Source: a virus
Taxonomy: Duplodnaviria > Caudoviricetes
Length of the DNA: 64,000 bases
Virus record (IMG/VR): IMGVR_UViG_3300042554_001750
Reading direction: 5' to 3' (one strand)
Shown: piece after piece, positions 1 to 64,000 of the stretch
Position numbering within the stretch: position 1 is the first letter of the stretch
Layout of the letters: each line of letters starts with the position of its first letter
The notes under the pieces: model-generated
Database searches by the model: none
Seen by the model: the letters and a program-made list of their open reading frames with translations, nothing else
What the model was told of the DNA's origin: nothing
Program-made: the position numbers and the translations under genes

Positions 1-1
1 T

Positions 2-394
2 ATAGTTAGAGATATGTTCGTTTTTTAATTTCAGCATCATAATTTTTTTGCTGTAATAGTCACGAACCTTACCTGCTAATTCTTTATCTTCGTCAGTTAC
101 TAACGGGAACAAATCTCTATCCAGAAGCTTACTAATTGTAGGGCGAATGGCTAGATTAGTATCTGTAGAACTGTTTCGTATTCTATACCAAGCACAACTC
201 AATGCCAACAAATCTTCTTCTGATTCGTAAATTTCGTATTTTTTAAAATACTTAGATTGTTGTTCTTCACCAAAAGAAAAAATATTCACATTTCCAGATC
301 CTTGAATGGTACCGTTCGTAGACAAACTATTAGGGAAAGTAATGTTACCTAATATTTTATTAATTTGTTGAGCGGATAATTTTGTATTAGCCAA
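2..394 (-). CDS. Hypothetical protein, 3' end runs off the window (TTG start overlapping uvsY stop)
   Basis: Hand translation from TTG at 394 gives an open frame (LANTKLSAQQINKILG...KLKNEHISNY) to the window edge; not in ORF track. Confidence 0.6.
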   Translation of the reverse strand, partial: MANTKLSAQQINKILGNITFPNSLSTNGTIQGSGNVNIFSFGEEQQSKYFKKYEIYESEEDLLALSCAWYRIRNSSTDTNLAIRPTISKLLDRDLFPLVTDEDKELAGKVRDYYSKKIMMLKLKNEHISNY

Positions 395-845
395 TTGTAA
401 TGTCCTCCATACCGGCTGTTCGTAATCTTACAATGTGTCCCATCTGCCATTGTTTGGCTTCAAGACCCTTCATAATGCCTAACCAACGATTGCGTAGTAG
501 TGCTACTTCATTGATAATGGTTTCAAAGTCAATGACTTCATCCTCACCATCAACATACTTTTCAGCATCACGGCTAGTCAATGCTCTATTATACGCTTCT
601 AAATATTTTTGAAAATGCTTTCGGCGAATTTTCCTAAGTTGTATGTTGAGGTAATTTAACACAGCCTCAATTTCTTGAAGCTGGTTAAATCTATGCTCAG
701 TAACACCCGGTAGGTTGGCAATGTTCTTTTCTACATTGCCATAAATGGAAACTTCTTTTTTTGCCGAGATTAATTCTGATTCATAATGTGTAATAAAATC
801 GGGTATCACACCAAGATTTTGTGTGACTTTAGTGTACCAATTCAT
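387..845 (-). CDS. uvsY: UvsY-like recombination mediator protein
   Basis: 152 aa helical protein with YLEAYNRALTSRDAEKYVDGE motif resembling T4 UvsY; near uvsX and gp32. Confidence 0.75.
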   Translation of the reverse strand: MNWYTKVTQNLGVIPDFITHYESELISAKKEVSIYGNVEKNIANLPGVTEHRFNQLQEIEAVLNYLNIQLRKIRRKHFQKYLEAYNRALTSRDAEKYVDGEDEVIDFETIINEVALLRNRWLGIMKGLEAKQWQMGHIVRLRTAGMEDITIG

Positions 846-848
846 TCA

Positions 849-1094
849 TCACCATTCTTCATCTTCGTCGTCGTAATCTTCTTCGTATTCTTCTTCTAAT
901 TCATGTTCACTGACATAATCTTTGAGTGCGTTCAAAATTTCTTTTTCACCACGGAAAGATTCTTTGATTTCATCTGCTTCATAATTGTTGTCAATTAAAA
1001 AGCTAACCAATGTGTCAGCGGCATCTTTTCTTTCAGAGATATCAATATGACCTCTTAATGCATCCCATACTTCTGCTACAAAATCTAAACTCAT
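849..1094 (-). CDS. Small very acidic hypothetical protein
   Basis: 81 aa, 29 D/E vs 7 K/R by hand count, acidic tail; packed in operon. Confidence 0.7.
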   Translation of the reverse strand: MSLDFVAEVWDALRGHIDISERKDAADTLVSFLIDNNYEADEIKESFRGEKEILNALKDYVSEHELEEEYEEDYDDEDEEW

Positions 1095-1840
1095 TCTGTA
1101 ATGTTCTCCTCTGTTGATACATTACTTATCTTTGAATTATATTTTTCAACAAACCATCCTTTACATGAACCGCGGGCTGGTATCTTTTTATTTCTCATAA
1201 TCTTTTCCATAGTAGGCACACTTAAATTGTGTAGGTTACAAAAATTATAAAACCCCTCAGCTATATATTCAACTGAATCGGGTGAAATAAATCTATAGGT
1301 TTTTATATTGTTTTTGTTACCCTTCATTCTTTCTGAATGTTTCTTTTTGTTTTCGTCTGTGTGGTGCTTGTTATAAAACCCGTTCTTCTCACCTGTGACA
1401 CCTAACCCAATTTTCTTTTTTGTTTCTGCTGTCATGGGTTTTCTGCCATTTTCTAATAGAGTATTTTTATAACTTTCTATTCTTTTTTCTAAATGAGCAG
1501 GTGCTTGCTTTTTACCTTTATGAGAAGGGGGTCGTTTATCTAAACAAATGTTGGTCAATATACCGCCTTCATCAATATTTTCTCTCCCGTATTTTTTAAT
1601 ATAAGATGCCTCAATCTCATATGCGACATTTTCATCAATAATATTGTCAGTCAAAATACTTATAGGTATCTCGTATCCCTGTTCTCGTAAATATTGAATC
1701 TTAAAGAACTTATGACGATTATCAGTATTGTCAATAGTTTCCTTGAAGTGATCCAAATGTCTTTGATTTTCAGTTTTACCTTTACCTATATAAAAAGGAA
1801 GGTTGGTTCTATTATCTATTAGGGCGTATATGTAATACAT
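1091..1840 (-). CDS. Free-standing GIY-YIG homing endonuclease with NUMOD3-type DNA-binding repeats (start likely second ATG at 1840, not 1852)
   Basis: YIYAL...FYIGKG GIY-YIG motif; GEKNGFYNKHHTDENKKKHS NUMOD3-like motif; GGAG 6 nt before ATG 1840. Confidence 0.85.
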   Translation of the reverse strand: MYYIYALIDNRTNLPFYIGKGKTENQRHLDHFKETIDNTDNRHKFFKIQYLREQGYEIPISILTDNIIDENVAYEIEASYIKKYGRENIDEGGILTNICLDKRPPSHKGKKQAPAHLEKRIESYKNTLLENGRKPMTAETKKKIGLGVTGEKNGFYNKHHTDENKKKHSERMKGNKNNIKTYRFISPDSVEYIAEGFYNFCNLHNLSVPTMEKIMRNKKIPARGSCKGWFVEKYNSKISNVSTEENITE

Positions 1841-1877
1841 AGCAGTCTCCATAATATTATTTATGCTAACTGCTATG
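1838..1877 (-). promoter_or_regulatory. Translation-blocking hairpin over the endonuclease start codon with late-promoter motif in its loop
   Basis: Minus strand CATAGCAGT...ACTGCTATG 9-bp stem; ATAAATA (1858-1864) in loop. Confidence 0.75.
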
Positions 1878-1887
1878 AATCCATATT

Positions 1888-2943
1888 TTATTCTTCATCA
1901 GGAGATTCCATCGGAGTTTCTTTGGGTGAAAGCATGATATCTTTCATTACAATATTCAGACAATTATCGTCATTTCGCTCCCAGCCTTTGCGAAACTTTT
2001 TTATGATTTCTCCGTCTTTTGTGGTATATACCAGACTATTACCTTCTTTTGAGAGTAATCCTTTTCCTTCAATCAAATCTGTAAGACCTGAAAACGGACT
2101 CATACCTTGGTCGTACGGGATCTTAACTTGAACACTTTCAAATGGTTTTGCGTAGCGAGTTTTCATAACCTTACAAGCACTACGAATACCTCTAACTTCA
2201 CTTACCTTGTTGCCATCTTCATCTTCTTTAAGTTTGAGTTTACGCATAGCAACAACAATACTTGAAGCATAGATAAAGCCTTGACCACCTGAAATCTTAT
2301 CATCAGGATCAAACATATCTTGTGAAGCATATGTGTGATTAGTCGCAACCAATCCTACATTGTGACTGCCAAACATATTAACACAGTTGCGAACAAGTGC
2401 CGTCAATGCCTTAGGCTTACGACCCATGTCACCCTTCATGTCACCTGCTTCAAACTGATTAACATCAGTAGGTGTCAGTAGCATACCTAGACTGTCAATG
2501 ATGAAAAGAACTTTAGGCTTATCATCAGCAGGCAGTGCCTTGTAGTTCTTCATAAACTCTGAAATAGTCTTGGCAACATCATCAATCATTGCCATGTTGA
2601 GTTTCAATAGTTTATCTTCACTGGTATCTACACCGAGTGCTTTCAGCCAATCTTCATCCAAGGCATTTTCTGAGTCAACCAAGACAACAAAGATGCCTTG
2701 TTGTTGTGCGTGTCTGACGAGGTTGCCTGAACAGATGTATGACTTTCCTGATCCTGACTCTCCGGCAAAGACAGTAACTTTACCAAGAGGTACGCCTTTA
2801 TTAAAGTCACCACTAATGAGGTAATTGAGAGCATAATTTCCTGTACTCACCCAATCTGTCGGGTCATTGAAACCAATGCTCAAGCCCTCAATAGACTTGG
2901 TGATATCCTTTCTAAATTTACTTACGTCAAATGGCTTTCCCAT
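1888..2943 (-). CDS. uvsX: RecA/UvsX-family recombinase
   Basis: Walker A GESGSGKS, VDSE, IIDSL Walker B, TNH and ISGG motifs of RecA family. Confidence 0.95.
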   Translation of the reverse strand: MGKPFDVSKFRKDITKSIEGLSIGFNDPTDWVSTGNYALNYLISGDFNKGVPLGKVTVFAGESGSGKSYICSGNLVRHAQQQGIFVVLVDSENALDEDWLKALGVDTSEDKLLKLNMAMIDDVAKTISEFMKNYKALPADDKPKVLFIIDSLGMLLTPTDVNQFEAGDMKGDMGRKPKALTALVRNCVNMFGSHNVGLVATNHTYASQDMFDPDDKISGGQGFIYASSIVVAMRKLKLKEDEDGNKVSEVRGIRSACKVMKTRYAKPFESVQVKIPYDQGMSPFSGLTDLIEGKGLLSKEGNSLVYTTKDGEIIKKFRKGWERNDDNCLNIVMKDIMLSPKETPMESPDEE

Positions 2944-2944
2944 A

Positions 2945-3133
2945 TTAATTATCCAACTTTTTAATGTTATATTCTTTAATCATTTCAATCAGTTGTTCTT
3001 CGGTGTTACACACAATTTTAGTAGTTTTCCAATCATTTTCTGTGTCACGCCCGCTGATTTCAATCATCCAACCATTATCATAACGATAAATGGTAAAGGA
3101 ATCACTTACTTTATCAAGTTTATTAAGTTTCAT
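2945..3133 (-). CDS. Hypothetical protein
   Basis: 62 aa ORF packed between neighbours. Confidence 0.6.
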   Translation of the reverse strand: MKLNKLDKVSDSFTIYRYDNGWMIEISGRDTENDWKTTKIVCNTEEQLIEMIKEYNIKKLDN

Positions 3134-3142
3134 TTTATTTCC

Positions 3143-3379
3143 TTATTTTGTAATGCCGTTTGTATACAGTCTATCAGTAAATGATAGTTTGTCAAGGTAT
3201 TCTGGGCAGTTATCGGCAATCCGTTCTAGTTCAAAATCACTAGGATAATGCCTTAGGCAACCTCTTGCCCTATCTCTTACAACACTGGGTACTCTAGGAG
3301 TACGACCAGGATCGCATAACTCTTCCAGTAATTTTTTACTTTGCTTTAAAGCCCGAAATCTTTCATCTGGTAATGTCAT
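3143..3379 (-). CDS. Hypothetical protein resembling BPSL0761-type small proteins
   Basis: MTLPDER...TPRVP...RARGCLRHYP motif; GGAG RBS upstream. Confidence 0.6.
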   Translation of the reverse strand: MTLPDERFRALKQSKKLLEELCDPGRTPRVPSVVRDRARGCLRHYPSDFELERIADNCPEYLDKLSFTDRLYTNGITK

Positions 3380-3392
3380 AGTTATCTCCTAT

Positions 3393-3410
3393 GGAAGGGG
3401 CCTAAGCCCC
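3393..3410 (-). terminator. Stem-loop after gp32 (weak U-tract)
   Basis: AAGGGGC-TTAG-GCCCCTT inverted repeat. Confidence 0.45.
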
Positions 3411-3419
3411 TTATTCCGT

Positions 3420-4421
3420 TTAAGCAGACTTATTCTGTCTTGCTCGGATCATTGCCAAAATGTCTTGTGCTTTATCGCTTGATGGGGCACTAGGAACCTT
3501 GACAGGTTGTGAAGATGTTTGTGGTTCTTCATCTTCCCAAGGAGCAGAAGATTCTGCTACGGGTTGTTTAACGGGTGCACTGGTTCCAGCAGTCGCAGTT
3601 GGTTCAGCCGTTGTAGAACCTGCAGGAGCTTCAAGTCCATAAGGACGATAGTATTGACCCCAACGCTCATTATCGTAAGGCTTACCATCAACACTTGCTT
3701 CAAACATTTCTTTGATAACACGAAGTTCTGCTTCAGTGGGCTTCTTGGGCAAGAAGTCAGCAAGATTAAACAAGCCATGACTTTCAAGTGCGGCTTGTTC
3801 AGCCTCAGTCAATGAGCTTTCCTTACGGGCCCAGTTTGAAGTACTGTAATCAGCATAACCACCTTTGCTGGTCTTCTTAATGTTGAAATCAAGACCGCGC
3901 ATATAATCAGTTGGCAATTCTTCCATTTCAGGATCCATCAAACTAGACTTGATGATAGTAAAGATTTGCGGGCTGATAATGAACCTGCGAATAGGGTTAG
4001 CAGGAGCCTTGTCATCACCTAAAGGATTTGTACGAACGAAACCCTGGAACAAATAACTACGCTTCTTCCAATACTTGTTAGCCATTTCTTTCAATGACTC
4101 ATCCTTATACCAAGGACGAACTTCTGCCAAAACTGGGCAACTGTCGCCATACATCTCCGTGCACGGAACTTGTACAACAACTTGCTTCATGTTTGGATCA
4201 CCCTTCACACCATTGAAGGGAAGCTTAATGATTTGACGCTCTACCCAAAAGAATGTGTTGCTAGAGTTGGCATCGGGCAAAAATCGCACAGTAGCGATTG
4301 TACCTTCATCCATATTCCAGTGGGGGTAGATTGCGTTATCAGATGTAGCGCCTGATGCGCCTTTGTTTGACTTGTTTTCTTGGGCAGCAATTCGTGCCCT
4401 GATTTCTGCTAATGAGGCCAT
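3420..4421 (-). CDS. gp32: T4 gp32-like single-stranded DNA-binding protein
   Basis: ATVRFLPD, FWVER, CPV, YWKKRSY, F.IKKTSKGGYADY motifs; low-complexity C-terminal linker; AAGGAG RBS. Confidence 0.9.
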   Translation of the reverse strand: MASLAEIRARIAAQENKSNKGASGATSDNAIYPHWNMDEGTIATVRFLPDANSSNTFFWVERQIIKLPFNGVKGDPNMKQVVVQVPCTEMYGDSCPVLAEVRPWYKDESLKEMANKYWKKRSYLFQGFVRTNPLGDDKAPANPIRRFIISPQIFTIIKSSLMDPEMEELPTDYMRGLDFNIKKTSKGGYADYSTSNWARKESSLTEAEQAALESHGLFNLADFLPKKPTEAELRVIKEMFEASVDGKPYDNERWGQYYRPYGLEAPAGSTTAEPTATAGTSAPVKQPVAESSAPWEDEEPQTSSQPVKVPSAPSSDKAQDILAMIRARQNKSA

Positions 4422-4504
4422 AATATTTCTCCTTAAGTTGGTCTTTGTTGAGCCTAATATAAATTCGCTGATTCCCTATGAATCAACTAACATACACAAT
4501 ATGA

Positions 4505-4544
4505 ATATTAAACTATTCTCGGTGCCTATGTCAATAGTATTTAT
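4505..4544 (-). promoter_or_regulatory. Tandem late (ATAAATA) and sigma70-like (TTGACA-N18-TAATAT) promoters for gp32
   Basis: ATAAATA 4538-4544; TTGACA 4529-4534; TAATAT 4505-4510. Confidence 0.55.
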
Positions 4545-4567
4545 CCCATTAATGGGAAAACACAAAA

Positions 4568-7500
4568 TTAAAACTGTATAACTGGTGATGTGGGCGGTGT
4601 GAAGTTAGCTGTATAACGGGCTACACCGTTTGTTACTCGTAAGTCATCTATGTAGCCGTTGAATTCAGTGAAATAACTTTCTCCCCCGTACCCTACATAG
4701 AGTGGTTGAGTGGTAAATGTAATATTTGTGCTATTTGACCCAGTGCCGGATGCCACCCCGTTTATATACCAAGTCCAAGTGCTTCCGTTACGCACAAACG
4801 CAAGGTGAGTCCAGGTATTTGCAGTGATCGCACTAGTGGCTGTTGTGTAAATATCCGAACCGCCTGTCAATCCGTTATAATGAATACTGGGTGTCCCTGC
4901 ATTAAGGTGCATCACAAATTTGGGCACACCACCAGGTCCGCCACTTAGTGCATAAAAACCGCGTATTCCGGCAATGCTACTTGGGTATAACCAGGCTTCA
5001 AAAGTAAAACTTCCAGTACCTAAATTATTATTTACTGAGAATGGTGAGACCAAGTAATCGCCAGTGCCATCAAACGACATACTGCTATTACCGTATTTCT
5101 TGATTACTCCAGTGGTACTAGCATTGCCCAGTGTTTCGTAAGTGGCCATCATGGCACTGTCGTAAATGGCTGCACTGGTACCGTTAGCCAATATCAGGGT
5201 GTTTTGTATAGGCTGTAATGGTGCCACTGGTGGTGCAAAAGACGCAGTATAAAGAACTGTGCCTCTAATGTATCTTAGATTAGATATGTATCCAGTCCAA
5301 AACTTTGCAGGATTTAAAGTGCTACCAATATAAAAATTTTGAGTTGTTTGATCATAATAAGTTCCTGTAGCGGAACTGCCAGACGCAACGCCATTTATAT
5401 AGTAACTGATAGTATTATCAGACCTAGTTACAACAACGTGGTTCCATTGATTTATGCGTACAACAGAAGAACCCGAAGATGTTCCAACGGATGCTCCGTC
5501 TCCATTATTATCTGACTGTACAGTTCCATTGGTGTTAACCATGAGACTTAATCCTCTGGAATTGCCGTTAAATGTACCAAAAAACGCACTTTGGGCTGCT
5601 AGACTGGTTGGATATAACCAAACCTCTATAGTCCAATTACCATTGGTAAGATTAAGTACTGGTGATAAAACACTAACTAAGTAATCCCCAGTACCATCAA
5701 AATACATGCTGCCACCGTAATTTGCCACACTGTAAGTAGCATTGCTACCAGTGGTACTAGTCCAGCCAAATGGGTTGAATTGAGTGGGCTGGCTGTTACC
5801 AAAGACGGTTATGGCGAAGTTGTTGGTGCTATTATCAACGAATGTGGCGTTTTGGCATGTTAGTAGACTTGTACCTGACACTGCGGTTAGTGGTGCAGTT
5901 GGGGGCGTGAATGCTGCTGTGTAAACTGCTGTGCCTTTGACCAAACGCACATTGGATATGTATCCTGTACATACACCTGTTACACTTCCGTTGAAAAATT
6001 CAGCTCCTATATACGTTGTTCCCGAAAATGTAGCCGATGAAGTCCAAGTACCCAGTGAAGCTCCGTTTAAATAGAGAGTCACTGTTGTTCCTGCCCGAAC
6101 CACAGCAACATGTGACCAAGTTCCAACTGCAGGTAATGTTGCACTACTGATACGGTTAGCTCCATTGGAATACACTATTAGTGCAGATCCTGTACTACCT
6201 ATATAAACTTCAATCCCCGTAGAAGTAAAAGAATCTCCAAGAGTAAAGAAAAAGTTGTTGCCGCTTGCAGAACGGTAAACCCAAAACTCAATAGTAAAGT
6301 CTGCATTTAGTGTAGTGGCAGCATTATTTGGCGCTGTCAAATAATCCCCAGTGCCATCAAAGTAACCACTATAACTTGTGGGAGTAGTCAACACTGGGTT
6401 GAAGGGGTTGAAGCGTTGTACGCTAACATCACCGTTTCTTGTTATAGTAAAGTTGTTACCACTGTCATCTATGAATCTATTATCAGCACAAGTTAGTAGG
6501 CTGGTGTTAGCGATTGGTGTGAGAGGTGCTGTGGGTGGCGTGAACGCTGCGGTATATACTGCTGTACCTCTTACTATGCGTAAATTTGAAATATAACCAT
6601 TGTATCCAGTATTTTGCACCGAACCTAAATTTAAGGTAGAACCCGAGGGCCCCTGTGGGGTACCAGATTTTGATACTGAAAATGCTTGAACCCCGTTAAT
6701 GTAACCCTTAAGGGTGGAATTTGAATTAGTGTAAACCATGGCAACATGAGTCCAGGTGTTCAAAGCAACAGTAGAAGTACTGACTGCGTTAGTTACTCCA
6801 GCACCATTATAGTAATAAAAATATAAGTTACCCGATGAATTTGTACCAAAACTCCAGTATGTATCTGCACTAGTTGGTAAACCATATGCAACTTGTAATG
6901 GCAAACTATTAGTAGCACTCTGGGCGTTTACTCTATTGAAAATCCACATTTCAATAGTGTAATCTGTGTCCCACCACTGGACTGTAGATGCACTGTAAGG
7001 CATTGTTAAATAATCTCCAGTGCCATCAAAATAATTGCTCCAGCCACCACCATAGGGCGTAAAACTGCCCTGTGTTGTATTACCATTTCTAGTAATTAAA
7101 AAGTTACTGGCACTACTATCCAAAAACATATTATTGTTGTTGGGCTGATTGTTTTGTAGTGTTAGTAGTTGTGTGTTTGCAACTGCGGTTAATGGTGCTG
7201 TGGGCACAGTTATAGTGGTTTGCGTAGGGTTATATACTGCTGTGCCCTTTACAAATCTTACATTTGATATGTAGCCAGTAACACCCTGTGCGACCGTTTC
7301 ATTATTGCCTATGCGAAGCTCACCTTGAGCAAAACTTGTACTATTAGTAACAGTACCGCCGTCTGTGCGAGAACCATTGATCCAGAGTGACATAGTAGTT
7401 CCGCTTCTTGATGCTGCAATATGTACCCATTGATTCAATGGCATATTGATGTTAGAAGTCAATAAATCGGCAACACCATAACTTCTAATTACAACCTTAC

Positions 7501-9097
7501 TGCCAGTAACATAAACAATCAAGCCGTTGGTTGCGTTTATCAAATAGAAAACTGGATTGCTGGCCAGACTCGAGGTGTATGCCCAGAACTCAACCGTGAA
7601 ATCCGCCGGTGCTGCAAATGCTGTATTACTGGCCAGTGAAAGATAATCACCAGTGCCATCAAAATATCCCGAACCATAAGTGCTGTAGGCACTGAGAGGT
7701 ATGAATGGATCAAAACCACTTATTGATACACTACCGCTGACCGTTACGGTGAAATTATTTGTGCTATTGTCAATGAATCTATTGCTCTGGCATGTGAGCA
7801 ATTGTGTATTTGTGATGGTTGTAAGCGGAGTTGTACTTGGGGTAAAGTTTCCAGTGTATACAATTGTACCACGGACATATCTGAGATTGCTTATAAATCC
7901 CTTCCAGCCCAGTGTTGATATACCAAAGTTACCAAATTGACCAATAGTCAAGGGTTGATTTGATGCAAAGATTGAGGCTGCGTCCGTGGTTGACCCAGTG
8001 GCGACACCATTCACATAAAATGTATAGACACCAGCACCAGTACGTGTAAAGGCAAAATGATACCATTGTCCCGCTGTTACAGTAAATGAGTTTGAATATA
8101 TAAATGCGTCTGTGCTTCCATTGGTCGTGTAGTAAACTTGTAGTTTTCCGTTTGCCAAACTAAAGCCCCATGCCCGTTGCCCGGTGGCCACTTGTGACAC
8201 AATGTAATATTGATCACTTGTGTTATATGATTCTAGATAACAGAATGCTTCAACAGTTATGTCAGTATCCAAATTCCAGGCTGCATTGTCAGGAACAGTA
8301 AGGGCATTAGTAGATGTAAAATAATTACTGTAATATCCGGGCGTATATGGACCAAAGTTATTTGGTCTTGTATCACCAATCACACTAACAGCAAAATTGT
8401 TTGTGCTGGCATCACTAACGAATGTGCTGGATGGATTACTAGCACTCAACAATGTGGTTACATATTCAAAGTTAGCATCGCCAGCAGCGATAGTAATACT
8501 AAATGCTCGGGGACTTTCTTGCGCTTGGCCGTCTATGGCTTCAACAGTAAAATTGTAGGTGGTTTCGCTAGTAATACCAGTAACTGTGCCACTCAACAAC
8601 CCACCGCTAGATAAACTTAGTCCGGGAGGTAATGTACTACCCGCCTGTAATGCATAAGTCACCGGGGCATCTCCCGTAGCACTGAACTGTATGCTAATTG
8701 CACTATCCACTTGGCCACCAGTGAGTGTGCTGCCAGTGACCCATGTGGGATCACCACTGTATGTTAAACCGTTTACTAATATTGCTACGCCACCATTGCT
8801 CACAGTAACATACACAATATATGTTCCGGCTGCTTGTGCGGGTACTTGCACATTTAAGGTTGTGCTGTTTACAAAAGTAACACTGGTTGCTGTCACACTG
8901 CCTATGACCACCTGAGTTCCAGCAGTAAAGTTAGTTCCGGTAATTTTAATATATCCACCACTAGTGCTTACAGCAGTATCGTCTTTGACAACATAACCAC
9001 TGGTTGTAATCTGAACTTGCGTGATAGTGGGGGCAGTTGAACTCAGTGCTGTGATAGTCGCAGGGCTAAGGTTGGTAAGGTCAATATAGGTTGGCAT
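4568..9097 (-). CDS. Virion/tail protein: IPT/TIG + putative Ig (He_PIG) domains + six LamG/concanavalin-A-like modules
   Basis: ITGTNF...VTFVNSTTLNVQVP (IPT); LPPGLSLSSGGLLSGT (He_PIG); six repeats bounded by YFDGTGDYL...WxHxA...GYISNxR...YTxxFTP. Confidence 0.8.
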   Translation of the reverse strand: MPTYIDLTNLSPATITALSSTAPTITQVQITTSGYVVKDDTAVSTSGGYIKITGTNFTAGTQVVIGSVTATSVTFVNSTTLNVQVPAQAAGTYIVYVTVSNGGVAILVNGLTYSGDPTWVTGSTLTGGQVDSAISIQFSATGDAPVTYALQAGSTLPPGLSLSSGGLLSGTVTGITSETTYNFTVEAIDGQAQESPRAFSITIAAGDANFEYVTTLLSASNPSSTFVSDASTNNFAVSVIGDTRPNNFGPYTPGYYSNYFTSTNALTVPDNAAWNLDTDITVEAFCYLESYNTSDQYYIVSQVATGQRAWGFSLANGKLQVYYTTNGSTDAFIYSNSFTVTAGQWYHFAFTRTGAGVYTFYVNGVATGSTTDAASIFASNQPLTIGQFGNFGISTLGWKGFISNLRYVRGTIVYTGNFTPSTTPLTTITNTQLLTCQSNRFIDNSTNNFTVTVSGSVSISGFDPFIPLSAYSTYGSGYFDGTGDYLSLASNTAFAAPADFTVEFWAYTSSLASNPVFYLINATNGLIVYVTGSKVVIRSYGVADLLTSNINMPLNQWVHIAASRSGTTMSLWINGSRTDGGTVTNSTSFAQGELRIGNNETVAQGVTGYISNVRFVKGTAVYNPTQTTITVPTAPLTAVANTQLLTLQNNQPNNNNMFLDSSASNFLITRNGNTTQGSFTPYGGGWSNYFDGTGDYLTMPYSASTVQWWDTDYTIEMWIFNRVNAQSATNSLPLQVAYGLPTSADTYWSFGTNSSGNLYFYYYNGAGVTNAVSTSTVALNTWTHVAMVYTNSNSTLKGYINGVQAFSVSKSGTPQGPSGSTLNLGSVQNTGYNGYISNLRIVRGTAVYTAAFTPPTAPLTPIANTSLLTCADNRFIDDSGNNFTITRNGDVSVQRFNPFNPVLTTPTSYSGYFDGTGDYLTAPNNAATTLNADFTIEFWVYRSASGNNFFFTLGDSFTSTGIEVYIGSTGSALIVYSNGANRISSATLPAVGTWSHVAVVRAGTTVTLYLNGASLGTWTSSATFSGTTYIGAEFFNGSVTGVCTGYISNVRLVKGTAVYTAAFTPPTAPLTAVSGTSLLTCQNATFVDNSTNNFAITVFGNSQPTQFNPFGWTSTTGSNATYSVANYGGSMYFDGTGDYLVSVLSPVLNLTNGNWTIEVWLYPTSLAAQSAFFGTFNGNSRGLSLMVNTNGTVQSDNNGDGASVGTSSGSSVVRINQWNHVVVTRSDNTISYYINGVASGSSATGTYYDQTTQNFYIGSTLNPAKFWTGYISNLRYIRGTVLYTASFAPPVAPLQPIQNTLILANGTSAAIYDSAMMATYETLGNASTTGVIKKYGNSSMSFDGTGDYLVSPFSVNNNLGTGSFTFEAWLYPSSIAGIRGFYALSGGPGGVPKFVMHLNAGTPSIHYNGLTGGSDIYTTATSAITANTWTHLAFVRNGSTWTWYINGVASGTGSNSTNITFTTQPLYVGYGGESYFTEFNGYIDDLRVTNGVARYTANFTPPTSPVIQF

Positions 9098-9104
9098 AAG
9101 CAGT

Positions 9105-9130
9105 AATACTCACAATATGTGAGTATTTAT
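9105..9130 (-). promoter_or_regulatory. Late-promoter motif overlapping a 10-bp hairpin
   Basis: ATAAATACTC (9121-9130); AATACTCACA-TAT-TGTGAGTATT (9105-9127). Confidence 0.6.
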
Positions 9131-9142
9131 CTGAAAAATGTT

Positions 9143-12100
9143 TTAGAATTGTATTACTGGGCTAGTGGGTGGTGTGAAGTTTGCAGTATAACGGGCCACG
9201 CCTCGGGTAATACGCACATCATCTAAATAACCATTTAAAGCTGCGTTATTAGTGGAACCGATAGTAAAGGGTATGTCTGTGCCTGATACCGGTGATCCTA
9301 CTATAGATGCAGTAGCTGATGAAACTCCGTTAATGTAAATAGCTAATGCTCCCCCATTGTTAACAAAAGCCAAATGATACCACTGTCCTGTTGCCAAAGC
9401 AGTGGTAGTTGTGAACGATTGTTGTGATCCCCTCCAGTAATAGAACCGTACTGTTCCGCCTGTGATAGGACCAAATGACCAATAATTACTAGAAGTAGTT
9501 GGATTCATGTTTCCGATTACTACGCTTTCGTTATTGCCGCCCTGGGTGAACGCATTCGCATAAATCCAATATTCTAAAGTAAAGTTACCTGAATACCAAT
9601 TCAAGAATGGTGCAAAATTATTTGACAAACTCAAATAATCTCCGGTGCCATCAAACGATAAACTGCTATTTCCGTACTTCTTGATTACCCCAGTAGTACT
9701 AGAATTGCCCAGTGTTTCGTATGTTGTGATCATGGCACTATCGTAGATGGCTGCACTGGTGCCGTTGACTTGTAAAACGGCGTTTGCATTGAATGACAAT
9801 GGTGCTACTGGTGGGGCGAAGTTACTGGTATACAGTGCTTGTCCTCTTAGTATACGAAGATTTGTTATGTATCCGTTAATGCTGCCACCGCTGGGCACAG
9901 AACCTACTCGCAATGCTCCTTGAGTTGTATAGTTTTGATCTGTAGTTGTGTTTGAACCAACTAGTACTCCGTTTTTGTACATAATGAATGTTGATCCACT
10001 TTTCATGATTGCCACATGAGTCCATTGATTTAACACGATGTTTGTTGGGTCTTGAACATTAATACTTCCAGCAGAAGTAAACCAGGATAATCTACTGTTA
10101 AAGAATGCCAATGCCCAACGGTTATTATACCCACCACTGGACGCAGCATCAGTCCAGGTTGTTGCCAAGGGAGCATAATTTGAAGGACTTGATGATAAGT
10201 AAAACCAGCATTCAATGGTAAAGTCGCCCGAAGATCCTAGGGTAAATGCTGGGTCGCTTGGCGTTAATAAAAAGTCACCAGTGCCATCAAAATACATGCT
10301 GCCACCGTAATTTGCGACACTGTAGGCTGCATTACTGCCAGTGGTACTAGTCCAGCCAAATGGGTTGAACTGAGTGGGCTGGCTGTTGCCGTTGGCAGTG
10401 ATCGTGAAGTTGTTGGTGCTGTTATCTACGAATGTGGCGTTTTGTAATGTCAATAAACTTGTATTGGCAATAGCAGTTAATGGTGTAGTACTTGGGGTAA
10501 AATTACTGGTATAGACTGCGGTGCCGTTGACCACTCTAAAGTTGCTAATGTATCCATTCACACTATGTGAAGCACTAAAGCCACTGCCACCTATTCTAAT
10601 TGTCCCAGTAGTAGTGCCAAAATTTGTTGAGTTGGTGGTGGTTGAACCCACCTGGGAGCCGTTCACGAATAATCTCAAAGATGTTCCTGATCTACTAACT
10701 GCTATGTGATTCCAGGCATTGGCGACTACCGCAGTAGTTGTAACTGCAACTATCGCGGCATTTCTTGCATCAAATTTTAATTGAGTTGCGCTCCAGTCGT
10801 AGCCAAATTCAGGAAAAGTTCCAGTATCATCCGGTCTTAGGAAAGCAGAGAAAGTGCCAGTGTTTGCCATGTAAGCCCAGAGTTCAATTGTAAAATCACT
10901 GGTGCCGAAGGCCAGCGAACTACCACCAGTATATGATAAACTGTCACCATTACCATCAAAGTAACCACTATAACTTGTGGGTGTGGTCAATGCGGGATTG
11001 AATGGATTAAAGCGTTGAATGCTTACATCACCGTTTCTTGTTATAGTAAAGTTGTTACCACTATCATCTACGAATCTGTTATCGGCACAAGTTAGCAATC
11101 TTGTATTAGCAATAGGTGTGAGCGGTGCAGTGGGTGGAGTAAAGGCAGTAGTGTAAACTGCTGTACCAATAACTATTCTATGATTTGAAATGTAGCCTGT
11201 AAAGTTAAATCCGCTTGGCATGCCCCCAATATAATTGGGTTGTGAAGTACTAAAAATTGAACTGGATCCCACATTAGTTGTGGTTCCTGCTACACCGTTT
11301 ATATATGGAGTAACTGTTGATCCATTTCTAACCAATGCTATATGATACCATGTATTTGCTGCAATATTTCCAAACGCAACACCAGAGGCAAGGTTCCAAG
11401 TAGTACCGTTGGAACTGAGATAATAATTTAATGTTCCGTTAGATGCAGTATAGATCGCCCAGTTAATTGTTGAGCCATCATATCCACAAAATGGTTGTTG
11501 TCCTGAAGCCACAGAATTAAAGTAAACCCATGCTTCAATGGTAAAATCACTATTGCTCAAGTATAAAGAACTACTGAAGGAAATACTCAAATAGTCACCA
11601 GTACCATCAAAATAATTACTCCAGCCACCACCATAGGGACTAAAACTTCCCTGTGTGGTGTTGCCGTTGCGGGTGATCAAGAAGTTATTGGTACTACTAT
11701 CCAAGAACATTGAATTGTTATTGGGCTGGTTGTTTTGTAGTGTTAGTAATTGAGTGTTTGCAACTGCGGTTAGTGGGGCAGCGGGTGGTGTAAATGAACT
11801 TGTATAAACTGCGGTACCTTTAACCAATCTGAAATCAGCCATGTAACCTGTATATAGTGTTTGACCGCTTTCAAATCCAATGTTTAGTGACCCTACAAAA
11901 TTAGTTGAATTTGAAGCTGTGCCCACGCTGACACCATTGACATATAATGTTATGGTATTACTGTTGCGTACTACTGCCACATGGTTCCAGGCATTGATGA
12001 CCACCGCATTATTTGCTGTAATCAGCAGGCTACCGCCATCAAACAAAGTAAAGCTATTTGTTGTATAAAGGAATAACCGTAAATTCGTGCCAACTGATCC

Positions 12101-13744
12101 GTACGAAAACAGATTTATATATCCTCCTGGGGCTGCGGCTATGTTGTACCAAAACTCTATAGTAAAGTTTCCTGAACCAGGTTGCAGATTTGCCTGGCCG
12201 GCCGGTAATGACAAATAATCCCCAGTGCCATCAAAATATCCTGAACCATAAGTGCTGTAAGCACTGACTGGTGCAAATGGATCAAACCCTGATACCAGTG
12301 TATCACCGTTGCGAGTAATAGTGAAGTTATTTGTGCTTGCGTCAATGAATCTGTTGCTTTGACATGTTAGCAGGGCCGTTTGTGTGCCTGTAATTACAGA
12401 GATATTTGTGCCTGAAGATTGTGTTGCAGCCAATGGTGAAGTTGGAGGTATAAACGATCCTGTGTAGACAGCGACACCTTTGACAATACGAAGGTTTGAT
12501 ATGTATCCGTTTACTTGCCTTGACACCAATGCGTTAGCGATATATAACAAACTAGCAGTCCCTGATGTTTGATTCCAGGAATTTGCTGTTGTTGATCTTT
12601 CTACACCATTTAAGTAAATTTTTGTAGTGCCTGATGATCTAACCAGTGCAACGTGATTCCAAGCATTCAATGAAATTAATGCGGCCGCTGTTTCTGTAAC
12701 AGGAGAATTAGGACTGTAACTTCCTGCATAAAATGTAATTGCCCCTGCATTCGTGAATCCAAATGAAATAGCATCAGTTGAGTATGTTCCTGCACCTTCT
12801 CTTACATCAACTACATTGTTAAATTCCTGAGGATAAGATACTAAATAAGCCCAAAACTCAATTGTGCAATTACTAGTTCCCAAAGCTAGAGTAGATCCAT
12901 ACGGAACTGTTAAAGAATCTCCGCTTGTATCAAAATATGCACTATAATATCCCGGTGTGTAGGGGCCAAAACTATTGGGTCGTGTATCGCCAAACACACT
13001 AACAGCAAAATTGTTTGTACTGGCATCAGTGACGAATGTACTACTGGGGTTAGCAGCACTCAACAATGTAGTAACATACTCAAAAAATTGATCACTTGCT
13101 GTAATCGTAATACTAAATGTTCTGGGACTTTCCTGAGCCTGAGCATCAATGGCTTCTATAGTAAAGTTGTAAGTGGTTTCAACTGTGATTCCAGTTACAG
13201 TGCCACTCAACAACCCACCACTGGTTAAAGTTAGTCCTGCGGGCAAACTACTGCCCGCTTGAAGTGCATATGTAACTGGAGCATCACCAGTAGCACTCAA
13301 TTGTATGCTAATTGCACTATCTACTTGCCCACTGGTTAATGTGCTACCAGTAACCCATGCGGGATCACCACTATAAGTCAGTCCATTAACCATGATAGCC
13401 ACGCTGCCAGTGTTTATGGTCACATAAACCACATATGTGCCAGCTGCCAGGGCTGGCACTTGAACATTCAGAGTGGTGCTATTTACAAAACCCACGCTAG
13501 TTGCAGGTGTACTACCAATTACAACTTGCGAACCAGCAGTAAAGTTAGTCCCAGTAATCTTGATATAACCACCACTGGTACTAACGGCTGTGTCATCTTT
13601 GACTACATACCCACTAGTGGTAATTTGTATTTGTGTGATTGTGGGAACTGCACTACCTTGCAAAGCATCAATTGTGCTCTGAGCAAGGTTAGTTGTCAGA
13701 ATCGTGTTACTTTGAATATTGGTGCTGGCTATTCTGGTAGTCAT
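9143..13744 (-). CDS. Paralogous virion/tail protein: IPT/TIG + He_PIG + six LamG modules
   Basis: Same architecture and near-identical linkers and C-terminus (RYTANFTPPTSPVIQF) as 4568..9097. Confidence 0.8.
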   Translation of the reverse strand: MTTRIASTNIQSNTILTTNLAQSTIDALQGSAVPTITQIQITTSGYVVKDDTAVSTSGGYIKITGTNFTAGSQVVIGSTPATSVGFVNSTTLNVQVPALAAGTYVVYVTINTGSVAIMVNGLTYSGDPAWVTGSTLTSGQVDSAISIQLSATGDAPVTYALQAGSSLPAGLTLTSGGLLSGTVTGITVETTYNFTIEAIDAQAQESPRTFSITITASDQFFEYVTTLLSAANPSSTFVTDASTNNFAVSVFGDTRPNSFGPYTPGYYSAYFDTSGDSLTVPYGSTLALGTSNCTIEFWAYLVSYPQEFNNVVDVREGAGTYSTDAISFGFTNAGAITFYAGSYSPNSPVTETAAALISLNAWNHVALVRSSGTTKIYLNGVERSTTANSWNQTSGTASLLYIANALVSRQVNGYISNLRIVKGVAVYTGSFIPPTSPLAATQSSGTNISVITGTQTALLTCQSNRFIDASTNNFTITRNGDTLVSGFDPFAPVSAYSTYGSGYFDGTGDYLSLPAGQANLQPGSGNFTIEFWYNIAAAPGGYINLFSYGSVGTNLRLFLYTTNSFTLFDGGSLLITANNAVVINAWNHVAVVRNSNTITLYVNGVSVGTASNSTNFVGSLNIGFESGQTLYTGYMADFRLVKGTAVYTSSFTPPAAPLTAVANTQLLTLQNNQPNNNSMFLDSSTNNFLITRNGNTTQGSFSPYGGGWSNYFDGTGDYLSISFSSSLYLSNSDFTIEAWVYFNSVASGQQPFCGYDGSTINWAIYTASNGTLNYYLSSNGTTWNLASGVAFGNIAANTWYHIALVRNGSTVTPYINGVAGTTTNVGSSSIFSTSQPNYIGGMPSGFNFTGYISNHRIVIGTAVYTTAFTPPTAPLTPIANTRLLTCADNRFVDDSGNNFTITRNGDVSIQRFNPFNPALTTPTSYSGYFDGNGDSLSYTGGSSLAFGTSDFTIELWAYMANTGTFSAFLRPDDTGTFPEFGYDWSATQLKFDARNAAIVAVTTTAVVANAWNHIAVSRSGTSLRLFVNGSQVGSTTTNSTNFGTTTGTIRIGGSGFSASHSVNGYISNFRVVNGTAVYTSNFTPSTTPLTAIANTSLLTLQNATFVDNSTNNFTITANGNSQPTQFNPFGWTSTTGSNAAYSVANYGGSMYFDGTGDFLLTPSDPAFTLGSSGDFTIECWFYLSSSPSNYAPLATTWTDAASSGGYNNRWALAFFNSRLSWFTSAGSINVQDPTNIVLNQWTHVAIMKSGSTFIMYKNGVLVGSNTTTDQNYTTQGALRVGSVPSGGSINGYITNLRILRGQALYTSNFAPPVAPLSFNANAVLQVNGTSAAIYDSAMITTYETLGNSSTTGVIKKYGNSSLSFDGTGDYLSLSNNFAPFLNWYSGNFTLEYWIYANAFTQGGNNESVVIGNMNPTTSSNYWSFGPITGGTVRFYYWRGSQQSFTTTTALATGQWYHLAFVNNGGALAIYINGVSSATASIVGSPVSGTDIPFTIGSTNNAALNGYLDDVRITRGVARYTANFTPPTSPVIQF

Positions 13745-13747
13745 TCA

Positions 13748-15772
13748 TCATACTCTTTTTAGTAAAGCCTTTAGTTCTTGTAATTCATCTGGATCGTTTT
13801 CTGTGACTACAGCTTGTGCATCAGTATTAATGAAATTTTCATTAGCACCAACTAACTTGCCCATTGCACCTTTTGGTCCTACCTTTTCGTATGGGCCTAA
13901 TTGACCTACACGCTTTTGGTTGGCGTCTAAATCCTCTTCCACATCAAGTTTACTTTTAATGTCACGCTTCATTGCATCACTATCTTGTTTGTGAAGTTTA
14001 CCTAATTTAGTTATTCTATTAGGTGACATGTTTTTACGCATTTGTCTAAACTCTAAGTCATCGTGACCCATTGAATGACCAGGTCTTGGGAAATGCATAC
14101 TAGGACCGTTAACAATGCTATCGGCAGTGCTGTCACCAAACTCTGCACGAATTTGTGCAATAATATCGTCAGAGTCCTCGTCACCCATATACTCAGGATC
14201 AGTTGCATCACTATATGCATCAATTAGGTCTTTAAGTCTTGCTTTTTTTTCTGAATCTAACCCTTCCGCCACACTTACTTCATCTAACTTGTCATACTTG
14301 GCACGGATCTTTGCCATTTTTTCTTTGCTAGCACCATCTCTACCTGCTTGACGCAATGCGTCCATACCTTCTTTACCATACTTCTTGTTACCAAGATATG
14401 CTTGTAGACCGCTTTCTTCAACTTCTTGTTCATCAATTTGATCTAAGCGTTTTGTCAATGCGGCTAAACCTTCTTTACCGCTGATGTTACGCTCTTTAGC
14501 TTTTTCTAAATCTTTTGTAGTTGTCTTCCAGTCAGGATCGCCACTTTGCTTACGCATAAATGCAGGCATTTGAGTTTTCTTGTGTGCAACTTCTGCATCG
14601 TCAGCTTCGTCTAAATCAAATGCATCTAATCTAGATTTTTCAGTTGCCTGATTGTGTGCTAATGTTTCTGCACCTGCAGCTTCATCTAATGGATTATCTT
14701 CTGCACCACCTTCGCCTGCGTCACCTGCTGTATAAACATCAGTTTCTTCGCTGGCTTCACCACCGTCGCCGCCTTCTAGCAAGTTATCTGCCCATTCTGC
14801 CAACTCACTAACTTCCTTCATCTCACCTAAGTTCTTACTTAGTTTGCTAAGAATTGGCATCACACTTTCAATTCTTGGATCTAGTGTTTCTTGTACGAAT
14901 AATTCGTTTAAATTAGATTCATCATTTTCAGTCTCCATTAATGTAGGAGTCCAGCTTTCAAAATATGCGTTGTATCCACGACTGCCGCGCATCTTGCTCA
15001 ATGACTCACGCAAACTTTGATAGTGACCAAGACCTGCTTCAACTAATTTCTGAGCACTTTCATTGAACTGATTGCCGCGAACAGCACGGACAAAGCCTGC
15101 CATCTTACTATATTCTTCACAAAGGCTCTTGATATGATTCCAACGCTCATCGTTTGGTATTCCGCCTTCTGCCAAATGTCTAGCATAAACTTGTGCGATT
15201 CCTGGACGAGTAGTTGGGGCTAATATTCTTTCACCTTGACTATTCTCTAAAAAGATTTTAGCAATATTTCTAAATCTTTGTTCGCCTTCTTGTATTTGGC
15301 GTGTGTGCTGTAGTACAATTTTAACAGTAGGAATTGCATCATTGTAGCTAGCACTTTTACCCATTGGGTAGTATCCCTCAGAAATTTTTTCTTTTTGCTT
15401 CATATATTCCCTCTTAGACATATCATCAGATAAGCGGTCTTGGTTAATTGTTTGAAATCCTAATTGACGGCGTTGCGCCCATTTTTTCAATTGTATTAAA
15501 AAATCCATGAAACTTTTAGGATTCATGTCATCTTCTTTTAATGTGTTTAGTAACTTGTTATCGTAATATACTTTTAATTGTTGATTACCATCAACTGTCA
15601 CCCATGCAGGTCCGATTTCTTTACCATCTTGTTTGTAGGTAAATTTAATCACATCTGCATCATCACTAACTGGAATCGTCTCTCCCTTACTATTTTTTGG
15701 AACAGGATCAAATCCTTGAACTTTCAGTAGGTCGTATAGACGGTTGTTTAAAGAATTATTGCTAATTGGCAT
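13748..15772 (-). CDS. Large hypothetical protein next to terminase, acidic low-complexity C-terminal half; possible head/core protein
   Basis: 674 aa ORF preceded by ATAAATA at 15780-15786. Confidence 0.6.
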   Translation of the reverse strand: MPISNNSLNNRLYDLLKVQGFDPVPKNSKGETIPVSDDADVIKFTYKQDGKEIGPAWVTVDGNQQLKVYYDNKLLNTLKEDDMNPKSFMDFLIQLKKWAQRRQLGFQTINQDRLSDDMSKREYMKQKEKISEGYYPMGKSASYNDAIPTVKIVLQHTRQIQEGEQRFRNIAKIFLENSQGERILAPTTRPGIAQVYARHLAEGGIPNDERWNHIKSLCEEYSKMAGFVRAVRGNQFNESAQKLVEAGLGHYQSLRESLSKMRGSRGYNAYFESWTPTLMETENDESNLNELFVQETLDPRIESVMPILSKLSKNLGEMKEVSELAEWADNLLEGGDGGEASEETDVYTAGDAGEGGAEDNPLDEAAGAETLAHNQATEKSRLDAFDLDEADDAEVAHKKTQMPAFMRKQSGDPDWKTTTKDLEKAKERNISGKEGLAALTKRLDQIDEQEVEESGLQAYLGNKKYGKEGMDALRQAGRDGASKEKMAKIRAKYDKLDEVSVAEGLDSEKKARLKDLIDAYSDATDPEYMGDEDSDDIIAQIRAEFGDSTADSIVNGPSMHFPRPGHSMGHDDLEFRQMRKNMSPNRITKLGKLHKQDSDAMKRDIKSKLDVEEDLDANQKRVGQLGPYEKVGPKGAMGKLVGANENFINTDAQAVVTENDPDELQELKALLKRV

Positions 15773-15785
15773 AGTATTGTATTTA

Positions 15786-16844
15786 TCAACTAATTACGGC
15801 AAAGAAGGGCAGAGGAGCAATGATTTCATCATGATCCTTGATTTGTGCTTCTAAATTATAATGATAATCACTCAATTGCTGTAAAATTCTGACTACAAGA
15901 AGTGCGGCCATGACCAAATCGTCGGTATCCCCGATTTTAGCTGCATAGCTGCCACCATTAGCTATAAAGCTTTTAAGTTCACTAATCAATGATTTACTAT
16001 GAACCTTCATTTTTTTGCTTTCTAGCAATGTTTTAAATTTAGCACATGCAGCTAGTTTTACCTTTTGTGTAGTATTGAAACCTTTGCGCTTTTTACCGGG
16101 CTCGGACAAAAAGATGCCAGGAATGTTACTTTCACCGTATTCATTCAATGAAATTAGTGCGGCTTCACCTATACTATTATTTTCTATACTGTAATAAAGA
16201 CTGTTAGGTTCATTAGTGCATTCTACAATATATTTGTTGATATCTGCTATAAGTTTGATTTGACTAGGAATGTCAGTTTTATTATGCTTCCATTCTCCTA
16301 TTTGCGTAGTAGTATTTGCTTCAAATATTTGTATAGCTGATGGATCACCGCCGGTGCCCAAGCTTGGATCTAGCCCTACAACATATATATTACCTTTCTC
16401 GGGTTTCTTATACCATCGGATTTGACCCATTCTATGAATAGGCTCTACACCTTCTAATTGAATTAAAGTATTAGGATTGATTAATGTTTCATCTGCAATA
16501 ATAAATTCGCAATTGGAACATAGTATCCCGTTGGCATAGAATCTTCTATTAGTTCCAACATTCACAAGGTCATATACTATTTCAATAGCATTTTCCTTTA
16601 CTGATAATACCTTTTGCAAACCAGTTACTGTTCTGACCTGAATTCCTGGTGTAAGCTGTTCTGCTTTTAATTTTGTAAAAGAATCTGTAAATACCTCATG
16701 ATCAGGAGTCAGAGTTAATTGAGTATTTTCTAAATTTACTATTATAGTATGCATAGCTCCTTTGTTAACAAGACCTTCAAATGTCTGCCAACCGGTATCC
16801 GTCAACACTTCTAAACCTAATTTATTTTTTAGTAATTCTACCAT
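15786..16844 (-). CDS. terL: Terminase large subunit C-terminal (nuclease) fragment fused behind the C-terminal part of a split intein
   Basis: After residue 111: CEFIIADETLI, VGLDPSLGTGGD, IENN, DDLVMA gp17 nuclease motifs. Confidence 0.9.
   Translation of the reverse strand: MVELLKNKLGLEVLTDTGWQTFEGLVNKGAMHTIIVNLENTQLTLTPDHEVFTDSFTKLKAEQLTPGIQVRTVTGLQKVLSVKENAIEIVYDLVNVGTNRRFYANGILCSNCEFIIADETLINPNTLIQLEGVEPIHRMGQIRWYKKPEKGNIYVVGLDPSLGTGGDPSAIQIFEANTTTQIGEWKHNKTDIPSQIKLIADINKYIVECTNEPNSLYYSIENNSIGEAALISLNEYGESNIPGIFLSEPGKKRKGFNTTQKVKLAACAKFKTLLESKKMKVHSKSLISELKSFIANGGSYAAKIGDTDDLVMAALLVVRILQQLSDYHYNLEAQIKDHDEIIAPLPFFAVIS
16512..16844 (-). mobile_element. Split intein C-fragment (IntC, 111 aa)
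   Basis: Block B TPDH, block F VYDL, block G ILCSN followed by +1 Cys (CEFI). Confidence 0.9.
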
Positions 16845-17496
16845 ATACGAACCCCTCAGGTTGAGATCCTTCCCTAAATTGACGATTTTCTACTCCATTA
16901 TTAAACCACTTCAATCCTTTTCTTGATTGGTTGGTTATCAATCGTCCTGCGTTAAATCCAGCCGGTATAGTATCCCCATAAAATTCATTGACCCCATTGT
17001 TATACCATTTTTTACCCAGGTTTATGCCTACTCTGCCCTTTTGAGCAACGCTTATATTCTTACACCTAATAGGATCTTTTAAATAATTATAGTAGTTTGG
17101 GTTGAATCTTGCTTTGCGCTGAGATTCTCTCTCGTCATCTGACCATAATGTTCCTTTATTACGGCCACCGTGACCAGGTAATCTTAACCCCTTATTCCAC
17201 GGAATACTATTTGTAGTTCCTTCTCCGCCGTCAGTTCTATTTCTTAATATACCCGTACCTAAATCTTTTCTACCGTATAACTGTATCATTTGGCATTCTA
17301 ATGAAATAGCTTCTACTTCCGTAAGTCCCTGTTCTAATATAACAATGTTTTTATATAAAGGTCGTTTAATATTTTCATGTAATTGCCAGGCACGTTTATT
17401 TTTGCCTTTGCCAATGTAATAAGGTGTTCCATTTTCCCTCAGATATGCATAAACATAATATCCGTCAGGAATTTTGTGCGGTGAATAAATAGTCAT
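16822..17496 (-). CDS. Free-standing GIY-YIG homing endonuclease between the two terminase/intein halves
   Basis: YVYAY...PYYIGKG; two C-terminal W(Y/F)NNG...GF..GR repeats; GAGGAG RBS. Confidence 0.9.
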   Translation of the reverse strand: MTIYSPHKIPDGYYVYAYLRENGTPYYIGKGKNKRAWQLHENIKRPLYKNIVILEQGLTEVEAISLECQMIQLYGRKDLGTGILRNRTDGGEGTTNSIPWNKGLRLPGHGGRNKGTLWSDDERESQRKARFNPNYYNYLKDPIRCKNISVAQKGRVGINLGKKWYNNGVNEFYGDTIPAGFNAGRLITNQSRKGLKWFNNGVENRQFREGSQPEGFVYGRITKK

Positions 17497-17554
17497 GCTG
17501 ATTGCTCCTCTATAGCGTTAGAGTAGTTGGGGATTGCCGTCCCGCGAACTACAC
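17497..17554 (-). promoter_or_regulatory. Late-promoter motif and structured leader of the endonuclease gene
   Basis: ATAAATA 17548-17554 then GTAGTT-CGC-GGGA-CGGCAA-TCCC-C-AACTAC stem-loop. Confidence 0.55.
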
Positions 17555-17556
17555 TT

Positions 17557-17658
17557 TTATTTATCACCATTTAGCATTTTCTCCAATTCTGCCATGGTAG
17601 CAGTAATAATATTACCGGATGAATCTCTAAGAGTCATTCTGGTACTTGGTGCAAAACA
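17557..17658 (-). mobile_element. Split intein N-fragment (IntN, 33 aa)
   Basis: Begins with Cys1 of block A (CFAPSTRMTL) right after REIG; stop after 33 residues. Confidence 0.85.
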
Positions 17659-18480
17659 ACCAATTTCTCGGTTAAATCTATCTTCACCCAACTGGGCTTT
17701 CATTTCATCAGCCCATTTCTGATCACGACCGGGCTGTTCATTCCAATAAGCCCGATATGATTTAAAGCCGTTAATTCCTAGTTCAGTTTCATTTCCATAC
17801 TCATCTAGTGTTTTGTTGGCACCTTTCCAAATCAATGCAAATTGATCTTCATCACTGTTTGGAGTACTTGTAATAATTGCTTTACCACCAGTAGATAAGG
17901 TAGGCGTGATAGAAGTCCAAAATAATTCAGCAATGGAAGGTCTAACGAATGCAAACTCGTCTAAGTATAGCAATGAAATAGACATACCACGACCTGTATT
18001 TTCTGTCGTGGTTGCTGACACGATTCTAGAACCATTCTCAAAATCGAGGGACCCTTTATTATAAGTAGTCACGCCTGCCTTAATATGATCGGGACAGTTT
18101 TCATATGCATAGCGAATACGCTGCATAATTTCCTGTGCGCCGGTGTACTTATGTGCCGCAATAAGAATTGTACTGTCTGGTACAAACATAGCATACCACA
18201 ATAGATATCCAGCTGCACTTGTTGACTTACCACTCTGTCGTGGCATCAATGAAATAGAATATCTATAATTGTGATATGTGTGAATTAACTTTTTTTGATA
18301 ATCCCATGGGTGATACAACATACTGCCCTTAGTAGGATGTTGAATATAAAAGAAGTTATCCATAAAATATAGATAACCGGTATCAGGATCACAACACTTG
18401 ATAAAGTCCTGTAGTTCTTTATCCGTCTTAAAGACAGTTTTGGTGTATGGATCCTTAACTAAGGAAGGTGCGTTACTCAT
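17557..18480 (-). CDS. terL: Terminase large subunit N-terminal (ATPase) fragment ending in the N-part of a split intein
   Basis: Walker A PRQSGKS, Walker B LYLDEFAF, TSTPN; ends REIG|CFAPSTRM... Confidence 0.92.
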   Translation of the reverse strand: MSNAPSLVKDPYTKTVFKTDKELQDFIKCCDPDTGYLYFMDNFFYIQHPTKGSMLYHPWDYQKKLIHTYHNYRYSISLMPRQSGKSTSAAGYLLWYAMFVPDSTILIAAHKYTGAQEIMQRIRYAYENCPDHIKAGVTTYNKGSLDFENGSRIVSATTTENTGRGMSISLLYLDEFAFVRPSIAELFWTSITPTLSTGGKAIITSTPNSDEDQFALIWKGANKTLDEYGNETELGINGFKSYRAYWNEQPGRDQKWADEMKAQLGEDRFNREIGCFAPSTRMTLRDSSGNIITATMAELEKMLNGDK

Positions 18481-18508
18481 AGTGAGTATTTATTTGGGCA
18501 TTAACCTA

Positions 18509-20350
18509 TTAAGTTAATTCTTGCCAACCTAGTTCAGCCAACACATCAGCGTTGTTTGCGGTAGCGGCAATCGCTAATGTAACAACATCACTGACGCCGG
18601 CTAAAGTTCTACCTAACTGAAACTGAAAATAATCCACAGCACTGAGTTGTGCAAGTTCTCTGCTGGCAGCGTAGCCTGACTGAATTTCTATTCCACCTGA
18701 TATAGCAGTAGCCGCTAAGTCAATGTCTACCGTGCCAGTGGGGCTAGTAGAAGCAAAAGTAGCACCAGTCAGTGTTGGATTCTGTAACAATACCCAACGA
18801 TAGTAGTTTACACTAGGACTCAGTACGTCAATCTGTCGGGGAAATACTATACTGTCCAATCTGCTGGAGTTTAATTTAATGCTAACAATAGGATAATAAG
18901 TGTTGGCGTTGGACAGACGTTTTGCTGTAGTACCTGTACCAGCGCTTTGAGTAGTACCAAAACTATTATAACCACCTTCACTAATAACAGTGCTACAAAT
19001 TTGTGTCATTTGACTAGCACCGGCAGTTGCACCCGTGTTAGTAATCTCATAACGAATCGGCAATGTAGCCGTAGTCATATACACTTTGGTATTGCCAGTT
19101 TGATTAGCGTGTTGGAATGTGTGGCATATAATATACTGCCCGTTAATGATAAATCCCACACGTACATTACCTACACCCAACCACTCAACATCAGCGTAAT
19201 AAATCTGTGTGCGATTTGGATATAATGTAATACCTGATGGATTGTTAGCACCACCTGCACCGTTCAATCTATCACCATTCCAAGCATCTTGTCTTACTCT
19301 TTCTTCTACACCAGTAGATGCTGAACGAATGACCATATAGTTATATGTGCCATCGTTTTCAAAGAATACACCATCATTAGCACCAAACAATCCCACACGC
19401 TGGCGTAGATTTGTTTTTGGTGTATTCATACAGAATGTAAGCAATGTTAGTTGGCTCTTACCTGGCTGATAAGGAAATACTTTCATTGTTTCTCTTATCA
19501 CACTATCGTTCACAGATGACCCCACATTGAGTTGAAAACTACTTTGGTTAGCTACATAAACAACATTTGCTATACCATTGATAGCACTACTAAACTGTTG
19601 ATGGTCGTAATAACGACTGTTGGTATCAAATAGTGTATAGGGATTGCTTACACGCAAACGACCAAATGCGTCACTTGTTGCTCCGCTAAATCCTGAAATA
19701 ATAACATTGGCATTACTGTCTAATGTTGCGTTGACATTACCTGACACTACCCAAGGACTAGTACCTTGCTGCACTGTTACATTACCACCAGTGATGTTAG
19801 CGTTGACATTGGGCATCGTGCCTATATTGACATTACCTGTAACACCAACATTACCACTTACTGGTAGAGTATTACCTGTTAGAACAACATTACCTAAACT
19901 TGTTACACCTACATTTCCTGACACACTGGCATTAACATTAGGCATAGTGCCGATATTAACATTACCTGTCACACCGACATTGCCGTCAATAGTAAGACTA
20001 CCGCCACCATCTACTACCGTAACATTACCTGTGATACCCGCAATATTTCCTGTAATACTACTAACTGCTACAGTACCTGTTACTATGGCATTGACATTAC
20101 CACCTGATATAGTAACATTGCTGTTGCCGTCTATACTGACCGGCATCCAAGGAACTGTTAATTCACCACTTGTTCCAATTTGTGAAACATGTGAGTCAAC
20201 ATTCCCAGGAATGTTGACGTTTCCATCAATAACAATATTGCCAGTAAACCCGGTTCTAACATACACATTACCTGAGGCTTCATCTAAGGCTAGTGCCTGG
20301 TTGATGTTTCGTAAGTACCAGGGACTTACATTGCTGGGATTTGGTTCCAT
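18509..20350 (-). CDS. Probable virion structural protein with Gly/Asn/Val beta-repeat N-terminal half
   Basis: Repeated GNV units, GNVGVTGNVNIGTMPNVNA twice; DAFGRLRVSNPYTLFD domain typical of phage virion proteins; late motif 20375-20381. Confidence 0.6.
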   Translation of the reverse strand: MEPNPSNVSPWYLRNINQALALDEASGNVYVRTGFTGNIVIDGNVNIPGNVDSHVSQIGTSGELTVPWMPVSIDGNSNVTISGGNVNAIVTGTVAVSSITGNIAGITGNVTVVDGGGSLTIDGNVGVTGNVNIGTMPNVNASVSGNVGVTSLGNVVLTGNTLPVSGNVGVTGNVNIGTMPNVNANITGGNVTVQQGTSPWVVSGNVNATLDSNANVIISGFSGATSDAFGRLRVSNPYTLFDTNSRYYDHQQFSSAINGIANVVYVANQSSFQLNVGSSVNDSVIRETMKVFPYQPGKSQLTLLTFCMNTPKTNLRQRVGLFGANDGVFFENDGTYNYMVIRSASTGVEERVRQDAWNGDRLNGAGGANNPSGITLYPNRTQIYYADVEWLGVGNVRVGFIINGQYIICHTFQHANQTGNTKVYMTTATLPIRYEITNTGATAGASQMTQICSTVISEGGYNSFGTTQSAGTGTTAKRLSNANTYYPIVSIKLNSSRLDSIVFPRQIDVLSPSVNYYRWVLLQNPTLTGATFASTSPTGTVDIDLAATAISGGIEIQSGYAASRELAQLSAVDYFQFQLGRTLAGVSDVVTLAIAATANNADVLAELGWQELT

Positions 20351-20384
20351 TTAACTCTCACCTTGTTATGAGAGTATTTATCGT

Positions 20385-21083
20385 TTATTTAATATCTAAT
20401 GGTCTTGCTTTAGTAGCAACAATACAGAAATATTTTTCTTTGACAGGAACGGGTTGACCGTCTTGACCCTGCATGTTTAAATCAAATTCTAAATTATTAA
20501 ACTGATTAATATCAAACCCGGTGCGCTGCAACAATGCTGCTAATTGCGTAGATCCTAATATGCTGTAATGATTTAAGTTGAACTCATGCTTTCTATCACA
20601 ATCGGGCTGGGGAACTTCAATATAAATCTTGCCACCTTGTTTAAGAATACGGTTGTATTCCATCAAACTAAAAATAGGATATGGGCTATGTTCTAATGCA
20701 TGACGCAAGAAAATAAAGTCCACGGATTCATCATAATATCCGTCTTTTTGAGGGATAAAACTTAAGTCATAGGTCTTAACAGTATGACCCTTACTTTGGC
20801 ATAATTCAATATCACCGGGACTTAGTGTGACTCCGGTCAGATCGGTATATCCACGACTTTTCATTTCGTCTAAGAAATAGCCCGGGCCACAACCTAAATC
20901 TAAGATTTTAGAATCTTTAGGTAAATTCAGAGGGTCTATGTAAGTTTGAACTACTTGAGTAGTTAAATCTTTGTGAAATTGACTGTCACCTTCATCGTAA
21001 ATGTGAGCGGTGTACAACCATTCATTATAAAACTTTAATTTGATTAGGTCCAAAGTCGTGTTTATGTCAATTAAGTTCTTCAT
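20385..21083 (-). CDS. Class I SAM-dependent methyltransferase
   Basis: ILDLGCGPG motif I, RHALEH, RILKQGG. Confidence 0.85.
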   Translation of the reverse strand: MKNLIDINTTLDLIKLKFYNEWLYTAHIYDEGDSQFHKDLTTQVVQTYIDPLNLPKDSKILDLGCGPGYFLDEMKSRGYTDLTGVTLSPGDIELCQSKGHTVKTYDLSFIPQKDGYYDESVDFIFLRHALEHSPYPIFSLMEYNRILKQGGKIYIEVPQPDCDRKHEFNLNHYSILGSTQLAALLQRTGFDINQFNNLEFDLNMQGQDGQPVPVKEKYFCIVATKARPLDIK

Positions 21084-21129
21084 TAAAAATCCTATTTTAT
21101 GAATCTACTTATTCAACACAAGCACGCAA

Positions 21130-21513
21130 TTATTTTTTCTTATAGCCCTTAAATGGTTTTAATGTACTAGTTTTATTAGTTGTGGGGTGTTCTTGACTTC
21201 TCAAGTCCCCATTATTCAAGTCTTTAAATTCTGTTCCATTCGCAGCGTATGCCATTTTTAACATGTTGTTTTCTTCAACGGTATATGGAGCTGCTATGTC
21301 ATATCTGCCGGCCCAACTTTCATGATCCATGTCTGGTACAAATGTGCCATCTGTTGCGGCTGCAGCCATCATAATACGGTTTAATTCATATAACCTATCT
21401 GCTAATGTTTCGTCACGGAACTTATGCAGACCTTTAGTAGCATATCTTTGGTAATTTTTCAAATGCCCTGTTTTTTTGGACTCAGAAATAGTTATAAATT
21501 CTTGGGCTCTCAT
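21130..21513 (-). CDS. Hypothetical protein (paralog of 21510..21905 at both termini)
   Basis: MRAQEFITISES ... STLKPFKGYKKK. Confidence 0.7.
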   Translation of the reverse strand: MRAQEFITISESKKTGHLKNYQRYATKGLHKFRDETLADRLYELNRIMMAAAATDGTFVPDMDHESWAGRYDIAAPYTVEENNMLKMAYAANGTEFKDLNNGDLRSQEHPTTNKTSTLKPFKGYKKK

Positions 21514-21905
21514 TTTCTTTTATATCCACTGAAAGGTTTTAATGTACTTTTGATGCCAGTGCCTACTGGTTCTTCGCTTTTTTCAGTAGTTACTAATTTT
21601 GCATCGCCAATGGGGATGTTCATTTGTCTAAGAGCATCATGTAAATATTTTTCTAAAGAATCAACTCCTGCGTATGATACAACTACTTCATTTTCTCCCC
21701 AAACGGTTGTAGTTGCATATTCAGGTACACTATCTTTTTTGCGTTGTTCAGCACCTTTGGCACCTGCTAAAGCAACACCAAATCTATATTGTTTATAGAA
21801 GTCATTATTTTGTAACGAACTGATAACCCAAGCAGCAGGTAAGGTTCTTTGAACCTCAGGTAAAATGCTACCCGTTGATTCGGTGACAAATTCTCTAGCT
21901 CTCAT
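21510..21905 (-). CDS. Hypothetical protein (paralog of 21130..21513 at both termini)
   Basis: MRAREFVTES ... STLKPFSGYKRK. Confidence 0.7.
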   Translation of the reverse strand: MRAREFVTESTGSILPEVQRTLPAAWVISSLQNNDFYKQYRFGVALAGAKGAEQRKKDSVPEYATTTVWGENEVVVSYAGVDSLEKYLHDALRQMNIPIGDAKLVTTEKSEEPVGTGIKSTLKPFSGYKRK

Positions 21906-22444
21906 TAGACATTCTCTGTAGCAATGTCTACCAGATTTTCAGTAGACATAACATTATTGGGAGCGTACCCGTCTAGTTGAATTAATAAACCCGGTTCAGG
22001 TATACCAACAAATGTTACTTCACTAGATATAAAATGAAACAATACCGCGTCACGCAATGGATTAACAAGAATTCTAACATTCCCACCTACTATGTCCATG
22101 TCATAACTAGTAATAGGAGTACCATCAAATGTTGTTGCATATCCTGTCCACTTGACATTGGTGTTAGCATTATTGATGCTAGCTTTTAGTGTAATGTTTT
22201 GAGAGTCAACTGTTCCAGGATCATTACTGCGAATATTGAATATACCCTGACTAAATGCATTTGCAGGGGTTTCAAAAATCACTTGGCCTGCAATATTTCC
22301 TATGGAATATGCATTTGATGTAGTTATTGTCGTAGCAAATAAGTTACTAAAATTGTTGTTGATTTTCTGGAAGGCAACTCGTAACGGGTCACCTGTACCG
22401 TCATTGGGTAATGTACCAACTAAAATAACTTCTTGTGCTGACAT
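21905..22444 (-). CDS. Baseplate/tail protein with T4 gp9/gp10-type N-terminal motif
   Basis: ILVGTLPNDGTGDPLRVAFQKINNNF motif; late motif 22468-22474. Confidence 0.7.
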   Translation of the reverse strand: MSAQEVILVGTLPNDGTGDPLRVAFQKINNNFSNLFATTITTSNAYSIGNIAGQVIFETPANAFSQGIFNIRSNDPGTVDSQNITLKASINNANTNVKWTGYATTFDGTPITSYDMDIVGGNVRILVNPLRDAVLFHFISSEVTFVGIPEPGLLIQLDGYAPNNVMSTENLVDIATENV

Positions 22445-22473
22445 ATTAAAAATCCAAATTGATAATGTATTTA

Positions 22474-22734
22474 TCAGAATCCAAATATGTTTCGCTTAGG
22501 GGCTTCAATAGCCATTGGGCTATTTTTACACTTTTCTGCTAGACTTATGGCTCCAACTTTAGCACTATTGTCTGCATTTTTTGCAATTTCGCTGATAGCT
22601 GACCAACATGCAGTTTGGCTCATAGTGTTATCTTTGCTGATTGCTTTAGCTGCGTCATAATACAATTGATTGTGGTTTGTAGCACAACCAACTGAAAACA
22701 ATGAGGCCATAGATAAAATAATTAAATTTTTCAT
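22474..22734 (-). CDS. Small lipoprotein
   Basis: Signal peptide with lipobox SVG-C. Confidence 0.7.
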   Translation of the reverse strand: MKNLIILSMASLFSVGCATNHNQLYYDAAKAISKDNTMSQTACWSAISEIAKNADNSAKVGAISLAEKCKNSPMAIEAPKRNIFGF

Positions 22735-22753
22735 AGTATTCCTTAATATACGA

Positions 22754-23029
22754 CTATTTTACGCTGTCAAAAATCTTTTTCTGTTCATTATACCATTCTT
22801 GCCAACCATCTACTTTATTAGAACATTGGTAATACAATGAATAGTTCTCAACAATCACTTTTAGCATATCAGTAATAGGAACTGAAGTTCCTTCAACAGT
22901 TTTTAAATCTTCACATTTTTTCATTAACTCAGGTACTGAATCGGGAAACTTCTGTACCACTGGAACTGTTGTTTTAAACATTGCACAGCCGGATAATAGA
23001 AAAACAGGAATAAGAATTAGTAACTTCAT
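22754..23029 (-). CDS. Outer-membrane spanin subunit (Rz1-like lipoprotein)
   Basis: Lipobox LSG-C, two further Cys, overlaps i-spanin stop by 4 nt. Confidence 0.75.
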   Translation of the reverse strand: MKLLILIPVFLLSGCAMFKTTVPVVQKFPDSVPELMKKCEDLKTVEGTSVPITDMLKVIVENYSLYYQCSNKVDGWQEWYNEQKKIFDSVK

Positions 23030-23523
23030 TTCTTATCCCCTTTATTCAATTTTGCTGCGTTATTATGTATGTCTAACAACTCTTTAGGCACGGGACAGTT
23101 TTCTACATACTTGATAACTTCTTCAACGCGAACTCTTTCAGGGCCCTCAACTGTTTGAAGGACTGTACGGTCTTTATATCTATCAACATACTTGATGATA
23201 GTCTCGCCCTTTTCTTTGATTACTTTCCCTTTGTCTGCAACTGACGCTTGCAGTTCTGTGTTTAGTCTTGCAGACTCAGCCTCAGCCTTTGCAACTTTGG
23301 CTTCCATTTCTTTGACTTTTAGTTCCCATTCTTTGTAGTCAGCCAGTCCCCCTTCAAGGTAAAGCCCTAATGAAAAAACTAAAATACTAATAATCTGAAC
23401 TGGTAATTTGTATTTACCGATCAAGGGAACAAATCCTAGTACGAAACCAGCGATTAGTCCCAATATGCCTATAGCAAAAATTAAGTGTATTATGAATTCA
23501 GGTAAAACAGAAAGTATAAACAT
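23026..23523 (-). CDS. Inner-membrane spanin subunit (Rz-like)
   Basis: N-terminal hydrophobic segments, long coiled coil, C-terminal Cys (ENCPVP), followed by lipoprotein. Confidence 0.7.
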   Translation of the reverse strand: MFILSVLPEFIIHLIFAIGILGLIAGFVLGFVPLIGKYKLPVQIISILVFSLGLYLEGGLADYKEWELKVKEMEAKVAKAEAESARLNTELQASVADKGKVIKEKGETIIKYVDRYKDRTVLQTVEGPERVRVEEVIKYVENCPVPKELLDIHNNAAKLNKGDKK

Positions 23524-23531
23524 ATCCTTAT

Positions 23532-24611
23532 TTATGCGTGTTTATAAAACTCTTTTACCTTATTAACAATGTATTCTACTTCATTGTCCGTCAATTCAGG
23601 ATAAATTGGTAAACTTAGTACACCGCGCATAAGCATAAAACTAGTGCTTAACATGTTGGGTTTTATTTTAATGTTAGATGCAATTTCTAGTTCTGCTAGG
23701 GTATAATCATAATGTATTTTGCTGTCTATACCCGATACTAATAAATGCGTATGCAAACTGTTTCTATGCTCAGGAGTGTAAATAACAAACTTTTGATTGC
23801 TATGCGGAATATCAAAATCGTCACTTAAACACTTAACATAATTACTCAATTCATTAACATAAAATTGTCGTATTTGTTCTCTACGGTGTTGCCAGCTATC
23901 TAAATATTTGGTTCTAACTAGTATTTGAGCACAATCTTGCTCACTCATTTTTGTGTTACTTCCAGCAAAATCAAAATTAGGTTTGCCATTATTTCTTTGT
24001 TTAACGGCGTAATTATAAAAATCTTGATCGTTAGTGACGATAGCCCCTCCATTACCAGTGCTAGGCAAATTTTTAGTTGGGTCAAAACTTATAGACATAG
24101 CTAAACCAATATTGCCATCCGCTACTAACCAATGCTGCGCACCATCAACAATAATGTTTTTACCGTCTGTAAATTCTAAATCATGCCACGGACTTCTACC
24201 ATACAAACCAACTAAACAATATGTTTCCGCTACTGTCATTGATTTCTCTGATAGAATGCCATATTTGTCAGTATCTCTTAGTTCTATATTAATATCCTTA
24301 CTGACAAAGGCATTTAATGTAGCTGGATAGCTTATATTTGGTAAGACCACTGGAGGTTCAAAATTGCCAAAATATAAGTGCTTAATTTTAATATATTCAG
24401 CAATAATTTCTAACGCTTGTGTGCCACTATGCACGGTAATGGCGTAATCACTGCCGGTTTTAAACCTAAGCCAATTCTCAAATTGTCTAGTAAAAGGCCC
24501 GTCTAGGAACTGACCAGATTGTAATACCTGATCAGTTGCATCTAGTAATTCATCCCTCAGTTGCTTGCTTTGTCTTTGAAGACCAAAATGGGCTATTGTT
24601 AAGCCAGTCAT
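23532..24611 (-). CDS. DegT/DnrJ/EryC1/StrS PLP-dependent sugar aminotransferase
   Basis: VHSGTQAL, DGAQH, SFDPTKNL (PLP Lys) GNGGA, LSLPIYPEL. Confidence 0.9.
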   Translation of the reverse strand: MTGLTIAHFGLQRQSKQLRDELLDATDQVLQSGQFLDGPFTRQFENWLRFKTGSDYAITVHSGTQALEIIAEYIKIKHLYFGNFEPPVVLPNISYPATLNAFVSKDINIELRDTDKYGILSEKSMTVAETYCLVGLYGRSPWHDLEFTDGKNIIVDGAQHWLVADGNIGLAMSISFDPTKNLPSTGNGGAIVTNDQDFYNYAVKQRNNGKPNFDFAGSNTKMSEQDCAQILVRTKYLDSWQHRREQIRQFYVNELSNYVKCLSDDFDIPHSNQKFVIYTPEHRNSLHTHLLVSGIDSKIHYDYTLAELEIASNIKIKPNMLSTSFMLMRGVLSLPIYPELTDNEVEYIVNKVKEFYKHA

Positions 24612-25536
24612 AGTATAGTTGAAATCCTTCTTCTACATCAACCTTAGGATCATAATCAAAATCTTTGCGGGCACTATCAATGTTCAATGCTCCGCGACTT
24701 GGAAAATCAACATCTTTATCCTGAACTTCAATCGTTCCTTTACCTGCAATTTTAACTGCCAATTCAGCAGCATACAGTAAACTACGGCTATGTGATTTTG
24801 TTATATTGTAAGTTTTGTTATTAGTGTTTTCACTTAAGCTTGCTCTGACGATTCCTTCGGCTGCGTCTTCAACATAGGTGAAGTCAAGGGTCTCTGTTGC
24901 TCCATTAACCTTGAGCACTCCACCGCGCATTGCAGTGAGCATGAATTTCGCAATAACTCTATCTTCCACATCAAGCGGGCCGTAAACAGCACTAGGGCGA
25001 ATGATAACATGATCAAAACAGCCTCTGCGAGTGTAATCTTTAACCAGGTGTTCCCCGGCGAGTTTGAGTATTCCATATTGTCCTTGTGGTTTGCAGTTAT
25101 AATCTTCAGTTACATCATCAGTAAAGTCACCATAGACCATACTTGAACTGATATAGATAAATTTCTTTACTTTGAATTTTTTGCTTAATTCAAGTAGATT
25201 AAGCAAGCCTTCACTCATTACTTGACTACCCCATATGGGATTAGCATTAACTACTTTTTGTCTAGGGAAGCTAGCCATGTGTATGATTGTATCAAACTTA
25301 TTGCTAGCAAAAAGATATTCCATATTTCTATAATCACAAATATCATATCTGTAAAAATTAGTATATGGAATCTTTTTCATCCGTTCTGTCATCAGATAAT
25401 CAATTTCATCTTGTGGAATAATTCCATAATTTGTTTTGATATCTGTTACAACTACATTCTGATTTAATTTTTGTAGTTTGTGTACTACATGGTGGCCTAT
25501 TAAACCTAACCCACCAGTAACTAATATTTTACTCAT
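24550..25536 (-). CDS. NAD-dependent sugar epimerase/dehydratase (extended SDR)
   Basis: VTGGLGLIG, SSSMVYG, YGILK, RPSAVYGP. Confidence 0.9.
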   Translation of the reverse strand: MSKILVTGGLGLIGHHVVHKLQKLNQNVVVTDIKTNYGIIPQDEIDYLMTERMKKIPYTNFYRYDICDYRNMEYLFASNKFDTIIHMASFPRQKVVNANPIWGSQVMSEGLLNLLELSKKFKVKKFIYISSSMVYGDFTDDVTEDYNCKPQGQYGILKLAGEHLVKDYTRRGCFDHVIIRPSAVYGPLDVEDRVIAKFMLTAMRGGVLKVNGATETLDFTYVEDAAEGIVRASLSENTNNKTYNITKSHSRSLLYAAELAVKIAGKGTIEVQDKDVDFPSRGALNIDSARKDFDYDPKVDVEEGFQLYYDWLNNSPFWSSKTKQATEG

Positions 25537-25825
25537 ATTTTAACCTATAGTAAGTATAGTCTTTTTCAGTTAGATAAGCACAAATATGATATTCGTACCC
25601 ATATGCTCTGTAATCAACTTTTTTGTGATATGTGGGACTGGGCATAGAATGCCTCATTACCCACTTGCCTTTTTCAGTTTGTTGCCATTTATAAATTGGT
25701 TCTGCAATATAAATTTCAGGATCTTCTACATCACCCATGGTTATTGTATGTACATGGACTCTGTAATTTTTTGAGGTTGCAAACTCATCCATTTCAAACA
25801 GCCATTTTGGCTTTAAGTGGGCCAT
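25529..25825 (-). CDS. Hypothetical protein
   Basis: 98 aa ORF in operon. Confidence 0.55.
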   Translation of the reverse strand: MAHLKPKWLFEMDEFATSKNYRVHVHTITMGDVEDPEIYIAEPIYKWQQTEKGKWVMRHSMPSPTYHKKVDYRAYGYEYHICAYLTEKDYTYYRLKYE

Positions 25826-26711
25826 GACATTGATATCCTTCTAGTGTAATATCTTCCATTGATATATCAAAAATATTAGTTTTATCCTTGTTCAAAGATA
25901 GAGTAGGCAATGGGAATTCTGTTCTTGTTAATTGCTCTTTGACCTGTTCAACGTGGTCTTTGTAAATATGCGTATCGCCAGTGCTAATAACTAATTCACC
26001 TACTTTGTATCCACAATGATGTGCAATCAAATGAGTTAGTAACGCATAACTCGCATAATTAAATGGGGCACCCAAAAAAACATCCTGACTTCTTTGATAC
26101 ATGTGGCAGCTCAATTCTTTATTTTTATTGACATAGAATTGACTCATGACATGACAGGGCGGTAATGCCATTTGATCCATTTCGGCAACATTCCAAGCAC
26201 TTAAAATATGTCTACGACCGTTGGGATCATTTTGCAATCCTTCAATCAAATTCTTTAATTGATCTACTTCAGTTCTATCAACTGCTACCCGATCACCGCC
26301 GAGGTGCGCTTTACCGAAGTTCCACCTCTCCGTATTCTTTTGCCAATGGCGCCACTGTACGCCGTATACCCTGCCGAGGTCACCTTCATATTTCGCTTTC
26401 GGCTTCCAATAGGGTGCAAGCGCATTTGGCGTCCAGATAGTAACCTTTCCTTCTGTGTTATCCTTACCGTGGGTGAGTTCTGCCAATCTACGTTCGTCAC
26501 CACTCCCTTCAATAAACCAGAGAAGTTCACCGACACAAGCTTTCCATGCAAGCTTTTTAGTAGTGATAGCGGGAAAGCCTCTACGCAAATCAAAGCGAAG
26601 ATGACGGCCAAAAACACTATAGGTGCCAACACCAGTTCTATCATCTTTTAGTTCTCCATTATCTAATATATCTTGTAATAATTCGTGATATTGCTTCATC
26701 GTTTTTTCCAA
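25794..26711 (-). CDS. thyA: Thymidylate synthase
   Basis: DRTGVGT, GRVYGVQWR, ALPPCH catalytic Cys, YQRS.D..LG.PFN. Confidence 0.97.
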   Translation of the reverse strand: MEKTMKQYHELLQDILDNGELKDDRTGVGTYSVFGRHLRFDLRRGFPAITTKKLAWKACVGELLWFIEGSGDERRLAELTHGKDNTEGKVTIWTPNALAPYWKPKAKYEGDLGRVYGVQWRHWQKNTERWNFGKAHLGGDRVAVDRTEVDQLKNLIEGLQNDPNGRRHILSAWNVAEMDQMALPPCHVMSQFYVNKNKELSCHMYQRSQDVFLGAPFNYASYALLTHLIAHHCGYKVGELVISTGDTHIYKDHVEQVKEQLTRTEFPLPTLSLNKDKTNIFDISMEDITLEGYQCHGPLKAKMAV

Positions 26712-27151
26712 ATTTCGTATGTATGGTCTGGATGTTCTTGCATTGAGACCATAGAAAATGTTTCTTTTAATTGTACTAAATCTATAAAAGTATCACAAGT
26801 GTATTCGGATATAGTTCTTGTTAAATAAATTTCATCTATTAAATCCCAACAACTATTAATAAGTTTTGCTCCACCAATTATCCAAACATTTTTAAATTGA
26901 GTAAAATGCGATAAGTCACTTATTCTTATTGCGCCAGGCGGAAGAATCAATTCTTGTGATGACACAATTAAATTCAATCTGCCGGATAATGGTTTCTTAG
27001 GTAGACTTTCCCAAGTATTTCTACCCATGACTACAACACCATTGTTAGTAAGATGTTTAAATCTTGGCAAATCGCCCTGAATGTTACTCCAGGGCAATTT
27101 GTTGTTGTAGCCTATTCCACCGTTTGGGTCACATGCTACAATTAGTTTCAT
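26696..27151 (-). CDS. folA: Dihydrofolate reductase
   Basis: IGYNNKLPW, D..RFK, VVMGRNTWESLP, L.GR, IIGG. Confidence 0.95.
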   Translation of the reverse strand: MKLIVACDPNGGIGYNNKLPWSNIQGDLPRFKHLTNNGVVVMGRNTWESLPKKPLSGRLNLIVSSQELILPPGAIRISDLSHFTQFKNVWIIGGAKLINSCWDLIDEIYLTRTISEYTCDTFIDLVQLKETFSMVSMQEHPDHTYEIWKKR

Positions 27152-27444
27152 AGTTTATTAAGTAGTTTGTCTGTCTCAGGTTGTACTGTGTCTGCTATAT
27201 TTTGAACGTTTAGCACAAATTCTACGCTAACAATTTCCTCATCTAATTCATGCAATCTGCGTCCAACTGCTTCTTCAATTTGATCGGGTTCAAGTCCTTG
27301 ATTTAGAAACTTTTCAACATTAATTGTTGTTTGTCTTTTACCTTCTAATTTAACAATTATTTTTTTGATAAACTGTACTGGTATTTTTTGTTTCTCTATA
27401 TCTTCAAGAATATGTTCCCATTTAGATACGAATTCTGGGCTCAT
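27148..27444 (-). CDS. Hypothetical protein
   Basis: 98 aa ORF coupled to neighbours. Confidence 0.65.
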   Translation of the reverse strand: MSPEFVSKWEHILEDIEKQKIPVQFIKKIIVKLEGKRQTTINVEKFLNQGLEPDQIEEAVGRRLHELDEEIVSVEFVLNVQNIADTVQPETDKLLNKL

Positions 27445-28103
27445 TATGCACTAACTTTGGTTTTTGTCTTTCTAGTTTTAGTAACTTTAGTTTCAATAGC
27501 AGGAGTAGGATCCATTGATGCAGCTTCTTTTAAGAGGCGTTCACTTTCAGCAATTAATCCTTTTGCCTCAGCAGCCATTTTAGCAGCCTGTTGACGCAAA
27601 TTATTTGCCAAGTCCATATCACCCATTAATCCTTGGGTAGAAGGTACATTATTAGTGTTTTGATTTCCACGCATTCTGCGCACAACATCTTGTGGATCCT
27701 GCAAGCCCATAGACTTATCCATTTCAGCCAAACGCTTCACAGCATCTTCACCTTGTTTCATCTCATCAAGAATCTTATTCAATTCGTTGAGCTTGATCTT
27801 GGTATTAGATTGCGGTGTCATAACAATCAATTCTGTGTTGACCTTCTTAAGCTGTCCTTCCATGTGCAATACCTGTAACATGGGTCTACCATCTTTTGTG
27901 AAAGTGCGATTTAATGCGTCGGCTAGATTCTCGCTACTTTGACCAATATCACTTTCAATGCACTTCATCATTGGGTCGTGAATATGTTGGTTCAATGTTT
28001 CAGTATATGTAACCAAGCACATATGAGGTTCTCCGGGAACTTCACGGAAAATAACTGCTACTTTGCGGTCACCGTGTTTCCCAACGTGTCGTGTAAAACT
28101 CAT
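27444..28103 (-). CDS. Hypothetical protein with C-terminal coiled coil
   Basis: 219 aa, AAGGAG RBS, GTAAATA motif upstream. Confidence 0.7.
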   Translation of the reverse strand: MSFTRHVGKHGDRKVAVIFREVPGEPHMCLVTYTETLNQHIHDPMMKCIESDIGQSSENLADALNRTFTKDGRPMLQVLHMEGQLKKVNTELIVMTPQSNTKIKLNELNKILDEMKQGEDAVKRLAEMDKSMGLQDPQDVVRRMRGNQNTNNVPSTQGLMGDMDLANNLRQQAAKMAAEAKGLIAESERLLKEAASMDPTPAIETKVTKTRKTKTKVSA

Positions 28104-28159
28104 ACTGTGTTCTCCTTATAGCTTGTATTTACAGTTAGAAGATAGATGCAGAAAAAAAG

Positions 28160-28420
28160 TTAAGACCAACGCAAGGTAAAGTATGTAGCTTCTTGCGGAT
28201 CTTCAAATGCAAATTTATAATACTGAGATTTGGACAAACTTATAAATTCATTACCATCCAAAATAGTAAATCTACCTGAGAGGTTATTATATATCCATTC
28301 TACGATTTCATCCAATGATGTGTCGTATATAGCAGCATTGGCTATAATAAAATGGATCGGCTTATAGTCTAACTGCCGCTCAGTAAACCAAGTAATTTCA
28401 TCTATAGAATATTCAATCAT
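28160..28420 (-). CDS. Hypothetical protein
   Basis: 86 aa, ends FEDPQEATYFTLRWS, a motif type common in large-phage small proteins. Confidence 0.6.
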   Translation of the reverse strand: MIEYSIDEITWFTERQLDYKPIHFIIANAAIYDTSLDEIVEWIYNNLSGRFTILDGNEFISLSKSQYYKFAFEDPQEATYFTLRWS

Positions 28421-28830
28421 TTAGTAAGACTATCTAATACTTTATATTTTTCGTAGGCTTCAATGACAGCGGGATTATCATTCAAACCAATAGGATTAAC
28501 TTCCATCCACAATGCCATTCTAGACATATCACCGTGTATAAATCCAGTATCGTGCCCATAATTTCTAGGCTGATGAATTTTACCGGCTAGGTAAAGTCTG
28601 GCTGTAAGCGATTTAACATCTTCTAAATTTACATCTTTACTGAACACATAATTAGAAGGGTGGCTGACATAATTATTACCGTCACGGTAGTATCCTTCAG
28701 CTACCTTTAACACACCCTCAAGGTCTTTGGCTCGTGTGCGTGTGATTATCAATAAAACATCTTCCTCGGACACTTCGCCTGCAAGAATAGATTTAAGACA
28801 CCCGCCAAAACTTGTACCGATGAGCATCAT
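28417..28830 (-). CDS. Hypothetical protein
   Basis: 137 aa, ATGA-coupled. Confidence 0.65.
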   Translation of the reverse strand: MMLIGTSFGGCLKSILAGEVSEEDVLLIITRTRAKDLEGVLKVAEGYYRDGNNYVSHPSNYVFSKDVNLEDVKSLTARLYLAGKIHQPRNYGHDTGFIHGDMSRMALWMEVNPIGLNDNPAVIEAYEKYKVLDSLTK

Positions 28831-29198
28831 ACAATCATTTTCCTTTTAGTCTTTTCGTAATCACTATAAATTTTATGCCCGTTTTCCCGAATCCAATCAA
28901 CAAGAGGTTGCGGATTTTTAGCAAACTCTTTCCGTAATTGATTCTCAGTCATGGTGCTGTTGAATTCGTAAATTTCATAACTGCGTTGGCTATTAAATTT
29001 GGCTCGCAAAATCATCATGTTGAGAGGAATAGGATTTGGTTTTTCACGGTGTGATTGTTCTTTTAATTTTGACCATATCGCTTCCTTTTCCCATCTTTCA
29101 ATTTCGGCTTTTGCCTGACCCACATCAAATATGCATTCAAGGCCCAGCATGTCCCACATTGCCAAATAATGTTTAACATTCTTTTTTCTTGAGAGCAT
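28827..29198 (-). CDS. Hypothetical protein
   Basis: 123 aa in operon. Confidence 0.6.
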   Translation of the reverse strand: MLSRKKNVKHYLAMWDMLGLECIFDVGQAKAEIERWEKEAIWSKLKEQSHREKPNPIPLNMMILRAKFNSQRSYEIYEFNSTMTENQLRKEFAKNPQPLVDWIRENGHKIYSDYEKTKRKMIV

Positions 29199-29427
29199 AT
29201 AACATCTCCACTTTACTTATAGCATCGTTTAATGTTGGATCACTGTCAGCCATGAACACGGCTTCTTTTAAATTTACCCAGCGTATTTGCAACTCTTGTT
29301 CTTTTTGCCATACAGGATCTACACTATGTAGATGGCGAACGGTCTCGCCAGGTTTTTTAGCGTAGACCGTCTTGCCCCCGTCGGGGCTTTCATAGATGAT
29401 AATTTCCTCAGTTGACTTTATCATCAT
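29173..29427 (-). CDS. Hypothetical protein (start re-assigned to ATG 29427)
   Basis: MMIKSTEEIIIYESPDGGKTVY...; longer track ORF overlaps the VWA gene. Confidence 0.55.
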   Translation of the reverse strand: MMIKSTEEIIIYESPDGGKTVYAKKPGETVRHLHSVDPVWQKEQELQIRWVNLKEAVFMADSDPTLNDAISKVEMLYALKKKEC

Positions 29428-30691
29428 AGAGGGCAAACGTCCCGAACGGGGGATTAGGATCGGGGTCTCCGTGAATGATCCATGTAGTGTCGCAATAGTC
29501 AGGGTCGCCCCAACTACCGCAAGGATATCCATCAGTGAACACAATCAATCGCTTGGGTTCAATTGCATTTTCCTTGAGATATCGGAAGATAGCATCAAAG
29601 TCAGTGCCACCACCACCCATTGGTTCATAGCCATCAATCGTATCCATATTCTCACTGGTGAAGTCAGCAGGATTATAGATTTCCGTATCAAAACAGAATA
29701 CATGAACCTTGTAACCATCAAACGCTTCCATCATGCCCGCAATCTCACCCAAGAAAGCCTGAGCCTGCTTGTTAGAAATAGAACCTGACATATCAATGGC
29801 TACTGTAACATCAATTTCTTCACCGGGGGTCATACCGGGCATGACTGCATCCATATGCCAACCACGGCGTGAAGGACGCATCCAACTAAAGTCAGTACGG
29901 ATAGCACTGGTCAAGTTAGTCTGAATCAGTTCACGCCACGGCATGACAGGATTAGTATGTTGCTTGATCAGGCGTTCAACACCTTTGGGCAAACTACCTG
30001 CTTCGGCTGATTGTGCGGCGTTAAGAATTGCTTGCTTGACCTCTTGACGGACACGTTCACGTTCCTCAGGACTCATCTTGGGACGCTTACCCTTACCGTC
30101 CTTCTCATCTTCACCGTCGCCGTCGTCACTCTCATTGTCCATATGGTCGTCAATCATTTGATCAACCAAATCATCAATGGAAATCTTTTGCGCATTCTTC
30201 ATGAGGTCATCATAGATTTCCTCAGCAGGCTTGCCATCATACTTAGATTCATACAAGCAAGGCACAGTAGTAATGAACTGGCCAACCTTATGGCGCTTCA
30301 AGTCAGCATTAACAGCATAGTCATCGGCAATGTTCCAGATTTGCGGATCACGTGTACCACGGCGATCCATGTGATCATAAACCACATGCAACACTTCATG
30401 ACCTACAAGAAACTCAACCTCTTTGGGCTTGAGCATCATAATGAAACGGCTATTGTAATAAAACTTCAGACCGTCAGTAGCCGCTGTACCACACCACTCA
30501 TCGGCGTTGGTCAATTGAAGGCGTGTTGCAAGGTTACCGAAAAATGAGTGCCGAAGCAACAAACCGATTCGGGCAGTAACCAGCCGCTCACGGGCTTGTG
30601 CATCAATTTTAGGATCAGTGGGGCCGATCAGATTTTCAAACTTTTTGCTACTCTTACGCTTCTTTTTAGCAGGGGCAATTACATCACTCAT
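29408..30691 (-). CDS. Putative metallopeptidase (HExxH) + VWA-domain protein, MoxR partner
   Basis: TAATDG, HEVLH, WNIADDYAVN; MIDAS DMSGS; GGGGTDF. Confidence 0.85.
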   Translation of the reverse strand: MSDVIAPAKKKRKSSKKFENLIGPTDPKIDAQARERLVTARIGLLLRHSFFGNLATRLQLTNADEWCGTAATDGLKFYYNSRFIMMLKPKEVEFLVGHEVLHVVYDHMDRRGTRDPQIWNIADDYAVNADLKRHKVGQFITTVPCLYESKYDGKPAEEIYDDLMKNAQKISIDDLVDQMIDDHMDNESDDGDGEDEKDGKGKRPKMSPEERERVRQEVKQAILNAAQSAEAGSLPKGVERLIKQHTNPVMPWRELIQTNLTSAIRTDFSWMRPSRRGWHMDAVMPGMTPGEEIDVTVAIDMSGSISNKQAQAFLGEIAGMMEAFDGYKVHVFCFDTEIYNPADFTSENMDTIDGYEPMGGGGTDFDAIFRYLKENAIEPKRLIVFTDGYPCGSWGDPDYCDTTWIIHGDPDPNPPFGTFALYDDKVN

Positions 30692-30718
30692 TGTGGACTC
30701 CTATCAGATAATACACAT

Positions 30719-30747
30719 ATTCTAGCGGAAAACCGAATATTTGTCAA
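30719..30747 (-). promoter_or_regulatory. sigma70-type early promoter
   Basis: TTGACA-N17-TAGAAT. Confidence 0.75.
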
Positions 30748-30748
30748 A

Positions 30749-31000
30749 TTAATGTGTACTGCGGTTGCCACCGTTTTCCACTTGATCAATGAAATTTTCT
30801 AGTTGTTCAATTTCTTCTTCGGACCATGTACCATCTTCAATATCAACGGGTGTTGCCTTCTCAAGGAAACTTCCGTCAGCAAATCCATCTTCAATCTCTT
30901 TGATTAGGTTATCCAATTCTTCTTGGGTGCCCTCAAAATTATCAAACGCACCCGGTGCAAAAACAAGTTTCAAACCGTTTGGAAGTTTCTTATCAGTCAT
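30749..31000 (-). CDS. Small acidic hypothetical protein
   Basis: 83 aa, 21 D/E vs 6 K/R by hand count. Confidence 0.65.
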   Translation of the reverse strand: MTDKKLPNGLKLVFAPGAFDNFEGTQEELDNLIKEIEDGFADGSFLEKATPVDIEDGTWSEEEIEQLENFIDQVENGGNRSTH

Positions 31001-31015
31001 AGAATTTCCTAAATT

Positions 31016-31061
31016 AAAAAAGGGTGGGTGTTACCCCACCCCAAAGAGGGTATTGCTACCC
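31016..31061 (-). terminator. Double-hairpin intrinsic terminator after MoxR gene
   Basis: GGGTA-GCAA-TACCC then GGGTGGG...CCCACCC-TTTTTT. Confidence 0.75.
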
Positions 31062-31080
31062 CGGGAGTAAACAGATAATC

Positions 31081-32178
31081 TTAGTTACCTGCCTCAACAA
31101 TGTACTTACCATACTTCTTGTGGAACTCGTCAAAATTCTTCAACTGACTAGGTTCAATCGGAAGCTTGTAAGTCTTAAGTGCGATCTTAGCACCCATCAC
31201 AACCAACTCAGTCTCAAAGTTAGCCATGATGTAGTTAAAGAAGTTGTCTGCCATCTTGTGGAACTCTTTGTTGTCCACTCGCTTGTTGTCAAGTGCATCC
31301 TTCAATTCATAGCACATTGAAATGGTCAGTGAGTACATAGCGGACACTTCCTTGACTGCGAGATCCTTGACCTTACCGCTGAGAATGTCAGATGGCTCGG
31401 GCATCTTGCCTGCAATCTTGCGGTGAGCCATAAACTTAACAGCAAGACCTTCACCGATAGCACCTGCAACCAGATTGAACAAAGTGTCGTTATCAACATC
31501 CTCGTCCTTGATCAGGTCGCTAACGAAAACCCAACTACGGGGGGTAGCGAATGCACGGCTACTAGACTTGCTATCAAAGTCATAAATGTCCTGCTTTGCG
31601 AAGGACAAGTAACCAACCACATCCTTGTGAATGCCCTTGTTCACAGCCCAGTTTTGCCATGAAGCAAAATCGGGGCGCATTTCAATGTGAACGAAACGGT
31701 TAGCAAGGGGCATCGGCATGCGATAAGTAACACCCTTGTCACTATCGCGGTTACCTGCCGCAACAATACGAACATTGTCGGGCAACTTATACTTGCCAAC
31801 ACGACGGTTAAGAATAAGTTGATAACCCGCTGCCTGTACTGCGGGCGGGGCACTGTTCATTTCATCAAGGAACAATACAACGATGGGATACTGACTAGCA
31901 AGTTCCTCATCGGGAAGATCAACTGGGGGAGCCCAGTCCATCTTACCATTATCGCGGTTAAAGTAAGGGATACCACGAATATCAGTAGGCTCCATTTGAG
32001 CCATACGCAAATCAATTACCAAGCCACCGAGTTCTTCGGCGACTTCAGCAACTACCTCACTCTTACCGATGCCGGGAGGACCCCACAAGAAAACAGGACG
32101 ATTGGCATTGAATGCCTTGAGAATTGCCTTGCGGGCCTGAACACTAGTGATAGTGAGATTGTCAGATACTTGAGCCAT
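31081..32178 (-). CDS. MoxR-family AAA+ ATPase
   Basis: Walker A GPPGIGKS, Walker B LFLDEMN, AAGN, NRF, ATPRSW. Confidence 0.9.
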   Translation of the reverse strand: MAQVSDNLTITSVQARKAILKAFNANRPVFLWGPPGIGKSEVVAEVAEELGGLVIDLRMAQMEPTDIRGIPYFNRDNGKMDWAPPVDLPDEELASQYPIVVLFLDEMNSAPPAVQAAGYQLILNRRVGKYKLPDNVRIVAAGNRDSDKGVTYRMPMPLANRFVHIEMRPDFASWQNWAVNKGIHKDVVGYLSFAKQDIYDFDSKSSSRAFATPRSWVFVSDLIKDEDVDNDTLFNLVAGAIGEGLAVKFMAHRKIAGKMPEPSDILSGKVKDLAVKEVSAMYSLTISMCYELKDALDNKRVDNKEFHKMADNFFNYIMANFETELVVMGAKIALKTYKLPIEPSQLKNFDEFHKKYGKYIVEAGN

Positions 32179-32211
32179 TGTTTACTCCGTTAAAAAAGTT
32201 TTGATGTTTGA

Positions 32212-32240
32212 AGTATATATCAACTAGGATTTATCGTCAA
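32212..32240 (-). promoter_or_regulatory. sigma70-type early promoter
   Basis: TTGACG-N17-TATACT. Confidence 0.75.
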
Positions 32241-32244
32241 CTGC

Positions 32245-32514
32245 TTAGATTGCCCGAAAGCACTCATAGGAGCGAATTGGGCTACGATTATCGGTATGCT
32301 TTTCAACATACTTGATTACAGTGCCTTTGGTAGCCAGTGTAGTTACCAAGGTAGAAAGGTCACAATCTTCCTCAAGGTATACAGTATCACCCTTTTGATA
32401 ACTGAAATGAGAAATCTTGTCGGCGATGCCAAGGTCAAACAGAACCTTGCGCTTTACTGCACCCCAGCCATGGCCAGGATCAGAGTAAAATTTAATCGTA
32501 AATTCTTTAGACAT
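32245..32514 (-). CDS. Hypothetical protein (DPGHGW / YLEEDCD motifs)
   Basis: 89 aa in early region. Confidence 0.65.
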   Translation of the reverse strand: MSKEFTIKFYSDPGHGWGAVKRKVLFDLGIADKISHFSYQKGDTVYLEEDCDLSTLVTTLATKGTVIKYVEKHTDNRSPIRSYECFRAI

Positions 32515-32516
32515 GA

Positions 32517-32783
32517 TTACATGCTCCAGTAAGTTTCGCTAGCCGGGTTGCAACACCAAGGCGTATCCTCGGCGATCACAACATTCTGACCAGTCATCAG
32601 GTTCTTGACGACCTTGGTACCAACCGGTCCATACTTGAGTTCGAACCAGGATTCTTCAACAAAGTTGTAAACAAACTTTCCTGCGTTACGATTACTGCAG
32701 GTTGCACTACGCTTGGCACCTGCCTTGGTCTTGAAATAACGCTTATCCTGATGCGGGAATTCGGTGTGAAAAACGACAAACAT
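32517..32783 (-). CDS. Hypothetical protein
   Basis: 88 aa ending DTPWCCNPASETYWSM; AAAGGA RBS. Confidence 0.65.
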   Translation of the reverse strand: MFVVFHTEFPHQDKRYFKTKAGAKRSATCSNRNAGKFVYNFVEESWFELKYGPVGTKVVKNLMTGQNVVIAEDTPWCCNPASETYWSM

Positions 32784-32815
32784 TTTGAGTCCTTTATCTA
32801 ACTGTCTATGTATGT

Positions 32816-32844
32816 ATTATATACCCAAATCCATTTATTGTCAA
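32816..32844 (-). promoter_or_regulatory. Perfect-consensus sigma70 early promoter
   Basis: TTGACA-N17-TATAAT. Confidence 0.85.
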
Positions 32845-33110
32845 CCGCGGACTGTGTCGCAGTATTCAAAAAGGATCCACTTAGCACGGTTGAGCATTTG
32901 ACGGACATCCTCAACGACCATAAAATCGTAGAACCCGCCGTTGTCAGAGGACAACAGTTCCTGACAATCAGACATAAGACTAGCGGCGTACATAGCAGGG
33001 CCCGAGAACCGAAAGGTCAAACTTTGCTCTACTGCCTCACGCATTTCGGCTTCAGTACAGCCATACATGCGGACTTCACGCTTTTGTTGCTCGGTCATTA
33101 TTGCGTACAT
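32841..33110 (-). CDS. Hypothetical protein
   Basis: 89 aa downstream of early promoter. Confidence 0.6.
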   Translation of the reverse strand: MYAIMTEQQKREVRMYGCTEAEMREAVEQSLTFRFSGPAMYAASLMSDCQELLSSDNGGFYDFMVVEDVRQMLNRAKWILFEYCDTVRG

Positions 33111-33142
33111 GTTTGCCCCGTTAGTTAACTGTCAATACATGT

Positions 33143-33171
33143 AGTATACGCCCAAATTGATTTATTGTCAA
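33143..33171 (-). promoter_or_regulatory. sigma70-type early promoter
   Basis: TTGACA-N17-TATACT. Confidence 0.8.
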
Positions 33172-33173
33172 AT

Positions 33174-33428
33174 TTAGGACATGATCTTGGCCATTAATAT
33201 GAGCTTTTCTAAATGGTCAATAGCCTTGTTGATTTCATTTACCTTGTCTAAGGTCATGTTTGATTTGGGGTTTCGCCTGGCTAGAACTTCTATTTTACTC
33301 AACTCACTAACCATTTTTTCAATATTCAGAAACATTTTATTAAGGTCAGGGTTGTACCCAATACTACGCAAATCTCGGCGTAGTTGGTCACTTACTTTTT
33401 GAAAATCAACGGCGGTTTGAATATTCAT
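33174..33428 (-). CDS. Hypothetical helical protein
   Basis: 84 aa. Confidence 0.55.
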   Translation of the reverse strand: MNIQTAVDFQKVSDQLRRDLRSIGYNPDLNKMFLNIEKMVSELSKIEVLARRNPKSNMTLDKVNEINKAIDHLEKLILMAKIMS

Positions 33429-33897
33429 TTAATTGACTAAGTGTTGTGGTTATATCTACATGATGTATTGCAATGCCACCTGCTTGTTGCCATTCTACAA
33501 TATTTGATTGTCTATCGTCTATTAGAATGTCACCCGTGTTGCAATGTATATGCTTATCTTTACTATAGGGTCCAAAGTGTACAGGTATGTTTGGGAAGTA
33601 AGCTTGTGCCCAAAGTACTTTGTCATAGAATGCCCAATGTACATCATTGCCCTTTGGCACTGCTGTTAAGAACATAATTTCATAATAGTTGTCTATGGCA
33701 AACTTTTGACACTTGGTAACAAGTATATCAGCATATGGTGTTTTTTGCAAGTCTCTGTATAACCGAGGATTTTGAATCAATTGATTCCAAATCTCAAAAG
33801 GATAAACGCCATTGGATGGTGGAACGCCTAATGTCTCTAGTGCGTACCTGTCAAAATCAGCAACTACCCCATCCATGTCTAAGTATAATTTTTTCAC
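33406..33897 (-). CDS. 5'(3')-deoxyribonucleotidase, HAD superfamily (NT5C-like)
   Basis: LYLDMDGVVADF, K..W, ILIDD, W...GG. Confidence 0.85.
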   Translation of the reverse strand: MKKLYLDMDGVVADFDRYALETLGVPPSNGVYPFEIWNQLIQNPRLYRDLQKTPYADILVTKCQKFAIDNYYEIMFLTAVPKGNDVHWAFYDKVLWAQAYFPNIPVHFGPYSKDKHIHCNTGDILIDDRQSNIVEWQQAGGIAIHHVDITTTLSQLNEYSNRR

Positions 33898-34250
33898 TTT
33901 TGGCTATCTCCGGGTAGTACTCGGTAATTATCTTCAACACTATCAGGCGTGCTTACTTCAATGATTGTACCTTCTTCTAAACAAATTACCTGATGCGGTT
34001 GTAAAGGTCTATTGCGCCATGTTGCACCCTGTTCAAGTATAATGTCATGTATGCTGGCATCTTTTGTTTCAATAAAAACTATTTTAAATTTACCACTCAA
34101 TATATACCACGATTCATCTTTCTCGGCATGAAAGTGCATGCTAAACTTAGCATCTTTGTTAAACTTTAAAAGCTTACCACAATACTTTTCATTGGTAGCA
34201 AATATAAATTCATGCCCCCAACCTTTCTCAACGAATCCTTCTAGTCTCAT
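33894..34250 (-). CDS. Cupin-fold sugar isomerase-like protein
   Basis: KGWGHE, FSMHFHAEKDESWY, H...E cupin motifs. Confidence 0.75.
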   Translation of the reverse strand: MRLEGFVEKGWGHEFIFATNEKYCGKLLKFNKDAKFSMHFHAEKDESWYILSGKFKIVFIETKDASIHDIILEQGATWRNRPLQPHQVICLEEGTIIEVSTPDSVEDNYRVLPGDSQK

Positions 34251-34999
34251 TTTATTTCCTCTAATTTGGGTGCATACACGCCCAAATGTTGAACTGTTAC
34301 ACTTGCAGCTTTATTGGCAAACTCAATTGCTTTAACTATATCATTGGTTTCTAAAAACATAAACACTAACGCAGCCAAAAAAGTATCTCCGCACCCAGTA
34401 ACATCTACTACTTCAGTTTCACGGGCAGGAAACTGCACACCGTTATATGTACAACCTTTGTTTCCTTGTGTCACTATAAGTGAACTGGTTGTGCTGTTTG
34501 CTTTTGAAAATTCTGTTTCGTTTATCTTTACAACACAACCTTCAAACTCTTTGAGGTCATGTTTTTTGGTATCTATAAAAATAGGACCTAAATATTTCTT
34601 CCTGATAGATTTTACCAAATCATAAGTTACTAATCCTTTGTTGTAATCACTAACGACAACGGCATCAATGTTGTGTAAGTCTATTGAAATTTCATTTATA
34701 GTTAGTGGATCAGACTTTATATCATCGTCAACTCTAACGATATGCTGCTTGCTTTTAGCGTCAATTAATCTTATCTTAGTTGAATTACCTTTGGTCACAA
34801 AGCAAACATCTAATCCTAGCATCAATAAGTTTTCTTTTACATTTGCTGCCATGCCCGGCTTAGATATTTTTTTAGTCAGTTTGAAAACAGGCACAGGTGC
34901 TTCAGGACTAATTCTATCAACAGTACCAAAGTGGTACTCATCAATACAACTGTCACCGATTAATAATACTGTGAATTTTTTCTGTTGTTGAGTATCCAT
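34247..34999 (-). CDS. hldA: PfkB-family heptose-7-phosphate kinase (RfaE/HldE domain I)
   Basis: GTVDRISPEAPVPV, SDYNKG, DVTGCGDTF. Confidence 0.85.
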   Translation of the reverse strand: MDTQQQKKFTVLLIGDSCIDEYHFGTVDRISPEAPVPVFKLTKKISKPGMAANVKENLLMLGLDVCFVTKGNSTKIRLIDAKSKQHIVRVDDDIKSDPLTINEISIDLHNIDAVVVSDYNKGLVTYDLVKSIRKKYLGPIFIDTKKHDLKEFEGCVVKINETEFSKANSTTSSLIVTQGNKGCTYNGVQFPARETEVVDVTGCGDTFLAALVFMFLETNDIVKAIEFANKAASVTVQHLGVYAPKLEEIK

Positions 35000-35339
35000 C
35001 TAATCTATCAAAGAAAATAATTTCCCTACAAAAATATTCACCGACAATGGGTTTTCCGATATAGTCACTACCCTTTACCATAATATCACATTGTTCTACC
35101 AATGCTATCAATTCTTGGTCCGAATCAAATATTACAACTTTGTCAACAGCTTTGAGATTTTCTAGCAGTAATTTGCGTTCGTCTTGTGAATTGATAGGTC
35201 TTGATGATCCTTTTAATTCTTTAACTCTACGATCAGAATCAATCGCTACGACCAAATTATCAGTCAAAGACTTAGCGTAATTTAATAGTGCCAAATGCCC
35301 AGAGTGTATAATATCAAAGGTGCCGTTCACTAATACCAT
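34953..35339 (-). CDS. hldC: Heptose-1-phosphate adenylyltransferase (RfaE/HldE domain II)
   Basis: NGTFDIIHSGH (HxGH), KG..RPIN, VKGSDY, YSTT. Confidence 0.85.
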   Translation of the reverse strand: MVLVNGTFDIIHSGHLALLNYAKSLTDNLVVAIDSDRRVKELKGSSRPINSQDERKLLLENLKAVDKVVIFDSDQELIALVEQCDIMVKGSDYIGKPIVGEYFCREIIFFDRLDGYSTTEKIHSIINR

Positions 35340-35377
35340 AGTAGAGGTATTTATTTCCGTCTCAATATAGTCGTATA

Positions 35378-36376
35378 TTACTTGATAGGGACTAAGTTGT
35401 TTTTAAATATTTCCCAAGCCTGTTGCCAACTCCATCGTTGACTTCCATTTAAAACTATCTGCCTATCCAAATGCAAACAACGCTGGATTGCAATAGATAA
35501 CTCTTGTTCCATATAGCCAGTGATACCCTCGTCAATTACATCCATTGGTCCCTGACATCTATATGCTGCCACCGGTGTACCGCATGCCATTGCTTCTATC
35601 ATAACAATACCAAATGTTTCCCATTGACTTGGAAAAACAAATACATCAGCATTAGCATAGTAATATGCCAATTCATGACCTGTTTTAAAACCTACAAATT
35701 GTATATCGGGGTATTTCTTCTTATATGTTTCCAACATTGGTCCATCCCCTACCATTATTTTATAACTGTTAGGATATTCTAATTTAAAGAAATCTTCTAG
35801 ATTTTTTTCTTTACTAACTCGGCTTACACAGACCAACAATTTAACATCGTCATTTCTATTTCTTTGAGAAGAATTAAAAACCTTTCTATCAACGCCTCTA
35901 GTCCAGCTAACAATTTCTCCATCAAATCCATGCTCACGCAGTTCATTCACCATACTGTCAGTGGTGGTCAATACTTTACCTGAATGTTTGTGAAACCATC
36001 TAACTAAAGGCCAAGTAATACTTTCAGGTATTCCAAATAACTTTCTAATTCCTTCTGGAAACTTAGTATGATAAGCAGTATTGTAGCGATAACCGTGTTT
36101 GTCAAGATATTGTCTAGCACACAAACCCACAGGACCTTCGGTGGCGATATGGATATGATCCGGAGATATCTTCTCAATCGCCTGGCCGATCTTCCTGGGA
36201 AAGGCAATCTTGACTTCGTTGTAGCCAGGGCAACCAATATAGCGGAACCTCCCGGGATCAATAAAAACAACACGATAATTGTCGTGAAGCGCCATAGCCT
36301 CAATATTTTTGTAGGTTGTAACGACACCATTTATTTGATTTGGTAAATTATCAGTTATAATCAGTATAGTTTTCAC
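35378..36376 (-). CDS. agt: GT4 glycosyltransferase of Agt type (diacylglycerol glucosyl/glucuronosyltransferase-like), GTG start
   Basis: TD...QINGVV, HIATEGPVG, YHTKFPE, RVSKEKN, FPSQWETFGIVMIEAMACGTPV (EX7E). Confidence 0.75.
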   Translation of the reverse strand: MKTILIITDNLPNQINGVVTTYKNIEAMALHDNYRVVFIDPGRFRYIGCPGYNEVKIAFPRKIGQAIEKISPDHIHIATEGPVGLCARQYLDKHGYRYNTAYHTKFPEGIRKLFGIPESITWPLVRWFHKHSGKVLTTTDSMVNELREHGFDGEIVSWTRGVDRKVFNSSQRNRNDDVKLLVCVSRVSKEKNLEDFFKLEYPNSYKIMVGDGPMLETYKKKYPDIQFVGFKTGHELAYYYANADVFVFPSQWETFGIVMIEAMACGTPVAAYRCQGPMDVIDEGITGYMEQELSIAIQRCLHLDRQIVLNGSQRWSWQQAWEIFKNNLVPIK

Positions 36377-36504
36377 TTTATAGATTCTGTATGTTTATGA
36401 TGTAGACTTTTCTTTAAAAGTTTTAACCAAGTCTTTTTTTCCCGAGCTTGATTATGCTGGACGCAAGCCTTGTAATGTTTTTTGATCAACTTTCTTACTT
36501 TCAT
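36373..36504 (-). CDS. Unannotated 43-aa basic protein translationally coupled to the GT4 gene
   Basis: GGAGG RBS, MKVRKLIKKHYKACVQHNQAREKKTWLKLLKKSLHHKHTESIK*, TGA overlaps GTG of next gene. Confidence 0.55.
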   Translation of the reverse strand: MKVRKLIKKHYKACVQHNQAREKKTWLKLLKKSLHHKHTESIK

Positions 36505-36670
36505 AACAACCTCCTTGTATCTTAAAACTATCAAACTTTAACCAGTATTCTACTGATTTTAATGCCTGTTCACACTCCGTCTGTGTCTGAAATTTTATCA
36601 CTGCTTTGCCCGGCACGTCGGCGGGATTGTTTATGTGTACTGCTATCAAAATTAGTAACCACATTGTCAC
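36452..36670 (-). CDS. Small hypothetical protein with hydrophobic N-terminus
   Basis: 72 aa, AAGGAG RBS, two Cys. Confidence 0.55.
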   Translation of the reverse strand: MTMWLLILIAVHINNPADVPGKAVIKFQTQTECEQALKSVEYWLKFDSFKIQGGCYESKKVDQKTLQGLRPA

Positions 36671-37418
36671 TCTCCTTAGTCCAAATTACGATTTCCCAGT
36701 GGCCATCGTGGTGTTCAACCAATGCAGTCATAGATTCTACCCAGTCGCCATCATTCATATAAACAATGCCATCAATTTCTTTTATTTCAGCATGATGAAT
36801 GTGCCCACAGATCACACCATCAAAACCACGCTTCTTACAATAAGCAACTAAATTTTTTTCAAACTGAAATATAAAGTCAACAGCCTTTTTCACTCGCTGT
36901 TTCAAATATTGACTCAAACTCCAATAACCAAATCCAAATTTATGACGCCACCAATTGAACTTGTTGTTTAACCATAATACCACATCGTATGCTTTGTCAC
37001 CTAAAAATGCTAACCACGGCGCTAATCTAGTAATTCCATCAAATAAATCTCCGTGTATTACAAGATAATGTTTGCCATCTACACCTATGTGTTCAGTTTG
37101 GTTGGTTACTTCAACATTACCAAAGCCGATATTATAAGGCATGAGTGGTCGTAAAAATTCATCATGATTGCCTGCCACATAAATCACGCGAGTACCACGT
37201 TTAGCATGACCTAATATTCGTCTGACAACATTAGTATGGCTTTGCTTCCAGCGCCATTTGTTTTGCTGTATACGCCAAACATCCAAAATATCACCCACTA
37301 AGTACAATGTTTCACAAGTGTTGTGCTTGAGAAAATTATTTAGTTGTTCGGCTTTACTATCTCTAGTGCCTAAATGAACATCACTGACAAAAATGGCGCG
37401 ATAAGTCTTTGGTGTCAT
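36570..37418 (-). CDS. plcP: PlcP-type phospholipase C (LpxH-like metallophosphoesterase)
   Basis: SDVHLG, GDILD, GNHDE, HGD, CGHIHH, N.GDWVES; GNHD rather than LpxH GNRD; adjacent GT4. Confidence 0.8.
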   Translation of the reverse strand: MTPKTYRAIFVSDVHLGTRDSKAEQLNNFLKHNTCETLYLVGDILDVWRIQQNKWRWKQSHTNVVRRILGHAKRGTRVIYVAGNHDEFLRPLMPYNIGFGNVEVTNQTEHIGVDGKHYLVIHGDLFDGITRLAPWLAFLGDKAYDVVLWLNNKFNWWRHKFGFGYWSLSQYLKQRVKKAVDFIFQFEKNLVAYCKKRGFDGVICGHIHHAEIKEIDGIVYMNDGDWVESMTALVEHHDGHWEIVIWTKESDNVVTNFDSSTHKQSRRRAGQSSDKISDTDGV

Positions 37419-37456
37419 ACGAATATTTATCGTGTTATTAATTACAAACCTATTAT

Positions 37457-37478
37457 AAAAAAAGGCCCTTTCGGGCCT
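37457..37478 (-). terminator. Intrinsic terminator after pstS
   Basis: AGGCCC-GAAA-GGGCCT-TTTTTT. Confidence 0.85.
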
Positions 37479-37520
37479 GCTGGTTACGGATATCCAGCAC
37501 CACCTTATCTTGTGGTCGGT

Positions 37521-38510
37521 TTATTTAATTTTACTTATTTCTTTTTCTACTAACGCTACAACACTGTCTGGTAGAGGAACATAATCAAGTTCTTCTGCCA
37601 TCTTATCGCCCTTAGCAAAAGCCCATCTAAAGAATTTTAATGCTTCTTGTGCTTCTTGTGGTTTGTCATTCTTTAGATACATGATGATGAATGTGGCACC
37701 TGTAACAGGCCATGCAGTCCTGCCAGGTTGATCAGTTAATACTTGGAAAAATGTTTTTTCCCATGTAGCATTTGCTGCCGCAGCCTTGAATGTTAAATCA
37801 TCAGGAGCTACCCACTGACCATCTTTATTCTGCATCTGCACCCAATTCATTTTAGTTTGTTTGACATAAGCATACTCAACATAACCTAGTGCACCGGGTA
37901 GTTGACGAACCATAGCACTAACGCCCTCATTACCCTTGCCACCTACACCAACTTTCCAGTTAACAGCAGTACCTTCTCCAATTGTTTCTTTAAATTCGCT
38001 ATTAACTTTGCTTAGATAGTTTGTCCATAAGAATGTCGTGCCGCTACCATCTGCACGACGAACTACAGCAATATCTTGATTGGGTAGTTTTAATGATGGA
38101 TTAAGGTTTGCAATAGCAGGATCATCCCACTTTTTAATCTTACCTAAATAGATATCTGCAATTACTTGTCCGGTGAGTTTCATTTCGCCAGGCTTGACTT
38201 CTTTCAGATTAATGACAGGTACTACTCCACCAATTACTGTAGGGAACTGTGTTGCACCCATGCTAGATAATTTGTCGTCTTTTAATGGCATATCACTTGC
38301 ACCGAACGCTACTGTCTTGGCTTCAATTTGTCTTATGCCTGCACCTGATCCTACACTTTGATAATTTAATCTAATACCAGTTTCTTTATTATAGGCATCT
38401 GCCCACTTAGCATAAAGCGGAGCCGGGAATGTTGCCCCGGCTCCATTAATTGTCTGTGCGTGTGCCGTGAATGATACGGCTGCTAATACCATAGCAATTA
38501 TTTTGTTCAT
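37521..38510 (-). CDS. pstS: Phosphate ABC transporter periplasmic binding protein
   Basis: Signal peptide; GAGATFPAPLY, YQSVGSGAGI, FGASD, RRADGSGTT, WPVTG. Confidence 0.95.
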   Translation of the reverse strand: MNKIIAMVLAAVSFTAHAQTINGAGATFPAPLYAKWADAYNKETGIRLNYQSVGSGAGIRQIEAKTVAFGASDMPLKDDKLSSMGATQFPTVIGGVVPVINLKEVKPGEMKLTGQVIADIYLGKIKKWDDPAIANLNPSLKLPNQDIAVVRRADGSGTTFLWTNYLSKVNSEFKETIGEGTAVNWKVGVGGKGNEGVSAMVRQLPGALGYVEYAYVKQTKMNWVQMQNKDGQWVAPDDLTFKAAAANATWEKTFFQVLTDQPGRTAWPVTGATFIIMYLKNDKPQEAQEALKFFRWAFAKGDKMAEELDYVPLPDSVVALVEKEISKIK

Positions 38511-38554
38511 ACTTGTCTCCTTGTGTGTTGAACAACTGTATTTACAAAAAAAGT

Positions 38555-38593
38555 GTTAAGAAATTATGACAAAATTGTGACAGTTTATGACAA
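38555..38593 (-). promoter_or_regulatory. Pho box array (PhoB-binding) upstream of pstS
   Basis: TTGTCAT-AAA-CTGTCAC-AATT-TTGTCAT-AATT-TCTTAAC; last three half-sites at 11-nt period. Confidence 0.8.
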
Positions 38594-38615
38594 AAGGGGC
38601 CAATGGCCCCTTTTG
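38591..38615 (-). terminator. Intrinsic (bidirectional-type) terminator after porin gene
   Basis: CAAAAGGGGCCA-T-TGGCCCCTTTTG inverted repeat. Confidence 0.8.
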
Positions 38616-38634
38616 TATTTTGGCAAAGATAAAA

Positions 38635-39546
38635 TTAAAACTTGTGTGTTACACCAACACCAAATCCACTAGTACCATTGGCTGCAGGACAGCCAATAGC
38701 TAAACAACTTACAGCACTTCTATCAACATTGCGATATACAACATGCAAAGCAGTACGCTTGCTTAAATTGTAATCAGCACCAACATTGTAAGCAGTTGTG
38801 TCTGTATTTGTACGGCCATAACTTGCCTTTGCAGTGATATGACCCATATCACGTGCTACACCAAGCGTTTGACCTTTGCTAGTTACTAGACCTTCGTTGT
38901 CGCTGTATACATACGCTACTGTAGTTCCCATCAATTTAGTTTGAGCACCGAATACTGTGCTCTTTTCTGTTCCTTGTTGGAAACGTGCAACATCAACATG
39001 TAATCTTGCGATTTTAGTTGAGCCGGCAAAAACTTCAGCGTCTGCGCCAGGACCATTTAGTGTACGCTCATACGCAACTACAGAACCCTTAACAGGAACC
39101 ATTGTAGCATATACAGCATCTGCTAAACGCAATCCGCGTAGATTGTGTACATCACCTGCAACACTACCATACAATGTTCCGAAAACATCATTTTTAGTGA
39201 TTGCTAAGAAGTGGCTGTGTACATTGCGACCTAAGTCAACACTACCAAACTTATTGGCAAGACCGACTGTTGCTTGACGATCACCAACTCTAGTATCATC
39301 ACCTCCAAAGGTGTTACCCTTCAATGATGTTTCTACAGTGGCTCGGGCAAACAAATCACGGCCCATTTTTTCTTTAACTGATAGTGCAAAGTTGCTGGTT
39401 GGTTCAGTAACAAGTTGAGTACTGGTAGAACCATTACCAACTTTAGAGTTATCAACAAATGCGCTGACTTTTCCGTTTATTGTTACCTGAGCACTAGCAA
39501 CTGAAACTAGCCCCATCAATAAAGTTGCCATTATAATTTTCTTCAT
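38635..39546 (-). CDS. Gram-negative trimeric porin (betaproteobacterial type)
   Basis: Signal peptide, GSVDLGR, ADYNLSKRT.L, amphipathic C-terminal strand ending in Phe (GVGVTHKF). Confidence 0.85.
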   Translation of the reverse strand: MKKIIMATLLMGLVSVASAQVTINGKVSAFVDNSKVGNGSTSTQLVTEPTSNFALSVKEKMGRDLFARATVETSLKGNTFGGDDTRVGDRQATVGLANKFGSVDLGRNVHSHFLAITKNDVFGTLYGSVAGDVHNLRGLRLADAVYATMVPVKGSVVAYERTLNGPGADAEVFAGSTKIARLHVDVARFQQGTEKSTVFGAQTKLMGTTVAYVYSDNEGLVTSKGQTLGVARDMGHITAKASYGRTNTDTTAYNVGADYNLSKRTALHVVYRNVDRSAVSCLAIGCPAANGTSGFGVGVTHKF

Positions 39547-39568
39547 GCTTTTTTCCTTATGTAAAAAT

Positions 39569-39588
39569 GCCTGTTAAATTTAACAGGC
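39569..39588. repeat. Perfect 20-bp palindrome in porin leader
   Basis: GCCTGTTAAATTTAACAGGC. Confidence 0.8.
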
Positions 39589-39691
39589 TAGATTAATATT
39601 TATTGAGACAAAAAAATCCAAATACTTTTATAGTTTACACCAAGTATCTTACTATTATGCGTAATAAGTGCTTTTAGTTTATGGTTATATA

Positions 39692-40537
39692 TTACGGAAG
39701 TTTGTTTATGATATATTTAAAATTATTGCAACCAAATTTTTCTTCTAGTGGATATCTGAGCAATAGGTCATAGGGTCTTTTACTGGGTTTGTTTGAATAT
39801 TTAAGTTTGAGTCTATTTGAAATTTTATAGGCGTACTGGTCGTAAAAGTCTTTTACCCGTTCAAAACCTGTATATTTAGTGATTTGCGGTATAATCGGAA
39901 TTCCAACTGATTGCAATGATATTATCTTTTTGTTATATTGATTTGTTTCCTTATGATACTCGCTTGACAAATTCTGAGAAAGTTCATATATATTACTATA
40001 AGCAATTTCAGGCGTTTGTGATAAAAAGTAAGGAACAGTTGAGCGTTGTAAACTAGCATTATACAAACAAATGTTGTTATACCCAATAACTGCTTTAGCT
40101 TTGGTCAATCTATCCCCGCTAAAAATTACAGTTCCGTCCAGATGTTCAGTCATACCCAAGTGAGCACCAAAGTGCGGACTAGTTATTTTGTAAACGTCTG
40201 CCAGTCTGAAATATTCGTGTTCATAAAAACCTAGTAAATCAAAATCCAGATACTGGACTTCCATGTTTTCTCTGGCTGAAAAAACATCTAATGTTTCTAA
40301 ATCATGAGAGTTTAAATCTGTGTTATATCGGACGCTGGTGGGTATATAGTTTTTACCAAACCATTTCCAGGCTAATAAAACAGTTTGGCTATCTACACCA
40401 CCAGTGACCATTAAATGGTATGGTGGTTTATAATTAGCCATTATCTGCTTGACTGTTAACTCAAGCGCATCAATGGTGTTTGTATAGTTTACAGGAGTTG
40501 TAAAGTCTATAGTATCACTTGAAACTTTAAACCACAT
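39692..40537 (-). CDS. Hypothetical protein with PP-loop-like motif (adenine nucleotide alpha-hydrolase-like)
   Basis: LMVTGGVDSQ resembles SGGxDS. Confidence 0.55.
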   Translation of the reverse strand: MWFKVSSDTIDFTTPVNYTNTIDALELTVKQIMANYKPPYHLMVTGGVDSQTVLLAWKWFGKNYIPTSVRYNTDLNSHDLETLDVFSARENMEVQYLDFDLLGFYEHEYFRLADVYKITSPHFGAHLGMTEHLDGTVIFSGDRLTKAKAVIGYNNICLYNASLQRSTVPYFLSQTPEIAYSNIYELSQNLSSEYHKETNQYNKKIISLQSVGIPIIPQITKYTGFERVKDFYDQYAYKISNRLKLKYSNKPSKRPYDLLLRYPLEEKFGCNNFKYIINKLP

Positions 40538-40541
40538 TGTA

Positions 40542-42185
40542 TCAGAAACAACTACATCTGCCTTTCAATTCACAGCCAGGATCAAAATATATAGTACAGC
40601 CTCCGCCGACGCAGTTGTCAAAGCACCCGTCTAGAGTCTCACAAGGATCTAATGAACACTGGATAGATTGTAATTTAATGTTTAGAATAGGATCATTTTG
40701 TGCTAATGTGCTTAAATCAATACCGGAACGATAAGTCACGATTTCTAAATCATAATCTTGCAATGTTCCATTTCTGAATGTAGCTCTCAATGGTATTTTG
40801 ACATATTCGTAATCACTGGTATTGCTTGTAATTGCGGGTACAACTCCGTAAAGTTTTCCAGAAGAAGTTATTTTTAATCCTGCTGGCAAATCAATGTCAT
40901 ATTCAAATTTCTCTACTACTGAAGGAGAAAATATATTCAATATGTGAGGTTGACCTTCTTCAGCTTTTGTAAAAAGTGAATATGATAAGGTGCTTGATTG
41001 AAATTCTGAGTAGATTGAAGTTATTTTATTAACACTGCCTGCATATTTTGGATCAGTTAAATCCAACATATCTTGGCGGCTCAGTGATCCGCTGCTCATA
41101 TAGTAATTAGGAGATATTACTCCAATTAACTCAGGAAAATGCCATGTCATGTTATACGCCAATGCAGCCGAATGTAATGCTGCTGCAATACTAGTACCCG
41201 AAGCATTTCCTGTTGTGCCGCCTGGAATCGCTACAAAAATGTCTTTTCCAGGAGCCCATCCATCTAAAGCACCGTGATTAGTGTCGCCATTCGTTAATGA
41301 GATTGCGCTACTTCCGGTATAATTAGAGAATGAGCATGGTCTGAAATCACTGTCATATGCTCCTATTGTCAATACGTCATTCATTGAAGCAGGAGTAGCA
41401 TTATCTATAGGCATTCCACTGTTTCCGGCTGCGCAAACAAATAGTATACCAGCATCTATCATCTGCTGTATTTTGTTTTCAATTAGTAAATTTTTATCAA
41501 TGGTCCAGCTACAGTTAACAATAGCGCCATTGTTACTAGAATTTAGAAAATTTGTAACGAAATCATCAAAAATCGCATCTAATGCAGAAAGCAGGTCACT
41601 TTGCTTGGTAGCAACACCACTCTGGAAGATTTTTACTCCCTTAACTTTGGCATTAGTAATACCGCATGTGCGGCCGGCTATAACGCTAGCAATAGCAGTA
41701 CCGTGACCATTTGTGTCATTGTTGCTAGATGTATCGTTGACAAAGCTCCAAAGATTTGTTACATCACTGCCAACAAAATCCGGATGTGTAGTATCTATTC
41801 CACTGTCTAATACATATACTGTACTATTAGCACCTCTGCGATCTATTCTCGTAATAGGTTCTTCTAAATTGATATTGGCCAATGAATAGGCTTTCCACCA
41901 GTTTCGGTCTAGTGTATTATCAAATTCTAAAATGTCACCTGTTAAGGTATTTTTTCCGTATGTTTCATCTAAAATAACCACATGAGAATGCAAACTTACC
42001 GGATTATCTTCATCAGCAACTAAGTGTTCAACAATGTCAGCCATCGTCGGTATGGCTGTAGTTTCTACTAAATAGATACCCTCAAATCTATTAAAAACTT
42101 TGATTATAGTTGCAGAAATAGATTCTAAATAGTGATTTATTTCTTCTTGAGTAACGTTGGCTTTAAAGTCAATTATATATTTCAT
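40542..42185 (-). CDS. S8 subtilisin-like serine protease with N-terminal prodomain, Ig-like segment and Cys-rich tail
   Basis: LDSGID (Asp), GHGTAIAS (His), AAGN oxyanion, GTSIAA (Ser); LPAGLKITSSGKLYG; 8 Cys in last ~38 aa. Confidence 0.9.
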   Translation of the reverse strand: MKYIIDFKANVTQEEINHYLESISATIIKVFNRFEGIYLVETTAIPTMADIVEHLVADEDNPVSLHSHVVILDETYGKNTLTGDILEFDNTLDRNWWKAYSLANINLEEPITRIDRRGANSTVYVLDSGIDTTHPDFVGSDVTNLWSFVNDTSSNNDTNGHGTAIASVIAGRTCGITNAKVKGVKIFQSGVATKQSDLLSALDAIFDDFVTNFLNSSNNGAIVNCSWTIDKNLLIENKIQQMIDAGILFVCAAGNSGMPIDNATPASMNDVLTIGAYDSDFRPCSFSNYTGSSAISLTNGDTNHGALDGWAPGKDIFVAIPGGTTGNASGTSIAAALHSAALAYNMTWHFPELIGVISPNYYMSSGSLSRQDMLDLTDPKYAGSVNKITSIYSEFQSSTLSYSLFTKAEEGQPHILNIFSPSVVEKFEYDIDLPAGLKITSSGKLYGVVPAITSNTSDYEYVKIPLRATFRNGTLQDYDLEIVTYRSGIDLSTLAQNDPILNIKLQSIQCSLDPCETLDGCFDNCVGGGCTIYFDPGCELKGRCSCF

Positions 42186-42205
42186 CTGGATGTCCTCACT
42201 ATTAT

Positions 42206-42460
42206 TTAGTCTAGATTTTCTGTTTTATCCGAATTCACGACTGCAATCGGTAACCACTTTTTTTGTGGGCAGGAAACACTAGGTATATAAGTTTTCACGG
42301 GCATATAACAACCGCAAAGTTTGCAAAAATCAGTAGAATGAAACTGGTCACAAGTCTTGCAAATTTCCAAACGTTGATTTCTTTGTTCTTCGGGCAGTTT
42401 TATATTATCAACAACAGTTTGTGCGGTTTGTGCGAGTTTTTGCTTTAACTTTTCTAGCAT
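42206..42460 (-). CDS. Small Cys-rich protein (DUF6171-like)
   Basis: RLEICKTC...CKLCGC...CPQKKW; exact TATAAATA at 42481-42488. Confidence 0.65.
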   Translation of the reverse strand: MLEKLKQKLAQTAQTVVDNIKLPEEQRNQRLEICKTCDQFHSTDFCKLCGCYMPVKTYIPSVSCPQKKWLPIAVVNSDKTENLD

Positions 42461-42532
42461 CGTTGATCCTCTATTATATGTATTTATAGTATTAGTAAAT
42501 GTAGATTTTTATATGATCATGACCATCAGTTT

Positions 42533-42560
42533 AAAAAAAGGAGGCTTAAGCCCCCTTTTT
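42533..42560 (-). terminator. Intrinsic terminator after tmRNA
   Basis: AAAAAGGGGGC-TTAA-GCCTCC-TTTTTTT. Confidence 0.8.
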
Positions 42561-42890
42561 GGTTAGTTTGGTAACAAGGTCTTTCCTACCCCGTCTCAAG
42601 CTCAAGCGGCTAGAGCAAATACCTCATCGTTTGCAGGTATAAGTTTTGCTTGATTTACGGTCATCGCCTACCGTGCTGTCCACTCTGTTACTCTTTGCCC
42701 TGTCGAAACCATGACTGGCCCATCATAAAAGGACTATAGCAAAAACTACTAAAACTACAGTTATACCAAACAACCATTTTACTACTTCGTCGTTCATATA
42801 ATCCCTTTATGGTGGACCAGGCGGGAGTCGAACCCGCGTCCAGAACACTTTTCTCTTTGCTTCATACAGCAATAATCTTTATGTTATCAT
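42560..42890 (-). ncRNA. ssrA: Two-piece (circularly permuted) tmRNA; acceptor piece ~42890-42810, intervening segment 42809-42722, coding piece from 42721
   Basis: T-arm and CCA end GCGGGTTCGACTCCCGCCTGGTCCACCA upstream of 5' end GGGCCAGTCATGGTTTCGAC; acceptor stem with G3.U; tag reading frame (A)NDEVFALAA*. Confidence 0.92.
42723..42797 (-). CDS. 24-aa single-transmembrane ORF inside the tmRNA intervening segment
   Basis: AAAGGGA RBS-like, MNDEVVKWLFGITVVLVVFAIVLL*. Confidence 0.5.
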   Translation of the reverse strand: MNDEVVKWLFGITVVLVVFAIVLL

Positions 42891-45800
42891 GACTTGTATT
42901 TATTTGTAAAGTACTGATTTAACCATTCCCATTCGTATGTTAATTTCAATTTGGCAAAATCGTCTTTATTGTTTTCATAATACTCATAAGCATCATTTGC
43001 ACCCATTAATGCATACTCACTAAAGTCACCCTCAGCCTTTGCTAACCAAGTATGCAAACGTGTTTGACTCATATAGTCTTGCTCATCATTACACAGTTTA
43101 ATTACTTCTCTGAATGCAGTTCTCCAAGTGCTATATGGGTCTGTATTGAACATTGCAGTTCCCGAATTGATTTCTACTACTTCATGGTTGTCATCAAGTG
43201 TAAAGTCTAATCCTTTACCGGTGTTATTCAATGTCATTATCTTGTTATAGGCAATCATAGCTTGGTGACCATATACTAACCCGTTCACAGGATTAGTAGC
43301 GTGAAAAATATAATGCTTTGACTTTTGAAGCCTGTCAGGTTGCCAGTTCCAATCAAAATTGTCGTCTACTTTTAACTTAGCAAATACCGTAAAGAACCAC
43401 GGCGTAGTGCTTACATTTGCTGCGGCATGGTACGCATTTACTCTTCCATTTACCCCATCAACGCGGACAACTTTGTTCTTTTTACCTTTGGTTACTTTTA
43501 ATAGATGTTCGTAGTTTTCTTCTGCGTTACTTTCACCATTGCTTAAAAATACAATGTCTAACGGATTGCTTTGTAATGGCTTGTAAGATTTTTTAATATA
43601 GGGATAATCATATAATTCTTCTTTTACATATTTTATAGCATCTTTAGGAACTATTATTCTTGTTCCACCTGTAGTAGTTACTAGAATAGTTTTAGAACTT
43701 TCAGACCATAAACTAATAGGTTTCTCATCCTTGATATTAATATTTCTATGGTCGTTAGTTTTAAAAACTGCATAAGGGAACTTAAAGTTTTTATCTATAG
43801 ATCCAACATGACTGTCACTAGTAATAAATTCAGGCGGATTGATTCTAGTGACTGATTGATGCTCATTGAAATTGATACTTGGATAATTTTCTAATGAAGA
43901 AATGTCATTTATGAACTTGCGCAATAATTCAACATTTACTAAAAAGGTATCACCATATTTTTGTCTGTCACTAGGAAACACATGCAATTGTTCCTGCGCA
44001 AAGGGATCGCAAATATAACTGAAATCAAATTTATCGTAATGACATATTGAATTACATACCCAAATAAACTGATCCTTTTTATCTTCTAACAGATTAAGAA
44101 TCTTTTCAAATGTTTTATGATAGGTGTCTACAAAATCAATAGTATGTAATTTTCTATTCCCAATTTTTTCTGTAATGTCGTATATGATATCAACCGATTC
44201 GTAGTTTCCGTGATCTATCAAATATACATCATATAGACAATCAGTAGCCTTTGCTCTTTTACTTTTTACTAAGTTTATAGTATTGAGGTGCTCAATAACT
44301 TTAACATACTTGGTATCTTCTAAAAAGGTTTCTGAATTAATGACATAAGTATTTCCCCAATGATTCCATTGAGTACCAAACACATGAATCATTTTGATTT
44401 GCCATGGACTTGGATAAAAATCAAAAGTAAAATCAGAATAATCTAATTCGCTATTCAATACCCAAAATAATTTTGTTTCTGTTTTGCGAATGCATCTTGC
44501 GATTGTTTCAACCCAGTTGTTGAAGAATCTTGTTTTTTGAAGCTTGGGATATAACTCTTTAAGTTTATTGAAACGAATATTACTTTCTAGGTTACCTTTA
44601 TCAATAAAAAACATACTCAAATTAGTATCTGTTTGAACTTGATGTTCTTCAACATAGTTATATTCTTTATAGCCCAACAAATACAACGGAGCATTGATGT
44701 AGTAGGTTTGTGTGTTCTTACTATATTCATTACCGAACACATTTATGTGTCTAAAGTTTTGTTCAGTTGGCCTCCAACTAAAATCAAACTTATCATAGTT
44801 TAAATCAGGGTTTAGTGCCCAAAATACTTCTTCAGGATGTTGATTAATCAAATCTTCTAATGTAGTCGTAATATAATATTTGTTTACTGTTGTCTTTTTA
44901 CTTTCATTAGAACGTTCCATCAATACAACTTCCGTAGCACCAGGCACTGTGTATCTAGGGCCATTGTTAGCCCACTGATATATTTGAGGCGGACTATGAG
45001 GATTAGGTCTCCATGTAAAATCAAATGTTTCTAAATCATCAGTATTGTTAACGCTCCACAAATTTAGTTGTGCAGCAGGAACAGCTACCGGTTCTAACAT
45101 ATATTTTTTATCTGTTGCTCCCTCTACATGATATTCAACAGTGGGTTCAGTAGATGCATCATTCCATTTATTACCAAACACATATATGTAGGGAGGTGAC
45201 TTGGGATCAGGTCTCCAACTAAAATCAAAACTTTCAATTGGTAGTAATTTTTTCCAATGATTTTCTGTCGCAGTAGATTTTACTAATGCTTTGATGTTAT
45301 CAATGTATGTGTATTCTGTAGCTCCGGGACAATGATACTCAACAGTTGGTTCTTGAAGTGCATCATTCCATTGATTACCAAACACATAGATATAAGGAGG
45401 ACTATGTGGATTAGGTCTCCAGCTATAATCAAAACTTTCTATGTCTATTAATGTTTTCCAATACTGTTGTGTTTTACTAACTTTAGCAATTATGTTAGTA
45501 ATATACTTTTTGTCAGTGGCCCCATGAACTGTGTACAGTACCGTAGGCTCAGTCATAGCATCGTGCCATTGATTGCCAAACACATAGATATAAGGAGGAC
45601 TGCCGGGTTCGGGTCTCCAACTAAAATCAAAATCTTCTACTGGAATCAACACACTCCAATTATCCATGTCGGGCAATGTTTTCGCAAATCTGTCATTCAT
45701 GTATTTGCGTTCAGATGCCCCTTCACAGTGATATTCAATAGTTGGTTCTGTTTCAGCATTGTTACTTTGATTACCCCATACATAGATATATGCTGGTTCT

Positions 45801-48544
45801 CTTGGGTCAGGTCTCCATGTGAAATCAAAACTATCTTTGTCTATAGGTATAAGAATATTATATCTATCATATTCGGGTAGAACGTCAGTATTGCCCATGT
45901 ACTTAATTTCTGTGGCGCCATCACAATGATATTCAATTGTAGATTTTAGTTCACCGGGTATCCACTTGTTACCCCACACATAGATGTATGCTGGCTCTCT
46001 TGGGTCTGGCCGCCAAGTAAAGTCAAAGTTTGTTACCTTTTGTACTTCCTTCCATCTATCATATTCGGGCAATATATCAACAGGTTCTTGAATATATTTG
46101 TACTCAGTAGCCCCTTCCATGTGATATTCTAATGTGGATTTAAGTTCAGGTCTTATCCACTTGTTGCCCCAGACATAGATATATGCAGGTTCTCTTGGAT
46201 CTGGTCTCCAACTTAAATCAAATTTTGCTTTATCAATTGGTTGAATTTCTTTCCACTTAGACAGTTCAGGTAACACTTCAATATCACCCATATACTTTCT
46301 TTCAGTGGCATTTGGCGCTTTATATTCTAAAGTAGGTTTCAATTCAGCCTTGATCCATTTATTTCCCCATGTGTAAATATACGCAGGCTCTCTTGGATCT
46401 GGTCTCCAAGCAAAATCAAATTTAGATTTATCTATTTGCTGATGTTCAACCCAACGGTCATGTTCGGGCAATACTTCAACATTTCCCATATATTTGTATT
46501 CAGTTGCACCGGGGGTGTGATATTCAACAGTAGGTCGTAATTCTCCCGGTATATATTTGTTACCCCATACGTAAATATACGGGGGACTAGTAGGATTGGG
46601 TCTCCAACTAAAGTCAAATTTTTCTTTGTCAATTTGTTGATGTATTTCCCACTTATCTAGCTCGGGTAATACTTCAACATTGCCCATATACTTGCGTTCA
46701 GTTGCTCCATCTACATAATATTCAAGTGTTGGGTGAACCTCAGCCGGCACGTGCTTATTACCCCATGTGTAAATGTAAGCAGGTTCTCTTGGATCTGGTA
46801 TCCAAGTAAAATCAAAATTTTGTATGGATGCATGTATTTTATAGTTGTCCCAATTTGGTAATACTGGAACCTCTCCCATGTATTTTCTATCTGTCGCACC
46901 GGGCACAACATATTCAAGCGTAGGTTTTAATTCAGCAGAAACATACTTATTCCCCCAAGTATAGATATATGCTGGTTCTCTTGGATCGGGGCGCCATGCC
47001 ATGTCAAACTGTGTTTTATCAACTGGAATGTGCATTATCCATTTTTCAAGTTCCGGGACAACATCAACATCTCCCATGTACTTTCTTTCTGTAGCACCTT
47101 CTACATAATATTCTATTGTAGGCTGTATTTCCCCGGGTATATATTTGTTACCCCAAACATAGACATAAGCGGGTTCACGAGGATCTGGTCTCCAGGCTAG
47201 ATCAAAATTAGTTACTAAATGATGTATTTTCCATTTGTCTGTTTCCGGGAGAACCTCAACATCTCCCATGTACTTTCGTTCAGTAGCCCCGGGGGTGTGA
47301 TATTCTAGGGTTGGTTTTATTTCTCCAGGTATATATTTATTACCCCAGACATAAACATAAGCAGGTTCTCTTGGGTCAGGTCGCCATGTCAAATCAAAGG
47401 TGTTCTTTTGATATACGATCCATTTATTATATTCAGGCACAACCTCAACATCTCCCATGTACTTTCGTTCAGTAGCGCCAGGAGTGTGGTATTCTAGAGT
47501 TGGTGATATTTCAGCAGATACAAACTTATTCCCCCAAGTATAGATATATGCTGGTTCTCTTGGATCAGGCCTCCAAGTAAAGTCAAAATTTTTAACTTCA
47601 CTGTATATTTTCCATAACTCAGTTTGGGGCAAGACCGGGGCAGGATCATTCATGTATTTTTTATCTATTGCACCATCTACATGATATTCAATGGTTGAAT
47701 GAAGTTCAGCGGGAACCCACTTATTACCCCATACATAAATGTATGCAGGACTCGTTGGATCAGGTATCCAACTAAAGTCAAATAAATCTAGATTTATTGG
47801 ATCATTGATTACCCACTTGTCATATTTGGGAATCAATCTAACCGTGTCTGACATATATTTTTTTTCTGTCGCACCGGGTGCACGGTACTCTACTGTAGGA
47901 GATATCGCCCCGGAAACCCATTTGTTACCCCATACATAGATATAAGGAGGTTCATGCTCGTCTGGCATCCAAGTAAAGTCAAACAGTTTCTCATCTATTG
48001 GTTTATGAATCACCCAATTATCCCAATCAGGGACTGCTGTTGCTAATTGCGTGTCCACAAATTTAATAACGGTTGCGCCGGGTACAATATATCTAGGTCC
48101 ACCTGTTTTGCGCCACTGAGAACTAAACTGATAGATAAAAGGAGGATCAGTTGTATCAGGATGCCAGCTAAAATCAAACAACTTTTCATCTATAGGATAT
48201 GGAATTACCCAGTTATCAGATTTTAATTTTGTTCTTTTAACACAATCAACATCATTTCTATAAATGATACAGGGATTTTGATTGTCTGTATTAACTAACC
48301 AAGTCCCGCTATCTTTCTGATGCTGGCTGGGCCAAACATTGATATGATCTTCTGCCCACACATCTTCGTCAGGTAGAAAATCAAAATCAAAATCCCAATC
48401 AAAATTGCGATAATCACTAAACTCGTTGATTATCCAAAAATGTTCTGTAGTAGATTGGTTTCTAGCATCTGCTAAATCTTTAGCAAACTTTTCTCTAGGA
48501 TGGACGTTTGGTTTTTTACCGTAATAAAATACATCTCTCAGCAT
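42887..48544 (-). CDS. 1885-aa protein with ~17 tandem ~58-aa repeats and several degenerate glycosyltransferase-like domains
   Basis: Repeat consensus FDFxWRPDPREPAYIYVWGNK...PTLEY..PGATERKYMG; C-terminal LDIVFLSNGE..A..NY...RVDGV.G...Y.AAA domain. Confidence 0.75.
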   Translation of the reverse strand: MLRDVFYYGKKPNVHPREKFAKDLADARNQSTTEHFWIINEFSDYRNFDWDFDFDFLPDEDVWAEDHINVWPSQHQKDSGTWLVNTDNQNPCIIYRNDVDCVKRTKLKSDNWVIPYPIDEKLFDFSWHPDTTDPPFIYQFSSQWRKTGGPRYIVPGATVIKFVDTQLATAVPDWDNWVIHKPIDEKLFDFTWMPDEHEPPYIYVWGNKWVSGAISPTVEYRAPGATEKKYMSDTVRLIPKYDKWVINDPINLDLFDFSWIPDPTSPAYIYVWGNKWVPAELHSTIEYHVDGAIDKKYMNDPAPVLPQTELWKIYSEVKNFDFTWRPDPREPAYIYTWGNKFVSAEISPTLEYHTPGATERKYMGDVEVVPEYNKWIVYQKNTFDLTWRPDPREPAYVYVWGNKYIPGEIKPTLEYHTPGATERKYMGDVEVLPETDKWKIHHLVTNFDLAWRPDPREPAYVYVWGNKYIPGEIQPTIEYYVEGATERKYMGDVDVVPELEKWIMHIPVDKTQFDMAWRPDPREPAYIYTWGNKYVSAELKPTLEYVVPGATDRKYMGEVPVLPNWDNYKIHASIQNFDFTWIPDPREPAYIYTWGNKHVPAEVHPTLEYYVDGATERKYMGNVEVLPELDKWEIHQQIDKEKFDFSWRPNPTSPPYIYVWGNKYIPGELRPTVEYHTPGATEYKYMGNVEVLPEHDRWVEHQQIDKSKFDFAWRPDPREPAYIYTWGNKWIKAELKPTLEYKAPNATERKYMGDIEVLPELSKWKEIQPIDKAKFDLSWRPDPREPAYIYVWGNKWIRPELKSTLEYHMEGATEYKYIQEPVDILPEYDRWKEVQKVTNFDFTWRPDPREPAYIYVWGNKWIPGELKSTIEYHCDGATEIKYMGNTDVLPEYDRYNILIPIDKDSFDFTWRPDPREPAYIYVWGNQSNNAETEPTIEYHCEGASERKYMNDRFAKTLPDMDNWSVLIPVEDFDFSWRPEPGSPPYIYVFGNQWHDAMTEPTVLYTVHGATDKKYITNIIAKVSKTQQYWKTLIDIESFDYSWRPNPHSPPYIYVFGNQWNDALQEPTVEYHCPGATEYTYIDNIKALVKSTATENHWKKLLPIESFDFSWRPDPKSPPYIYVFGNKWNDASTEPTVEYHVEGATDKKYMLEPVAVPAAQLNLWSVNNTDDLETFDFTWRPNPHSPPQIYQWANNGPRYTVPGATEVVLMERSNESKKTTVNKYYITTTLEDLINQHPEEVFWALNPDLNYDKFDFSWRPTEQNFRHINVFGNEYSKNTQTYYINAPLYLLGYKEYNYVEEHQVQTDTNLSMFFIDKGNLESNIRFNKLKELYPKLQKTRFFNNWVETIARCIRKTETKLFWVLNSELDYSDFTFDFYPSPWQIKMIHVFGTQWNHWGNTYVINSETFLEDTKYVKVIEHLNTINLVKSKRAKATDCLYDVYLIDHGNYESVDIIYDITEKIGNRKLHTIDFVDTYHKTFEKILNLLEDKKDQFIWVCNSICHYDKFDFSYICDPFAQEQLHVFPSDRQKYGDTFLVNVELLRKFINDISSLENYPSINFNEHQSVTRINPPEFITSDSHVGSIDKNFKFPYAVFKTNDHRNINIKDEKPISLWSESSKTILVTTTGGTRIIVPKDAIKYVKEELYDYPYIKKSYKPLQSNPLDIVFLSNGESNAEENYEHLLKVTKGKKNKVVRVDGVNGRVNAYHAAANVSTTPWFFTVFAKLKVDDNFDWNWQPDRLQKSKHYIFHATNPVNGLVYGHQAMIAYNKIMTLNNTGKGLDFTLDDNHEVVEINSGTAMFNTDPYSTWRTAFREVIKLCNDEQDYMSQTRLHTWLAKAEGDFSEYALMGANDAYEYYENNKDDFAKLKLTYEWEWLNQYFTNKYKS

Positions 48545-48552
48545 TTTATTAC

Positions 48553-50037
48553 TTATGATATAACTTTTACATTATATAGTTTTTCAAAACGGTCGGCATC
48601 AAATCTATCATTGACCATTGGTTCGCCGCGTATATTCAATGAAGTGTTCAGTAATATAGGGCATTCGGTCATTACATACCACTTTTCTAGTAAGTCTCGT
48701 ATTCCTGATCCATCTTTCGGAACAGTTTGTACACGACTAGTCCCATCATAATGAACAATAGCAGGGAACTTGTTTGGAAATTTGCACTTTGCAATAACTT
48801 GCATGTATCTGCTGTTGTTCCAATTTTTAGGCATATCAAAATACTTATGCACATGCTCCTCTAGAATTATAGGGGCAAATGGTCTGAATTTCTGTCTGCG
48901 TTTGATTTCATTTACTTTGTCTTTAATTTCGTTCCCTCTAGGATCTGCTAACAAACTACGGTTGCCTAAGGCTCTTGGGCCAAACTCTGCTTTACCACTA
49001 GCCACACCAACAATACGATCGGTAAAAAGACAATCAAGTATACGGTTAGTAGGATAAGGACCAGGGATATTGTGGCCGAGAAAAGCACTAGTCCAATTAA
49101 GGTGCTTGCGATAACCAAGCGCAGCGGCTCCCAAACTAGAACCGCAATCACCAGGATTAGGCATAATCCATATTTGATCAAAATATTCTCCTAGTAGTCT
49201 GTTAGCAAGACAGTTTAGTGCAACACCGCCGCCATACACTAAATTGCGACTCGCGCCTTTTAGTCTGGCTTTTGACATTACTTCCCGCAATAATTGTTCT
49301 AAGAACACTTGACTAGAGCTTGCAATATCCATTGGATCTGCGTCTTTTAAAAACTCATCATCAGCGCCAATGTGCAGATTTTGTTTAAAGTCAATGGAAT
49401 GCATATTCTCTATAAATTCCGAATGCATCAAATCAGTATACTTGGGTTCTCCGTATGCAGCCATTCCCATAAGAATATATTCTTCATCCATTGGCTTTAA
49501 ACCAACTTTATGAGTCATGGCACTATAAAATAAACCTAAACTGTTTGGATATTGTTTGCTGTATAGTTTTATGTATTTTGCATTACCGTTATTATCGTAA
49601 TATGCATCCCATATTGTTATGGTATCAAATTCTCCAATAGCATCTATAATAACCACTGTAGCATCAGTAAAAGGACTAGTTTGAAAACTAGCTGCGGCAT
49701 GACTTAAATGATGATTATGTTTTTTAATACTTTTTTTGCCCAACATGTTATACATGTTGGGTCCTACTAATTCAGAATCAAACAAATTCAATAAAGAAGG
49801 TTTTTCTCCGGCACGGAGTTGTCTTAGTATCTTATAAAACGGTCTTTCGTAATAATGAAGTTCAAAATCACCAGTTGCATGATTCAACGCATCTTGAACA
49901 ATACTTGCACACAAATTTTTGTCGTGCTTGTGTTTGCTGTATCTTTCACTATGGCTGGCAAAAAGTATATCACCCGTTCCAGAGATGACAGTTAATCCGG
50001 CATCATGAAAACCGTTGCTTATACCTATATAGTTCAT
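48553..50037 (-). CDS. Carbamoyltransferase (NodU/CmcH family)
   Basis: FHDAG, HH.SHAA, DAIGE, GGVALNC, EFGPRALGNRS, FRPFAP, RVQT, NTSLN. Confidence 0.92.
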   Translation of the reverse strand: MNYIGISNGFHDAGLTVISGTGDILFASHSERYSKHKHDKNLCASIVQDALNHATGDFELHYYERPFYKILRQLRAGEKPSLLNLFDSELVGPNMYNMLGKKSIKKHNHHLSHAAASFQTSPFTDATVVIIDAIGEFDTITIWDAYYDNNGNAKYIKLYSKQYPNSLGLFYSAMTHKVGLKPMDEEYILMGMAAYGEPKYTDLMHSEFIENMHSIDFKQNLHIGADDEFLKDADPMDIASSSQVFLEQLLREVMSKARLKGASRNLVYGGGVALNCLANRLLGEYFDQIWIMPNPGDCGSSLGAAALGYRKHLNWTSAFLGHNIPGPYPTNRILDCLFTDRIVGVASGKAEFGPRALGNRSLLADPRGNEIKDKVNEIKRRQKFRPFAPIILEEHVHKYFDMPKNWNNSRYMQVIAKCKFPNKFPAIVHYDGTSRVQTVPKDGSGIRDLLEKWYVMTECPILLNTSLNIRGEPMVNDRFDADRFEKLYNVKVIS

Positions 50038-50156
50038 TTGTAAATAAACGGATCGCGCTTTTTAAGTTCTTTGATTTTTTTTCTGTAAGTAATTTCTCGG
50101 TGAACTTTATGATAGTAATTGAATACTAATTCTTTTAGCTTGTTGAATAAACTCAT
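50034..50156 (-). CDS. Unannotated 40-aa basic protein coupled to carbamoyltransferase
   Basis: MSLFNKLKELVFNYYHKVHREITYRKKIKELKKRDPFIYK*, ATGA overlap. Confidence 0.65.
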   Translation of the reverse strand: MSLFNKLKELVFNYYHKVHREITYRKKIKELKKRDPFIYK

Positions 50157-50166
50157 GGGATGAACC

Positions 50167-51249
50167 TCATAACAAATGATGGAAATTGTGATTGATCCGT
50201 TCGGATTTGTTATTTATCTTGTATAATTCAGCTAGGAAATCTTTAAACTGTGGGTGTGCAGGATCAAAGATTGAAATATTACTAATGTCTTTAATCGTAT
50301 ACGCACCGGTATTCCAATGTACTATTTGTCTATAATTGATACTAAAAGTAAACGATGCCTTTTCAAAAATTTCCAACATCAAATTATAAAAAATTTCCAT
50401 TTCTTTATAATTGTATTGAGAAACAACCATTGACAATGTTAGATGTTCAAGCGTAGTTTGTGTTCGTAAAAACTTTAAATTCTCAATTAGTGCATCCCAA
50501 TCACCATTCAATCTGGTAATATTTTCATAAGTATGTTTTGTGCCAGCGTCAATACTTATTTCCATTGTTTTAATAAAGGGCTTGGCTTTTAACTTATCCC
50601 ACATTTTTTCAGTCAACAATACACCATTGGTAATAATGTGTATTCTTTCAAGATTGGGATACTTACTAGCATCAAAATTTATAAGATAATCTCTGTATAA
50701 CTTGCTATAAAAGGGATCACCACTTCCCGTAATCATTATAACCTTAGCAGATTCACTAAATTCGTTATCTACTGCATCTAGTAAATATTTTTTTGTTTTA
50801 TGACTTTCAGATTCAAGGTCATCGTTAGGAACAAAATCTTTTCTGCATGAGGGACATTTTAAGTTGCAACTTCTATCAAATCCAAATAATATTTGTTCTG
50901 GAAATCCTGAATAATTTTCTAAATCATATGATTGTTGAAATTCTTCAATCGTTATAAAGTCCTTAGGCTTTACACCCGTGTTTACAAGTTGTGACAACTG
51001 AGGGCATACTTTATGGTCACAAAACTTATAAGTACCATCAGTTACTGACTCTCTAATATCTTTTACGGTCTGTGAAAACCAACTTTGTTTTAGTGTTTCG
51101 GTATCATTAAAGTTTGTGTTATTTTGTCTGATATTTGTAGGACACCAGCTGGGGCAACACACCCACTGAGTATCCTGCTGTATATCAATGTACTTAAAAG
51201 GATTTAAACAGACATACTTTTTAAGTATGTCTTTATTTTCTTGTTTCAT
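50167..51249 (-). CDS. Radical SAM protein with N-terminal SPASM/twitch-like Cys cluster
   Basis: CNLKCPSC; CLNPF...CC...C...C. Confidence 0.88.
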   Translation of the reverse strand: MKQENKDILKKYVCLNPFKYIDIQQDTQWVCCPSWCPTNIRQNNTNFNDTETLKQSWFSQTVKDIRESVTDGTYKFCDHKVCPQLSQLVNTGVKPKDFITIEEFQQSYDLENYSGFPEQILFGFDRSCNLKCPSCRKDFVPNDDLESESHKTKKYLLDAVDNEFSESAKVIMITGSGDPFYSKLYRDYLINFDASKYPNLERIHIITNGVLLTEKMWDKLKAKPFIKTMEISIDAGTKHTYENITRLNGDWDALIENLKFLRTQTTLEHLTLSMVVSQYNYKEMEIFYNLMLEIFEKASFTFSINYRQIVHWNTGAYTIKDISNISIFDPAHPQFKDFLAELYKINNKSERINHNFHHLL

Positions 51250-52105
51250 AATGGAAGGGATCTCTTGCCTGTAACTCAGCCATCATTTGTTTGAAATTTT
51301 CTTCGGAGGTCTGATCTATTGTAGGACTATTTTCAAGATTTTGATCAAGCCAATCTTTCAACATTTTAGCATATTCTTGATGAGCAAAATAACCTGGATG
51401 AGGATCATCAGAATATCCCTTAATTTCATCACAAACAAATTTATTATTATCTCTTGAATATGCCAATATATTACTATAAAATAAATCGTTTTTATTGAAA
51501 AACTTATCATAAAATTTATACATATAACCGTGCATAAGTTTTATTGCAATATTGTTAGATTTACAAAACAAGTATAATCCAATCATGTCCCGGCTTATTT
51601 TTTTCCAAAACTCAAAAGTGTTATGAAATTTTTCAAAGTAGTGTTTAAAATCTTCTTGGACATCATCTACGCCTTCTGGGCGAGGATTATAGCAAGGAGT
51701 AGCGTATGCAAATTTTTGTGTGCTTAATTCTGAATTACAAATAAAGTATTTGCCCCAGTCATTGTAATACAGTTCACTTCTTCCGGGATCGGGCATTTCT
51801 AAAAACAAAAATAATCTATGACGATTATCCCAGTTTTTTTCCAAAAATTCATAAGTCATTCTTATGACTCTATCCAATCCTCCCCCACACTCGGCTTCAT
51901 TGACACATTGTATGTTAATCAGTTTAGATAGCATGGCTCCATAATTTGCTTCAGTGCGTGTATCACTCCAAGATACATTATACAAGGTTTTGTAGCCCTC
52001 TAAACATTTTTCATTCCATGGTGCGATAGTGGTATCTTCTAATCCGCCCCCCATAGTATATGAGCTACCATTGATGTAAAATAAGTCGTAACCTTTATAA
52101 CTCAT
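51233..52105 (-). CDS. SGNH/GDSL-like hypothetical protein
   Basis: NGSSYT block I, DPHPG block V. Confidence 0.55.
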   Translation of the reverse strand: MSYKGYDLFYINGSSYTMGGGLEDTTIAPWNEKCLEGYKTLYNVSWSDTRTEANYGAMLSKLINIQCVNEAECGGGLDRVIRMTYEFLEKNWDNRHRLFLFLEMPDPGRSELYYNDWGKYFICNSELSTQKFAYATPCYNPRPEGVDDVQEDFKHYFEKFHNTFEFWKKISRDMIGLYLFCKSNNIAIKLMHGYMYKFYDKFFNKNDLFYSNILAYSRDNNKFVCDEIKGYSDDPHPGYFAHQEYAKMLKDWLDQNLENSPTIDQTSEENFKQMMAELQARDPFHYETRK

Positions 52106-52641
52106 GATGCATAATATAATTCAGGGTATTCTACTAATACATGCACTCCGCCGTTTTGATATGCCTCTAGATAAGATTTTTCAATCAAATTATATGAAGT
52201 CAAATCATAAAAAGAAATATTTTTACACATGTTTTTGAATTCATTAATATAATTACCCTTATGTTGATGACCCGGATCTAGTGGCTTATCTGACCCTTTA
52301 CCCAATCTAATTATTAAATTAATTTTATGGCCGGTCATAAGTTCGTATTTGTCTACATGATTAATCAATTGATTGGCTGCACAAATAATAAAATCCCATC
52401 TTGGATAAAAAGTAATAACAGTTTTGCCTGTCATTGCAATGCCCAAACTCATTCCCATTTGAGTTTCTTCCATTACGGGAAGCTCTATCATTTTTTCTTT
52501 TGGCACATTATTAAGTGTTGTGCTCATTGGATTGCCAGCGTACAATATCTGCTGTCCAATAAAAATTGTATCCCCCTTGGTGCCCAATTCTGTCATTACT
52601 GACGACAATGCATCTTTATATACAGAATTATTGTCGCTCAT
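52102..52641 (-). CDS. TPP-enzyme beta-type subunit (PDH E1-beta/transketolase pyrimidine-binding domain only)
   Basis: ELPVMEETQMGMSLG.A, DF...A.NQL.N, GHQH. Confidence 0.8.
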   Translation of the reverse strand: MSDNNSVYKDALSSVMTELGTKGDTIFIGQQILYAGNPMSTTLNNVPKEKMIELPVMEETQMGMSLGIAMTGKTVITFYPRWDFIICAANQLINHVDKYELMTGHKINLIIRLGKGSDKPLDPGHQHKGNYINEFKNMCKNISFYDLTSYNLIEKSYLEAYQNGGVHVLVEYPELYYAS

Positions 52642-53470
52642 ATTGATCCAACTTTTCTATGATGTTTTTTGCCATTACTTGATGACATTCTAATGAAGGA
52701 TGATGATCTTTGGGAGGATCTTCAAAGAAAACGGTATCTCCATTAATAACCAAATTCCTATTTTCTTTCATCATCGTTTCCATACAATCGTATTTTTGAT
52801 TGTTATAGTTTATTTCCATAAATCTTTTGTTCAACCATTCATCTTGCTTGATATACTGTACAAAGTCTACAGGCCAAGAATAAATTATAGTTTTTATTCC
52901 CTTGCTTTCAAAATGCATTAAAAACTTTTTTACTTTCATCAAACTGTGTTGGATATATCTTGCTGATAACTCATCAAAGGTGTAATTTTTATCTCTAATG
53001 TATTTAAAAAAGTTTATAGACTCAACCGACCCGTCGTTCAATAAGTCTTGCCAAGAAAATGTAAAGTTATGTCCATCTTCTATAACTTGTTTTTTATCCC
53101 GAGTCCAGTATGTTAGTTGGTACACAAGGTATTTTACCTCATTGTATCCGTAACAGTTACGGTCAGCCATTGGTTTTTCACCCTGAAATAATTCATAAAA
53201 ATAGCCCATAATTGAATCATTTGATCCGCCGTTATTTTTCTGAACTATTTCAAATGTATTAAAATGATTCGCAACTAATCTCGCGCCTCGCACAGAATCT
53301 TTGAAATTAAATTGTGCTTGAGTTAACAATGACTCATTGTATGCATCCGGTGCAGGTTCATCTAATGTAGGTAAGTTACTGTAATAATATAGTCCTTGAC
53401 CCCAAGTAAATGAACAGCCAGCAAATGCTATCCCTTTCCTAATATTAGTATTTGGTTTTACTTTAAACAT
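52628..53470 (-). CDS. SGNH/GDSL-like hypothetical protein
   Basis: AGCSFTWGQG, GGSN, DHHPS. Confidence 0.55.
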   Translation of the reverse strand: MFKVKPNTNIRKGIAFAGCSFTWGQGLYYYSNLPTLDEPAPDAYNESLLTQAQFNFKDSVRGARLVANHFNTFEIVQKNNGGSNDSIMGYFYELFQGEKPMADRNCYGYNEVKYLVYQLTYWTRDKKQVIEDGHNFTFSWQDLLNDGSVESINFFKYIRDKNYTFDELSARYIQHSLMKVKKFLMHFESKGIKTIIYSWPVDFVQYIKQDEWLNKRFMEINYNNQKYDCMETMMKENRNLVINGDTVFFEDPPKDHHPSLECHQVMAKNIIEKLDQYERQ

Positions 53471-53888
53471 TTTGATCTCGTTGACTCCAACTGATTTCCC
53501 AGTCTTTAAATTCGGCTGCTAAACAATCTACTTTGTAATCTTTTCTGCCACCAATCGCTTCTTGAATTACATTTTTAGCTGTATTTCGTATACCATTTAA
53601 TCCATGAGTTAACTCTAGATTATTACCATCTTTAATTCCACGCCGATAATTACTTTCATTATGCCAAATATGCAAGTTCATTTGAGACACAACAACTACT
53701 GCTCGTATTGTTTCAGCAGTAATTACACCATTATTCTCATCTAAAATCATTTGTATATCGTGTACAATATCTGCAATTTCTTGAGAATATGCTTCTTTAT
53801 GTTCGGGTATAAACACTTCTTTAAGTTGAACAATACTTAAACGGTCAATTAAATCACCAAGTGAATGTAGATATCGGCGCTGTTTCAT
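53463..53888 (-). CDS. Hypothetical protein (DUF6165-like helical)
   Basis: SLGDLIDRLSIVQLK, N..IW..E, N..R. Confidence 0.55.
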   Translation of the reverse strand: MKQRRYLHSLGDLIDRLSIVQLKEVFIPEHKEAYSQEIADIVHDIQMILDENNGVITAETIRAVVVVSQMNLHIWHNESNYRRGIKDGNNLELTHGLNGIRNTAKNVIQEAIGGRKDYKVDCLAAEFKDWEISWSQRDQNV

Positions 53889-54820
53889 AAGTTTGTAAAG
53901 TTTCTATTATTGTGATTTATCGTCATTTGATATGCACTAATTAATTGTTGGATTCCATAATCTAAACTAAAACTTGGTCTCCAACCCAAACTTTCTAGTT
54001 TTTGATTACTAACAATATAATTTCTCTTATCAAAATCTTCTTTGAACTCATCCTGCTTGATTACCAAAGACGGGACATGTTCTTTTATCTTATTTGCTAA
54101 TTCTAACTTGCTTAAGTTAGCATCAGACAACCCAACATTATATACATTATGGTTGCAAATATTATAATTGGATACCATGAACAAAAATGTTTGAGCTATG
54201 TCTTGCACATGTATATAATTTCTTTTGAAGTTTGCCTCAAACAATACTAGGTAACCATCTGTGACTGATTTATAAACAAAGTCATTGACCAATAAATCCT
54301 GTCTCATACGAGGGCTAACACCAAATACGGTAGCCAAACGCAATACAATACCATTACTTTTATCTAGCACATATTGTTCAGCATCGCACTTTGTCTGCGC
54401 ATATAGACTTAACGGCTTGAATGGGCTATCTTCAGTAATAATTGAATCGCTAGATCCATATTGACTGTTTGTATTGGGTATTATCAATTTCTGATCGTTA
54501 CTTAACCAATCCACGATGTTTTTGATTTGTTTATAATTAACATCAACCGTAAGCTCTGGATTGGATTTGCATGCAGGCATGCCAACAATCGCTGCTAACG
54601 GAATCACTATATCATGTGTAGTAACCAGTTCTTTTAGCAATTCGGTATTACGCACATCACCTTGAACAAACTTAAATTTTTCATGCTTGAATAGATGCAA
54701 CAAGCTAAGTTGCTTGTACATTAAGTTGTCCAAAACCGTAACTTCATACTGTTGCTGTAAAAAGTATTCGGCCATAGTAGAGCCCAAATAGCCGGCGCCG
54801 CCTGTAATTAAAACCTTCAT
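53885..54820 (-). CDS. NAD-dependent sugar epimerase/dehydratase
   Basis: ITGGAGYLGS, YAQTK, RLATVFG. Confidence 0.9.
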   Translation of the reverse strand: MKVLITGGAGYLGSTMAEYFLQQQYEVTVLDNLMYKQLSLLHLFKHEKFKFVQGDVRNTELLKELVTTHDIVIPLAAIVGMPACKSNPELTVDVNYKQIKNIVDWLSNDQKLIIPNTNSQYGSSDSIITEDSPFKPLSLYAQTKCDAEQYVLDKSNGIVLRLATVFGVSPRMRQDLLVNDFVYKSVTDGYLVLFEANFKRNYIHVQDIAQTFLFMVSNYNICNHNVYNVGLSDANLSKLELANKIKEHVPSLVIKQDEFKEDFDKRNYIVSNQKLESLGWRPSFSLDYGIQQLISAYQMTINHNNRNFTNL

Positions 54821-54828
54821 AGCAGTAT

Positions 54829-55821
54829 TTACGGCTTACTGTTTGGATTGAATAAATTTTTGTTAGCTTTGTACCAATCTAGAGTTAATTTCAACCCCTC
54901 TTCAATTGTGAACTTGGGAGTCCAGCCTAATTGATTGATTTTCTTAGATGACAACAATCTTTTCGGTATCATAGGAGCCTTGTTGTTTACATATTCAACA
55001 GGATTATTGTTGTTTTCTATCTTTTTCAAGGTATCTAATATTTCATTTACGGTATACCCTTCACCATAACATACATTGTATATGTCGTATTTGTCTACTT
55101 TTTCAGCAACAAAAATAATACCTTCAGCCATATCTTCAACATACAACAAATCACGGACTTCAGTGCCGTCGCCCCATACTGGTATAGGATTAAGATTGTC
55201 TGCAACTTTTCTTATATTAGCTGGAGTAACGTGACACTTTTCATAATCAAACTTATCATTGGGACCAAACGCATTGCTAGGCCTAATGATGACACATTGC
55301 ATTGGATCATGGATTTGATTGGAAAAGAACTCGCAAAGTTGCTCACCATATCTTTTCATTCCACCTACAGCTTTGTATATGGGAACTAAATCTGTCTTGT
55401 GAATATCAAGGTCTTCAGCGCAATAGCCGTCCTTCAAATCGGGATATGTAGTATTAGAACTTATGAACACAAACTTTTTAACTTTGTTTCTCCAACTTTG
55501 TTCCAAAAGATTTGTATTCATTTCCACATTGGGTGTTACATGTAACAATGGATTTACTTTTGTATCCAATGCGTTAGATGTGTTCGCTGAACAATGTATA
55601 ACCACATCTATGTCTTTAGTGATTTCATTGCAAAATTCTGCATCTCGCAAATCACCTTTAAGGTTAGTTATATTTTTAGAGCCATCAAAATCAAATTTTG
55701 GTTCTCTAGAAAATGTTGTGGTTACAATATTAGTGTAGCCTTTTTGATGAAGTAGTTTTAAAATATTTGAGCCTATAAAACCACTCACGCCTGTTAATAA
55801 TATTCTACTGTTTTTATTCAT
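54829..55821 (-). CDS. GDP-L-fucose synthase-like epimerase/reductase
   Basis: TGVSGFIG, RPSNAFGPND, VWGDG...RDLLYVEDMA. Confidence 0.8.
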   Translation of the reverse strand: MNKNSRILLTGVSGFIGSNILKLLHQKGYTNIVTTTFSREPKFDFDGSKNITNLKGDLRDAEFCNEITKDIDVVIHCSANTSNALDTKVNPLLHVTPNVEMNTNLLEQSWRNKVKKFVFISSNTTYPDLKDGYCAEDLDIHKTDLVPIYKAVGGMKRYGEQLCEFFSNQIHDPMQCVIIRPSNAFGPNDKFDYEKCHVTPANIRKVADNLNPIPVWGDGTEVRDLLYVEDMAEGIIFVAEKVDKYDIYNVCYGEGYTVNEILDTLKKIENNNNPVEYVNNKAPMIPKRLLSSKKINQLGWTPKFTIEEGLKLTLDWYKANKNLFNPNSKP

Positions 55822-56807
55822 AATTCCTCATTTAAGTGTTTTTGTTGATACTTTTTTACAGTATGTTCTATGCCATCCTTAAGGGATGTTTTCGGCACTA
55901 TGCCATACTGCACTTGCTTGTCAGCCGACAAACATCTAAGCAAATCACCATTTGGTTTAGTAGTATCCCAAATAATTTCTTTTCTTGTTCCGGTTAATTT
56001 TTCATAGACTTCTACTATAGTTTCAATTGTTTCTTTTATTGATACTGCTTTACCACAACCAAAGTTTATAGTATCTTTTACTTCTTTTTTAACTGTGTCA
56101 ATCGCAGCTTGTGCTACATCATCACCGAAAACGAAGTCTCGTTTCGCGGACCCATCGCCCCAACAAATCATTTTGTCAGTATTAAATAGTTTCCAAATAT
56201 TTGAACTTATTACTGTGGCATCTTGTGCGAAGTTGTCATTCTTTCCATAAATGTTAGAGGGGCGAATGATAGTATATCTATCAAAATTATACTGAATCTT
56301 TAGAGCATCTAACGCCAACTCTCCTATGCGTTTTGCCCAACCCGGATGCCAATCATTTTTGCTAGGCATTGTTTCCCAAACAGTATCTTCAACCATCACA
56401 TCTGCCGGAGCATATACGCCCACACTTGACATGTATACTAGCCATTCAACATTTGCTTCAAATGCTGCTTTAAAAATATTCGTATTAAACATTAGCATAG
56501 GAAACATATAATCTGCCGGCGATGTTTTTGTTCTCTGGGGCGATCCCTTGATGCCTGCTAAGTGTAAAACAACATGTATATTTTTATTTTTAAATAGGTT
56601 CTCGCAGTTGGTCAAATAGCACAAATCAGTTTGAACTAATTCAATAATGTCAGGATTTAACTGTTGTAATGCGATTAATTCTTGATTAAACCGTAAGTCA
56701 ACTGCGTAAATTTTGCTAACATTTTCATTTAATAATTTTTCAACGGTCGGTAGTCCAACTAATCCGTTAGCTCCAGTAACAACAACATTTTTATTTTGTA
56801 AATTCAT
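55818..56807 (-). CDS. GDP-L-fucose synthase-like epimerase/reductase (second paralog)
   Basis: TGANGLVG, WAKR, RPSNIYG.ND, WGDG...RDF, WDTTKPNG. Confidence 0.8.
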   Translation of the reverse strand: MNLQNKNVVVTGANGLVGLPTVEKLLNENVSKIYAVDLRFNQELIALQQLNPDIIELVQTDLCYLTNCENLFKNKNIHVVLHLAGIKGSPQRTKTSPADYMFPMLMFNTNIFKAAFEANVEWLVYMSSVGVYAPADVMVEDTVWETMPSKNDWHPGWAKRIGELALDALKIQYNFDRYTIIRPSNIYGKNDNFAQDATVISSNIWKLFNTDKMICWGDGSAKRDFVFGDDVAQAAIDTVKKEVKDTINFGCGKAVSIKETIETIVEVYEKLTGTRKEIIWDTTKPNGDLLRCLSADKQVQYGIVPKTSLKDGIEHTVKKYQQKHLNEEL

Positions 56808-58230
56808 TTTTATATATTATTCCGGCGTCCTTAATCACCTGTTTGAAAACTTCATAATGAGAAAATGTTTGAAGATGTTTTTGGTTGTGAACCAAAATAT
56901 CAATAATTGAATAATACCATTCGTGAAGTTGATTGATGGGCATATTATTTAGTTGTATAACCTGATCTCCTGCTAATTTCATTCTCTTTAATGGATCAGG
57001 TTCTTCATCGTATGACTCATCAATAAAAGGAGAAAAAGTTTTAAAGCCCAAATCTTTCAATGTTTTTAATGCATGGTAGTCTCCGAAATACACGAAAGGC
57101 TGCAAATTCATAAAAGGTCTTACTGTTTTTTCTGAAAAGAAAGGAGTAAATTTTTCGTTGTTCATACATGTTTCACTTACAATATGAACATATGTGCTAC
57201 TATAAAAATCTTTATTGTAATTGTCTACTGTACCAAATCCAGATAATTCTTTATATGACAAATGCTGGGTATCCAATTGAATCGGAACTCTAGATTTTAA
57301 GTCATCAATATATTTGTTAATATTAAGTTGATCTAAACCGTTCAAAATGTTTTTTATGTTGTAAAAATTGTTAGCAATGTTATTGATATCATTGATAACT
57401 AAAAAACTAAAATAACTGTTTTCGTATAGTTTATGCTTCAAGTATAGATAAGCCAAATAAATCCTGTGGCTTTTTCCATAATGCCTATTAAAGCATAAAA
57501 AACGTTTAGTTCTGGGTATACCGGTTAGCTCTTGCTCTCTAACTAAATCAGATATATATCCCAATTGTGTCTGTCGGGGGTACCGACTGAATAATTTTCC
57601 ACCCTCATATAGTGCCAAAATACCAGTGACTGTATTGTATTCAGAATCAAGTTGCTTATTGCCAGCAATGAATATTGGATTATTTTTAGGTATGCCAACT
57701 TTTTCTAAATTTGACATAAAAAATTCTAAGTGTCTATCATGATGGCAAGGATCTTGAATTCCACAAATCAATAGCCTTACTTTGTTCGTTTTGAGTAATG
57801 AAACTATTTTTTTCGGTAAGCTATCTGTAAAGGAACATTTGGTTTCCGATCCATCAACATTAACACAATAATCATTGTACAGAACATGATTACCCTTGTT
57901 AGTTTCAATGGGGTAGAAATAAACATTGTCATCGTCTTTTATTTCATTTTCGTTGACAAAACAAGTGTCTATAAAAAACTCATTTAAATATGTCATCAAT
58001 AAAGAATGCCCAAGCATGAAAAAATTTTCATATTCAGGATATTTTTCAAGAATCTTTTTTTCTAGGTTCTCTTGGCTTCCAAATCCTACCTGAATTGTTT
58101 CATTGTAGAATTTATAGTATTGTTTAATACCTTCGGGATGTATACCATTGGCTATAGGAAAATTGCCACGCGGTGTTTTTAACCAATGCGTGTATACAAA
58201 CTTAAAATGCGATCCATTTACCAGAGCCAT
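56791..58230 (-). CDS. Putative GT-B glycosyltransferase-like protein
   Basis: FLCFNR...HR, IVSET, SEKT.RP...QPF, LGFKTFSPFIDESYD. Confidence 0.5.
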   Translation of the reverse strand: MALVNGSHFKFVYTHWLKTPRGNFPIANGIHPEGIKQYYKFYNETIQVGFGSQENLEKKILEKYPEYENFFMLGHSLLMTYLNEFFIDTCFVNENEIKDDDNVYFYPIETNKGNHVLYNDYCVNVDGSETKCSFTDSLPKKIVSLLKTNKVRLLICGIQDPCHHDRHLEFFMSNLEKVGIPKNNPIFIAGNKQLDSEYNTVTGILALYEGGKLFSRYPRQTQLGYISDLVREQELTGIPRTKRFLCFNRHYGKSHRIYLAYLYLKHKLYENSYFSFLVINDINNIANNFYNIKNILNGLDQLNINKYIDDLKSRVPIQLDTQHLSYKELSGFGTVDNYNKDFYSSTYVHIVSETCMNNEKFTPFFSEKTVRPFMNLQPFVYFGDYHALKTLKDLGFKTFSPFIDESYDEEPDPLKRMKLAGDQVIQLNNMPINQLHEWYYSIIDILVHNQKHLQTFSHYEVFKQVIKDAGIIYKNEFTK

Positions 58231-58831
58231 AATGCGGGTATTTTGATTTGTATGTGTAGTAAATTACATCATCGGGTATGTCACGTTGCACATTCCATGT
58301 TTTAACTGTCGGTGTGTAAGTTGAAATTCCATTATCTTCAACGACAAAGTATAAAGGTAAATCAAAATTTCTAGCGTACTTGTGCACCTCATAAAATGCA
58401 CCAGTTTCAAAACACATATCACCGATGAAACACCAGACCTTTTCTTGTTTATTATCTAATTTAATTGATTGAGCTACACCCAATGCTATAGATAATGTTG
58501 ATGCCACGATAGCAGACGAATAAAACTTTTCTTCATGATTGCATATTGTAATTGATTTTCCTTTAAGTATTTCTTCTTCAAGCCAACTAGTATCAAGACC
58601 TTTTAAAAGTGCGTGATAATGGGATCTCCATGTACTAAAAACCCAATCATTTTTATCTATTCTTTTAAAAATTTCAATTAATGGATTCTCATTACCATTA
58701 CTCAAATGTACCGGGCCTCTGATTTTGGCATTTTCCCAATGGTCTATGATCTTAAGTTCAAAATCAATAAGGTCATTTTCAGTAAATCCAATATCTCTAA
58801 CTATTGGATAATTTTGCAAGTTTTTAATCAT
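58202..58831 (-). CDS. TPP-enzyme alpha-type subunit (PDH E1-alpha-like, short)
   Basis: HLSNG.E, WRSHYH, GDMCFETG...FVVEDNG TPP-binding motif. Confidence 0.82.
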   Translation of the reverse strand: MIKNLQNYPIVRDIGFTENDLIDFELKIIDHWENAKIRGPVHLSNGNENPLIEIFKRIDKNDWVFSTWRSHYHALLKGLDTSWLEEEILKGKSITICNHEEKFYSSAIVASTLSIALGVAQSIKLDNKQEKVWCFIGDMCFETGAFYEVHKYARNFDLPLYFVVEDNGISTYTPTVKTWNVQRDIPDDVIYYTYKSKYPHYGSGKWIAF

Positions 58832-58837
58832 AGATGT

Positions 58838-59383
58838 TTATTTGTCTCGTTCTTGTAATAAGGGCGTTGTGGTGGGCCACTCTAAATTAAATCTAGGATC
58901 ATTAAATTTTATGACTCCCTGATCCTTCACATCATAGTACTCGCCTTTATAGAATAGGTAATAATGAAAGATGCAATCAGTCAATGCATAATGACCATTA
59001 GCGAACCCCGGCGGTATTAAAACTTGATGCCTGTGCTTTTCAGATAAGATATAAGATTCATATTTGCCATATGTCTCTGATCCTTCTCTTACATCCAACA
59101 CTACCAAATATATGTCACCAACTAATGCTTGTACCAACTTATATGTTTTAGTATCGTAGTGCAAGCCTCTAAGCACATTTTTATAAGACTTACTGAATCT
59201 GCTGTGAAAATGTAAATCTTTAGGTAAGACTGAGTTTACGGGATGCAACTCGTCATGATATGTGGTAAAAATCTCTCCACGATGTTCATGAAAAACAGAA
59301 GGGGCAAAGATAGGAACTTCGTTACCAAATGTAGTTAAGTACGAAGTTTCAAAATCTTGCCATTTCTTTAATTTGTAGTTCAT
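58838..59383 (-). CDS. rmlC: dTDP-4-dehydrorhamnose 3,5-epimerase-like cupin
   Basis: RGEI, VLRGLHY, KLV....G, DVR..S.TYGK, IPPGFANG. Confidence 0.85.
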   Translation of the reverse strand: MNYKLKKWQDFETSYLTTFGNEVPIFAPSVFHEHRGEIFTTYHDELHPVNSVLPKDLHFHSRFSKSYKNVLRGLHYDTKTYKLVQALVGDIYLVVLDVREGSETYGKYESYILSEKHRHQVLIPPGFANGHYALTDCIFHYYLFYKGEYYDVKDQGVIKFNDPRFNLEWPTTTPLLQERDK

Positions 59384-60795
59384 GAATATAATTTATCTCT
59401 AAGAGTGTCTGTAAGATTTTTTGAGTATGAATTATTTTTGTAAAAATTAACTAAATGGTTCTGATTGTGAATCAATATATCTTCCATAGACCAATACCAG
59501 TTATGTAGTTCTTGGATAGGCATATCACACAAACGTTTTATTTCTTGGTATATCTTTTGCAGTCTAATACTGTTATTTGATTCATTATCATAGCTTTCAT
59601 CAATGAACGGAGAAAAAGTTTTAAAACCCAGTTCTCGTAACAATTTTAGCGAACCCGGCCACGATGCAAACACAAAGGGCATAAAATGTGCGATGGGCTT
59701 GAATACTTTTTCAGTTAAGGATTTGTTGGATAAATCCATGTATGTTTCGGTGGCGATATACAAATAACTACTAAGATAACTGTTAGGTACATCTGCCCAG
59801 CCACCTAATGAGTAAAAATCTTCATTAGCCTCATCACTTAAGGTTTTAGGAAGCTCGTTATGTAATTCCATTATTTTTTCTGGTTCAATTTTATTGAATC
59901 CAAAATTTGTTAGGGTTAGGTTCAAATGATTAATATCATGGTTTAATTTTTGTAGGCAAGACCAATTGCCCTTATTTAAATACCCATCATTATATAATTG
60001 AGCTAATAATACTTGTCTATGATCTCTGGGTCTACGAATCTTGAATAAGAAATGTTTAGGTCTTAGCTGATTTTTAGAAGATAGAAAATCCTCTCTATTC
60101 AATGTTTTTATATGTTTATTTTCACCGTAATGAAATGACGAATTTAAAATCATGTAGGGAAAATTAACTACATTTAACATTCTCTCCTCTTCAGAAAACC
60201 ATTCTTTATAAACATCTGCACCATTAAATGTGTTAAACAATAAAAACACTTGCGATGGAGAAATACCGCTTTTTCGTAAACCACGGTGTAAATTTTCATA
60301 AATGTATTTTGGAACTTCGTTTTCTTGTAAGTAGTCAAGAACAATAAAAGCCCTACCTTGTCTGGCGTCAGTAAGAGCTTCATGTGACATATATTTCCAA
60401 AAATACTCACCATTGAGTTTGCTACCAGTGCATGTGTCCCCGGTAAAATCATCAATGTATGGCGTCATACTAACAGGATACAAATACTTATTATATTGTT
60501 TTTTACCCATAAACAAGGATGTTGAATCAATTTCAATATAGTCTTGTAGGCTTCCTGTTCTAAGTTGTGAGTCGGAATTCCAGCATGCTGGCCAATGACC
60601 ATTCCCTAAACTATCGCCGAATATTTTTTGAAATAAATCGCTACTTTGATTTGACATAAACAAATCATTTCCGTTACTTCTGTTACTATGCTGACTGTGA
60701 ATATAATTGATCAAAACAAAATCCATTTTCATACAATTAGGAATAACATAAGCCGGAAATACATAATCGTAAAATAGGGGAATTTTAACTCTCAT
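59380..60795 (-). CDS. Putative GT-B glycosyltransferase-like protein (paralog of 56791..58230)
   Basis: R..HR, IATET, TEKVFKP...MPF, LGFKTFSPFIDESYD. Confidence 0.5.
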   Translation of the reverse strand: MRVKIPLFYDYVFPAYVIPNCMKMDFVLINYIHSQHSNRSNGNDLFMSNQSSDLFQKIFGDSLGNGHWPACWNSDSQLRTGSLQDYIEIDSTSLFMGKKQYNKYLYPVSMTPYIDDFTGDTCTGSKLNGEYFWKYMSHEALTDARQGRAFIVLDYLQENEVPKYIYENLHRGLRKSGISPSQVFLLFNTFNGADVYKEWFSEEERMLNVVNFPYMILNSSFHYGENKHIKTLNREDFLSSKNQLRPKHFLFKIRRPRDHRQVLLAQLYNDGYLNKGNWSCLQKLNHDINHLNLTLTNFGFNKIEPEKIMELHNELPKTLSDEANEDFYSLGGWADVPNSYLSSYLYIATETYMDLSNKSLTEKVFKPIAHFMPFVFASWPGSLKLLRELGFKTFSPFIDESYDNESNNSIRLQKIYQEIKRLCDMPIQELHNWYWSMEDILIHNQNHLVNFYKNNSYSKNLTDTLRDKLYS

Positions 60796-60797
60796 GA

Positions 60798-61607
60798 TTA
60801 TTCCCCAAATGGCCTAAAGTAGACTGATTTGTCATATTTTTTACTAAAAAGATCATAAAATTTTATACCCTGTTCTCGTTGACTATCTTTAATGTTAATT
60901 TGTTCACAATAGTAAAATAATTTTTCAGACAATGGTGTATTAAATTCTGGAAACATCTTTTTCATATATTGATAATGCACATATTGTGAGGGATGTCCGT
61001 CAAAATTATTTTTATCTTTCCAAAACTGTTGAGTTTTTTCTTTATTTTCAATTTGATCTAAATCTGAAAAAAAAGTCGTTAGTGACAATGGATCATCCGC
61101 AATGCTATAAATCATGTCACTAACTTTGAATATATCTTCATCAGATAATTCTTTTGTGTTAGTTAAATACCAGTCATAGTCAAGTCCTAATAAAATTTTA
61201 TGTTTAATTTTCTTTAAATCTAAAATCTTTTTAATTGTGCGTGCGGCTACCCAGGCATTATATACTTGCCATTTTTCAGACCAAATATTATCAACAATCC
61301 AAACTACATCTTTGTTACTTGGATTACTTGCTGCATGTACTACCAAATCCCCGTGAGTTTGTAGGCTATCGGATTTCATATAAGAAAATCTACCAATGCC
61401 TGTAAGCATTACAACTACATAATCTGTTTCTGAATTAAAATTCAATTTAGTGTCTGCTTCTATTAGACGATTGCTAATAAGTCGCATATCTGATCCAGAT
61501 CTACCATAGTTATAGTATTCGTCAAAATTTGCTGATAAAAAGTCAGCCCAGGTGCCATATACATATTTGGTCATGCTGCAACCAAATGCAAACAATCTTT
61601 TTTTCAT
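60798..61607 (-). CDS. SGNH/GDSL-like hypothetical protein
   Basis: AFGCSMT, DGHPS. Confidence 0.55.
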   Translation of the reverse strand: MKKRLFAFGCSMTKYVYGTWADFLSANFDEYYNYGRSGSDMRLISNRLIEADTKLNFNSETDYVVVMLTGIGRFSYMKSDSLQTHGDLVVHAASNPSNKDVVWIVDNIWSEKWQVYNAWVAARTIKKILDLKKIKHKILLGLDYDWYLTNTKELSDEDIFKVSDMIYSIADDPLSLTTFFSDLDQIENKEKTQQFWKDKNNFDGHPSQYVHYQYMKKMFPEFNTPLSEKLFYYCEQINIKDSQREQGIKFYDLFSKKYDKSVYFRPFGE

Positions 61608-62278
61608 TTTTTAAGTATCCAATTATATAAATTATCAGCTATCCAAATATGACCGGTTTCACTAGGGTGGTATCCATCATTAGCAAGTAACTTCAATTCT
61701 TTACATACAACTTTATTAAGTGAATTGTTGTATCCTAAAAAATACTTTTCTTTCTTTATTCCACTGTGCAGGTTTTTAGTTAATGAATCATTTTCCCAAA
61801 ATCTATACCTTAATAATAAATTATCATCTACTGCATTCATAAAAGCATAATTTAATTTATTATTTTCTAAAAAGTTTTGCAACAACAATTGCTGTTGATA
61901 AAGAGTAGTTAGAGAATCGTAATCAGAATATATATTGGCATAAAAATACTTCATATTTTCGCCATCTTCAGAAATTGTGTTATCTTCATTTAATGGTACA
62001 TGTCCTGGTAGGTACATATTCCAATTATTAAATTTTCTAGAATAGAACATAGTTCGGGTGAACCCTGTCCAAGAAAAAATAATGAAGGTGTCTGGTGTAA
62101 ATTTTTTTAAATCTTCAAAGAAGCGAATTAAAGAAAATTTGTTAGAGCCACCTCTTTCCCCGCGATTAAAGACGGGAACATTAAATTTATTACCTAAAAG
62201 CTGTGGCCAGGCGTCCTCTTGTTTGACACCATCACCGTACACAAAACTACAGCCATACGCATAAATCTCTGAAATCAT
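61604..62278 (-). CDS. SGNH/GDSL-like hypothetical protein
   Basis: AYGCSFVYGDG, GGSN, DGYHPS..GH. Confidence 0.6.
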   Translation of the reverse strand: MISEIYAYGCSFVYGDGVKQEDAWPQLLGNKFNVPVFNRGERGGSNKFSLIRFFEDLKKFTPDTFIIFSWTGFTRTMFYSRKFNNWNMYLPGHVPLNEDNTISEDGENMKYFYANIYSDYDSLTTLYQQQLLLQNFLENNKLNYAFMNAVDDNLLLRYRFWENDSLTKNLHSGIKKEKYFLGYNNSLNKVVCKELKLLANDGYHPSETGHIWIADNLYNWILKK

Positions 62279-63711
62279 TCGTCTTTATACTCCCCTTCTT
62301 CATGGTGGCTTATACCTATATTGTGTAGTGGTTTTATTTCAAAGGTTTTATTTAACTCTATAGATTCGTACCAATCTTTTAACTCAGGAAAGGTTTCAAC
62401 TAAATTTTTATTTCTTCTTTCATCATACTGAGTAAAGAAACTTTTAAAATCATGAAATAATAAAGCTTTGTCGTCAGTCACAAAAGTATGACCGGTTTTT
62501 ACTACTTCAATATAATCAAGTAATCTTTGAATTTGCGCCTTCTCTCCCTCAGATAGCAATTTACTTTGTTTGTGCTTTTTAAACCATTTTAATAATTTTG
62601 CGTGTAAAGTACTTTTGATATCATCCGGTAGAGTTACAGGACTCATCATGCCAGGCCATCTTAAAATGTTTAAATCTAACAATGGTTTAACTGTACCATA
62701 TTTTGCCTTTAATTTAAGCATGTCATCCATAAATTCTGTGATGCTGAATAAGCACAAATTATTAATGGTCATCATAATTGTTAGCATGCTTAAATTGGCA
62801 TTATCAAGCAACTTAACCATGTTCTCTCGCCACTTTACATAATCTAAACCATCTCGTATATACTCGGCATGTTTGCCGTAACTTTCATTGCTTGTAAATA
62901 TTCTTACTTCTTTAACAGGTAAAGTTTTTGTAACATCTATCAACTTTTGCAATGCCTTCTCTGACATTCCCAAATTGGTGTTTACCGCAAAGTTCATGTT
63001 AGGTGATGCGAACTCATGCATTTTATCAACAAATCGCCAAAAGTTCTGACTTACAGTTGCTTCACCGCCTGTAATTCTTAATTCCATTAAGGATTGCGAC
63101 AATTCAGGCCACCATTTAAAAAAGGCATCTACATATGGATTTTCATCTAAATGTTTGCCGTATGCTTCAGCCCAACTTCCATCTGTTTGATATGCTCCAC
63201 CCCCGCCGCCTGGCGCGATAAAGTTTTGGTATGCACCGTTCTTTTCTAAATCTTGTGCCCAAGTCGTGCTGTAACCCGCATTACAATAACTGCATGCAAA
63301 GTTGCATTGTCTGTCAAAACTTATCTCCAAAGTCTTTAACAAAACATCTTGATCCCAAGGCAGGTCTTTTAACTTTACAATATCTTCGTAATTGTAAAAT
63401 ATGCTTTTATAAACTCGGTCACTGACATTATCTCTTTGTATGCCTTCAACTTTCCAGCAGTAGTTACATTCTGCAGGTCGTACACCTTCTAGCATCATTT
63501 TTCTTACATTTTTCTTATGATCTGTGTTGTGCAATGCTGATGGATTCTGTGCTACCTGATCTTTGTCCATTAAATGTGGTAAGGGCAGGTGACAAGACCC
63601 AGTGTAACCTGATCCTAAGAAAATAGAAGCATTATACCACTTAGCTGCGCAAAAGCTAGGGCTGATAGCGTCTAAAACATTTTTGCGCCATTGGATCAAA
63701 TTTGTTGACAT
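62275..63711 (-). CDS. Radical SAM protein with N-terminal twitch-like domain
   Basis: CNFACSYC, ITGGE; FCAAKW...SCH...CNYCW. Confidence 0.88.
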   Translation of the reverse strand: MSTNLIQWRKNVLDAISPSFCAAKWYNASIFLGSGYTGSCHLPLPHLMDKDQVAQNPSALHNTDHKKNVRKMMLEGVRPAECNYCWKVEGIQRDNVSDRVYKSIFYNYEDIVKLKDLPWDQDVLLKTLEISFDRQCNFACSYCNAGYSTTWAQDLEKNGAYQNFIAPGGGGGAYQTDGSWAEAYGKHLDENPYVDAFFKWWPELSQSLMELRITGGEATVSQNFWRFVDKMHEFASPNMNFAVNTNLGMSEKALQKLIDVTKTLPVKEVRIFTSNESYGKHAEYIRDGLDYVKWRENMVKLLDNANLSMLTIMMTINNLCLFSITEFMDDMLKLKAKYGTVKPLLDLNILRWPGMMSPVTLPDDIKSTLHAKLLKWFKKHKQSKLLSEGEKAQIQRLLDYIEVVKTGHTFVTDDKALLFHDFKSFFTQYDERRNKNLVETFPELKDWYESIELNKTFEIKPLHNIGISHHEEGEYKDE

Positions 63712-63712
63712 A

Positions 63713-64000
63713 TTAATTGGGTATTAGTTTTTCTTTTGCCATTTTACACTTATTATAGAACTCTGCCATTTCAGGGAAAGTTTTAACAAAGTTTCTGTTG
63801 TGTCTCTTGTCAATTTCATTTACGAAATCAAAAAATCTTGCTCTGTGTAATAGAATGGTTTCATGATCTTCTTCATGAATTTTGTTAAAATTCATTGCCT
63901 CAATAACAATGCGTTTGAATTTTTCTATTTCATAATCTTCAAAGCCCTGATGTAGGCCCATACCATTAACATTTCCACTAGCAAATCTTATCATATAATT
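63713..64000 (-). CDS. C-terminal end of a probable radical SAM protein (5' part outside window)
   Basis: Frame open to window edge; FFDFVNEIDKRHNRNFVKTFPEM resembles the tail of 62275..63711 (FFTQYDERRNKNLVETFPEL). Confidence 0.6.
   Translation of the reverse strand, partial: NYMIRFASGNVNGMGLHQGFEDYEIEKFKRIVIEAMNFNKIHEEDHETILLHRARFFDFVNEIDKRHNRNFVKTFPEMAEFYNKCKMAKEKLIPN

Follow-up and report, generated by a model that had tools for sequence, protein, structure and literature searches.

[quoted passage not shown]

In an uncultured jumbo phage of ~370 kb from lake water, the gene for a T4-type large terminase (TerL) is fractured by an intein that an endonuclease cassette has split in two, and the terminase halves are probably rejoined by protein trans-splicing, a reading to which we give a probability of roughly 85%. 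The two-half TerL with a split intein and an endonuclease between its parts is real and conserved, and an arrangement of this kind was first described in 2009. The anatomy and homology of the locus, the empty and contiguous alleles in related phages, conservation and purifying selection, together with a prediction of binding between the intein halves, make protein trans-splicing the best explanation of the locus.

The locus consists of three minus-strand ORFs within the window, that is, the whole 64,000-nt stretch of DNA analysed. The first ORF (17557..18480, 307 aa) encodes the TerL ATPase half followed by a 33-aa N-terminal intein half (IntN) and ends in FNREIG/CFAPSTRMTLRDSSGNIITATMAELEKMLNGDK and the stop codon (slashes mark intein boundaries); its N-extein (17659..18480) comprises the ATPase domain, residues 1-274, up to FNREIG. 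The third ORF (15786..16844, 352 aa) starts with MVELLKNKLG and encodes a 111-aa C-terminal intein half (IntC) followed by the nuclease half, in which the 241-aa C-extein with its stop codon occupies 15786..16511 and begins with CEFIIADETL. The original prediction had read these ORFs as a T4-type TerL broken into ATPase and nuclease halves, and in Pfam the first ORF indeed matched Terminase_6N (E 2e-15) and the third Terminase_6C (E 5e-6), while the C-extein found its counterpart in the nuclease domain of T4/RB49 gp17 (E 6e-13). In addition, in PHROG family 36964 (TerL) the match to the first ORF ends at profile position 638 and that to the third begins at position 626; because the two outer ORFs cover this profile consecutively, they are one TerL. 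The parts stand in their original order on one strand, and the locus fits the pattern of a fractured gene. Elsewhere in the window, UvsX (1888..2943) followed by an endonuclease (1091..1852) was considered as a second fractured gene and ruled out, as UvsX is complete.

An uninterrupted TerL of 515 aa in ~60 related phage loci from IMG/VR, which reads NREIG-CEFIIADETL across the insertion point, fixes the insertion site. The N-extein of the window shares 88-92% identity with residues 1-274 encoded by these genes, and in the intein-free alleles residue 274 adjoins C-extein residue 1, with the join exactly at REIG/CEFI. The junction peptide foreseen for a spliced product, NREIGCEFIIADETLINPN, is correspondingly the sequence found in the intein-free TerL of sister phages (L003 and L018). 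Moreover, three relatives (P0237, P0238 and P0057) carry contiguous mini-inteins of 143-150 aa at the same TerL site, in which IntN reads on in frame into IntC where the window breaks; the break of the window corresponds to their post-helix loop. A model of a contiguous-relative intein, with a pLDDT of only 63, shows a helix at 27-35 and then a low-confidence loop at the break position, and its top 50 PDB matches were all inteins, with VidaL the best (E 3.5e-8, TM 0.71/0.75).

The three-gene layout also occurs in L001, L086 and L087. Across the intein halves and the endonuclease, pN was 0.09-0.27 against a pS of 0.47-0.77, and dN/dS of the endonuclease was 0.06-0.11, in its nuclease and DNA-binding parts alike, the ratios being rough with dS near saturation. 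These substitution patterns point to purifying selection on all parts of the TerL locus.

[quoted passage not shown] It matched PHROG 314, 'homing endonuclease' (E 1.5e-6), and no Pfam model even at E<=1, the GIY-YIG and NUMOD models included. A PDB profile search yielded no more than a weak match to a 'GIY-YIG domain-containing protein' (E 0.02), and the clearer answer came from the fold search. With an AlphaFold model of pLDDT 74.5, the top 13 PDB matches were all GIY-YIG domains, among them the UvrC N-domain (probability 1.0, TM by target 0.54-0.63), at a Foldseek E of only ~0.02 over the whole chain. The catalytic residues of this family are kept (Y-x-Y...YIGKG; Y16, Y27-I-G29, R35, E67 and N86). 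The ORF, originally noted as GIY-YIG, is predicted to have a nuclease fold of this family in which Y, Y, R, E and N are conserved, and it presumably cleaves DNA and homes. Endonucleases of relatives at the same position matched NUMOD3, LEM-3 GIY-YIG or HNH models in Pfam.

The same ORF might instead be a domesticated passenger, no longer active as a homing endonuclease and kept for the expression signals of the downstream half. This is unlikely. It would agree with the missing Pfam GIY-YIG match, with a 3' end constrained by dual coding with IntC, and with decay or loss in relatives, since L052 retains only a C-terminal endonuclease remnant fused to IntN and L064, whose TerL is in four pieces with three short-IntN split inteins, has no endonuclease at all. 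However, the low dN/dS extends over both the nuclease and the DNA-binding parts, the catalytic residues are intact, and whole nuclease heads (GIY-YIG, HNH and DUF7487) have been swapped at the same position among relatives, an exchange that suggests ongoing mobility.

Several putative expression signals surround the endonuclease gene. An ATAAATA motif (17558..17564, minus strand) overlaps the last IntN codon and the stop (GAT AAA TAA) and is conserved there in L001, L086, L087 and L064. In the window this motif is depleted (17 observed vs 33 expected). Of its 17 copies, 16 are on the coding strand, and they stand almost always immediately 5' of a gene start; the motif is promoter-like and may act as a promoter. 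The 60-nt leader of the endonuclease gene (17497..17556, minus strand) contains a hairpin, GTAGTT...AACTAC (17523-17552), and a Shine-Dalgarno sequence, GAGGAG (17505-17510). In four loci with nearly saturated synonymous sites in their coding regions, the leader is 91% identical. Its hairpin is conserved and shows one compensatory change (GGGA/TCCC to GGAA/TTCC), but folding is not significantly better than in shuffled sequences (z-score only -1.6). A small hairpin over the Shine-Dalgarno sequence, CTCTA/TAGAG, was not conserved in L001, L086 and L087; because of this and the leader z-score of -1.6, translational sequestration of this site is not claimed. The 3' end of the endonuclease gene overlaps the start of IntC by 23 nt (16822..16844, minus strand), and the Shine-Dalgarno sequence of IntC, GAGGGG (16852-16857), lies within the endonuclease gene. 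The same overlap was found in L001, L054, L075, L077, L086 and L087.

The intein halves carry the residues expected of a splicing element. IntN (17560..17658, stop codon 17557-17559, minus strand) has 33 codons (CFAPST...MLNGDK), and its Cys1 directly follows REIG and is invariant in all nine IntN relatives and in the three contiguous relatives. IntC (16512..16844, minus strand) has 111 codons with block B TPDH at 46-49, block F VYDL at 90-93 and block G ending in CSN111, so that residues 107-115 of the ORF read ILCSN/CEFI; T46, H49, D92, N111 and C112 (Cys+1) are invariant in 19 IntC relatives. The atypical 33/111-aa split and its motifs are thus as first described. With its N-terminal nucleophile, blocks B and F, terminal Asn, Cys+1 and intein-free alleles, this is by its sequence a class 1 intein. 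Its subfamily is common in metagenomes, with more than 100 sequence clusters that have Cys1 and Cys+1 and lack the penultimate His.

Comparison with known inteins, including the Cat intein to which the original prediction had pointed, placed both halves. Searched against PDB inteins, IntC matched VidaL (E 1.2e-6), CatC (6.8e-6) and Spl DnaX (1.5e-4); these matches, with the model of the contiguous relative, assign the HINT fold to the present intein. IntN and its flank as a single query gave only noise against the PDB, and CatN was reached only with a profile of nine IntN sequences, for which it was the top match (6dsl_A, E 2e-4) over its full length. This end-to-end match places the break at the AceL/GOS/Cat-TerL position, after helix alpha1. 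In lengths (33/111), host protein, site and homology of both halves, the intein belongs with the S2-split TerL inteins AceL-, GOS- and Cat-TerL. Binding between IntN and IntC is favoured by complex prediction, which gave an ipSAE of 0.69, whereas the best of three controls reached 0.00, with runs agreeing in at least 85% of contacts and partner pLDDT of at least 77. In calibration, 58 of 80 solved complexes and 2 of 110 mismatched pairs came up to this ipSAE mark. A similar complex is already solved (6DSL), and the pass may stem from that similarity rather than be independent evidence; it concerns association, with no bearing on chemistry.

The intein halves could merely hold the TerL halves together in a non-covalent two-chain motor, splicing having been lost or cleavage side reactions being dominant, which appears improbable. 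The complex prediction, speaking for association and not for chemistry, would suit such a motor, as would the missing penultimate His of block G, which is His in CatC but Ser110 here (Lys in some relatives) and could slow Asn cyclisation. This His is, however, not strictly required, and many active inteins lack it. A precedent for two working chains is Aeh1 NrdA, a phage gene fractured by an endonuclease in the absence of an intein (cited in PMC2677866). Against this, Cys1 and the terminal Asn, which are needed for chemistry only, are invariant among relatives of 42-80% identity, as is the T..H of block B, and splicing in vitro is known for AceL-, GOS- and Cat-TerL, homologues that share this break (PMC11766414, PMC13014065). 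That TerL is simply broken, in a phage that is defective or uses another TerL, or that the halves are rejoined as RNA by an endonuclease-bearing intron, is very improbable: an endonuclease within a gene recalls many group I introns, but the intron reading was dropped because no Rfam family, group I and II introns included, was matched at E<=1 within 15000-19000, and moreover the flanks of the endonuclease code for conserved in-frame intein halves, all parts are under apparent purifying selection, no further TerL-like sequence was found within the window, and the locus recurs identically in at least 14 contigs, which come from several samples and are up to 370 kb long.

Protein trans-splicing would start from a mini-intein in the hinge that links the TerL ATPase domain to the nuclease domain, an intein whose coding sequence the free-standing GIY-YIG cassette would cut just past the first helix (S2). 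Two precursors would be made, N-extein(274)-IntN(33) and IntC(111)-C-extein(241), and the HINT fold would be restored when IntN docks on IntC, which is almost complete by itself. Class 1 chemistry would then run from a Cys1 thioester through transfer to Cys+1 to cyclisation of Asn111, and the spliced product would be a 515-aa TerL reading REIG-CEFI, equal to the one-piece TerL of sister phages. The endonuclease cassette appears to bring the signals that make the break tolerable, namely the promoter-like ATAAATA holding the IntN stop, a conserved, putatively structured leader with a Shine-Dalgarno sequence for the endonuclease, and the IntC Shine-Dalgarno sequence and ATG placed within the endonuclease 3' end.

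We tentatively suggest, as a possibility at somewhat less than even odds, that the split intein and the cassette together constitute a single modular mobile unit. On the left it would end in the promoter-like ATAAATA, also the source of the IntN stop codon, and on the right in a DNA-binding tail that stays constant and shares its last eight codons, by dual coding, with the start of IntC; interchangeable heads (GIY-YIG, HNH and DUF7487) would plug in between, and the target of the cassette within the intein DNA would set the S2 break. If so, this TerL clade keeps every stage of gene breaking, from the empty site through the contiguous mini-intein and the split intein with an endonuclease to split inteins with a remnant or with no endonuclease, with L064 as the extreme.

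The essential packaging motor of this phage most likely relies on protein trans-splicing, and with this locus a divergent natural subfamily joins the few atypically split inteins used in protein semisynthesis and labelling. IntN had been put forward as chemically synthesisable; at 33 aa it exceeds those of AceL-TerL (25 aa), VidaL (16 aa) and PolB16 (15 aa) in length (PMC13014065), which leaves no obvious synthesis advantage. The main value is comparative, as the natural variants can be mined for orthogonal short-IntN pairs. Moreover, empty-site, contiguous and split alleles with several endonuclease types at one position provide material on how homing endonucleases create split inteins. The known splicing mechanism is left unchanged by the present locus.

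A fractured gp17-like terminase with an unusual break point and free-standing endonucleases were reported by Dassa et al. in 2009 (PMC2677866), and their 'Terminase' locus, from Lake Gatun GOS data, was later characterised as GOS-TerL. As here, the host gene is a gp17-like myovirus terminase from freshwater (PMC2677866), with the N-half and IntN, a short non-coding gap, the free-standing endonuclease, and IntC and the C-half following one another on one strand. The unusual break likewise leaves a long IntC in which motif N1 alone is missing, and the endonuclease gene runs at its 3' end into the gene that follows. A late-promoter-like element and a hairpin precede that endonuclease, and the ATAAATA motif and the leader hairpin are their putative counterparts here. 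The 23-nt overlap falls within the published range of 6-69 bp for fractured genes, whereas the 60-nt gap exceeds the published 27-51 nt (PMC2677866). By its published description, GOS-TerL has Ser1, an IntN of 37 aa and an IntC of 115-122 aa, in contrast to Cys1, 33 aa and 111 aa here (PMC11766414, PMC2677866).

A cultured T4-like phage, Yersinia phage MHG19 (OQ331036.1), also encodes its TerL as two CDSs, between which lies an overlapping SegE-like GIY-YIG ORF; its IntN has 37 aa (C...ISS) and its IntC ends in THN/CAEFHGTSGTLISG. In the record, these parts carry no annotation beyond 'terminase large subunit' and 'hypothetical protein'. Its IntC shows ~31% identity to ours, and in alignment to T4 gp17 its insertion point is shifted by one residue. 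VidaL (6VGV), the best IntC sequence match and the best structural match of the contiguous-relative model, is also atypically split and Cys-dependent, but its break lies at S1, following strand beta2, and its IntN has 16 aa (PMC13014065), whereas the present intein is split at S2.

In host protein and break there is likeness to AceL-TerL and the consensus Cat-TerL intein (6DSL), with which the present intein shares the extein context E-x-x/C...N/CE, the S2 break after helix alpha1 and the Cys1/Cys+1 class 1 type. The original prediction had proposed an equivalent site, and in 6DSL the extein residues EFE before residue 1 and CE after the last residue fit E-I-G/C-E-F here, a comparison of only 2-3 residues. 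CatN spans the IntN profile and ends at the same position, and CatC aligns to IntC residues 7-113. The lengths of 33 and 111 aa lie within those of S2-split TerL inteins (IntN 25-37 aa, IntC 104-122 aa; PMC11766414, PMC13014065, PMC2677866). AceL- and Cat-TerL differ in having a penultimate His instead of Ser and an IntN of 25-30 aa instead of 33 aa, and the present intein resides in a jumbo-phage TerL clade. The novelty first claimed for it was overstated, as the arrangement had been published by Dassa et al. in 2009 (PMC2677866); with an IntC only ~31% identical to CatC, as counted on the alignment, it is nevertheless a divergent natural member of this group.

Three consecutive ORFs on the minus strand make up the TerL locus of the window, exactly at the coordinates first given (ORF listing). 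The first (17557..18480, 307 aa) matches Terminase_6N (E 2e-15) and runs through ...FNREIG into a 33-residue tail (IntN) that begins with Cys. The last (15786..16844, 352 aa) starts with 111 residues (IntC) containing TPDH, VYDL and ...CSN, followed by CEFIIADETL... and the Terminase_6C/gp17 nuclease domain. A GIY-YIG-type ORF of 224 aa (16822..17496) sits between both halves. A single PHROG TerL profile spans the outer ORFs, its positions up to 638 matching the first and those from 626 on the last, which makes them halves of one TerL, the ATPase half and the nuclease half of the original prediction. An Rfam search of the TerL region gave no family match, and thus no indication of an intron at this locus. 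The locus was found in identical form in at least 14 contigs of up to 370 kb from several samples.

Among solved inteins in the PDB, the IntC sequence matched VidaL (E 1.2e-6), CatC (E 6.8e-6) and Spl DnaX (E 1.5e-4). The 33-aa tail by itself was too short as a search query; once nine IntN of related loci had been combined into a profile, the best PDB match was CatN (6dsl_A, E 2e-4), aligned over the whole CatN length and with a shared end position. Furthermore, in three relatives (P0237, 666 aa; P0238, 668 aa; P0057) the same site is occupied by a contiguous mini-intein (143-150 aa) whose IntN-like and IntC-like parts are linked via a short loop (...ELEKLLTKDTFVEELVKNKLGL...). It is exactly at this loop that the window has a stop codon, the endonuclease gene and a new start codon. 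A model of the contiguous intein (modest pLDDT of 63) comprised two strands and a helix, followed by a loop of low confidence and a beta-rich body; its top 50 PDB matches were all inteins, the best being VidaL (E 3.5e-8, TM 0.71/0.75). These data indicate that the TerL element of the window is an intein, broken in two, of the atypical 33/111-aa form that had been proposed. Judged by the CatN end position and the loop of the contiguous relatives, the break follows the first helix, which is the S2 position reported for AceL-TerL and GOS-TerL (PMC13014065) and the type of break anticipated.

With a C-half alignment as query, 80 loci were retrieved from IMG/VR, and the five parts of the window's locus were then compared with them by tblastn. 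In ~60 of them, N-extein residue 274 was directly followed by C-extein residue 1, in frame and gapless, with 88-92% identity to the window in the N-extein and ~80-85% in the C-extein. Full translation of two such loci, L003 and L018 (the latter from a 524-kb contig), gave a single 515-residue TerL reading ...AQLGEDRFNREIGCEFIIADETLINPN..., whose junction is the junction peptide predicted for the spliced product. The uninterrupted TerL of these ~60 loci is the empty site of the intein. By our alignment with T4 gp17 and the published gp17 domain limits, the insertion site falls in the hinge that links the ATPase domain to the nuclease domain.

The middle ORF had no Pfam match, even at E<=1, and matched PHROG 314 'homing endonuclease' (E 1.5e-6). 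Its N-terminal 95 residues contain Y-V-Y...Y-I-G-K-G, R35, E67 and N86, which are kept in 26 relatives. An AlphaFold model (pLDDT 74.5) with a well-predicted N-domain had only GIY-YIG domains as its top 13 fold matches in the PDB, namely the N-domain of UvrC (prob 1.0, TM by target 0.54-0.63) and a restriction enzyme of the GIY-YIG type. The C-terminal half contains repeated W(Y/F)NNG modules, and NUMOD3 is present in related proteins. The PHROG match, motifs and modeled fold point to a GIY-YIG homing endonuclease, as suggested originally. A second free-standing endonuclease-like gene (1091-1852, minus strand), whose product also matches PHROG 314 'homing endonuclease' and shares 28% identity with residues 13-125 of the TerL-locus endonuclease, lies directly downstream of a UvsX-like recombinase gene (1888..2943), with ATAAATA 5 nt ahead of its ATG. 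The UvsX gene is intact, which rules it out as a fractured gene.

Several observations bear on the function of the intein. Cys1 was kept in 9 of 9 IntN relatives, and T46, H49, D92, N111 and Cys+1 showed no variation in 19 IntC sequences of 42-80% identity. Among four loci with equal gene lengths (the window, L001, L086 and L087), non-synonymous sites differed far less often than synonymous sites in both intein halves and in the endonuclease (pN 0.09-0.27 vs pS 0.47-0.77); the intein halves had a dN/dS of approximately 0.08-0.25 and the endonuclease one of 0.06-0.11, these ratios being rough because dS is near saturation. A complex of IntN and IntC, modeled with 10 and 14 extein residues, respectively, had an ipSAE of 0.69 vs 0.00 for the best of three controls; 58 of 80 solved complexes reached this mark, as did 2 of 110 mismatched pairs. 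Runs shared at least 85% of contacts, partner pLDDT was at least 77, and the interface took in IntC blocks B, F and G. This pass may reflect likeness rather than independent evidence, since a similar complex, 6DSL, is already solved. The reading of the locus as a fractured TerL with a split intein is supported, and we infer that the TerL halves are joined by protein splicing.

The IntN stop codon lies 60 nt before the endonuclease start, and the endonuclease 3' end overlaps the IntC start by 23 nt; the IntC Shine-Dalgarno sequence, GAGGGG, lies inside the endonuclease gene. The stop belongs to GAT AAA TAA and overlaps ATAAATA, a motif depleted in the window (17 copies vs 33 expected) and located on the coding strand in 16 of 17 cases, nearly always just upstream of gene starts (e.g., 18487-18493, 15780-15786, 9124-9130, 20375-20381 and 1858-1864). 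Some copies precede an ATG by 5-8 nt, so that transcripts would be nearly leaderless if the motif acted as a late promoter of the T4 type; the others are 24-62 nt upstream and have a hairpin after them (ctcaca..tgtgag, ctctca..tgagag). ATAAATA also occurs at the IntN stop in L001, L086, L087 and L064, and at the endonuclease start instead in L054 and L075. The 60-nt leader is 91% identical among the four loci; synonymous sites in their coding regions are near saturation. The leader hairpin shows one compensatory change among them, and its stability did not differ significantly from shuffles; a small hairpin over the endonuclease Shine-Dalgarno was not conserved among the loci compared.

The related loci show further stages of the gene-breaking process, and this comparative material is more interesting than the window's locus itself. 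The break point is occupied by GIY-YIG + NUMOD3 genes in L075 (3223-4017), L079 and L077, by a DUF7487 gene in L008 (2995-4011), and in L054 (3319-4017) by an HNH + NUMOD3 endonuclease gene whose product resembles the window's endonuclease in its C-terminal tail (53% identity to residues 101-224 of the latter). In L052 (2535-2843), an endonuclease C-terminal remnant is fused in frame to IntN as a 92-aa tail. Some TerL of the clade have further inteins at P-loop and Walker B sites (L006, L077 and L088/P0057). In L064 (IMGVR_UViG_3300025035_000201, 1689-5062), TerL is spread over four consecutive ORFs of 149, 250, 241 and 353 aa, which from their sequences appear to be linked via split inteins at three sites, the P-loop (GK|...N|TTT), Walker B (LLY|C...N|CDE) and the hinge (REHL|C...N|CQP); three trans-splicing reactions per TerL would therefore be needed. 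Its IntN are short (~30-36 aa) at Walker B and the hinge, the first ORF tail extends ~64 aa past Cys, and no endonuclease gene was seen in the 135-nt hinge gap. L088 (2480-5815) is fractured at Walker B, where an N-part of 212 aa is followed by an ORF of 304 aa that lacks any Pfam match and then by one of 604 aa; its Walker B IntC ends in Gln (HSHQ|CDEF), not Asn, and its hinge site holds a contiguous mini-intein.

This intein subfamily is common in metagenomes, with 109 clusters (90% identity) of IntC + C-half proteins; among the 80 IMG/VR loci, at least 10 have the intein at the TerL hinge site. Cultured phages contained only distant intein relatives (30-32% identity). The cultured, T4-like Yersinia phage MHG19 (OQ331036.1, 132577-137936) has an unrecognised fractured TerL, with a 37-aa IntN, an overlapping SegE-like GIY-YIG ORF and an IntC ending THN|CAEF; in its record, the parts are annotated as no more than 'terminase large subunit' (two CDSs) and hypothetical protein, and its insertion point aligns one residue upstream of the window's. 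In ~40 Campylobacter phages (CP30A, NCTC12673, PC5 and others), a TerL segment ~30% identical to the window's IntC lies within one annotated CDS and presumably represents a contiguous intein inserted at this site or close to it.

'Fractured genes' were described by Dassa et al. in 2009, including a Lake Gatun locus that resembles the myovirus gp17 terminase and is broken at an unusual point. Reported features of fractured genes are free-standing GIY-YIG or Vsr-like endonucleases, gaps of 27-51 nt, overlaps of 6-69 bp with the gene downstream, hairpins in the leader and late-promoter elements; both the upstream stop and the downstream start codon were proposed to derive from the invading endonuclease (PMC2677866). 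Characterised TerL inteins that have been applied in semisynthesis include AceL-TerL (25/104 aa), GOS-TerL (37/115 aa, Ser1) and the consensus Cat-TerL (30/104 aa) (PMC11766414, PMC13014065). The claim of a new natural member holds for a divergent intein in an arrangement known since 2009, and the 33-aa IntN, put forward as synthesisable, is no shorter than those already used. The window's IntC is ~31% identical to CatC (own count, PDB alignment), has Ser rather than His ahead of its terminal Asn, and resides, unlike the known TerL inteins, in a jumbo-phage TerL clade with PA5oct-like and Atu_ph07 phages as nearest cultured relatives. The element fits the fractured-gene and AceL/GOS/Cat-TerL kind in gene order, host protein, insertion site, break position and homology of both intein halves, and its intein is a new, divergent representative of this already described arrangement.

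What the first reader, a model, noticed from the sequence alone, without database searches (positions are those of the whole stretch)
35378..39546. Phage-encoded phosphate-starvation lipid-remodelling cassette: porin - pstS - plcP - agt
Seen: contiguous porin, PstS, a GNHD-type metallophosphoesterase and a GT4 with HIATEGP/YHTKFPE motifs. Known: in alphaproteobacteria (Sinorhizobium, Agrobacterium, SAR11, roseobacters) PlcP cleaves phospholipids to DAG and Agt converts DAG to glucosyl/glucuronosyl-DAG under P limitation, and plcP-agt are often adjacent; LpxH has GNRD instead. Phage pstS is known; a phage plcP-agt pair is, to my knowledge, uncharacterised. Inference: the phage mines host membrane phospholipids for phosphate to build its large genome, back-fills the membrane with glycolipid, and raises uptake through its own porin and PstS; altered lipids could also change superinfection or lysis.
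Basis: partly seen in the sequence, partly recalled or inferred. Interest (0 to 1): 0.88.

Follow-up and report, generated by a model that had tools for sequence, protein, structure and literature searches.

The report
Phage-borne phosphate-starvation lipid remodelling module
A roughly 370-kb lake-water phage carries intact-looking copies of the bacterial genes that strip phosphate from membrane lipids and replace those lipids with sugar lipids; binding sites for the host's phosphate-starvation regulator sit in front of them, so the phage probably draws on the host membrane for phosphorus to build its large DNA genome.

Summary
Four intact minus-strand genes lie at the stated coordinates inside a phage genome: a Porin_4 porin, PstS, a GNHD metallophosphoesterase (MPE) and a GT4.

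- **plcP-agt pair.** The MPE and GT4 are orthologue-grade relatives of the proteobacterial plcP-agt operon. They share 47-58% and 36-44% identity with bacterial genes that sit in the same order in 55 of 80 genomes. The MPE is clearly not LpxH. The GT4 keeps the Agt/GTcp signature residues except that the catalytic Asp is Glu.
- **Regulation.** A three-half-site Pho box lies 56 nt upstream of pstS. A weaker one precedes plcP.
- **Distribution.** At least 598 IMG/VR contigs carry the MPE. In 59 of 59 informative relatives it is followed by a glycosyltransferase, either this GT4 or an unrelated GT2. Of 60 Pho-type boxes in about 1.3 Mb of phage DNA, 40 precede plcP and 5 precede pstS.
- **Weak links.** pstS neighbours plcP in only 4 of 71 relatives and the porin in none, so the four-gene "cassette" is specific to this phage. 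The porin's link to phosphate is unsupported.
- **Prior record.** No paper on phage plcP-agt was found; viromics lists call the gene "lpxH". The scan noted this stretch and its Pho box before, on this same genome.
- **Untested.** Enzyme activities and any benefit to the phage are inferred.

The parts
38635..39546 (-). Outer-membrane porin of the general Porin_4 type, 303 aa, with a signal peptide and a C-terminal Phe. It is adjacent to the module but its link to phosphate is weak.
   Evidence: Porin_4 E = 2.7e-22. Homologues at 54-93% identity lie mostly in related phage contigs, and the Atlas clusters are 100% viral. No hit in 50,697 deposited phage records. No Pho box upstream; ATAAATA at 39603 followed by a palindromic leader hairpin. 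Two small contigs from an RNA library map only here, which is weak evidence.
38593..38614 (-). Terminator-like hairpin after the porin. Its T-tract overlaps the first Pho half-site.
38566..38593 (-). Pho box array upstream of pstS: TTGTCAT (38593-38587), CTGTCAC (38583-38577) and TTGTCAT (38572-38566), spaced 10 and 11 nt apart. TAAATA follows at 38544-38539, a Shine-Dalgarno AAGGAG at 38522-38517, and the ATG at 38510.
   Evidence: This is the only match with 2 or fewer mismatches to CTGTCATNNNNCTGTCAT in the 64 kb. All 5 phage pstS genes examined have the same layout of box, 11 nt, then TAAATA.
37521..38510 (-). PstS, the periplasmic high-affinity phosphate-binding protein, 329 aa with a signal peptide.
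   Evidence: NF008171 at 437.7 bits (cut-off 339) and TIGR00975 at 400.7 bits. phrog_5385. 56% identical to enterobacterial PstS and 39% to cyanophage PstS.
37463..37478 (-). Terminator-like hairpin after pstS (AGGCCC-GAAA-GGGCCT plus a T-run).
37424..37458 (-). Degenerate Pho-type box TTATAAT-AGGT-TTGTAAT (37458-37441), then an 11-nt spacer, then TAAATA (37429-37424), 5 nt before the plcP ATG.
   Evidence: Read. The same layout (box, 11 nt, TAAATA, 3-8 nt, ATG) occurs in 28 of 63 distinct upstream regions of phage plcP, against 0.002 expected.
36570..37418 (-). PlcP-family, LpxH-fold metallophosphoesterase: a predicted Mn-dependent phospholipase C that releases diacylglycerol. 282 aa, no signal peptide; residues 254-282 are disordered.
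36452..36664 (-). Conserved small ORF of 70 aa with a hydrophobic N-terminus. It has its own AAGGAG ribosome-binding site and overlaps the plcP tail by about 95 nt. Function unknown.
   Evidence: Reading frame and RBS. Conserved in frame in L001 and L004 while the PlcP tail diverges. Present in 69 of 80 viral loci. No Pfam family; Atlas gives viral hypothetical clusters.
35378..36376 (-). Agt-type GT4 glycosyltransferase: a predicted UDP-sugar:diacylglycerol glycosyltransferase, 332 aa. It carries the phage-clade variant xWETFG in place of xTDTFG.

Best explanation
This is a phage auxiliary-metabolism module for phosphorus. It sits in a roughly 370-kb T4-like jumbo phage of lake bacteria.

**Proposed mechanism**
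- The core is a plcP-(small ORF)-agt unit derived from the proteobacterial Pho-regulon lipid-renovation operon.
- PlcP is a cytoplasmic, membrane-peripheral enzyme with an LpxH fold and a two-metal centre. It is predicted to cleave the phospho-head group from host glycerophospholipids, leaving diacylglycerol.
- The Agt-type GT4 is predicted to glycosylate that diacylglycerol from a UDP-sugar. The bilayer would then survive while its phosphorus is released for nucleotide and DNA synthesis.
- In this phage a proteobacterial-type pstS was placed directly upstream. It has its own canonical Pho box, so host PhoB would switch on extra periplasmic phosphate capture when the infected cell is P-starved.
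- plcP carries a weaker Pho-type box at the same distance from a TAAATA element.
- The porin next door is a separate gene of this phage clade with a late-promoter-like motif. It may raise outer-membrane permeability, but it is not demonstrably part of the phosphate response.

**Shown here:** gene identities, family membership by sequence, synteny and phylogeny, the cis-elements and their family-wide association, and the wide distribution in viral contigs.

**Inferred:** enzyme activities, PhoB binding, the timing of expression, and any benefit to the phage.
For: **1. PlcP, not LpxH**
- The LpxH NCBIfam models score 48 and 36 bits against cut-offs of 134 and 190.
- Four bacterial genomes hold a true LpxH (221-333 bits) and also a PlcP-like paralogue (37-57 bits).
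- In the tree LpxH is separated by a very long branch, and the phage clade nests inside proteobacterial PlcP-like proteins.
- GNHD against GNRD splits the two groups perfectly.
- The nearest solved folds are all LpxH, at only 15-22% identity.

**2. Synteny**
- In 55 of 80 bacterial genomes the MPE homologue (47-58% identity) is followed on the same strand by a full-length homologue of the phage GT4 (36-44%).
- In Paraburkholderia the order is plcP-agt-dagK. This matches the experimentally characterised B. cenocepacia operon BCAL2364-66 (PMC13691135).
- These identities equal those between characterised orthologues: PlcP 46-51%, Agt 35-43%.

**3. GT4 identity**
- The best genome-wide hit of the phage GT4 is the plcP-adjacent GT4 (230-275 bits). 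Other GT4 paralogues score below 60 bits, apart from second-copy homologues at 105-224 bits in three genomes.
- It keeps the Agt/GTcp signatures defined by mutagenesis in PMC8231724: His104, Thr162/Arg163, Trp320, the Gly-rich motif and both UDP motifs.
- In both trees the phage clade is monophyletic (99 and 100 SH-aLRT) and sits next to the same gammaproteobacterial lineage.

**4. Phosphate control**
- The only Pho box with 2 or fewer mismatches in the window lies 56-73 nt before the pstS ATG, with a third half-site.
- 13 of 83 bacterial plcP leaders hold such a box. That is 13 of the 18 hits in 1.65 Mb.
- Of 60 tandem TGT(A/C)A(C/T) boxes in about 1.3 Mb of phage DNA, 40 precede plcP and 5 precede pstS. 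The usual layout is box, 11 nt, TAAATA.

**5. Coupling to glycolipid synthesis**
- In 59 dereplicated viral loci with enough downstream sequence, plcP is followed by a glycosyltransferase in every one. 32 have the GT4 and 27 have an unrelated GT2/GT21-like enzyme of 238-240 aa.
- A DesA-family acyl-lipid desaturase lies within 10 kb in 20 of 80 loci.

**6. Independent association with pstS**
- Cultured Pelagibacter phage Mosig has its homologue (48%) divergently adjacent to pstS.

**7. Genuine phage DNA, and widespread**
-.
Against: - No enzyme assay, lipidomics or expression data exist. No raw-read RNA evidence was obtainable, and the one RNA library covered only the porin.
- I could not retrieve any experimentally characterised PlcP or Agt sequence for direct comparison. 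Orthology is argued through synteny with genera in which the operon has been characterised.
- The catalytic Asp256 of the SAR11 Agt is Glu in all 120 nearest phage homologues. D256E cost more than 90% of activity in that enzyme. Against this, about 8 of 57 bacterial plcP-adjacent homologues, Limnohabitans among them, also carry Glu.
- The Pho-type box before plcP in this window is degenerate, and a terminator-like hairpin separates pstS from plcP.
- The ATAAATA / TAAATA element also precedes virion genes, so plcP-agt may simply be late genes whatever the P status.
- Most phage boxes read TGTAA(T/C) rather than the canonical TGTCA. That they bind PhoB is inferred from their presence before pstS.
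- By count alone, one Pho box per 64 kb is not significant (0.59 expected). Its weight comes from its position.
- The host is unknown.
Confidence: 0.72

Rival explanations
1. The enzymes are the same, but the pay-off is different. The phage converts phospholipid to glycolipid to change or stabilise the envelope, not to obtain phosphorus. Possible benefits are blocking superinfection, delaying lysis over a long jumbo-phage latent period, or resisting membrane-active stress.
For: - An ATAAATA late-promoter-like element sits directly before plcP and the porin, as it does before virion genes.
- A phage porin and, in relatives, an acyl-lipid desaturase lie nearby, which points to general envelope remodelling.
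- In bacteria the glycolipids do change phage attachment and antibiotic tolerance, as the titles and abstracts of PMC9804370 and PMC9938194 indicate.
Against: - The tandem box occurs almost only before plcP and pstS (45 of 60 occurrences).
- pstS was recruited next to plcP in at least two distant phage lineages.
- The bacterial orthologues are members of the Pho regulon.
Confidence: 0.15
2. This is an LpxH-like lipid A enzyme together with an LPS-core glycosyltransferase. The pair would be an LPS-biosynthesis auxiliary gene set that modifies the receptor surface, which is how databases and viromics papers annotate it.
For: - JGI names the homologues LpxH.
- The Mosig and S-SRM01 homologues are annotated as LpxH.
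- Viral lpxH is listed under LPS biosynthesis in PMC9611531 and PMC10653327.
- The nearest solved fold is LpxH.
- HldE-like heptose genes lie just downstream.
Against: - The protein fails the LpxH equivalog models by a wide margin.
- The bacterial homologues are paralogues that coexist with a true LpxH.
- The motif is GNHD, not GNRD.
- Trees and synteny place both genes in plcP-agt.
- The HldE-like genes are not linked to plcP in relatives.
Confidence: 0.05
3. The region is host DNA, either contamination or a chimeric assembly, and not phage genes.
For: All four genes have close cellular family relatives.
Against: - GC3 matches the phage (0.25-0.32), whereas bacterial loci with the operon have 55-68% overall GC.
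- Phage genes lie on both sides.
- The identical arrangement appears in 19 or more lake metagenome runs, with contigs bridging each junction.
- At least 598 IMG/VR contigs carry the gene.
Confidence: 0.01

Closest known systems
Proteobacterial PlcP-Agt lipid-renovation operon (S. meliloti SMc00171; P. aeruginosa PA3219/PA3218; SAR11 HTCC7211; Phaeobacter MED193; B. cenocepacia BCAL2364-66)
   Same: - Gene order plcP then agt.
- 47-58% and 36-44% identity to bacterial genes in the operon positions.
- Metal-binding motifs including GNHD.
- Agt signature residues.
- Pho-box control.
   Different: - Carried by a lytic-type jumbo phage.
- A conserved 70-aa ORF is inserted between the two genes and overlaps the plcP tail.
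- The catalytic Asp is Glu, with an adjacent Thr to Trp change (xWETFG), in all phage copies.
- No dagK.
- In about half of related phages agt is replaced by a GT2.
- The box half-sites are often TGTAA(T/C).
LpxH (UDP-2,3-diacylglucosamine diphosphatase)
   Same: Calcineurin-like fold with a helical lipid-binding cap. It is the nearest solved structure.
   Different: 15-22% identity; GNRD rather than GNHD; below the family cut-off; a separate clade; a different genomic partner.
Cyanophage pstS / phoA auxiliary genes induced through host PhoBR (from my own knowledge: Zeng and Chisholm 2012)
   Same: A phage-borne pstS with a Pho box, following the same logic of plugging into the host's P-starvation regulon.
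   Different: This PstS is proteobacterial-type (56% to enterobacterial, 39% to cyanophage PstS). Here the regulon extends to membrane-lipid phosphorus.
GT21/GT2 lipid glycosyltransferases (for example Pgt of Agrobacterium and Mesorhizobium; carotenoid and hopanoid GT2s)
   Same: The GT2 that replaces agt in 27 of 59 related phage loci hits Glyco_transf_21 and lipid-acceptor GT2 models weakly.
   Different: It is only 238-240 aa, mostly viral, absent from this window, and its acceptor is unknown.
Prophage-encoded porins of E. coli (Lc of phage PA-2, NmpC; from my own knowledge)
   Same: A phage-encoded general-diffusion porin.
   Different: Porin_4 (betaproteobacterial type) in a jumbo T4-like phage. 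No match in deposited phage genomes.

Membership tests
PlcP (Pho-regulated phospholipase C of the LpxH-like metallophosphoesterase group) | Calcineurin-like metal-binding motifs (DxH, GD, GNHD, H, GHxH) | tested here: met
   D13, H15, G42, D43, G83-N84-H85-D86, H122, G205-H206 and H208 are invariant in a 38-sequence alignment. Pfam Metallophos.
PlcP (Pho-regulated phospholipase C of the LpxH-like metallophosphoesterase group) | A paralogue distinct from LpxH | tested here: met
   LpxH models score 48 and 36 bits against cut-offs of 134 and 190. True LpxH is found elsewhere in the same bacterial genomes. The two are separate in the tree. GNHD in 92 of 92 against GNRD in 4 of 4.
PlcP (Pho-regulated phospholipase C of the LpxH-like metallophosphoesterase group) | Orthology to an experimentally characterised PlcP | tested here: inconclusive
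   No characterised sequence could be fetched. Indirect support: 53% identity to the Paraburkholderia gene of a plcP-agt-dagK operon arranged like B. cenocepacia BCAL2364-66. The identities fall in the 46-51% range seen between characterised PlcPs.
PlcP (Pho-regulated phospholipase C of the LpxH-like metallophosphoesterase group) | Pho-box / PhoB control | tested here: met
   In this window: a canonical box before pstS and a degenerate box before plcP. In relatives: a box before plcP in 28 of 63 leaders. In bacteria: 13 of 83. PhoB binding itself was not tested.
PlcP (Pho-regulated phospholipase C of the LpxH-like metallophosphoesterase group) | Mn-dependent hydrolysis of PE, PG or PC to diacylglycerol | not testable with these tools
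   Needs an enzyme assay.
Agt / GTcp group of GT4 diacylglycerol glycosyltransferases | GT-B GT4 domains, about 330 aa | tested here: met
   Glyco_transf_4 plus Glycos_transf_1; 332 aa.
Agt / GTcp group of GT4 diacylglycerol glycosyltransferases | Catalytic His104 and the DAG-binding residues Thr162, Arg163 and Trp320 (PMC8231724) | tested here: met
   YHTKFPE, SWTRGVD and RWSWQQAW align with the conserved bacterial columns.
Agt / GTcp group of GT4 diacylglycerol glycosyltransferases | Catalytic Asp256 within FPSxTDTFG (Asp in place of the usual GT4 Glu) | tested here: not met
   The phage has FPSQWETFG, and all 120 nearest homologues have xWETFG. About 8 of 57 bacterial plcP-adjacent homologues also have Glu. 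D256E lost more than 90% of activity in GTcp. The phage GT4 is therefore a variant subgroup rather than a canonical member.
Agt / GTcp group of GT4 diacylglycerol glycosyltransferases | UDP-sugar motifs GRVAxEKN and the Gly-rich motif | tested here: met
   SRVSKEKN, QINGVV and ATEGPVG.
Agt / GTcp group of GT4 diacylglycerol glycosyltransferases | Located immediately downstream of plcP, and the best genome-wide hit is the plcP-adjacent GT4 | tested here: met
Agt / GTcp group of GT4 diacylglycerol glycosyltransferases | Makes glucosyl-, galactosyl- or glucuronosyl-DAG | not testable with these tools
   Needs expression and lipidomics.
PstS | Passes the equivalog model and has a signal peptide | tested here: met
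   NF008171 at 437.7 bits (cut-off 339) and TIGR00975 at 400.7 bits (cut-off 205). An N-terminal hydrophobic leader ending AHA is visible in the translation.
Phosphate-specific porin (OprP/OprO, PhoE-like) | Porin_O_P family, or Pho-box control | tested here: not met
   Only Porin_4 and Porin_1 hit. No Pho-type box lies upstream.
LpxH | Passes the NCBIfam equivalog cut-off and has GNRD | tested here: not met

The most novel reading that the evidence does not exclude
A large, globally common clade of T4-like jumbo phages runs its own small Pho regulon through host PhoB. The core is plcP, a new small membrane protein, and one of two unrelated glycosyltransferases. This unit would move phosphorus from host membrane lipids into phage DNA.

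Three further readings follow:
- The mostly viral 240-aa GT2 would be a previously unrecognised diacylglycerol glycosyltransferase family.
- The Trp-Glu variant of Agt would be a phage-specific catalytic solution.
- The widely reported viral "lpxH" LPS gene would be a misannotation of this function.
Probability: 0.35. Interest if true: 0.85.

Novelty: new variant of a known kind. Interest (0 to 1): 0.72.

Why it matters
Phage phosphorus genes known so far act on uptake or scavenging (pstS, phoA, phoH). A phage-borne route that frees the phosphorus locked in the host's own membrane would be a new type of auxiliary metabolism.

**Scale (my rough estimate, from general knowledge).** A 370-kb genome needs about 7.4e5 P atoms. 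The phospholipids of a small lake bacterium hold a few million. Lipid P could therefore pay for several genomes, which is comparable to the P in host DNA.

**Abundance.** The gene is common: at least 598 IMG/VR contigs and near-identical copies in 19 or more lake metagenome runs. It appears to be filed as "lpxH / LPS biosynthesis" in viromics surveys, so P-cycle and lipid-biomarker interpretations in P-limited lakes and oceans may be missing a viral term.

**Testable by-products.**
- A natural experiment in non-orthologous glycosyltransferase replacement.
- An Asp-to-Glu active-site variant.
- A conserved overlapping small ORF.
- A set of phage promoters predicted to respond to PhoB.

Tried and rejected
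- **Nucleotide search.** Megablast of the 9-kb region against deposited phages gave no match.
- **Whole genome.** None is held for the window.
- **Named, characterised PlcP/Agt sequences.** Cluster look-ups gave only "LpxH" or no name. The PlcP biochemistry papers PMC6052262 and PMC2806695 are not held. Direct comparison with SMc00171, PA3219, BCAL2364 or the HTCC7211 enzymes was therefore not possible.
- **Literature.** A search on "plcP + virus" was swamped by papain-like cysteine proteases. "plcP + auxiliary metabolic + viral" returned nothing relevant. The pelagimyophage search found no mention, and the Mosig genome note does not discuss the gene.
- **Host identification through the phage's permuted beta-type tmRNA.** None of five betaproteobacterial genomes tested (Paraburkholderia, Limnohabitans, Chromobacterium, Curvibacter, Acidovorax) has that tmRNA type above cut-off. 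The host remains unknown.
- **RNA evidence.** The one metatranscriptome with any words of the stretch gave two short contigs, in the porin only, and nothing on pstS, plcP or agt. These are contigs rather than reads, so this says nothing about expression or its absence.
- **Pho box before the porin.** None was found.
- **Small ORF and the 214-aa box-associated ORF of relatives.** No family in Pfam or the Atlas.
- **L007.** This 348-kb "MAG" contig groups with the phage clade, and I considered that it might be another phage. It is bacterial: GC 0.55 and no phage gene matches.

Full report
**What is there**

On the minus strand lie four intact ORFs:
- a 303-aa porin (38635-39546)
- a 329-aa PstS (37521-38510)
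- a 282-aa calcineurin-like metallophosphoesterase, here "MPE" (36570-37418)
- a 332-aa GT4 glycosyltransferase (35378-36376)

Pfam and NCBIfam confirm the families. PstS passes its equivalog cut-off (437.7 against 339 bits). The MPE only grazes the LpxH models (48 bits against a cut-off of 134).

It has its own AAGGAG ribosome-binding site and a hydrophobic N-terminus, and it overlaps the last ~95 nt of the MPE gene. Both frames stay open in related phages, but the small ORF is the conserved one while the MPE tail diverges. The AlphaFold model shows that tail as disordered.

**Phage context**

- All 48 large ORFs are on one strand.
- Virion, baseplate, MoxR and DUF2201 genes flank the region.
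- A structural protein is about 45% identical to proteins of T4-like cyanomyoviruses.
- The window's own GT4 sequence occurs on contigs up to 370,087 bp. Relatives lie on IMG/VR contigs of 353-525 kb.
- GC3 of the four genes (0.25-0.32) matches the phage.
- The stretch is near-identical in 19 or more lake or freshwater metagenome runs from about as many studies. Contigs from independent runs bridge each junction.

Host contamination is excluded.

**Is the MPE a PlcP?**

- *Bacterial relatives.* A scan of one genome per species found relatives at 47-58% identity across Alpha-, Beta- and Gammaproteobacteria.
- *Synteny.* In 55 of 80 of those loci a full-length homologue of the phage GT4 (36-44% identity) follows on the same strand within about 150 nt. 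This is the plcP-agt arrangement described for Methylosinus, P. aeruginosa, SAR11 and Burkholderia.
- *Paraburkholderia.* There the next gene is a diacylglycerol kinase. This reproduces the plcP-agt-dagK operon shown experimentally in B. cenocepacia (PMC13691135).
- *Separate from LpxH.* Four of five such genomes also hold a true LpxH elsewhere (221-333 bits), while their plcP-position gene scores 37-57 bits, like the phage protein.
- *Tree.* With those LpxHs as outgroup, the phage sequences form one clade (SH-aLRT 99) nested within the PlcP-like proteins. That clade sits next to a gammaproteobacterial group, together with one bacterial MAG and the homologue from Pelagibacter phage Mosig. This was a quick search and contains long branches, so I treat the exact sister group as tentative.
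- *Motif.* GNHD against GNRD separates the two families without exception.
- *Fold.* The nearest solved folds are all LpxH, at 15-22% identity.

I could not fetch any experimentally characterised PlcP. Membership therefore rests on synteny, phylogeny and identity levels equal to those between characterised orthologues: 46-51% for PlcP and 35-43% for Agt.

**Is the GT4 an Agt?**

- In four bacterial genomes the best hit of the phage GT4 is the plcP-adjacent gene (230-275 bits). Other GT4 paralogues score below 60 bits, apart from second-copy homologues at 105-224 bits in three genomes.
- The GT4 tree repeats the MPE tree. The phage clade is monophyletic (100) and lies next to the same gammaproteobacterial sequences. 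This pattern would be consistent with joint acquisition of the pair.
- The mutagenesis-defined signatures of the SAR11 enzyme GTcp (PMC8231724) are present: the Gly-rich motif, ATEGPxG, His104 in YHTKFPE, Thr162/Arg163 in WTRGVD, the Trp320 region, and GRVAxEKN as SRVSKEKN.
- One signature is not met. FPSxTDTFG reads FPSQWETFG, so the catalytic Asp256 is Glu, preceded by Trp. All 120 nearest homologues share xWETFG.
- D256E cost GTcp more than 90% of its activity. On the other hand, about 8 of 57 bacterial plcP-adjacent homologues also carry Glu.

I therefore file the phage GT4 as a variant subgroup of Agt, not a canonical member.

**Regulation**

*pstS.* After the porin's terminator-like hairpin come three half-sites, TTGTCAT-AAA-CTGTCAC-AATT-TTGTCAT (38593-38566). 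TAAATA, a Shine-Dalgarno site and the pstS ATG follow. This is the only match with 2 or fewer mismatches to the Pho-box consensus in 64 kb. With 0.59 expected per window, the count alone is not significant. The position in the 124-nt pstS leader is what counts.

*plcP.* After the pstS terminator comes TTATAAT-AGGT-TTGTAAT, then 11 nt, TAAATA, 5 nt and the ATG. This is a degenerate copy of a layout that is very common in relatives.

*Across the family.*
- A tandem TGT(A/C)A(C/T)-N5-TGT(A/C)A(C/T) box lies in 28 of 63 distinct 80-nt leaders of phage plcP, against 0.002 expected. It usually sits exactly 11 nt from TAAATA.
- All five phage pstS genes examined have the same module.
- Of 60 boxes in about 1.3 Mb of phage DNA, 40 precede plcP and 5 precede pstS.
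- Bacterial plcP leaders hold 13 of the 18 Pho boxes with 2 or fewer mismatches found in 1.65 Mb.

Sharing a box with pstS, the archetypal PhoB target, is the best available evidence that phage plcP is phosphate-regulated.

*Caveat.* ATAAATA is strongly strand-biased (16 against 1) and also precedes virion genes at 5-26 nt from their start codons. It may be the phage's late promoter, giving expression independent of phosphate.

**How conserved is the four-gene cassette?**

It is not conserved as a unit. IMG/VR holds at least 598 contigs with the MPE at 76-89% identity. Among the best 80:
- pstS lies within 2.5 kb in 4 of 71 informative loci. Those copies are only 51-54% identical to this one.
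- The porin lies nearby in none.

Porin homologues (54-93% identity) do occur in related phages, in the same genome region but without pstS or plcP beside them. They form all-viral Atlas clusters. None is present in 50,697 deposited phage genomes. The porin is Porin_4, not OprP-type, and has no Pho box. Its role in phosphate uptake is a guess.

**What is conserved**

The conserved unit is plcP, then the small ORF (69 of 80 loci), then a glycosyltransferase. Of 59 dereplicated loci with enough downstream sequence:
- 32 carry the GT4
- 27 carry an unrelated 238-240-aa GT2/GT21-like enzyme at the same position
- none lack a glycosyltransferase

That GT2 is mostly viral and weakly resembles lipid-acceptor GT2s. 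Replacement of one fold by another at the same position argues that the selected function is glycosylation of the PlcP product. A DesA-family acyl-lipid desaturase lies within 10 kb in 20 of 80 loci. The HldE-like, cupin and NT5C genes downstream in this window are not linked to plcP in relatives.

**Prior knowledge**

- Cultured Pelagibacter phage Mosig has a 48% homologue divergently next to its pstS. Synechococcus phage S-SRM01 has a 36% homologue standing alone. Both are annotated as LpxH.
- Viromics papers list viral "lpxH" under LPS biosynthesis, including a transcript in Lake Baikal.
- Full-text searches found no paper describing a phage-encoded PlcP or PlcP-Agt.

**Verdict**

- The core interpretation, a phage-borne PlcP-Agt lipid renovation module tied to phosphate starvation, is well supported computationally.
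- The four-gene "cassette" and the porin's role are not supported.
- The physiological claim that the phage mines the membrane for P is a reasonable inference that needs assays.
- The host is unknown. The phage's permuted beta-type tmRNA points to a betaproteobacterium, but five candidate genomes lack that type.

Noticed in passing
window 36452-36664 (-): A conserved 70-aa ORF with its own AAGGAG RBS and a hydrophobic N-terminus overlaps the disordered C-terminal tail of plcP by about 95 nt. It is present between plcP and the glycosyltransferase in 69 of 80 related viral loci. No known family.
   Followed up: partly
L122:7804-8520, L184:10901-11623 and 25 other viral loci: In about half of related phages the Agt-type GT4 is replaced, at the same position after plcP and the small ORF, by an unrelated and mostly viral GT2/GT21-like protein of 238-240 aa. 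This is non-orthologous displacement and a candidate new lipid glycosyltransferase.
   Followed up: partly
L131:11704-12417, L001:4475-5185 and 19 other viral loci: A DesA-family acyl-lipid desaturase (399.7 bits against a cut-off of 400) lies within 10 kb of plcP in 20 of 80 related phage loci. The region looks like a membrane-lipid island. The gene is absent from this window.
   Followed up: partly
window, minus strand: 42487, 39603, 37430, 35354, 23535, 20381, 18493, 15786, 9130, 1864 and others: ATAAATA occurs 16 times on the coding strand and once on the other. It usually lies 5-26 nt before a start codon, virion genes included. This looks like a T4-type late promoter with very short or absent leaders.
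   Followed up: partly
window 42534-42922 (-): A phage-encoded permuted tmRNA matches Rfam beta_tmRNA (138 bits) and tmRNA_permuted (137 bits). Five betaproteobacterial genomes that were checked lack this type.
   Followed up: partly
window 33406-35339 (-): Directly downstream of agt lie a split HldE-like pair (adenylyltransferase 34953-35339, kinase 34247-34999), a WbuC-like cupin (33894-34250) and an NT5C-type deoxyribonucleotidase (33406-33897). All have PHROG families. They are not linked to plcP in relatives.
   Followed up: no
L006 (Pelagibacter phage Mosig MT647606) 5841-5994: The intergenic region between the divergent pstS and the plcP homologue holds repeated (T/C)TTAACA units, two of them 11 bp apart. 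This resembles the TTAA-type Pho boxes of cyanobacteria and alphaproteobacteria (comparison from my own knowledge).
   Followed up: no
window 39569-39588 (-): A perfect palindrome (GCCTGTTAAATTTAACAGGC) lies in the porin leader between the ATAAATA motif and the start codon. It could be a terminator of the upstream gene or a regulatory hairpin.
   Followed up: no
window 38870-39063 and 39346-39473: The only contigs from a metatranscriptome library that match the 8-kb region at 99% or more fall inside the porin gene. This is weak, since these are contigs and DNA carry-over is possible.
   Followed up: no

What the first reader, a model, noticed from the sequence alone, without database searches (positions are those of the whole stretch)
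42533..42903. Phage-encoded two-piece (permuted) tmRNA
Seen: the tRNA-like 3' end with T-arm and CCA precedes the 5' end; GGGCCAG pairs with CTGGTCC including G3.U; CAGGGCA pairs with TGTTCTG; tag (A)NDEVFALAA*; own ATAAATA motif and terminator. Known: permuted tmRNAs occur in alphaproteobacteria, some cyanobacteria and a betaproteobacterial lineage; the ANDExFALAA tag is betaproteobacterial style; phage tmRNAs reported so far are mostly one-piece as far as I know. Inference: late ribosome rescue (or counter to tRNA/tmRNA-cleaving defences) and a strong host clue. A tRNA scanner would mis-call or miss it.
Basis: partly seen in the sequence, partly recalled or inferred. Interest (0 to 1): 0.8.

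Follow-up and report, generated by a model that had tools for sequence, protein, structure and literature searches.

The report
Phage two-piece tmRNA carrying a peptide gene
A large freshwater phage carries an intact split (two-piece) tmRNA gene, which is already known from aquatic phages, but the spacer that is cut out during maturation holds a conserved 24-codon membrane-peptide gene, a layout I did not find described in the papers I could search.

Summary
ARAGORN calls a permuted tmRNA at 42511-42902 (-) with the tag ANDEVFALAA*. Rfam beta_tmRNA scores 138 bits (cut-off 84) and tmRNA_permuted 137 bits (cut-off 47). Both inter-piece helices covary in relatives, and G3.U70 never changes.

The window is a large freshwater myovirus fragment with no close sequenced relative. 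Phage two-piece tmRNAs are already published (Melnitz; 53 unique two-piece calls, PMC9004378), so the gene itself is a new member of a known kind.

The "strong host clue" is not supported. The exact 32-nt T-arm/acceptor sequence is in at least 119 IMG/VR viral contigs but in only 2 stray MAG contigs among 185,579 species genomes.

The 88-nt spacer between CCA and G1 is a gene: SD, AUG, 24 codons (MNDEVVKWLFGITVVLVVFAIVLL), and a UGA one base before the RNase P site. SD and stop are paired in the closing stem.

- The peptide gene occurs only in tmRNA spacers (22 of 22).
- It shows a frame-specific synonymous excess.
- Related spacers hold other genes, including a full IscU.

Translation and processing are inferred, not shown. 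This scan has noted the same layout on other genomes. I found no paper describing it.

The parts
42897..42903 (-). ATAAATA promoter-like motif (resembles the T4 late promoter TATAAATA), about 25 nt upstream of the acceptor piece
   Evidence: In the window it occurs 16 times on the coding strand and once on the other. 12 of the 16 are intergenic and 11 of those lie 5-50 nt before ORF starts. It is found upstream of 15 of 81 unique clade tmRNA genes, against about 2% expected.
42881..42910 (-). Weak sigma-70-like promoter match: TTTACA, 18 nt, TAACAT, with TG before the -10. It overlaps the stop codon (42889-42887) of the upstream 1885-aa ORF.
   Evidence: 9 of 12 matches, which is not above the shuffle expectation on its own. 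It aligns to the promoter part of the Rfam beta_tmRNA model.
42810..42871 (-). Acceptor piece: 5' helix strands, P2a strand UGUUCUG (42847-42841), T-arm (42837-42821), acceptor 3' strand CUGGUCC (42820-42814), A73 (42813), encoded CCA (42812-42810)
   Evidence: P2a is paired in 77-78 of 78 unique relatives with compensatory changes.
42722..42809 (-). Intervening spacer (88 nt). The closing stem has a 5' arm at 42809-42797 and a 3' arm at 42738-42726, followed by UGAU (42725-42722) just before the RNase P site.
   Evidence: The precursor hairpin folds at dG -40.3 kcal/mol, z = -6.9. A closing helix is present in all 69 unique clade spacers, with a median of 11 uninterrupted pairs and 46 distinct arm sequences.
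42802..42807 (-). Shine-Dalgarno-like AAGGGA, 4 nt before the AUG and buried in the closing stem
   Evidence: An SD-like opening is associated with a full-length spacer ORF: 15 of 19 against 1 of 50; Fisher p = 2e-7 under a looser criterion.
42723..42797 (-). Spacer ORF: 24 codons plus UGA, MNDEVVKWLFGITVVLVVFAIVLL*. It has an acidic N-terminus and a 17-residue hydrophobic tail.
   Evidence: Translation. The amino-acid sequence is identical in L012, with 2 synonymous changes. 22 of 22 family members lie in tmRNA spacers. The synonymous excess is frame-specific. Mean hydropathy of residues 8-24 is 2.98.
42533..42721 (-). Coding piece: G1 at 42721, acceptor 5' strand GGGCCAG (42721-42715), GGUUUCGAC D-loop analogue, P2a strand CAGGGCA (42702-42696), a hairpin, the tag frame, a 3' domain and the terminal hairpin
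   Evidence: Acceptor pair 6:67 is seen as U-A, A-U, C-G and G-C in relatives, while G3.U70 is invariant.
42602..42634 (-). Tag reading frame: resume codon GCA, ANDEVFALAA, stop UGA
42533..42560 (-). Intrinsic terminator: 11-bp hairpin, UUAA loop, U-run
   Evidence: Fold. It matches the terminal hairpin of the Rfam model. The hairpin covaries among six relatives. The simple terminator scanner did not list it.

Best explanation
This is an intact, circularly permuted tmRNA gene of a large freshwater phage.

One transcript starts near the ATAAATA motif and ends at the 42560-42533 terminator. In order, it contains the acceptor piece (ending in an encoded CCA at 42810), an 88-nt spacer, and the coding piece (starting at G42721) with the tag frame ANDEVFALAA.

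Inferred from what is known of two-piece tmRNAs: the two halves pair through the acceptor stem and helix P2a. RNase P cuts before G1, the 3' end is trimmed back to CCA, and the spacer is released. The two-piece RNA is charged with alanine (G3.U70, A73) and works with the host's SmpB to rescue stalled ribosomes while the phage is making its proteins.

The added finding, shown at sequence level, is that the spacer is a small gene for a 24-residue membrane-type peptide. Its SD and its stop codon are paired with each other in the spacer's closing stem, and the stop lies one base before the RNase P site.

My inferred mechanism is as follows. The SD is free only while the RNA is still being made, so a ribosome can load and translate during transcription. 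When that ribosome terminates, the anti-SD-like 3' arm closes the stem, the tRNA-like domain forms and the RNA is processed. One precursor therefore serves first as a messenger and then as a stable RNA. In related phages the same spacer is an exchangeable slot for other small genes.
For: tmRNA identity:
- ARAGORN calls a permuted gene with a tag.
- Two covariance models score far above their cut-offs.
- G3.U70, A73 and CCA are present, along with the T-arm and the resume context.
- P2a is paired in 77-78 of 78 unique relatives at each of its six predicted pairs. Five of the six show compensatory changes; at one pair the counts are U-A 52, G-C 10, A-U 6, U-G 6, C-G 4.
- Acceptor pair 6:67 is U-A 7, A-U 5, C-G 2, G-C 2 in a set that was not selected on the tRNA-like domain, and G3.U70 is invariant.
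- The terminator hairpin covaries.

Phage context:
- TerL, virion proteins, UvsX, UvsY and a gp32-type SSB are present, and all genes are on one strand.
- The SSB is closest to jumbo phages at 45-53% amino-acid identity.
- There is synteny with IMG/VR contigs of 223-363 kb.

SmpB: none in five related records, two of them complete, and none in the window's SmpB-sized ORFs. The control search found SmpB in 10 of 14 named genomes.

Spacer gene:
- SD, AUG, 24 codons and UGA.
- Window against L012: 2 synonymous, 0 non-synonymous changes.
- L008 against L059: 11 synonymous to 2 non-synonymous in frame, against 0 to 11 in both other frames.
- 22 of 22 occurrences, found with a pattern not anchored on tmRNA, lie in tmRNA spacers.
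- SD-type spacers have an ORF ending exactly on the UGA in 15 of 19 cases. Other spacers do so in 1 of 50.
- Another spacer holds a full-length NifU_N/IscU protein, E 3e-55.

Stem: the precursor hairpin has z = -6.9 and buries the SD, the first base of the AUG and the first two bases of the UGA. A closing helix is universal across 69 spacers with 46 distinct arms.
Against: - Nothing here shows that this RNA is made, cut into two pieces, charged with alanine or used by any host.
- The SD is buried in a 13-15 bp stem, which could simply prevent translation.
- The closest analogue, the S23p ORF in the Coxiella 23S rRNA intervening sequence, appears not to be made in vivo (PMC4990558, abstract).
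- The peptide has no match in Pfam or PHROGs.
- Its last 11 residues were fixed by my search pattern, so conservation there is partly by construction.
- The host is unknown, so compatibility with its SmpB, AlaRS and proteases is assumed.
- The one-shot, co-transcriptional translation model is pure inference.
Confidence: 0.8

Rival explanations
1. The tmRNA is real, but the spacer ORF is not translated. It would be a relic or a selfish passenger, or its sequence would be kept only for the RNA processing stem.
For: The SD and start are sequestered in a stable stem. The analogous S23p ORF in the Coxiella 23S rRNA intervening sequence appears not to be synthesised in vivo (PMC4990558, found). There is no protein-family match.
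Against: RNA-structure constraint cannot produce a frame-specific excess of synonymous changes: 11 to 2 in frame against 0 to 11 in both other frames, and 16 to 8 against 1 to 23 and 0 to 23. About 50 hairpin-only spacers do without any SD, AUG or ORF. The peptide has stayed with the spacer across tmRNAs whose acceptor stems have diverged. A full IscU gene occupies the same slot in L101.
Confidence: 0.12
2. The main role of the phage tmRNA is not general ribosome rescue. It would be counter-defence (replacing host tmRNA or tRNA-like RNA destroyed by a nuclease) or redirection of tagging (competing with host tmRNA, or selectively degrading host proteins).
For: Such roles have been suggested for phage tmRNAs (PMC9004378 discusses recycling of host proteins; PMC4131195 notes that the DS6A TLD-only RNA inhibits host tmRNA). 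The phage brings no SmpB, so it must share or compete for the host's. Tags in the clade are diverse, including tags of 26-31 residues.
Against: No defence or anti-defence gene is linked to it in the ORFs I scanned. The tag keeps the standard ALAA end and the RNA keeps every rescue feature, so ordinary trans-translation is the simplest reading. This rival concerns purpose, not identity, and is compatible with the main explanation.
Confidence: 0.1
3. It is host DNA: a bacterial tmRNA captured at a prophage junction, an attP-like fragment, or bacterial contamination of the contig.
For: tmRNA genes are common integration sites, and phages often carry 3' fragments of them (PMC4383910, PMC9004378).
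Against: The gene is complete, with both pieces, the tag and a terminator. It sits between phage genes on the same strand with the phage's own promoter motif. The gene order giant ORF then tmRNA is conserved in five other viral contigs. The exact 32-mer is almost absent from 185,579 species genomes. No integrase turned up among the roughly 50 ORFs scanned.
Confidence: 0.02

Closest known systems
Phage-encoded two-piece tmRNAs of aquatic myophages (Methylophilales phage Melnitz, pelagimyophages; PMC9004378)
   Same: A complete permuted ssrA gene in a large lytic-type aquatic phage, with its own promoter and terminator and no integrase nearby. That paper counted 53 unique two-piece calls in phage genomes, 50 of them from marine or aquatic phages.
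   Different: Melnitz's gene is reported as alphaproteobacterial-type with a glutamine riboswitch in its 3' domain. This one scores as beta-type, and no riboswitch or other Rfam family matches nearby. That paper does not mention any protein-coding spacer. There is no DNA-level similarity to any phage in INPHARED beyond the T-arm.
Betaproteobacterial two-piece tmRNA (Rfam RF01850; general model RF04321; PMC11915505)
   Same: Best-scoring structural type: full-length model match, the same order of pieces, a reduced 3' domain, and an ANDExFALAA-style tag.
   Different: The spacer is 88 nt where the model has about 14 nt beyond its consensus, and it is coding. The exact T-arm/acceptor sequence is nearly absent from bacterial species genomes and abundant in viral contigs. 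The 5' helices of the acceptor piece fit the model poorly (mismatch marks).
Intervening sequences of bacterial 23S rRNA that carry the S23p ORF (Coxiella burnetii; PMC4990558)
   Same: A protein-coding ORF lies inside a segment that is excised from a stable-RNA precursor and closed by a stem.
   Different: That is a different host RNA (rRNA helix 45) with no homology to this peptide. S23p appears not to be made in vivo. Here the ORFs have their own SD and show purifying selection.
Other contents reported in tmRNA intervening sequences (PMC11915505)
   Same: The 2025 tmRNA database paper notes that the intervening sequence of a permuted gene can hold extra elements: a tRNA-Ala gene in one case and a repetitive element in another.
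   Different: That paper mentions no protein-coding gene in an intervening sequence. Its set held only 79 phage tmRNAs.
Small hydrophobic peptides with a structurally hidden SD (type I toxins such as Ibs, Ldr, TisB). This comparison is from my own knowledge and is only an analogy.
   Same: A peptide of about 20-35 residues that is mostly a membrane helix, with translation start signals sequestered in RNA structure.
   Different: No antisense RNA partner was looked for, there is no homology, and toxicity is unknown.

Membership tests
Permuted (two-piece) tmRNA | Covariance-model score above the curated cut-off | tested here: met
   RF04321 scores 137.1 bits against 47. RF01850 scores 138 against 84, with the full model length matched.
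Permuted (two-piece) tmRNA | Permuted gene order: the T-arm, acceptor 3' strand and CCA lie upstream of the 5' strand and the tag frame | tested here: met
   ARAGORN tmRNA* call. CCA is at 42812-42810 and G1 at 42721.
Permuted (two-piece) tmRNA | Acceptor stem formed between the two pieces, with G3.U70, discriminator A73 and CCA (alanine identity) | tested here: met
   GGGCCAG pairs with CUGGUCC. Pair 6:67 covaries through all four Watson-Crick pairs in 16 unique relatives, while G3.U70 is invariant.
Permuted (two-piece) tmRNA | Second inter-piece helix (P2a) holding the pieces together | tested here: met
   Paired in 77-78 of 78 unique relatives at each predicted pair, with compensatory changes.
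Permuted (two-piece) tmRNA | Tag reading frame with an alanine resume codon, a hydrophobic ALAA end and a stop | tested here: met
   GCA resume codon, ANDEVFALAA, UGA.
Permuted (two-piece) tmRNA | Precursor is processed into two RNA molecules | not testable with these tools
   Only assembled RNA contigs were available. They match the conserved mature parts, which relatives share. Raw reads or a Northern blot are needed.
Permuted (two-piece) tmRNA | Works with SmpB | not testable with these tools
   No phage SmpB was found. Use of the host's SmpB is assumed.
Betaproteobacterial tmRNA lineage (as a guide to the host) | The same or a near-identical tRNA-like domain occurs in betaproteobacterial genomes | tested here: not met
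   The exact 32-mer is in 2 of 185,579 species genomes, and neither is a betaproteobacterium. One is a short MAG contig with phage-like content and the other a Clostridiales MAG contig with a one-piece tmRNA. Limit: only exact matches were searched.
Melnitz-type phage tmRNA | Glutamine (glnA) riboswitch in the 3' domain; alpha-type structure | tested here: not met
   No riboswitch matches at E up to 1. The best clan member is beta_tmRNA.
Protein-coding gene (for the spacer ORF) | SD at proper spacing, a start codon, an open frame and a stop | tested here: met
   AAGGGA, then 4 nt, then AUG, 24 codons and UGA.
Protein-coding gene (for the spacer ORF) | Purifying selection on the reading frame | tested here: met
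   Synonymous to non-synonymous counts are 11 to 2 in frame against 0 to 11 in both other frames, and 16 to 8 against 1 to 23 and 0 to 23 for a second cargo family. Over the first 12 codons of 13 unique ORFs the counts are 210 to 325 in frame, against 132 to 427 and 28 to 539.
Protein-coding gene (for the spacer ORF) | Product detected | not testable with these tools
   No proteomic or ribosome-profiling data were available.
23S rRNA IVS protein (S23p) | Sequence homology to the S23p family | tested here: not met
   No Pfam match for the peptide or for seven of the eight other spacer products tested; the eighth is NifU_N, not S23p.

The most novel reading that the evidence does not exclude
The tmRNA precursor doubles as a messenger, and translation and maturation are mechanically coupled. 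The 24-codon membrane-peptide gene in the spacer is translated as the RNA emerges. The terminating ribosome sits on the UGA one base from the RNase P site, so the tRNA-like domain cannot form until it leaves. Then the anti-SD-like 3' arm locks the SD away and the RNA is cut into the two tmRNA pieces. Across a largely phage-restricted tmRNA lineage, this spacer is a standard slot with fixed SD and Leu-stop boundaries, in which different small genes, up to a whole IscU, are swapped.
Probability: 0.3. Interest if true: 0.8.

Novelty: new variant of a known kind. Interest (0 to 1): 0.6.

Why it matters
The tmRNA itself adds one more case to a known pattern: large aquatic phages bring their own ribosome-rescue RNA and rely on the host's SmpB.

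The spacer gene matters more, for four reasons.
- A segment treated as throw-away in a stable-RNA gene is under protein-coding selection. Gene callers will miss it because the locus is annotated as RNA.
- It gives a compact natural example of an RNA that is first a messenger and then a structural RNA. The stem hides both the start signal and the stop, which makes a testable case for translation-gated RNA processing.
- The fixed boundaries (CCA-UAAGGAG...AUG and ...UUA-UGA-U-G1) and the variety of cargo suggest a modular expression slot that phages exchange.
- It warns against reading tmRNA type or tag as a guide to the host, because this tRNA-like domain circulates almost only in viral contigs.

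Tried and rejected
- RNA evidence. Four metatranscriptomes were laid on 42480-42960. Their contigs cover only the conserved mature parts (depth up to about 5,700; some identical to the window over 49-66 nt) and not the spacer. These are contigs, the covered parts are shared with relatives, and DNA carry-over cannot be excluded. I draw no conclusion about expression or processing of this copy.
- A second search for RNA runs, using the spacer alone, listed no RNA holder. That is not evidence either way.
- Own genome: none is held, so neither smpB nor the rest of the phage could be searched directly.
- Megablast of 20 kb of the window against INPHARED found no match. blastn of the gene found only T-arm-sized matches in Xanthomonas and Stenotrophomonas phages.
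- My first label, 'T4-like cyanophage-like', was withdrawn. The SSB is closest to jumbo phages of the PA5oct, Atu_ph07 and Rak2 types, although one virion protein is closest to cyanophages.
- The terminator scanner found none. The hairpin plus U-run is nevertheless clear in the fold and in the Rfam alignment.
- The sigma-70-like promoter match is no better than in shuffled sequence.
- Sharkady and Williams 2004 (PMC516066) is not held, so the original description of the beta lineage was not read.
- Bacterial beta-type genes could not be fetched for a direct comparison of spacers.
- The resemblance between the peptide's start (MNDEV) and the tag (ANDEV) was considered as a sign of duplication. 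Other family members do not track their own tags, so I treat it as coincidence.
- Pfam and PHROGs gave nothing for the peptide or for seven of the eight other spacer products tested.
Full report

Yes.
- ARAGORN finds exactly one RNA gene in the 64-kb window. It is a permuted tmRNA at 42511-42902 on the minus strand, with the tag ANDEVFALAA*.
- Rfam's beta_tmRNA model matches end to end at 138 bits against a cut-off of 84. The general tmRNA_permuted model matches at 137 bits against 47. No other family matches in the region at E up to 1.
- Read on the sense strand, the gene has the following parts:
  - a T-arm (GCGGG/UUCGACU/CCCGC, 42837-42821);
  - the acceptor 3' strand CUGGUCC, then A73 and an encoded CCA (42820-42810);
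  - an 88-nt spacer;
  - G1 at 42721 with GGGCCAG, which forms a 7-bp acceptor stem including G3.U70;
  - the P2a helix, UGUUCUG pairing with CAGGGCA;
  - the resume codon GCA and the tag frame 42634-42602;
  - an 11-bp terminal hairpin with a U-run (42560-42533).

**2. What is the surrounding DNA?**

It is a phage, and all sizeable ORFs are on the minus strand.
- The window encodes a large terminase, virion proteins, two giant proteins of about 1,500 aa with baseplate-wedge-type repeats, UvsX, UvsY, a gp32-type SSB, ThyA and DHFR.
- It also encodes many auxiliary genes: PstS, a carbamoyltransferase, sugar-nucleotide enzymes and radical SAM enzymes.
- The SSB is closest, at 45-53% identity, to jumbo phages of the PA5oct, Atu_ph07 and Rak2 types.
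- There is no nucleotide-level relative in INPHARED.
- Relatives at 65-78% nt identity exist in IMG/VR. They include contigs of 223-285 kb and complete genomes of 355-363 kb with terminal repeats.
- In five of these relatives the tmRNA gene also lies just downstream of the gene for the giant 1885-aa protein.
- The stretch is held by lake and freshwater metagenomes from 13 studies besides the possible source.
- There are no tRNA genes in the window. In many relatives the tmRNA sits inside a tRNA array.

**3. Is the tmRNA intact and under selection?**

ARAGORN calls a permuted tmRNA with an ANDExFALAA-like tag in about 70 of the first 80. All 14 relatives I tested score best as beta_tmRNA.
- Across 78 unique relatives, helix P2a, which joins the two pieces, is paired in 77-78 of 78 at every position, with many double changes.
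- A second set of relatives was found without reference to the tRNA-like domain. There, acceptor pair 6:67 occurs as U-A, A-U, C-G and G-C, while G3.U70 never changes.
- The terminator hairpin covaries too.

This is what a working two-piece tmRNA should look like.

SmpB is absent from five related records, two of them complete, and from the window's SmpB-sized ORFs. The same search found SmpB in 10 of 14 control genomes. The RNA must therefore use the host's SmpB. That step is inferred.

**4. Transcription signals**

- It occurs 16 times on the coding strand of the window and once on the other strand.
- 12 of the 16 are intergenic in a window that is 95% coding.
- 11 of those 12 lie 5-50 nt before ORF starts, including the terminase and virion-protein genes.
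- It is found upstream of 15 of 81 unique clade tmRNA genes, against about 2% expected.

It resembles the T4 late promoter TATAAATA, as cited in PMC9004378. The tmRNA has its own copy at 42903-42897. The next gene downstream has another at 42487-42481, just after the terminator. The tmRNA is therefore an autonomous unit, plausibly expressed together with the structural genes.

**5. What is already known**
- Huge phages with tmRNA and SmpB were reported in 2020 (PMC7162821).
- Buchholz et al. 2022 (PMC9004378) described the two-piece tmRNA of Melnitz. They counted 402 phage genomes with 133 unique tmRNAs, of which 53 were two-piece and 50 of those came from marine or aquatic phages.

As a phage two-piece tmRNA, this gene is a new member of a known kind. 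It differs from Melnitz's gene in being beta-type and in having no riboswitch.

**6. The host clue**

The exact 32-mer occurs in only 2 of 185,579 species-representative genomes.
- One is a 7.6-kb MAG contig that also carries an amber-suppressor tRNA and the same spacer peptide, so it is probably a mis-binned phage contig.
- The other is a Clostridiales MAG contig with a one-piece tmRNA.

This tRNA-like domain therefore circulates almost only among viral contigs. Melnitz shows that a phage's tmRNA type need not match its host. I therefore do not accept the tag or the type as a strong host clue. The limit of this test is that only exact matches were searched.

**7. The unexpected part: the spacer is a gene**

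The 88 nt between CCA and G1 read UAAAGGGAUUAU-AUG, then 23 further sense codons (24 in all), then UGA-U, followed by G1. The product is MNDEVVKWLFGITVVLVVFAIVLL. It has an acidic start and a 17-residue hydrophobic stretch (mean hydropathy 2.98).

Among the 69 unique spacers of the clade there are two classes.
- About 50 are plain hairpins with no SD, no AUG and no ORF.
- 19 open with an SD-like motif. In 15 of these an ORF starts 5-9 nt later and ends exactly on the UGA of the conserved UGAU, 4 nt before G1. Only 1 of the 50 plain spacers does so. Under a looser criterion, Fisher p = 2e-7.

Selection is on the protein.
- Window against L012: 2 synonymous, 0 non-synonymous changes.
- L008 against L059: 11 synonymous to 2 non-synonymous in frame, against 0 to 11 in both other frames.
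- A second cargo family (L011 against L070): 16 to 8 in frame, against 1 to 23 and 0 to 23.

A back-translated pattern of the peptide's C-terminus, which says nothing about tmRNA, found 20 viral contigs. Counting the window and the MAG contig as well, all 22 occurrences lie in a tmRNA spacer. They fall in tmRNAs with four different acceptor stems, and there are 13 unique 24-codon versions.

Other spacers hold unrelated ORFs of 25-64 codons. In L101 the spacer holds a full-length IscU (NifU_N, E 3e-55).

Syntenic relatives with the same flanking genes carry different spacers: a hairpin in L003 and L032, and a 61-codon ORF in L100. The spacer therefore behaves as an exchangeable slot.

Nearly all cargo ORFs end in Leu(UUA)-UGA, and a few in Phe(UUU)-UGA. 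This is because the last codons form the 3' arm that pairs with the SD.

**8. How it most likely works**

Shown:
- The precursor folds as one long coaxial hairpin (dG -40.3 kcal/mol, z = -6.9). It consists of the acceptor stem plus a 13-15 bp spacer stem. That stem buries the SD, the first base of the AUG and the first two bases of the UGA.
- A closing helix right after CCA, ending at U[G/A]AU before G1, is universal. It has a median of 11 uninterrupted pairs and 46 different arm sequences.

Inferred from established knowledge of two-piece tmRNA and tRNA processing:
- RNase P cuts between U-1 and G1.
- The 3' end is trimmed back to CCA.
- The spacer is released.

My own inference: the SD is accessible only before the 3' arm has been transcribed, so translation is co-transcriptional and limited. 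A ribosome terminating on the UGA covers G1 and the acceptor 5' strand. The tRNA-like domain can therefore form, and be cut, only after that ribosome leaves. I put about 0.3 on this coupling. I put about 0.85 on the ORF being a real gene, and about 0.97 on the tmRNA being genuine.

**9. Novelty**

Three full-text searches found no paper describing a protein gene in a tmRNA intervening sequence. The 2025 tmRNA database paper reports only a tRNA gene and a repetitive element in such sequences (PMC11915505).

The nearest analogue is the S23p ORF in the Coxiella 23S rRNA intervening sequence, which appears not to be made in vivo (PMC4990558). That is a fair caution.

This scan's own earlier notes describe the same layout on other genomes: 61 notes in at least 51 genomes. 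I reached the layout independently, before reading them. They agree with my reading but do not count as evidence for it.

**10. Verdict**

The tmRNA is a new member of a known kind. With its coding spacer it is a new variant of a known kind. Expression, processing and translation remain to be shown.

Noticed in passing
window 15786-18480 (-): The large terminase is split into two ORFs: the ATPase part at 17557-18480 and the nuclease part at 15786-16844. A 224-aa ORF with homing-endonuclease/HNH-like matches lies between them at 16822-17496. Rfam found no group I intron.
   Followed up: partly
window 387-2943 (-): A second homing-endonuclease-like ORF (1091-1852) sits between UvsX (1888-2943) and UvsY (387-845).
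   Followed up: no
window 42887-48544 (-): An orphan giant protein of 1885 aa with no family match lies directly upstream of the tmRNA. The gene order giant ORF then tmRNA is conserved in L003, L041, L032, L058 and L100.
   Followed up: partly
window 33406-36376 and 48553-63711 (-): There are large clusters of sugar-nucleotide and modification genes: four NAD-dependent epimerases, a dTDP-sugar 3,5-epimerase, a cytidylyltransferase, a PfkB kinase, a glycosyltransferase, a carbamoyltransferase, radical SAM enzymes and split TPP-dependent enzyme parts. They may serve surface or DNA modification.
   Followed up: no
window 4568-13744 (-): Two adjacent giant proteins (1509 and 1533 aa) each have six repeated stretches that match baseplate-wedge and virion-protein families.
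   Followed up: no
L011 156-338 (-), L070 3449-3637 (-): One spacer cargo family (MPVDMYYYTESEWNRLGCGPLPPER...) has no stop before G1. The frame runs 17-26 codons into the mature coding piece, so after an RNase P cut it would be a non-stop message. It is strongly conserved at protein level, with 16 synonymous codon differences.
   Followed up: partly
L101 1388-1771 (+): A full-length IscU/NifU_N Fe-S scaffold gene (128 aa, E 3e-55) sits inside the 405-nt spacer of an otherwise normal permuted tmRNA gene.
   Followed up: partly
L009, L010, L014, L032, L051, L066, L074, L120: An amber-suppressor tRNA (anticodon CUA, which ARAGORN labels Pyl) lies 1-5 kb from the tmRNA in several relatives. This hints at stop-codon reassignment in those phages.
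   Followed up: no
L016, L057, L059, L068, L097, L111: Some clade tmRNAs have unusually long tags of 26-31 residues, for example ANADTFDF...NDSRFALAA. Others end in KLAA or RLAA.
   Followed up: no
L012 4120-4545 (+) compared with window 42530-42930: The gene is mosaic. The acceptor piece, the spacer and the first ~110 nt of the coding piece are nearly identical to the window, with 2 changes. The tag (ANDSSYALAA), the 3' domain, the terminator and the flanks are different. Likewise, one 74-nt hairpin spacer is shared by genes with three different tags.
   Followed up: partly
L121 4479-4833 (+): A Clostridiales MAG contig carries a standard one-piece tmRNA (tag ANDEKLAFAA) whose 3' end is identical to the 32-mer of the phage clade.
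   Followed up: no
L015 and L076 spacers: Some hairpin-type spacers contain T-arm-like sequences (GGTTCGATTCC, GGTTCAACTCC). They may be remnants of tRNA genes, like the tRNA-in-spacer case noted in PMC11915505.
   Followed up: no
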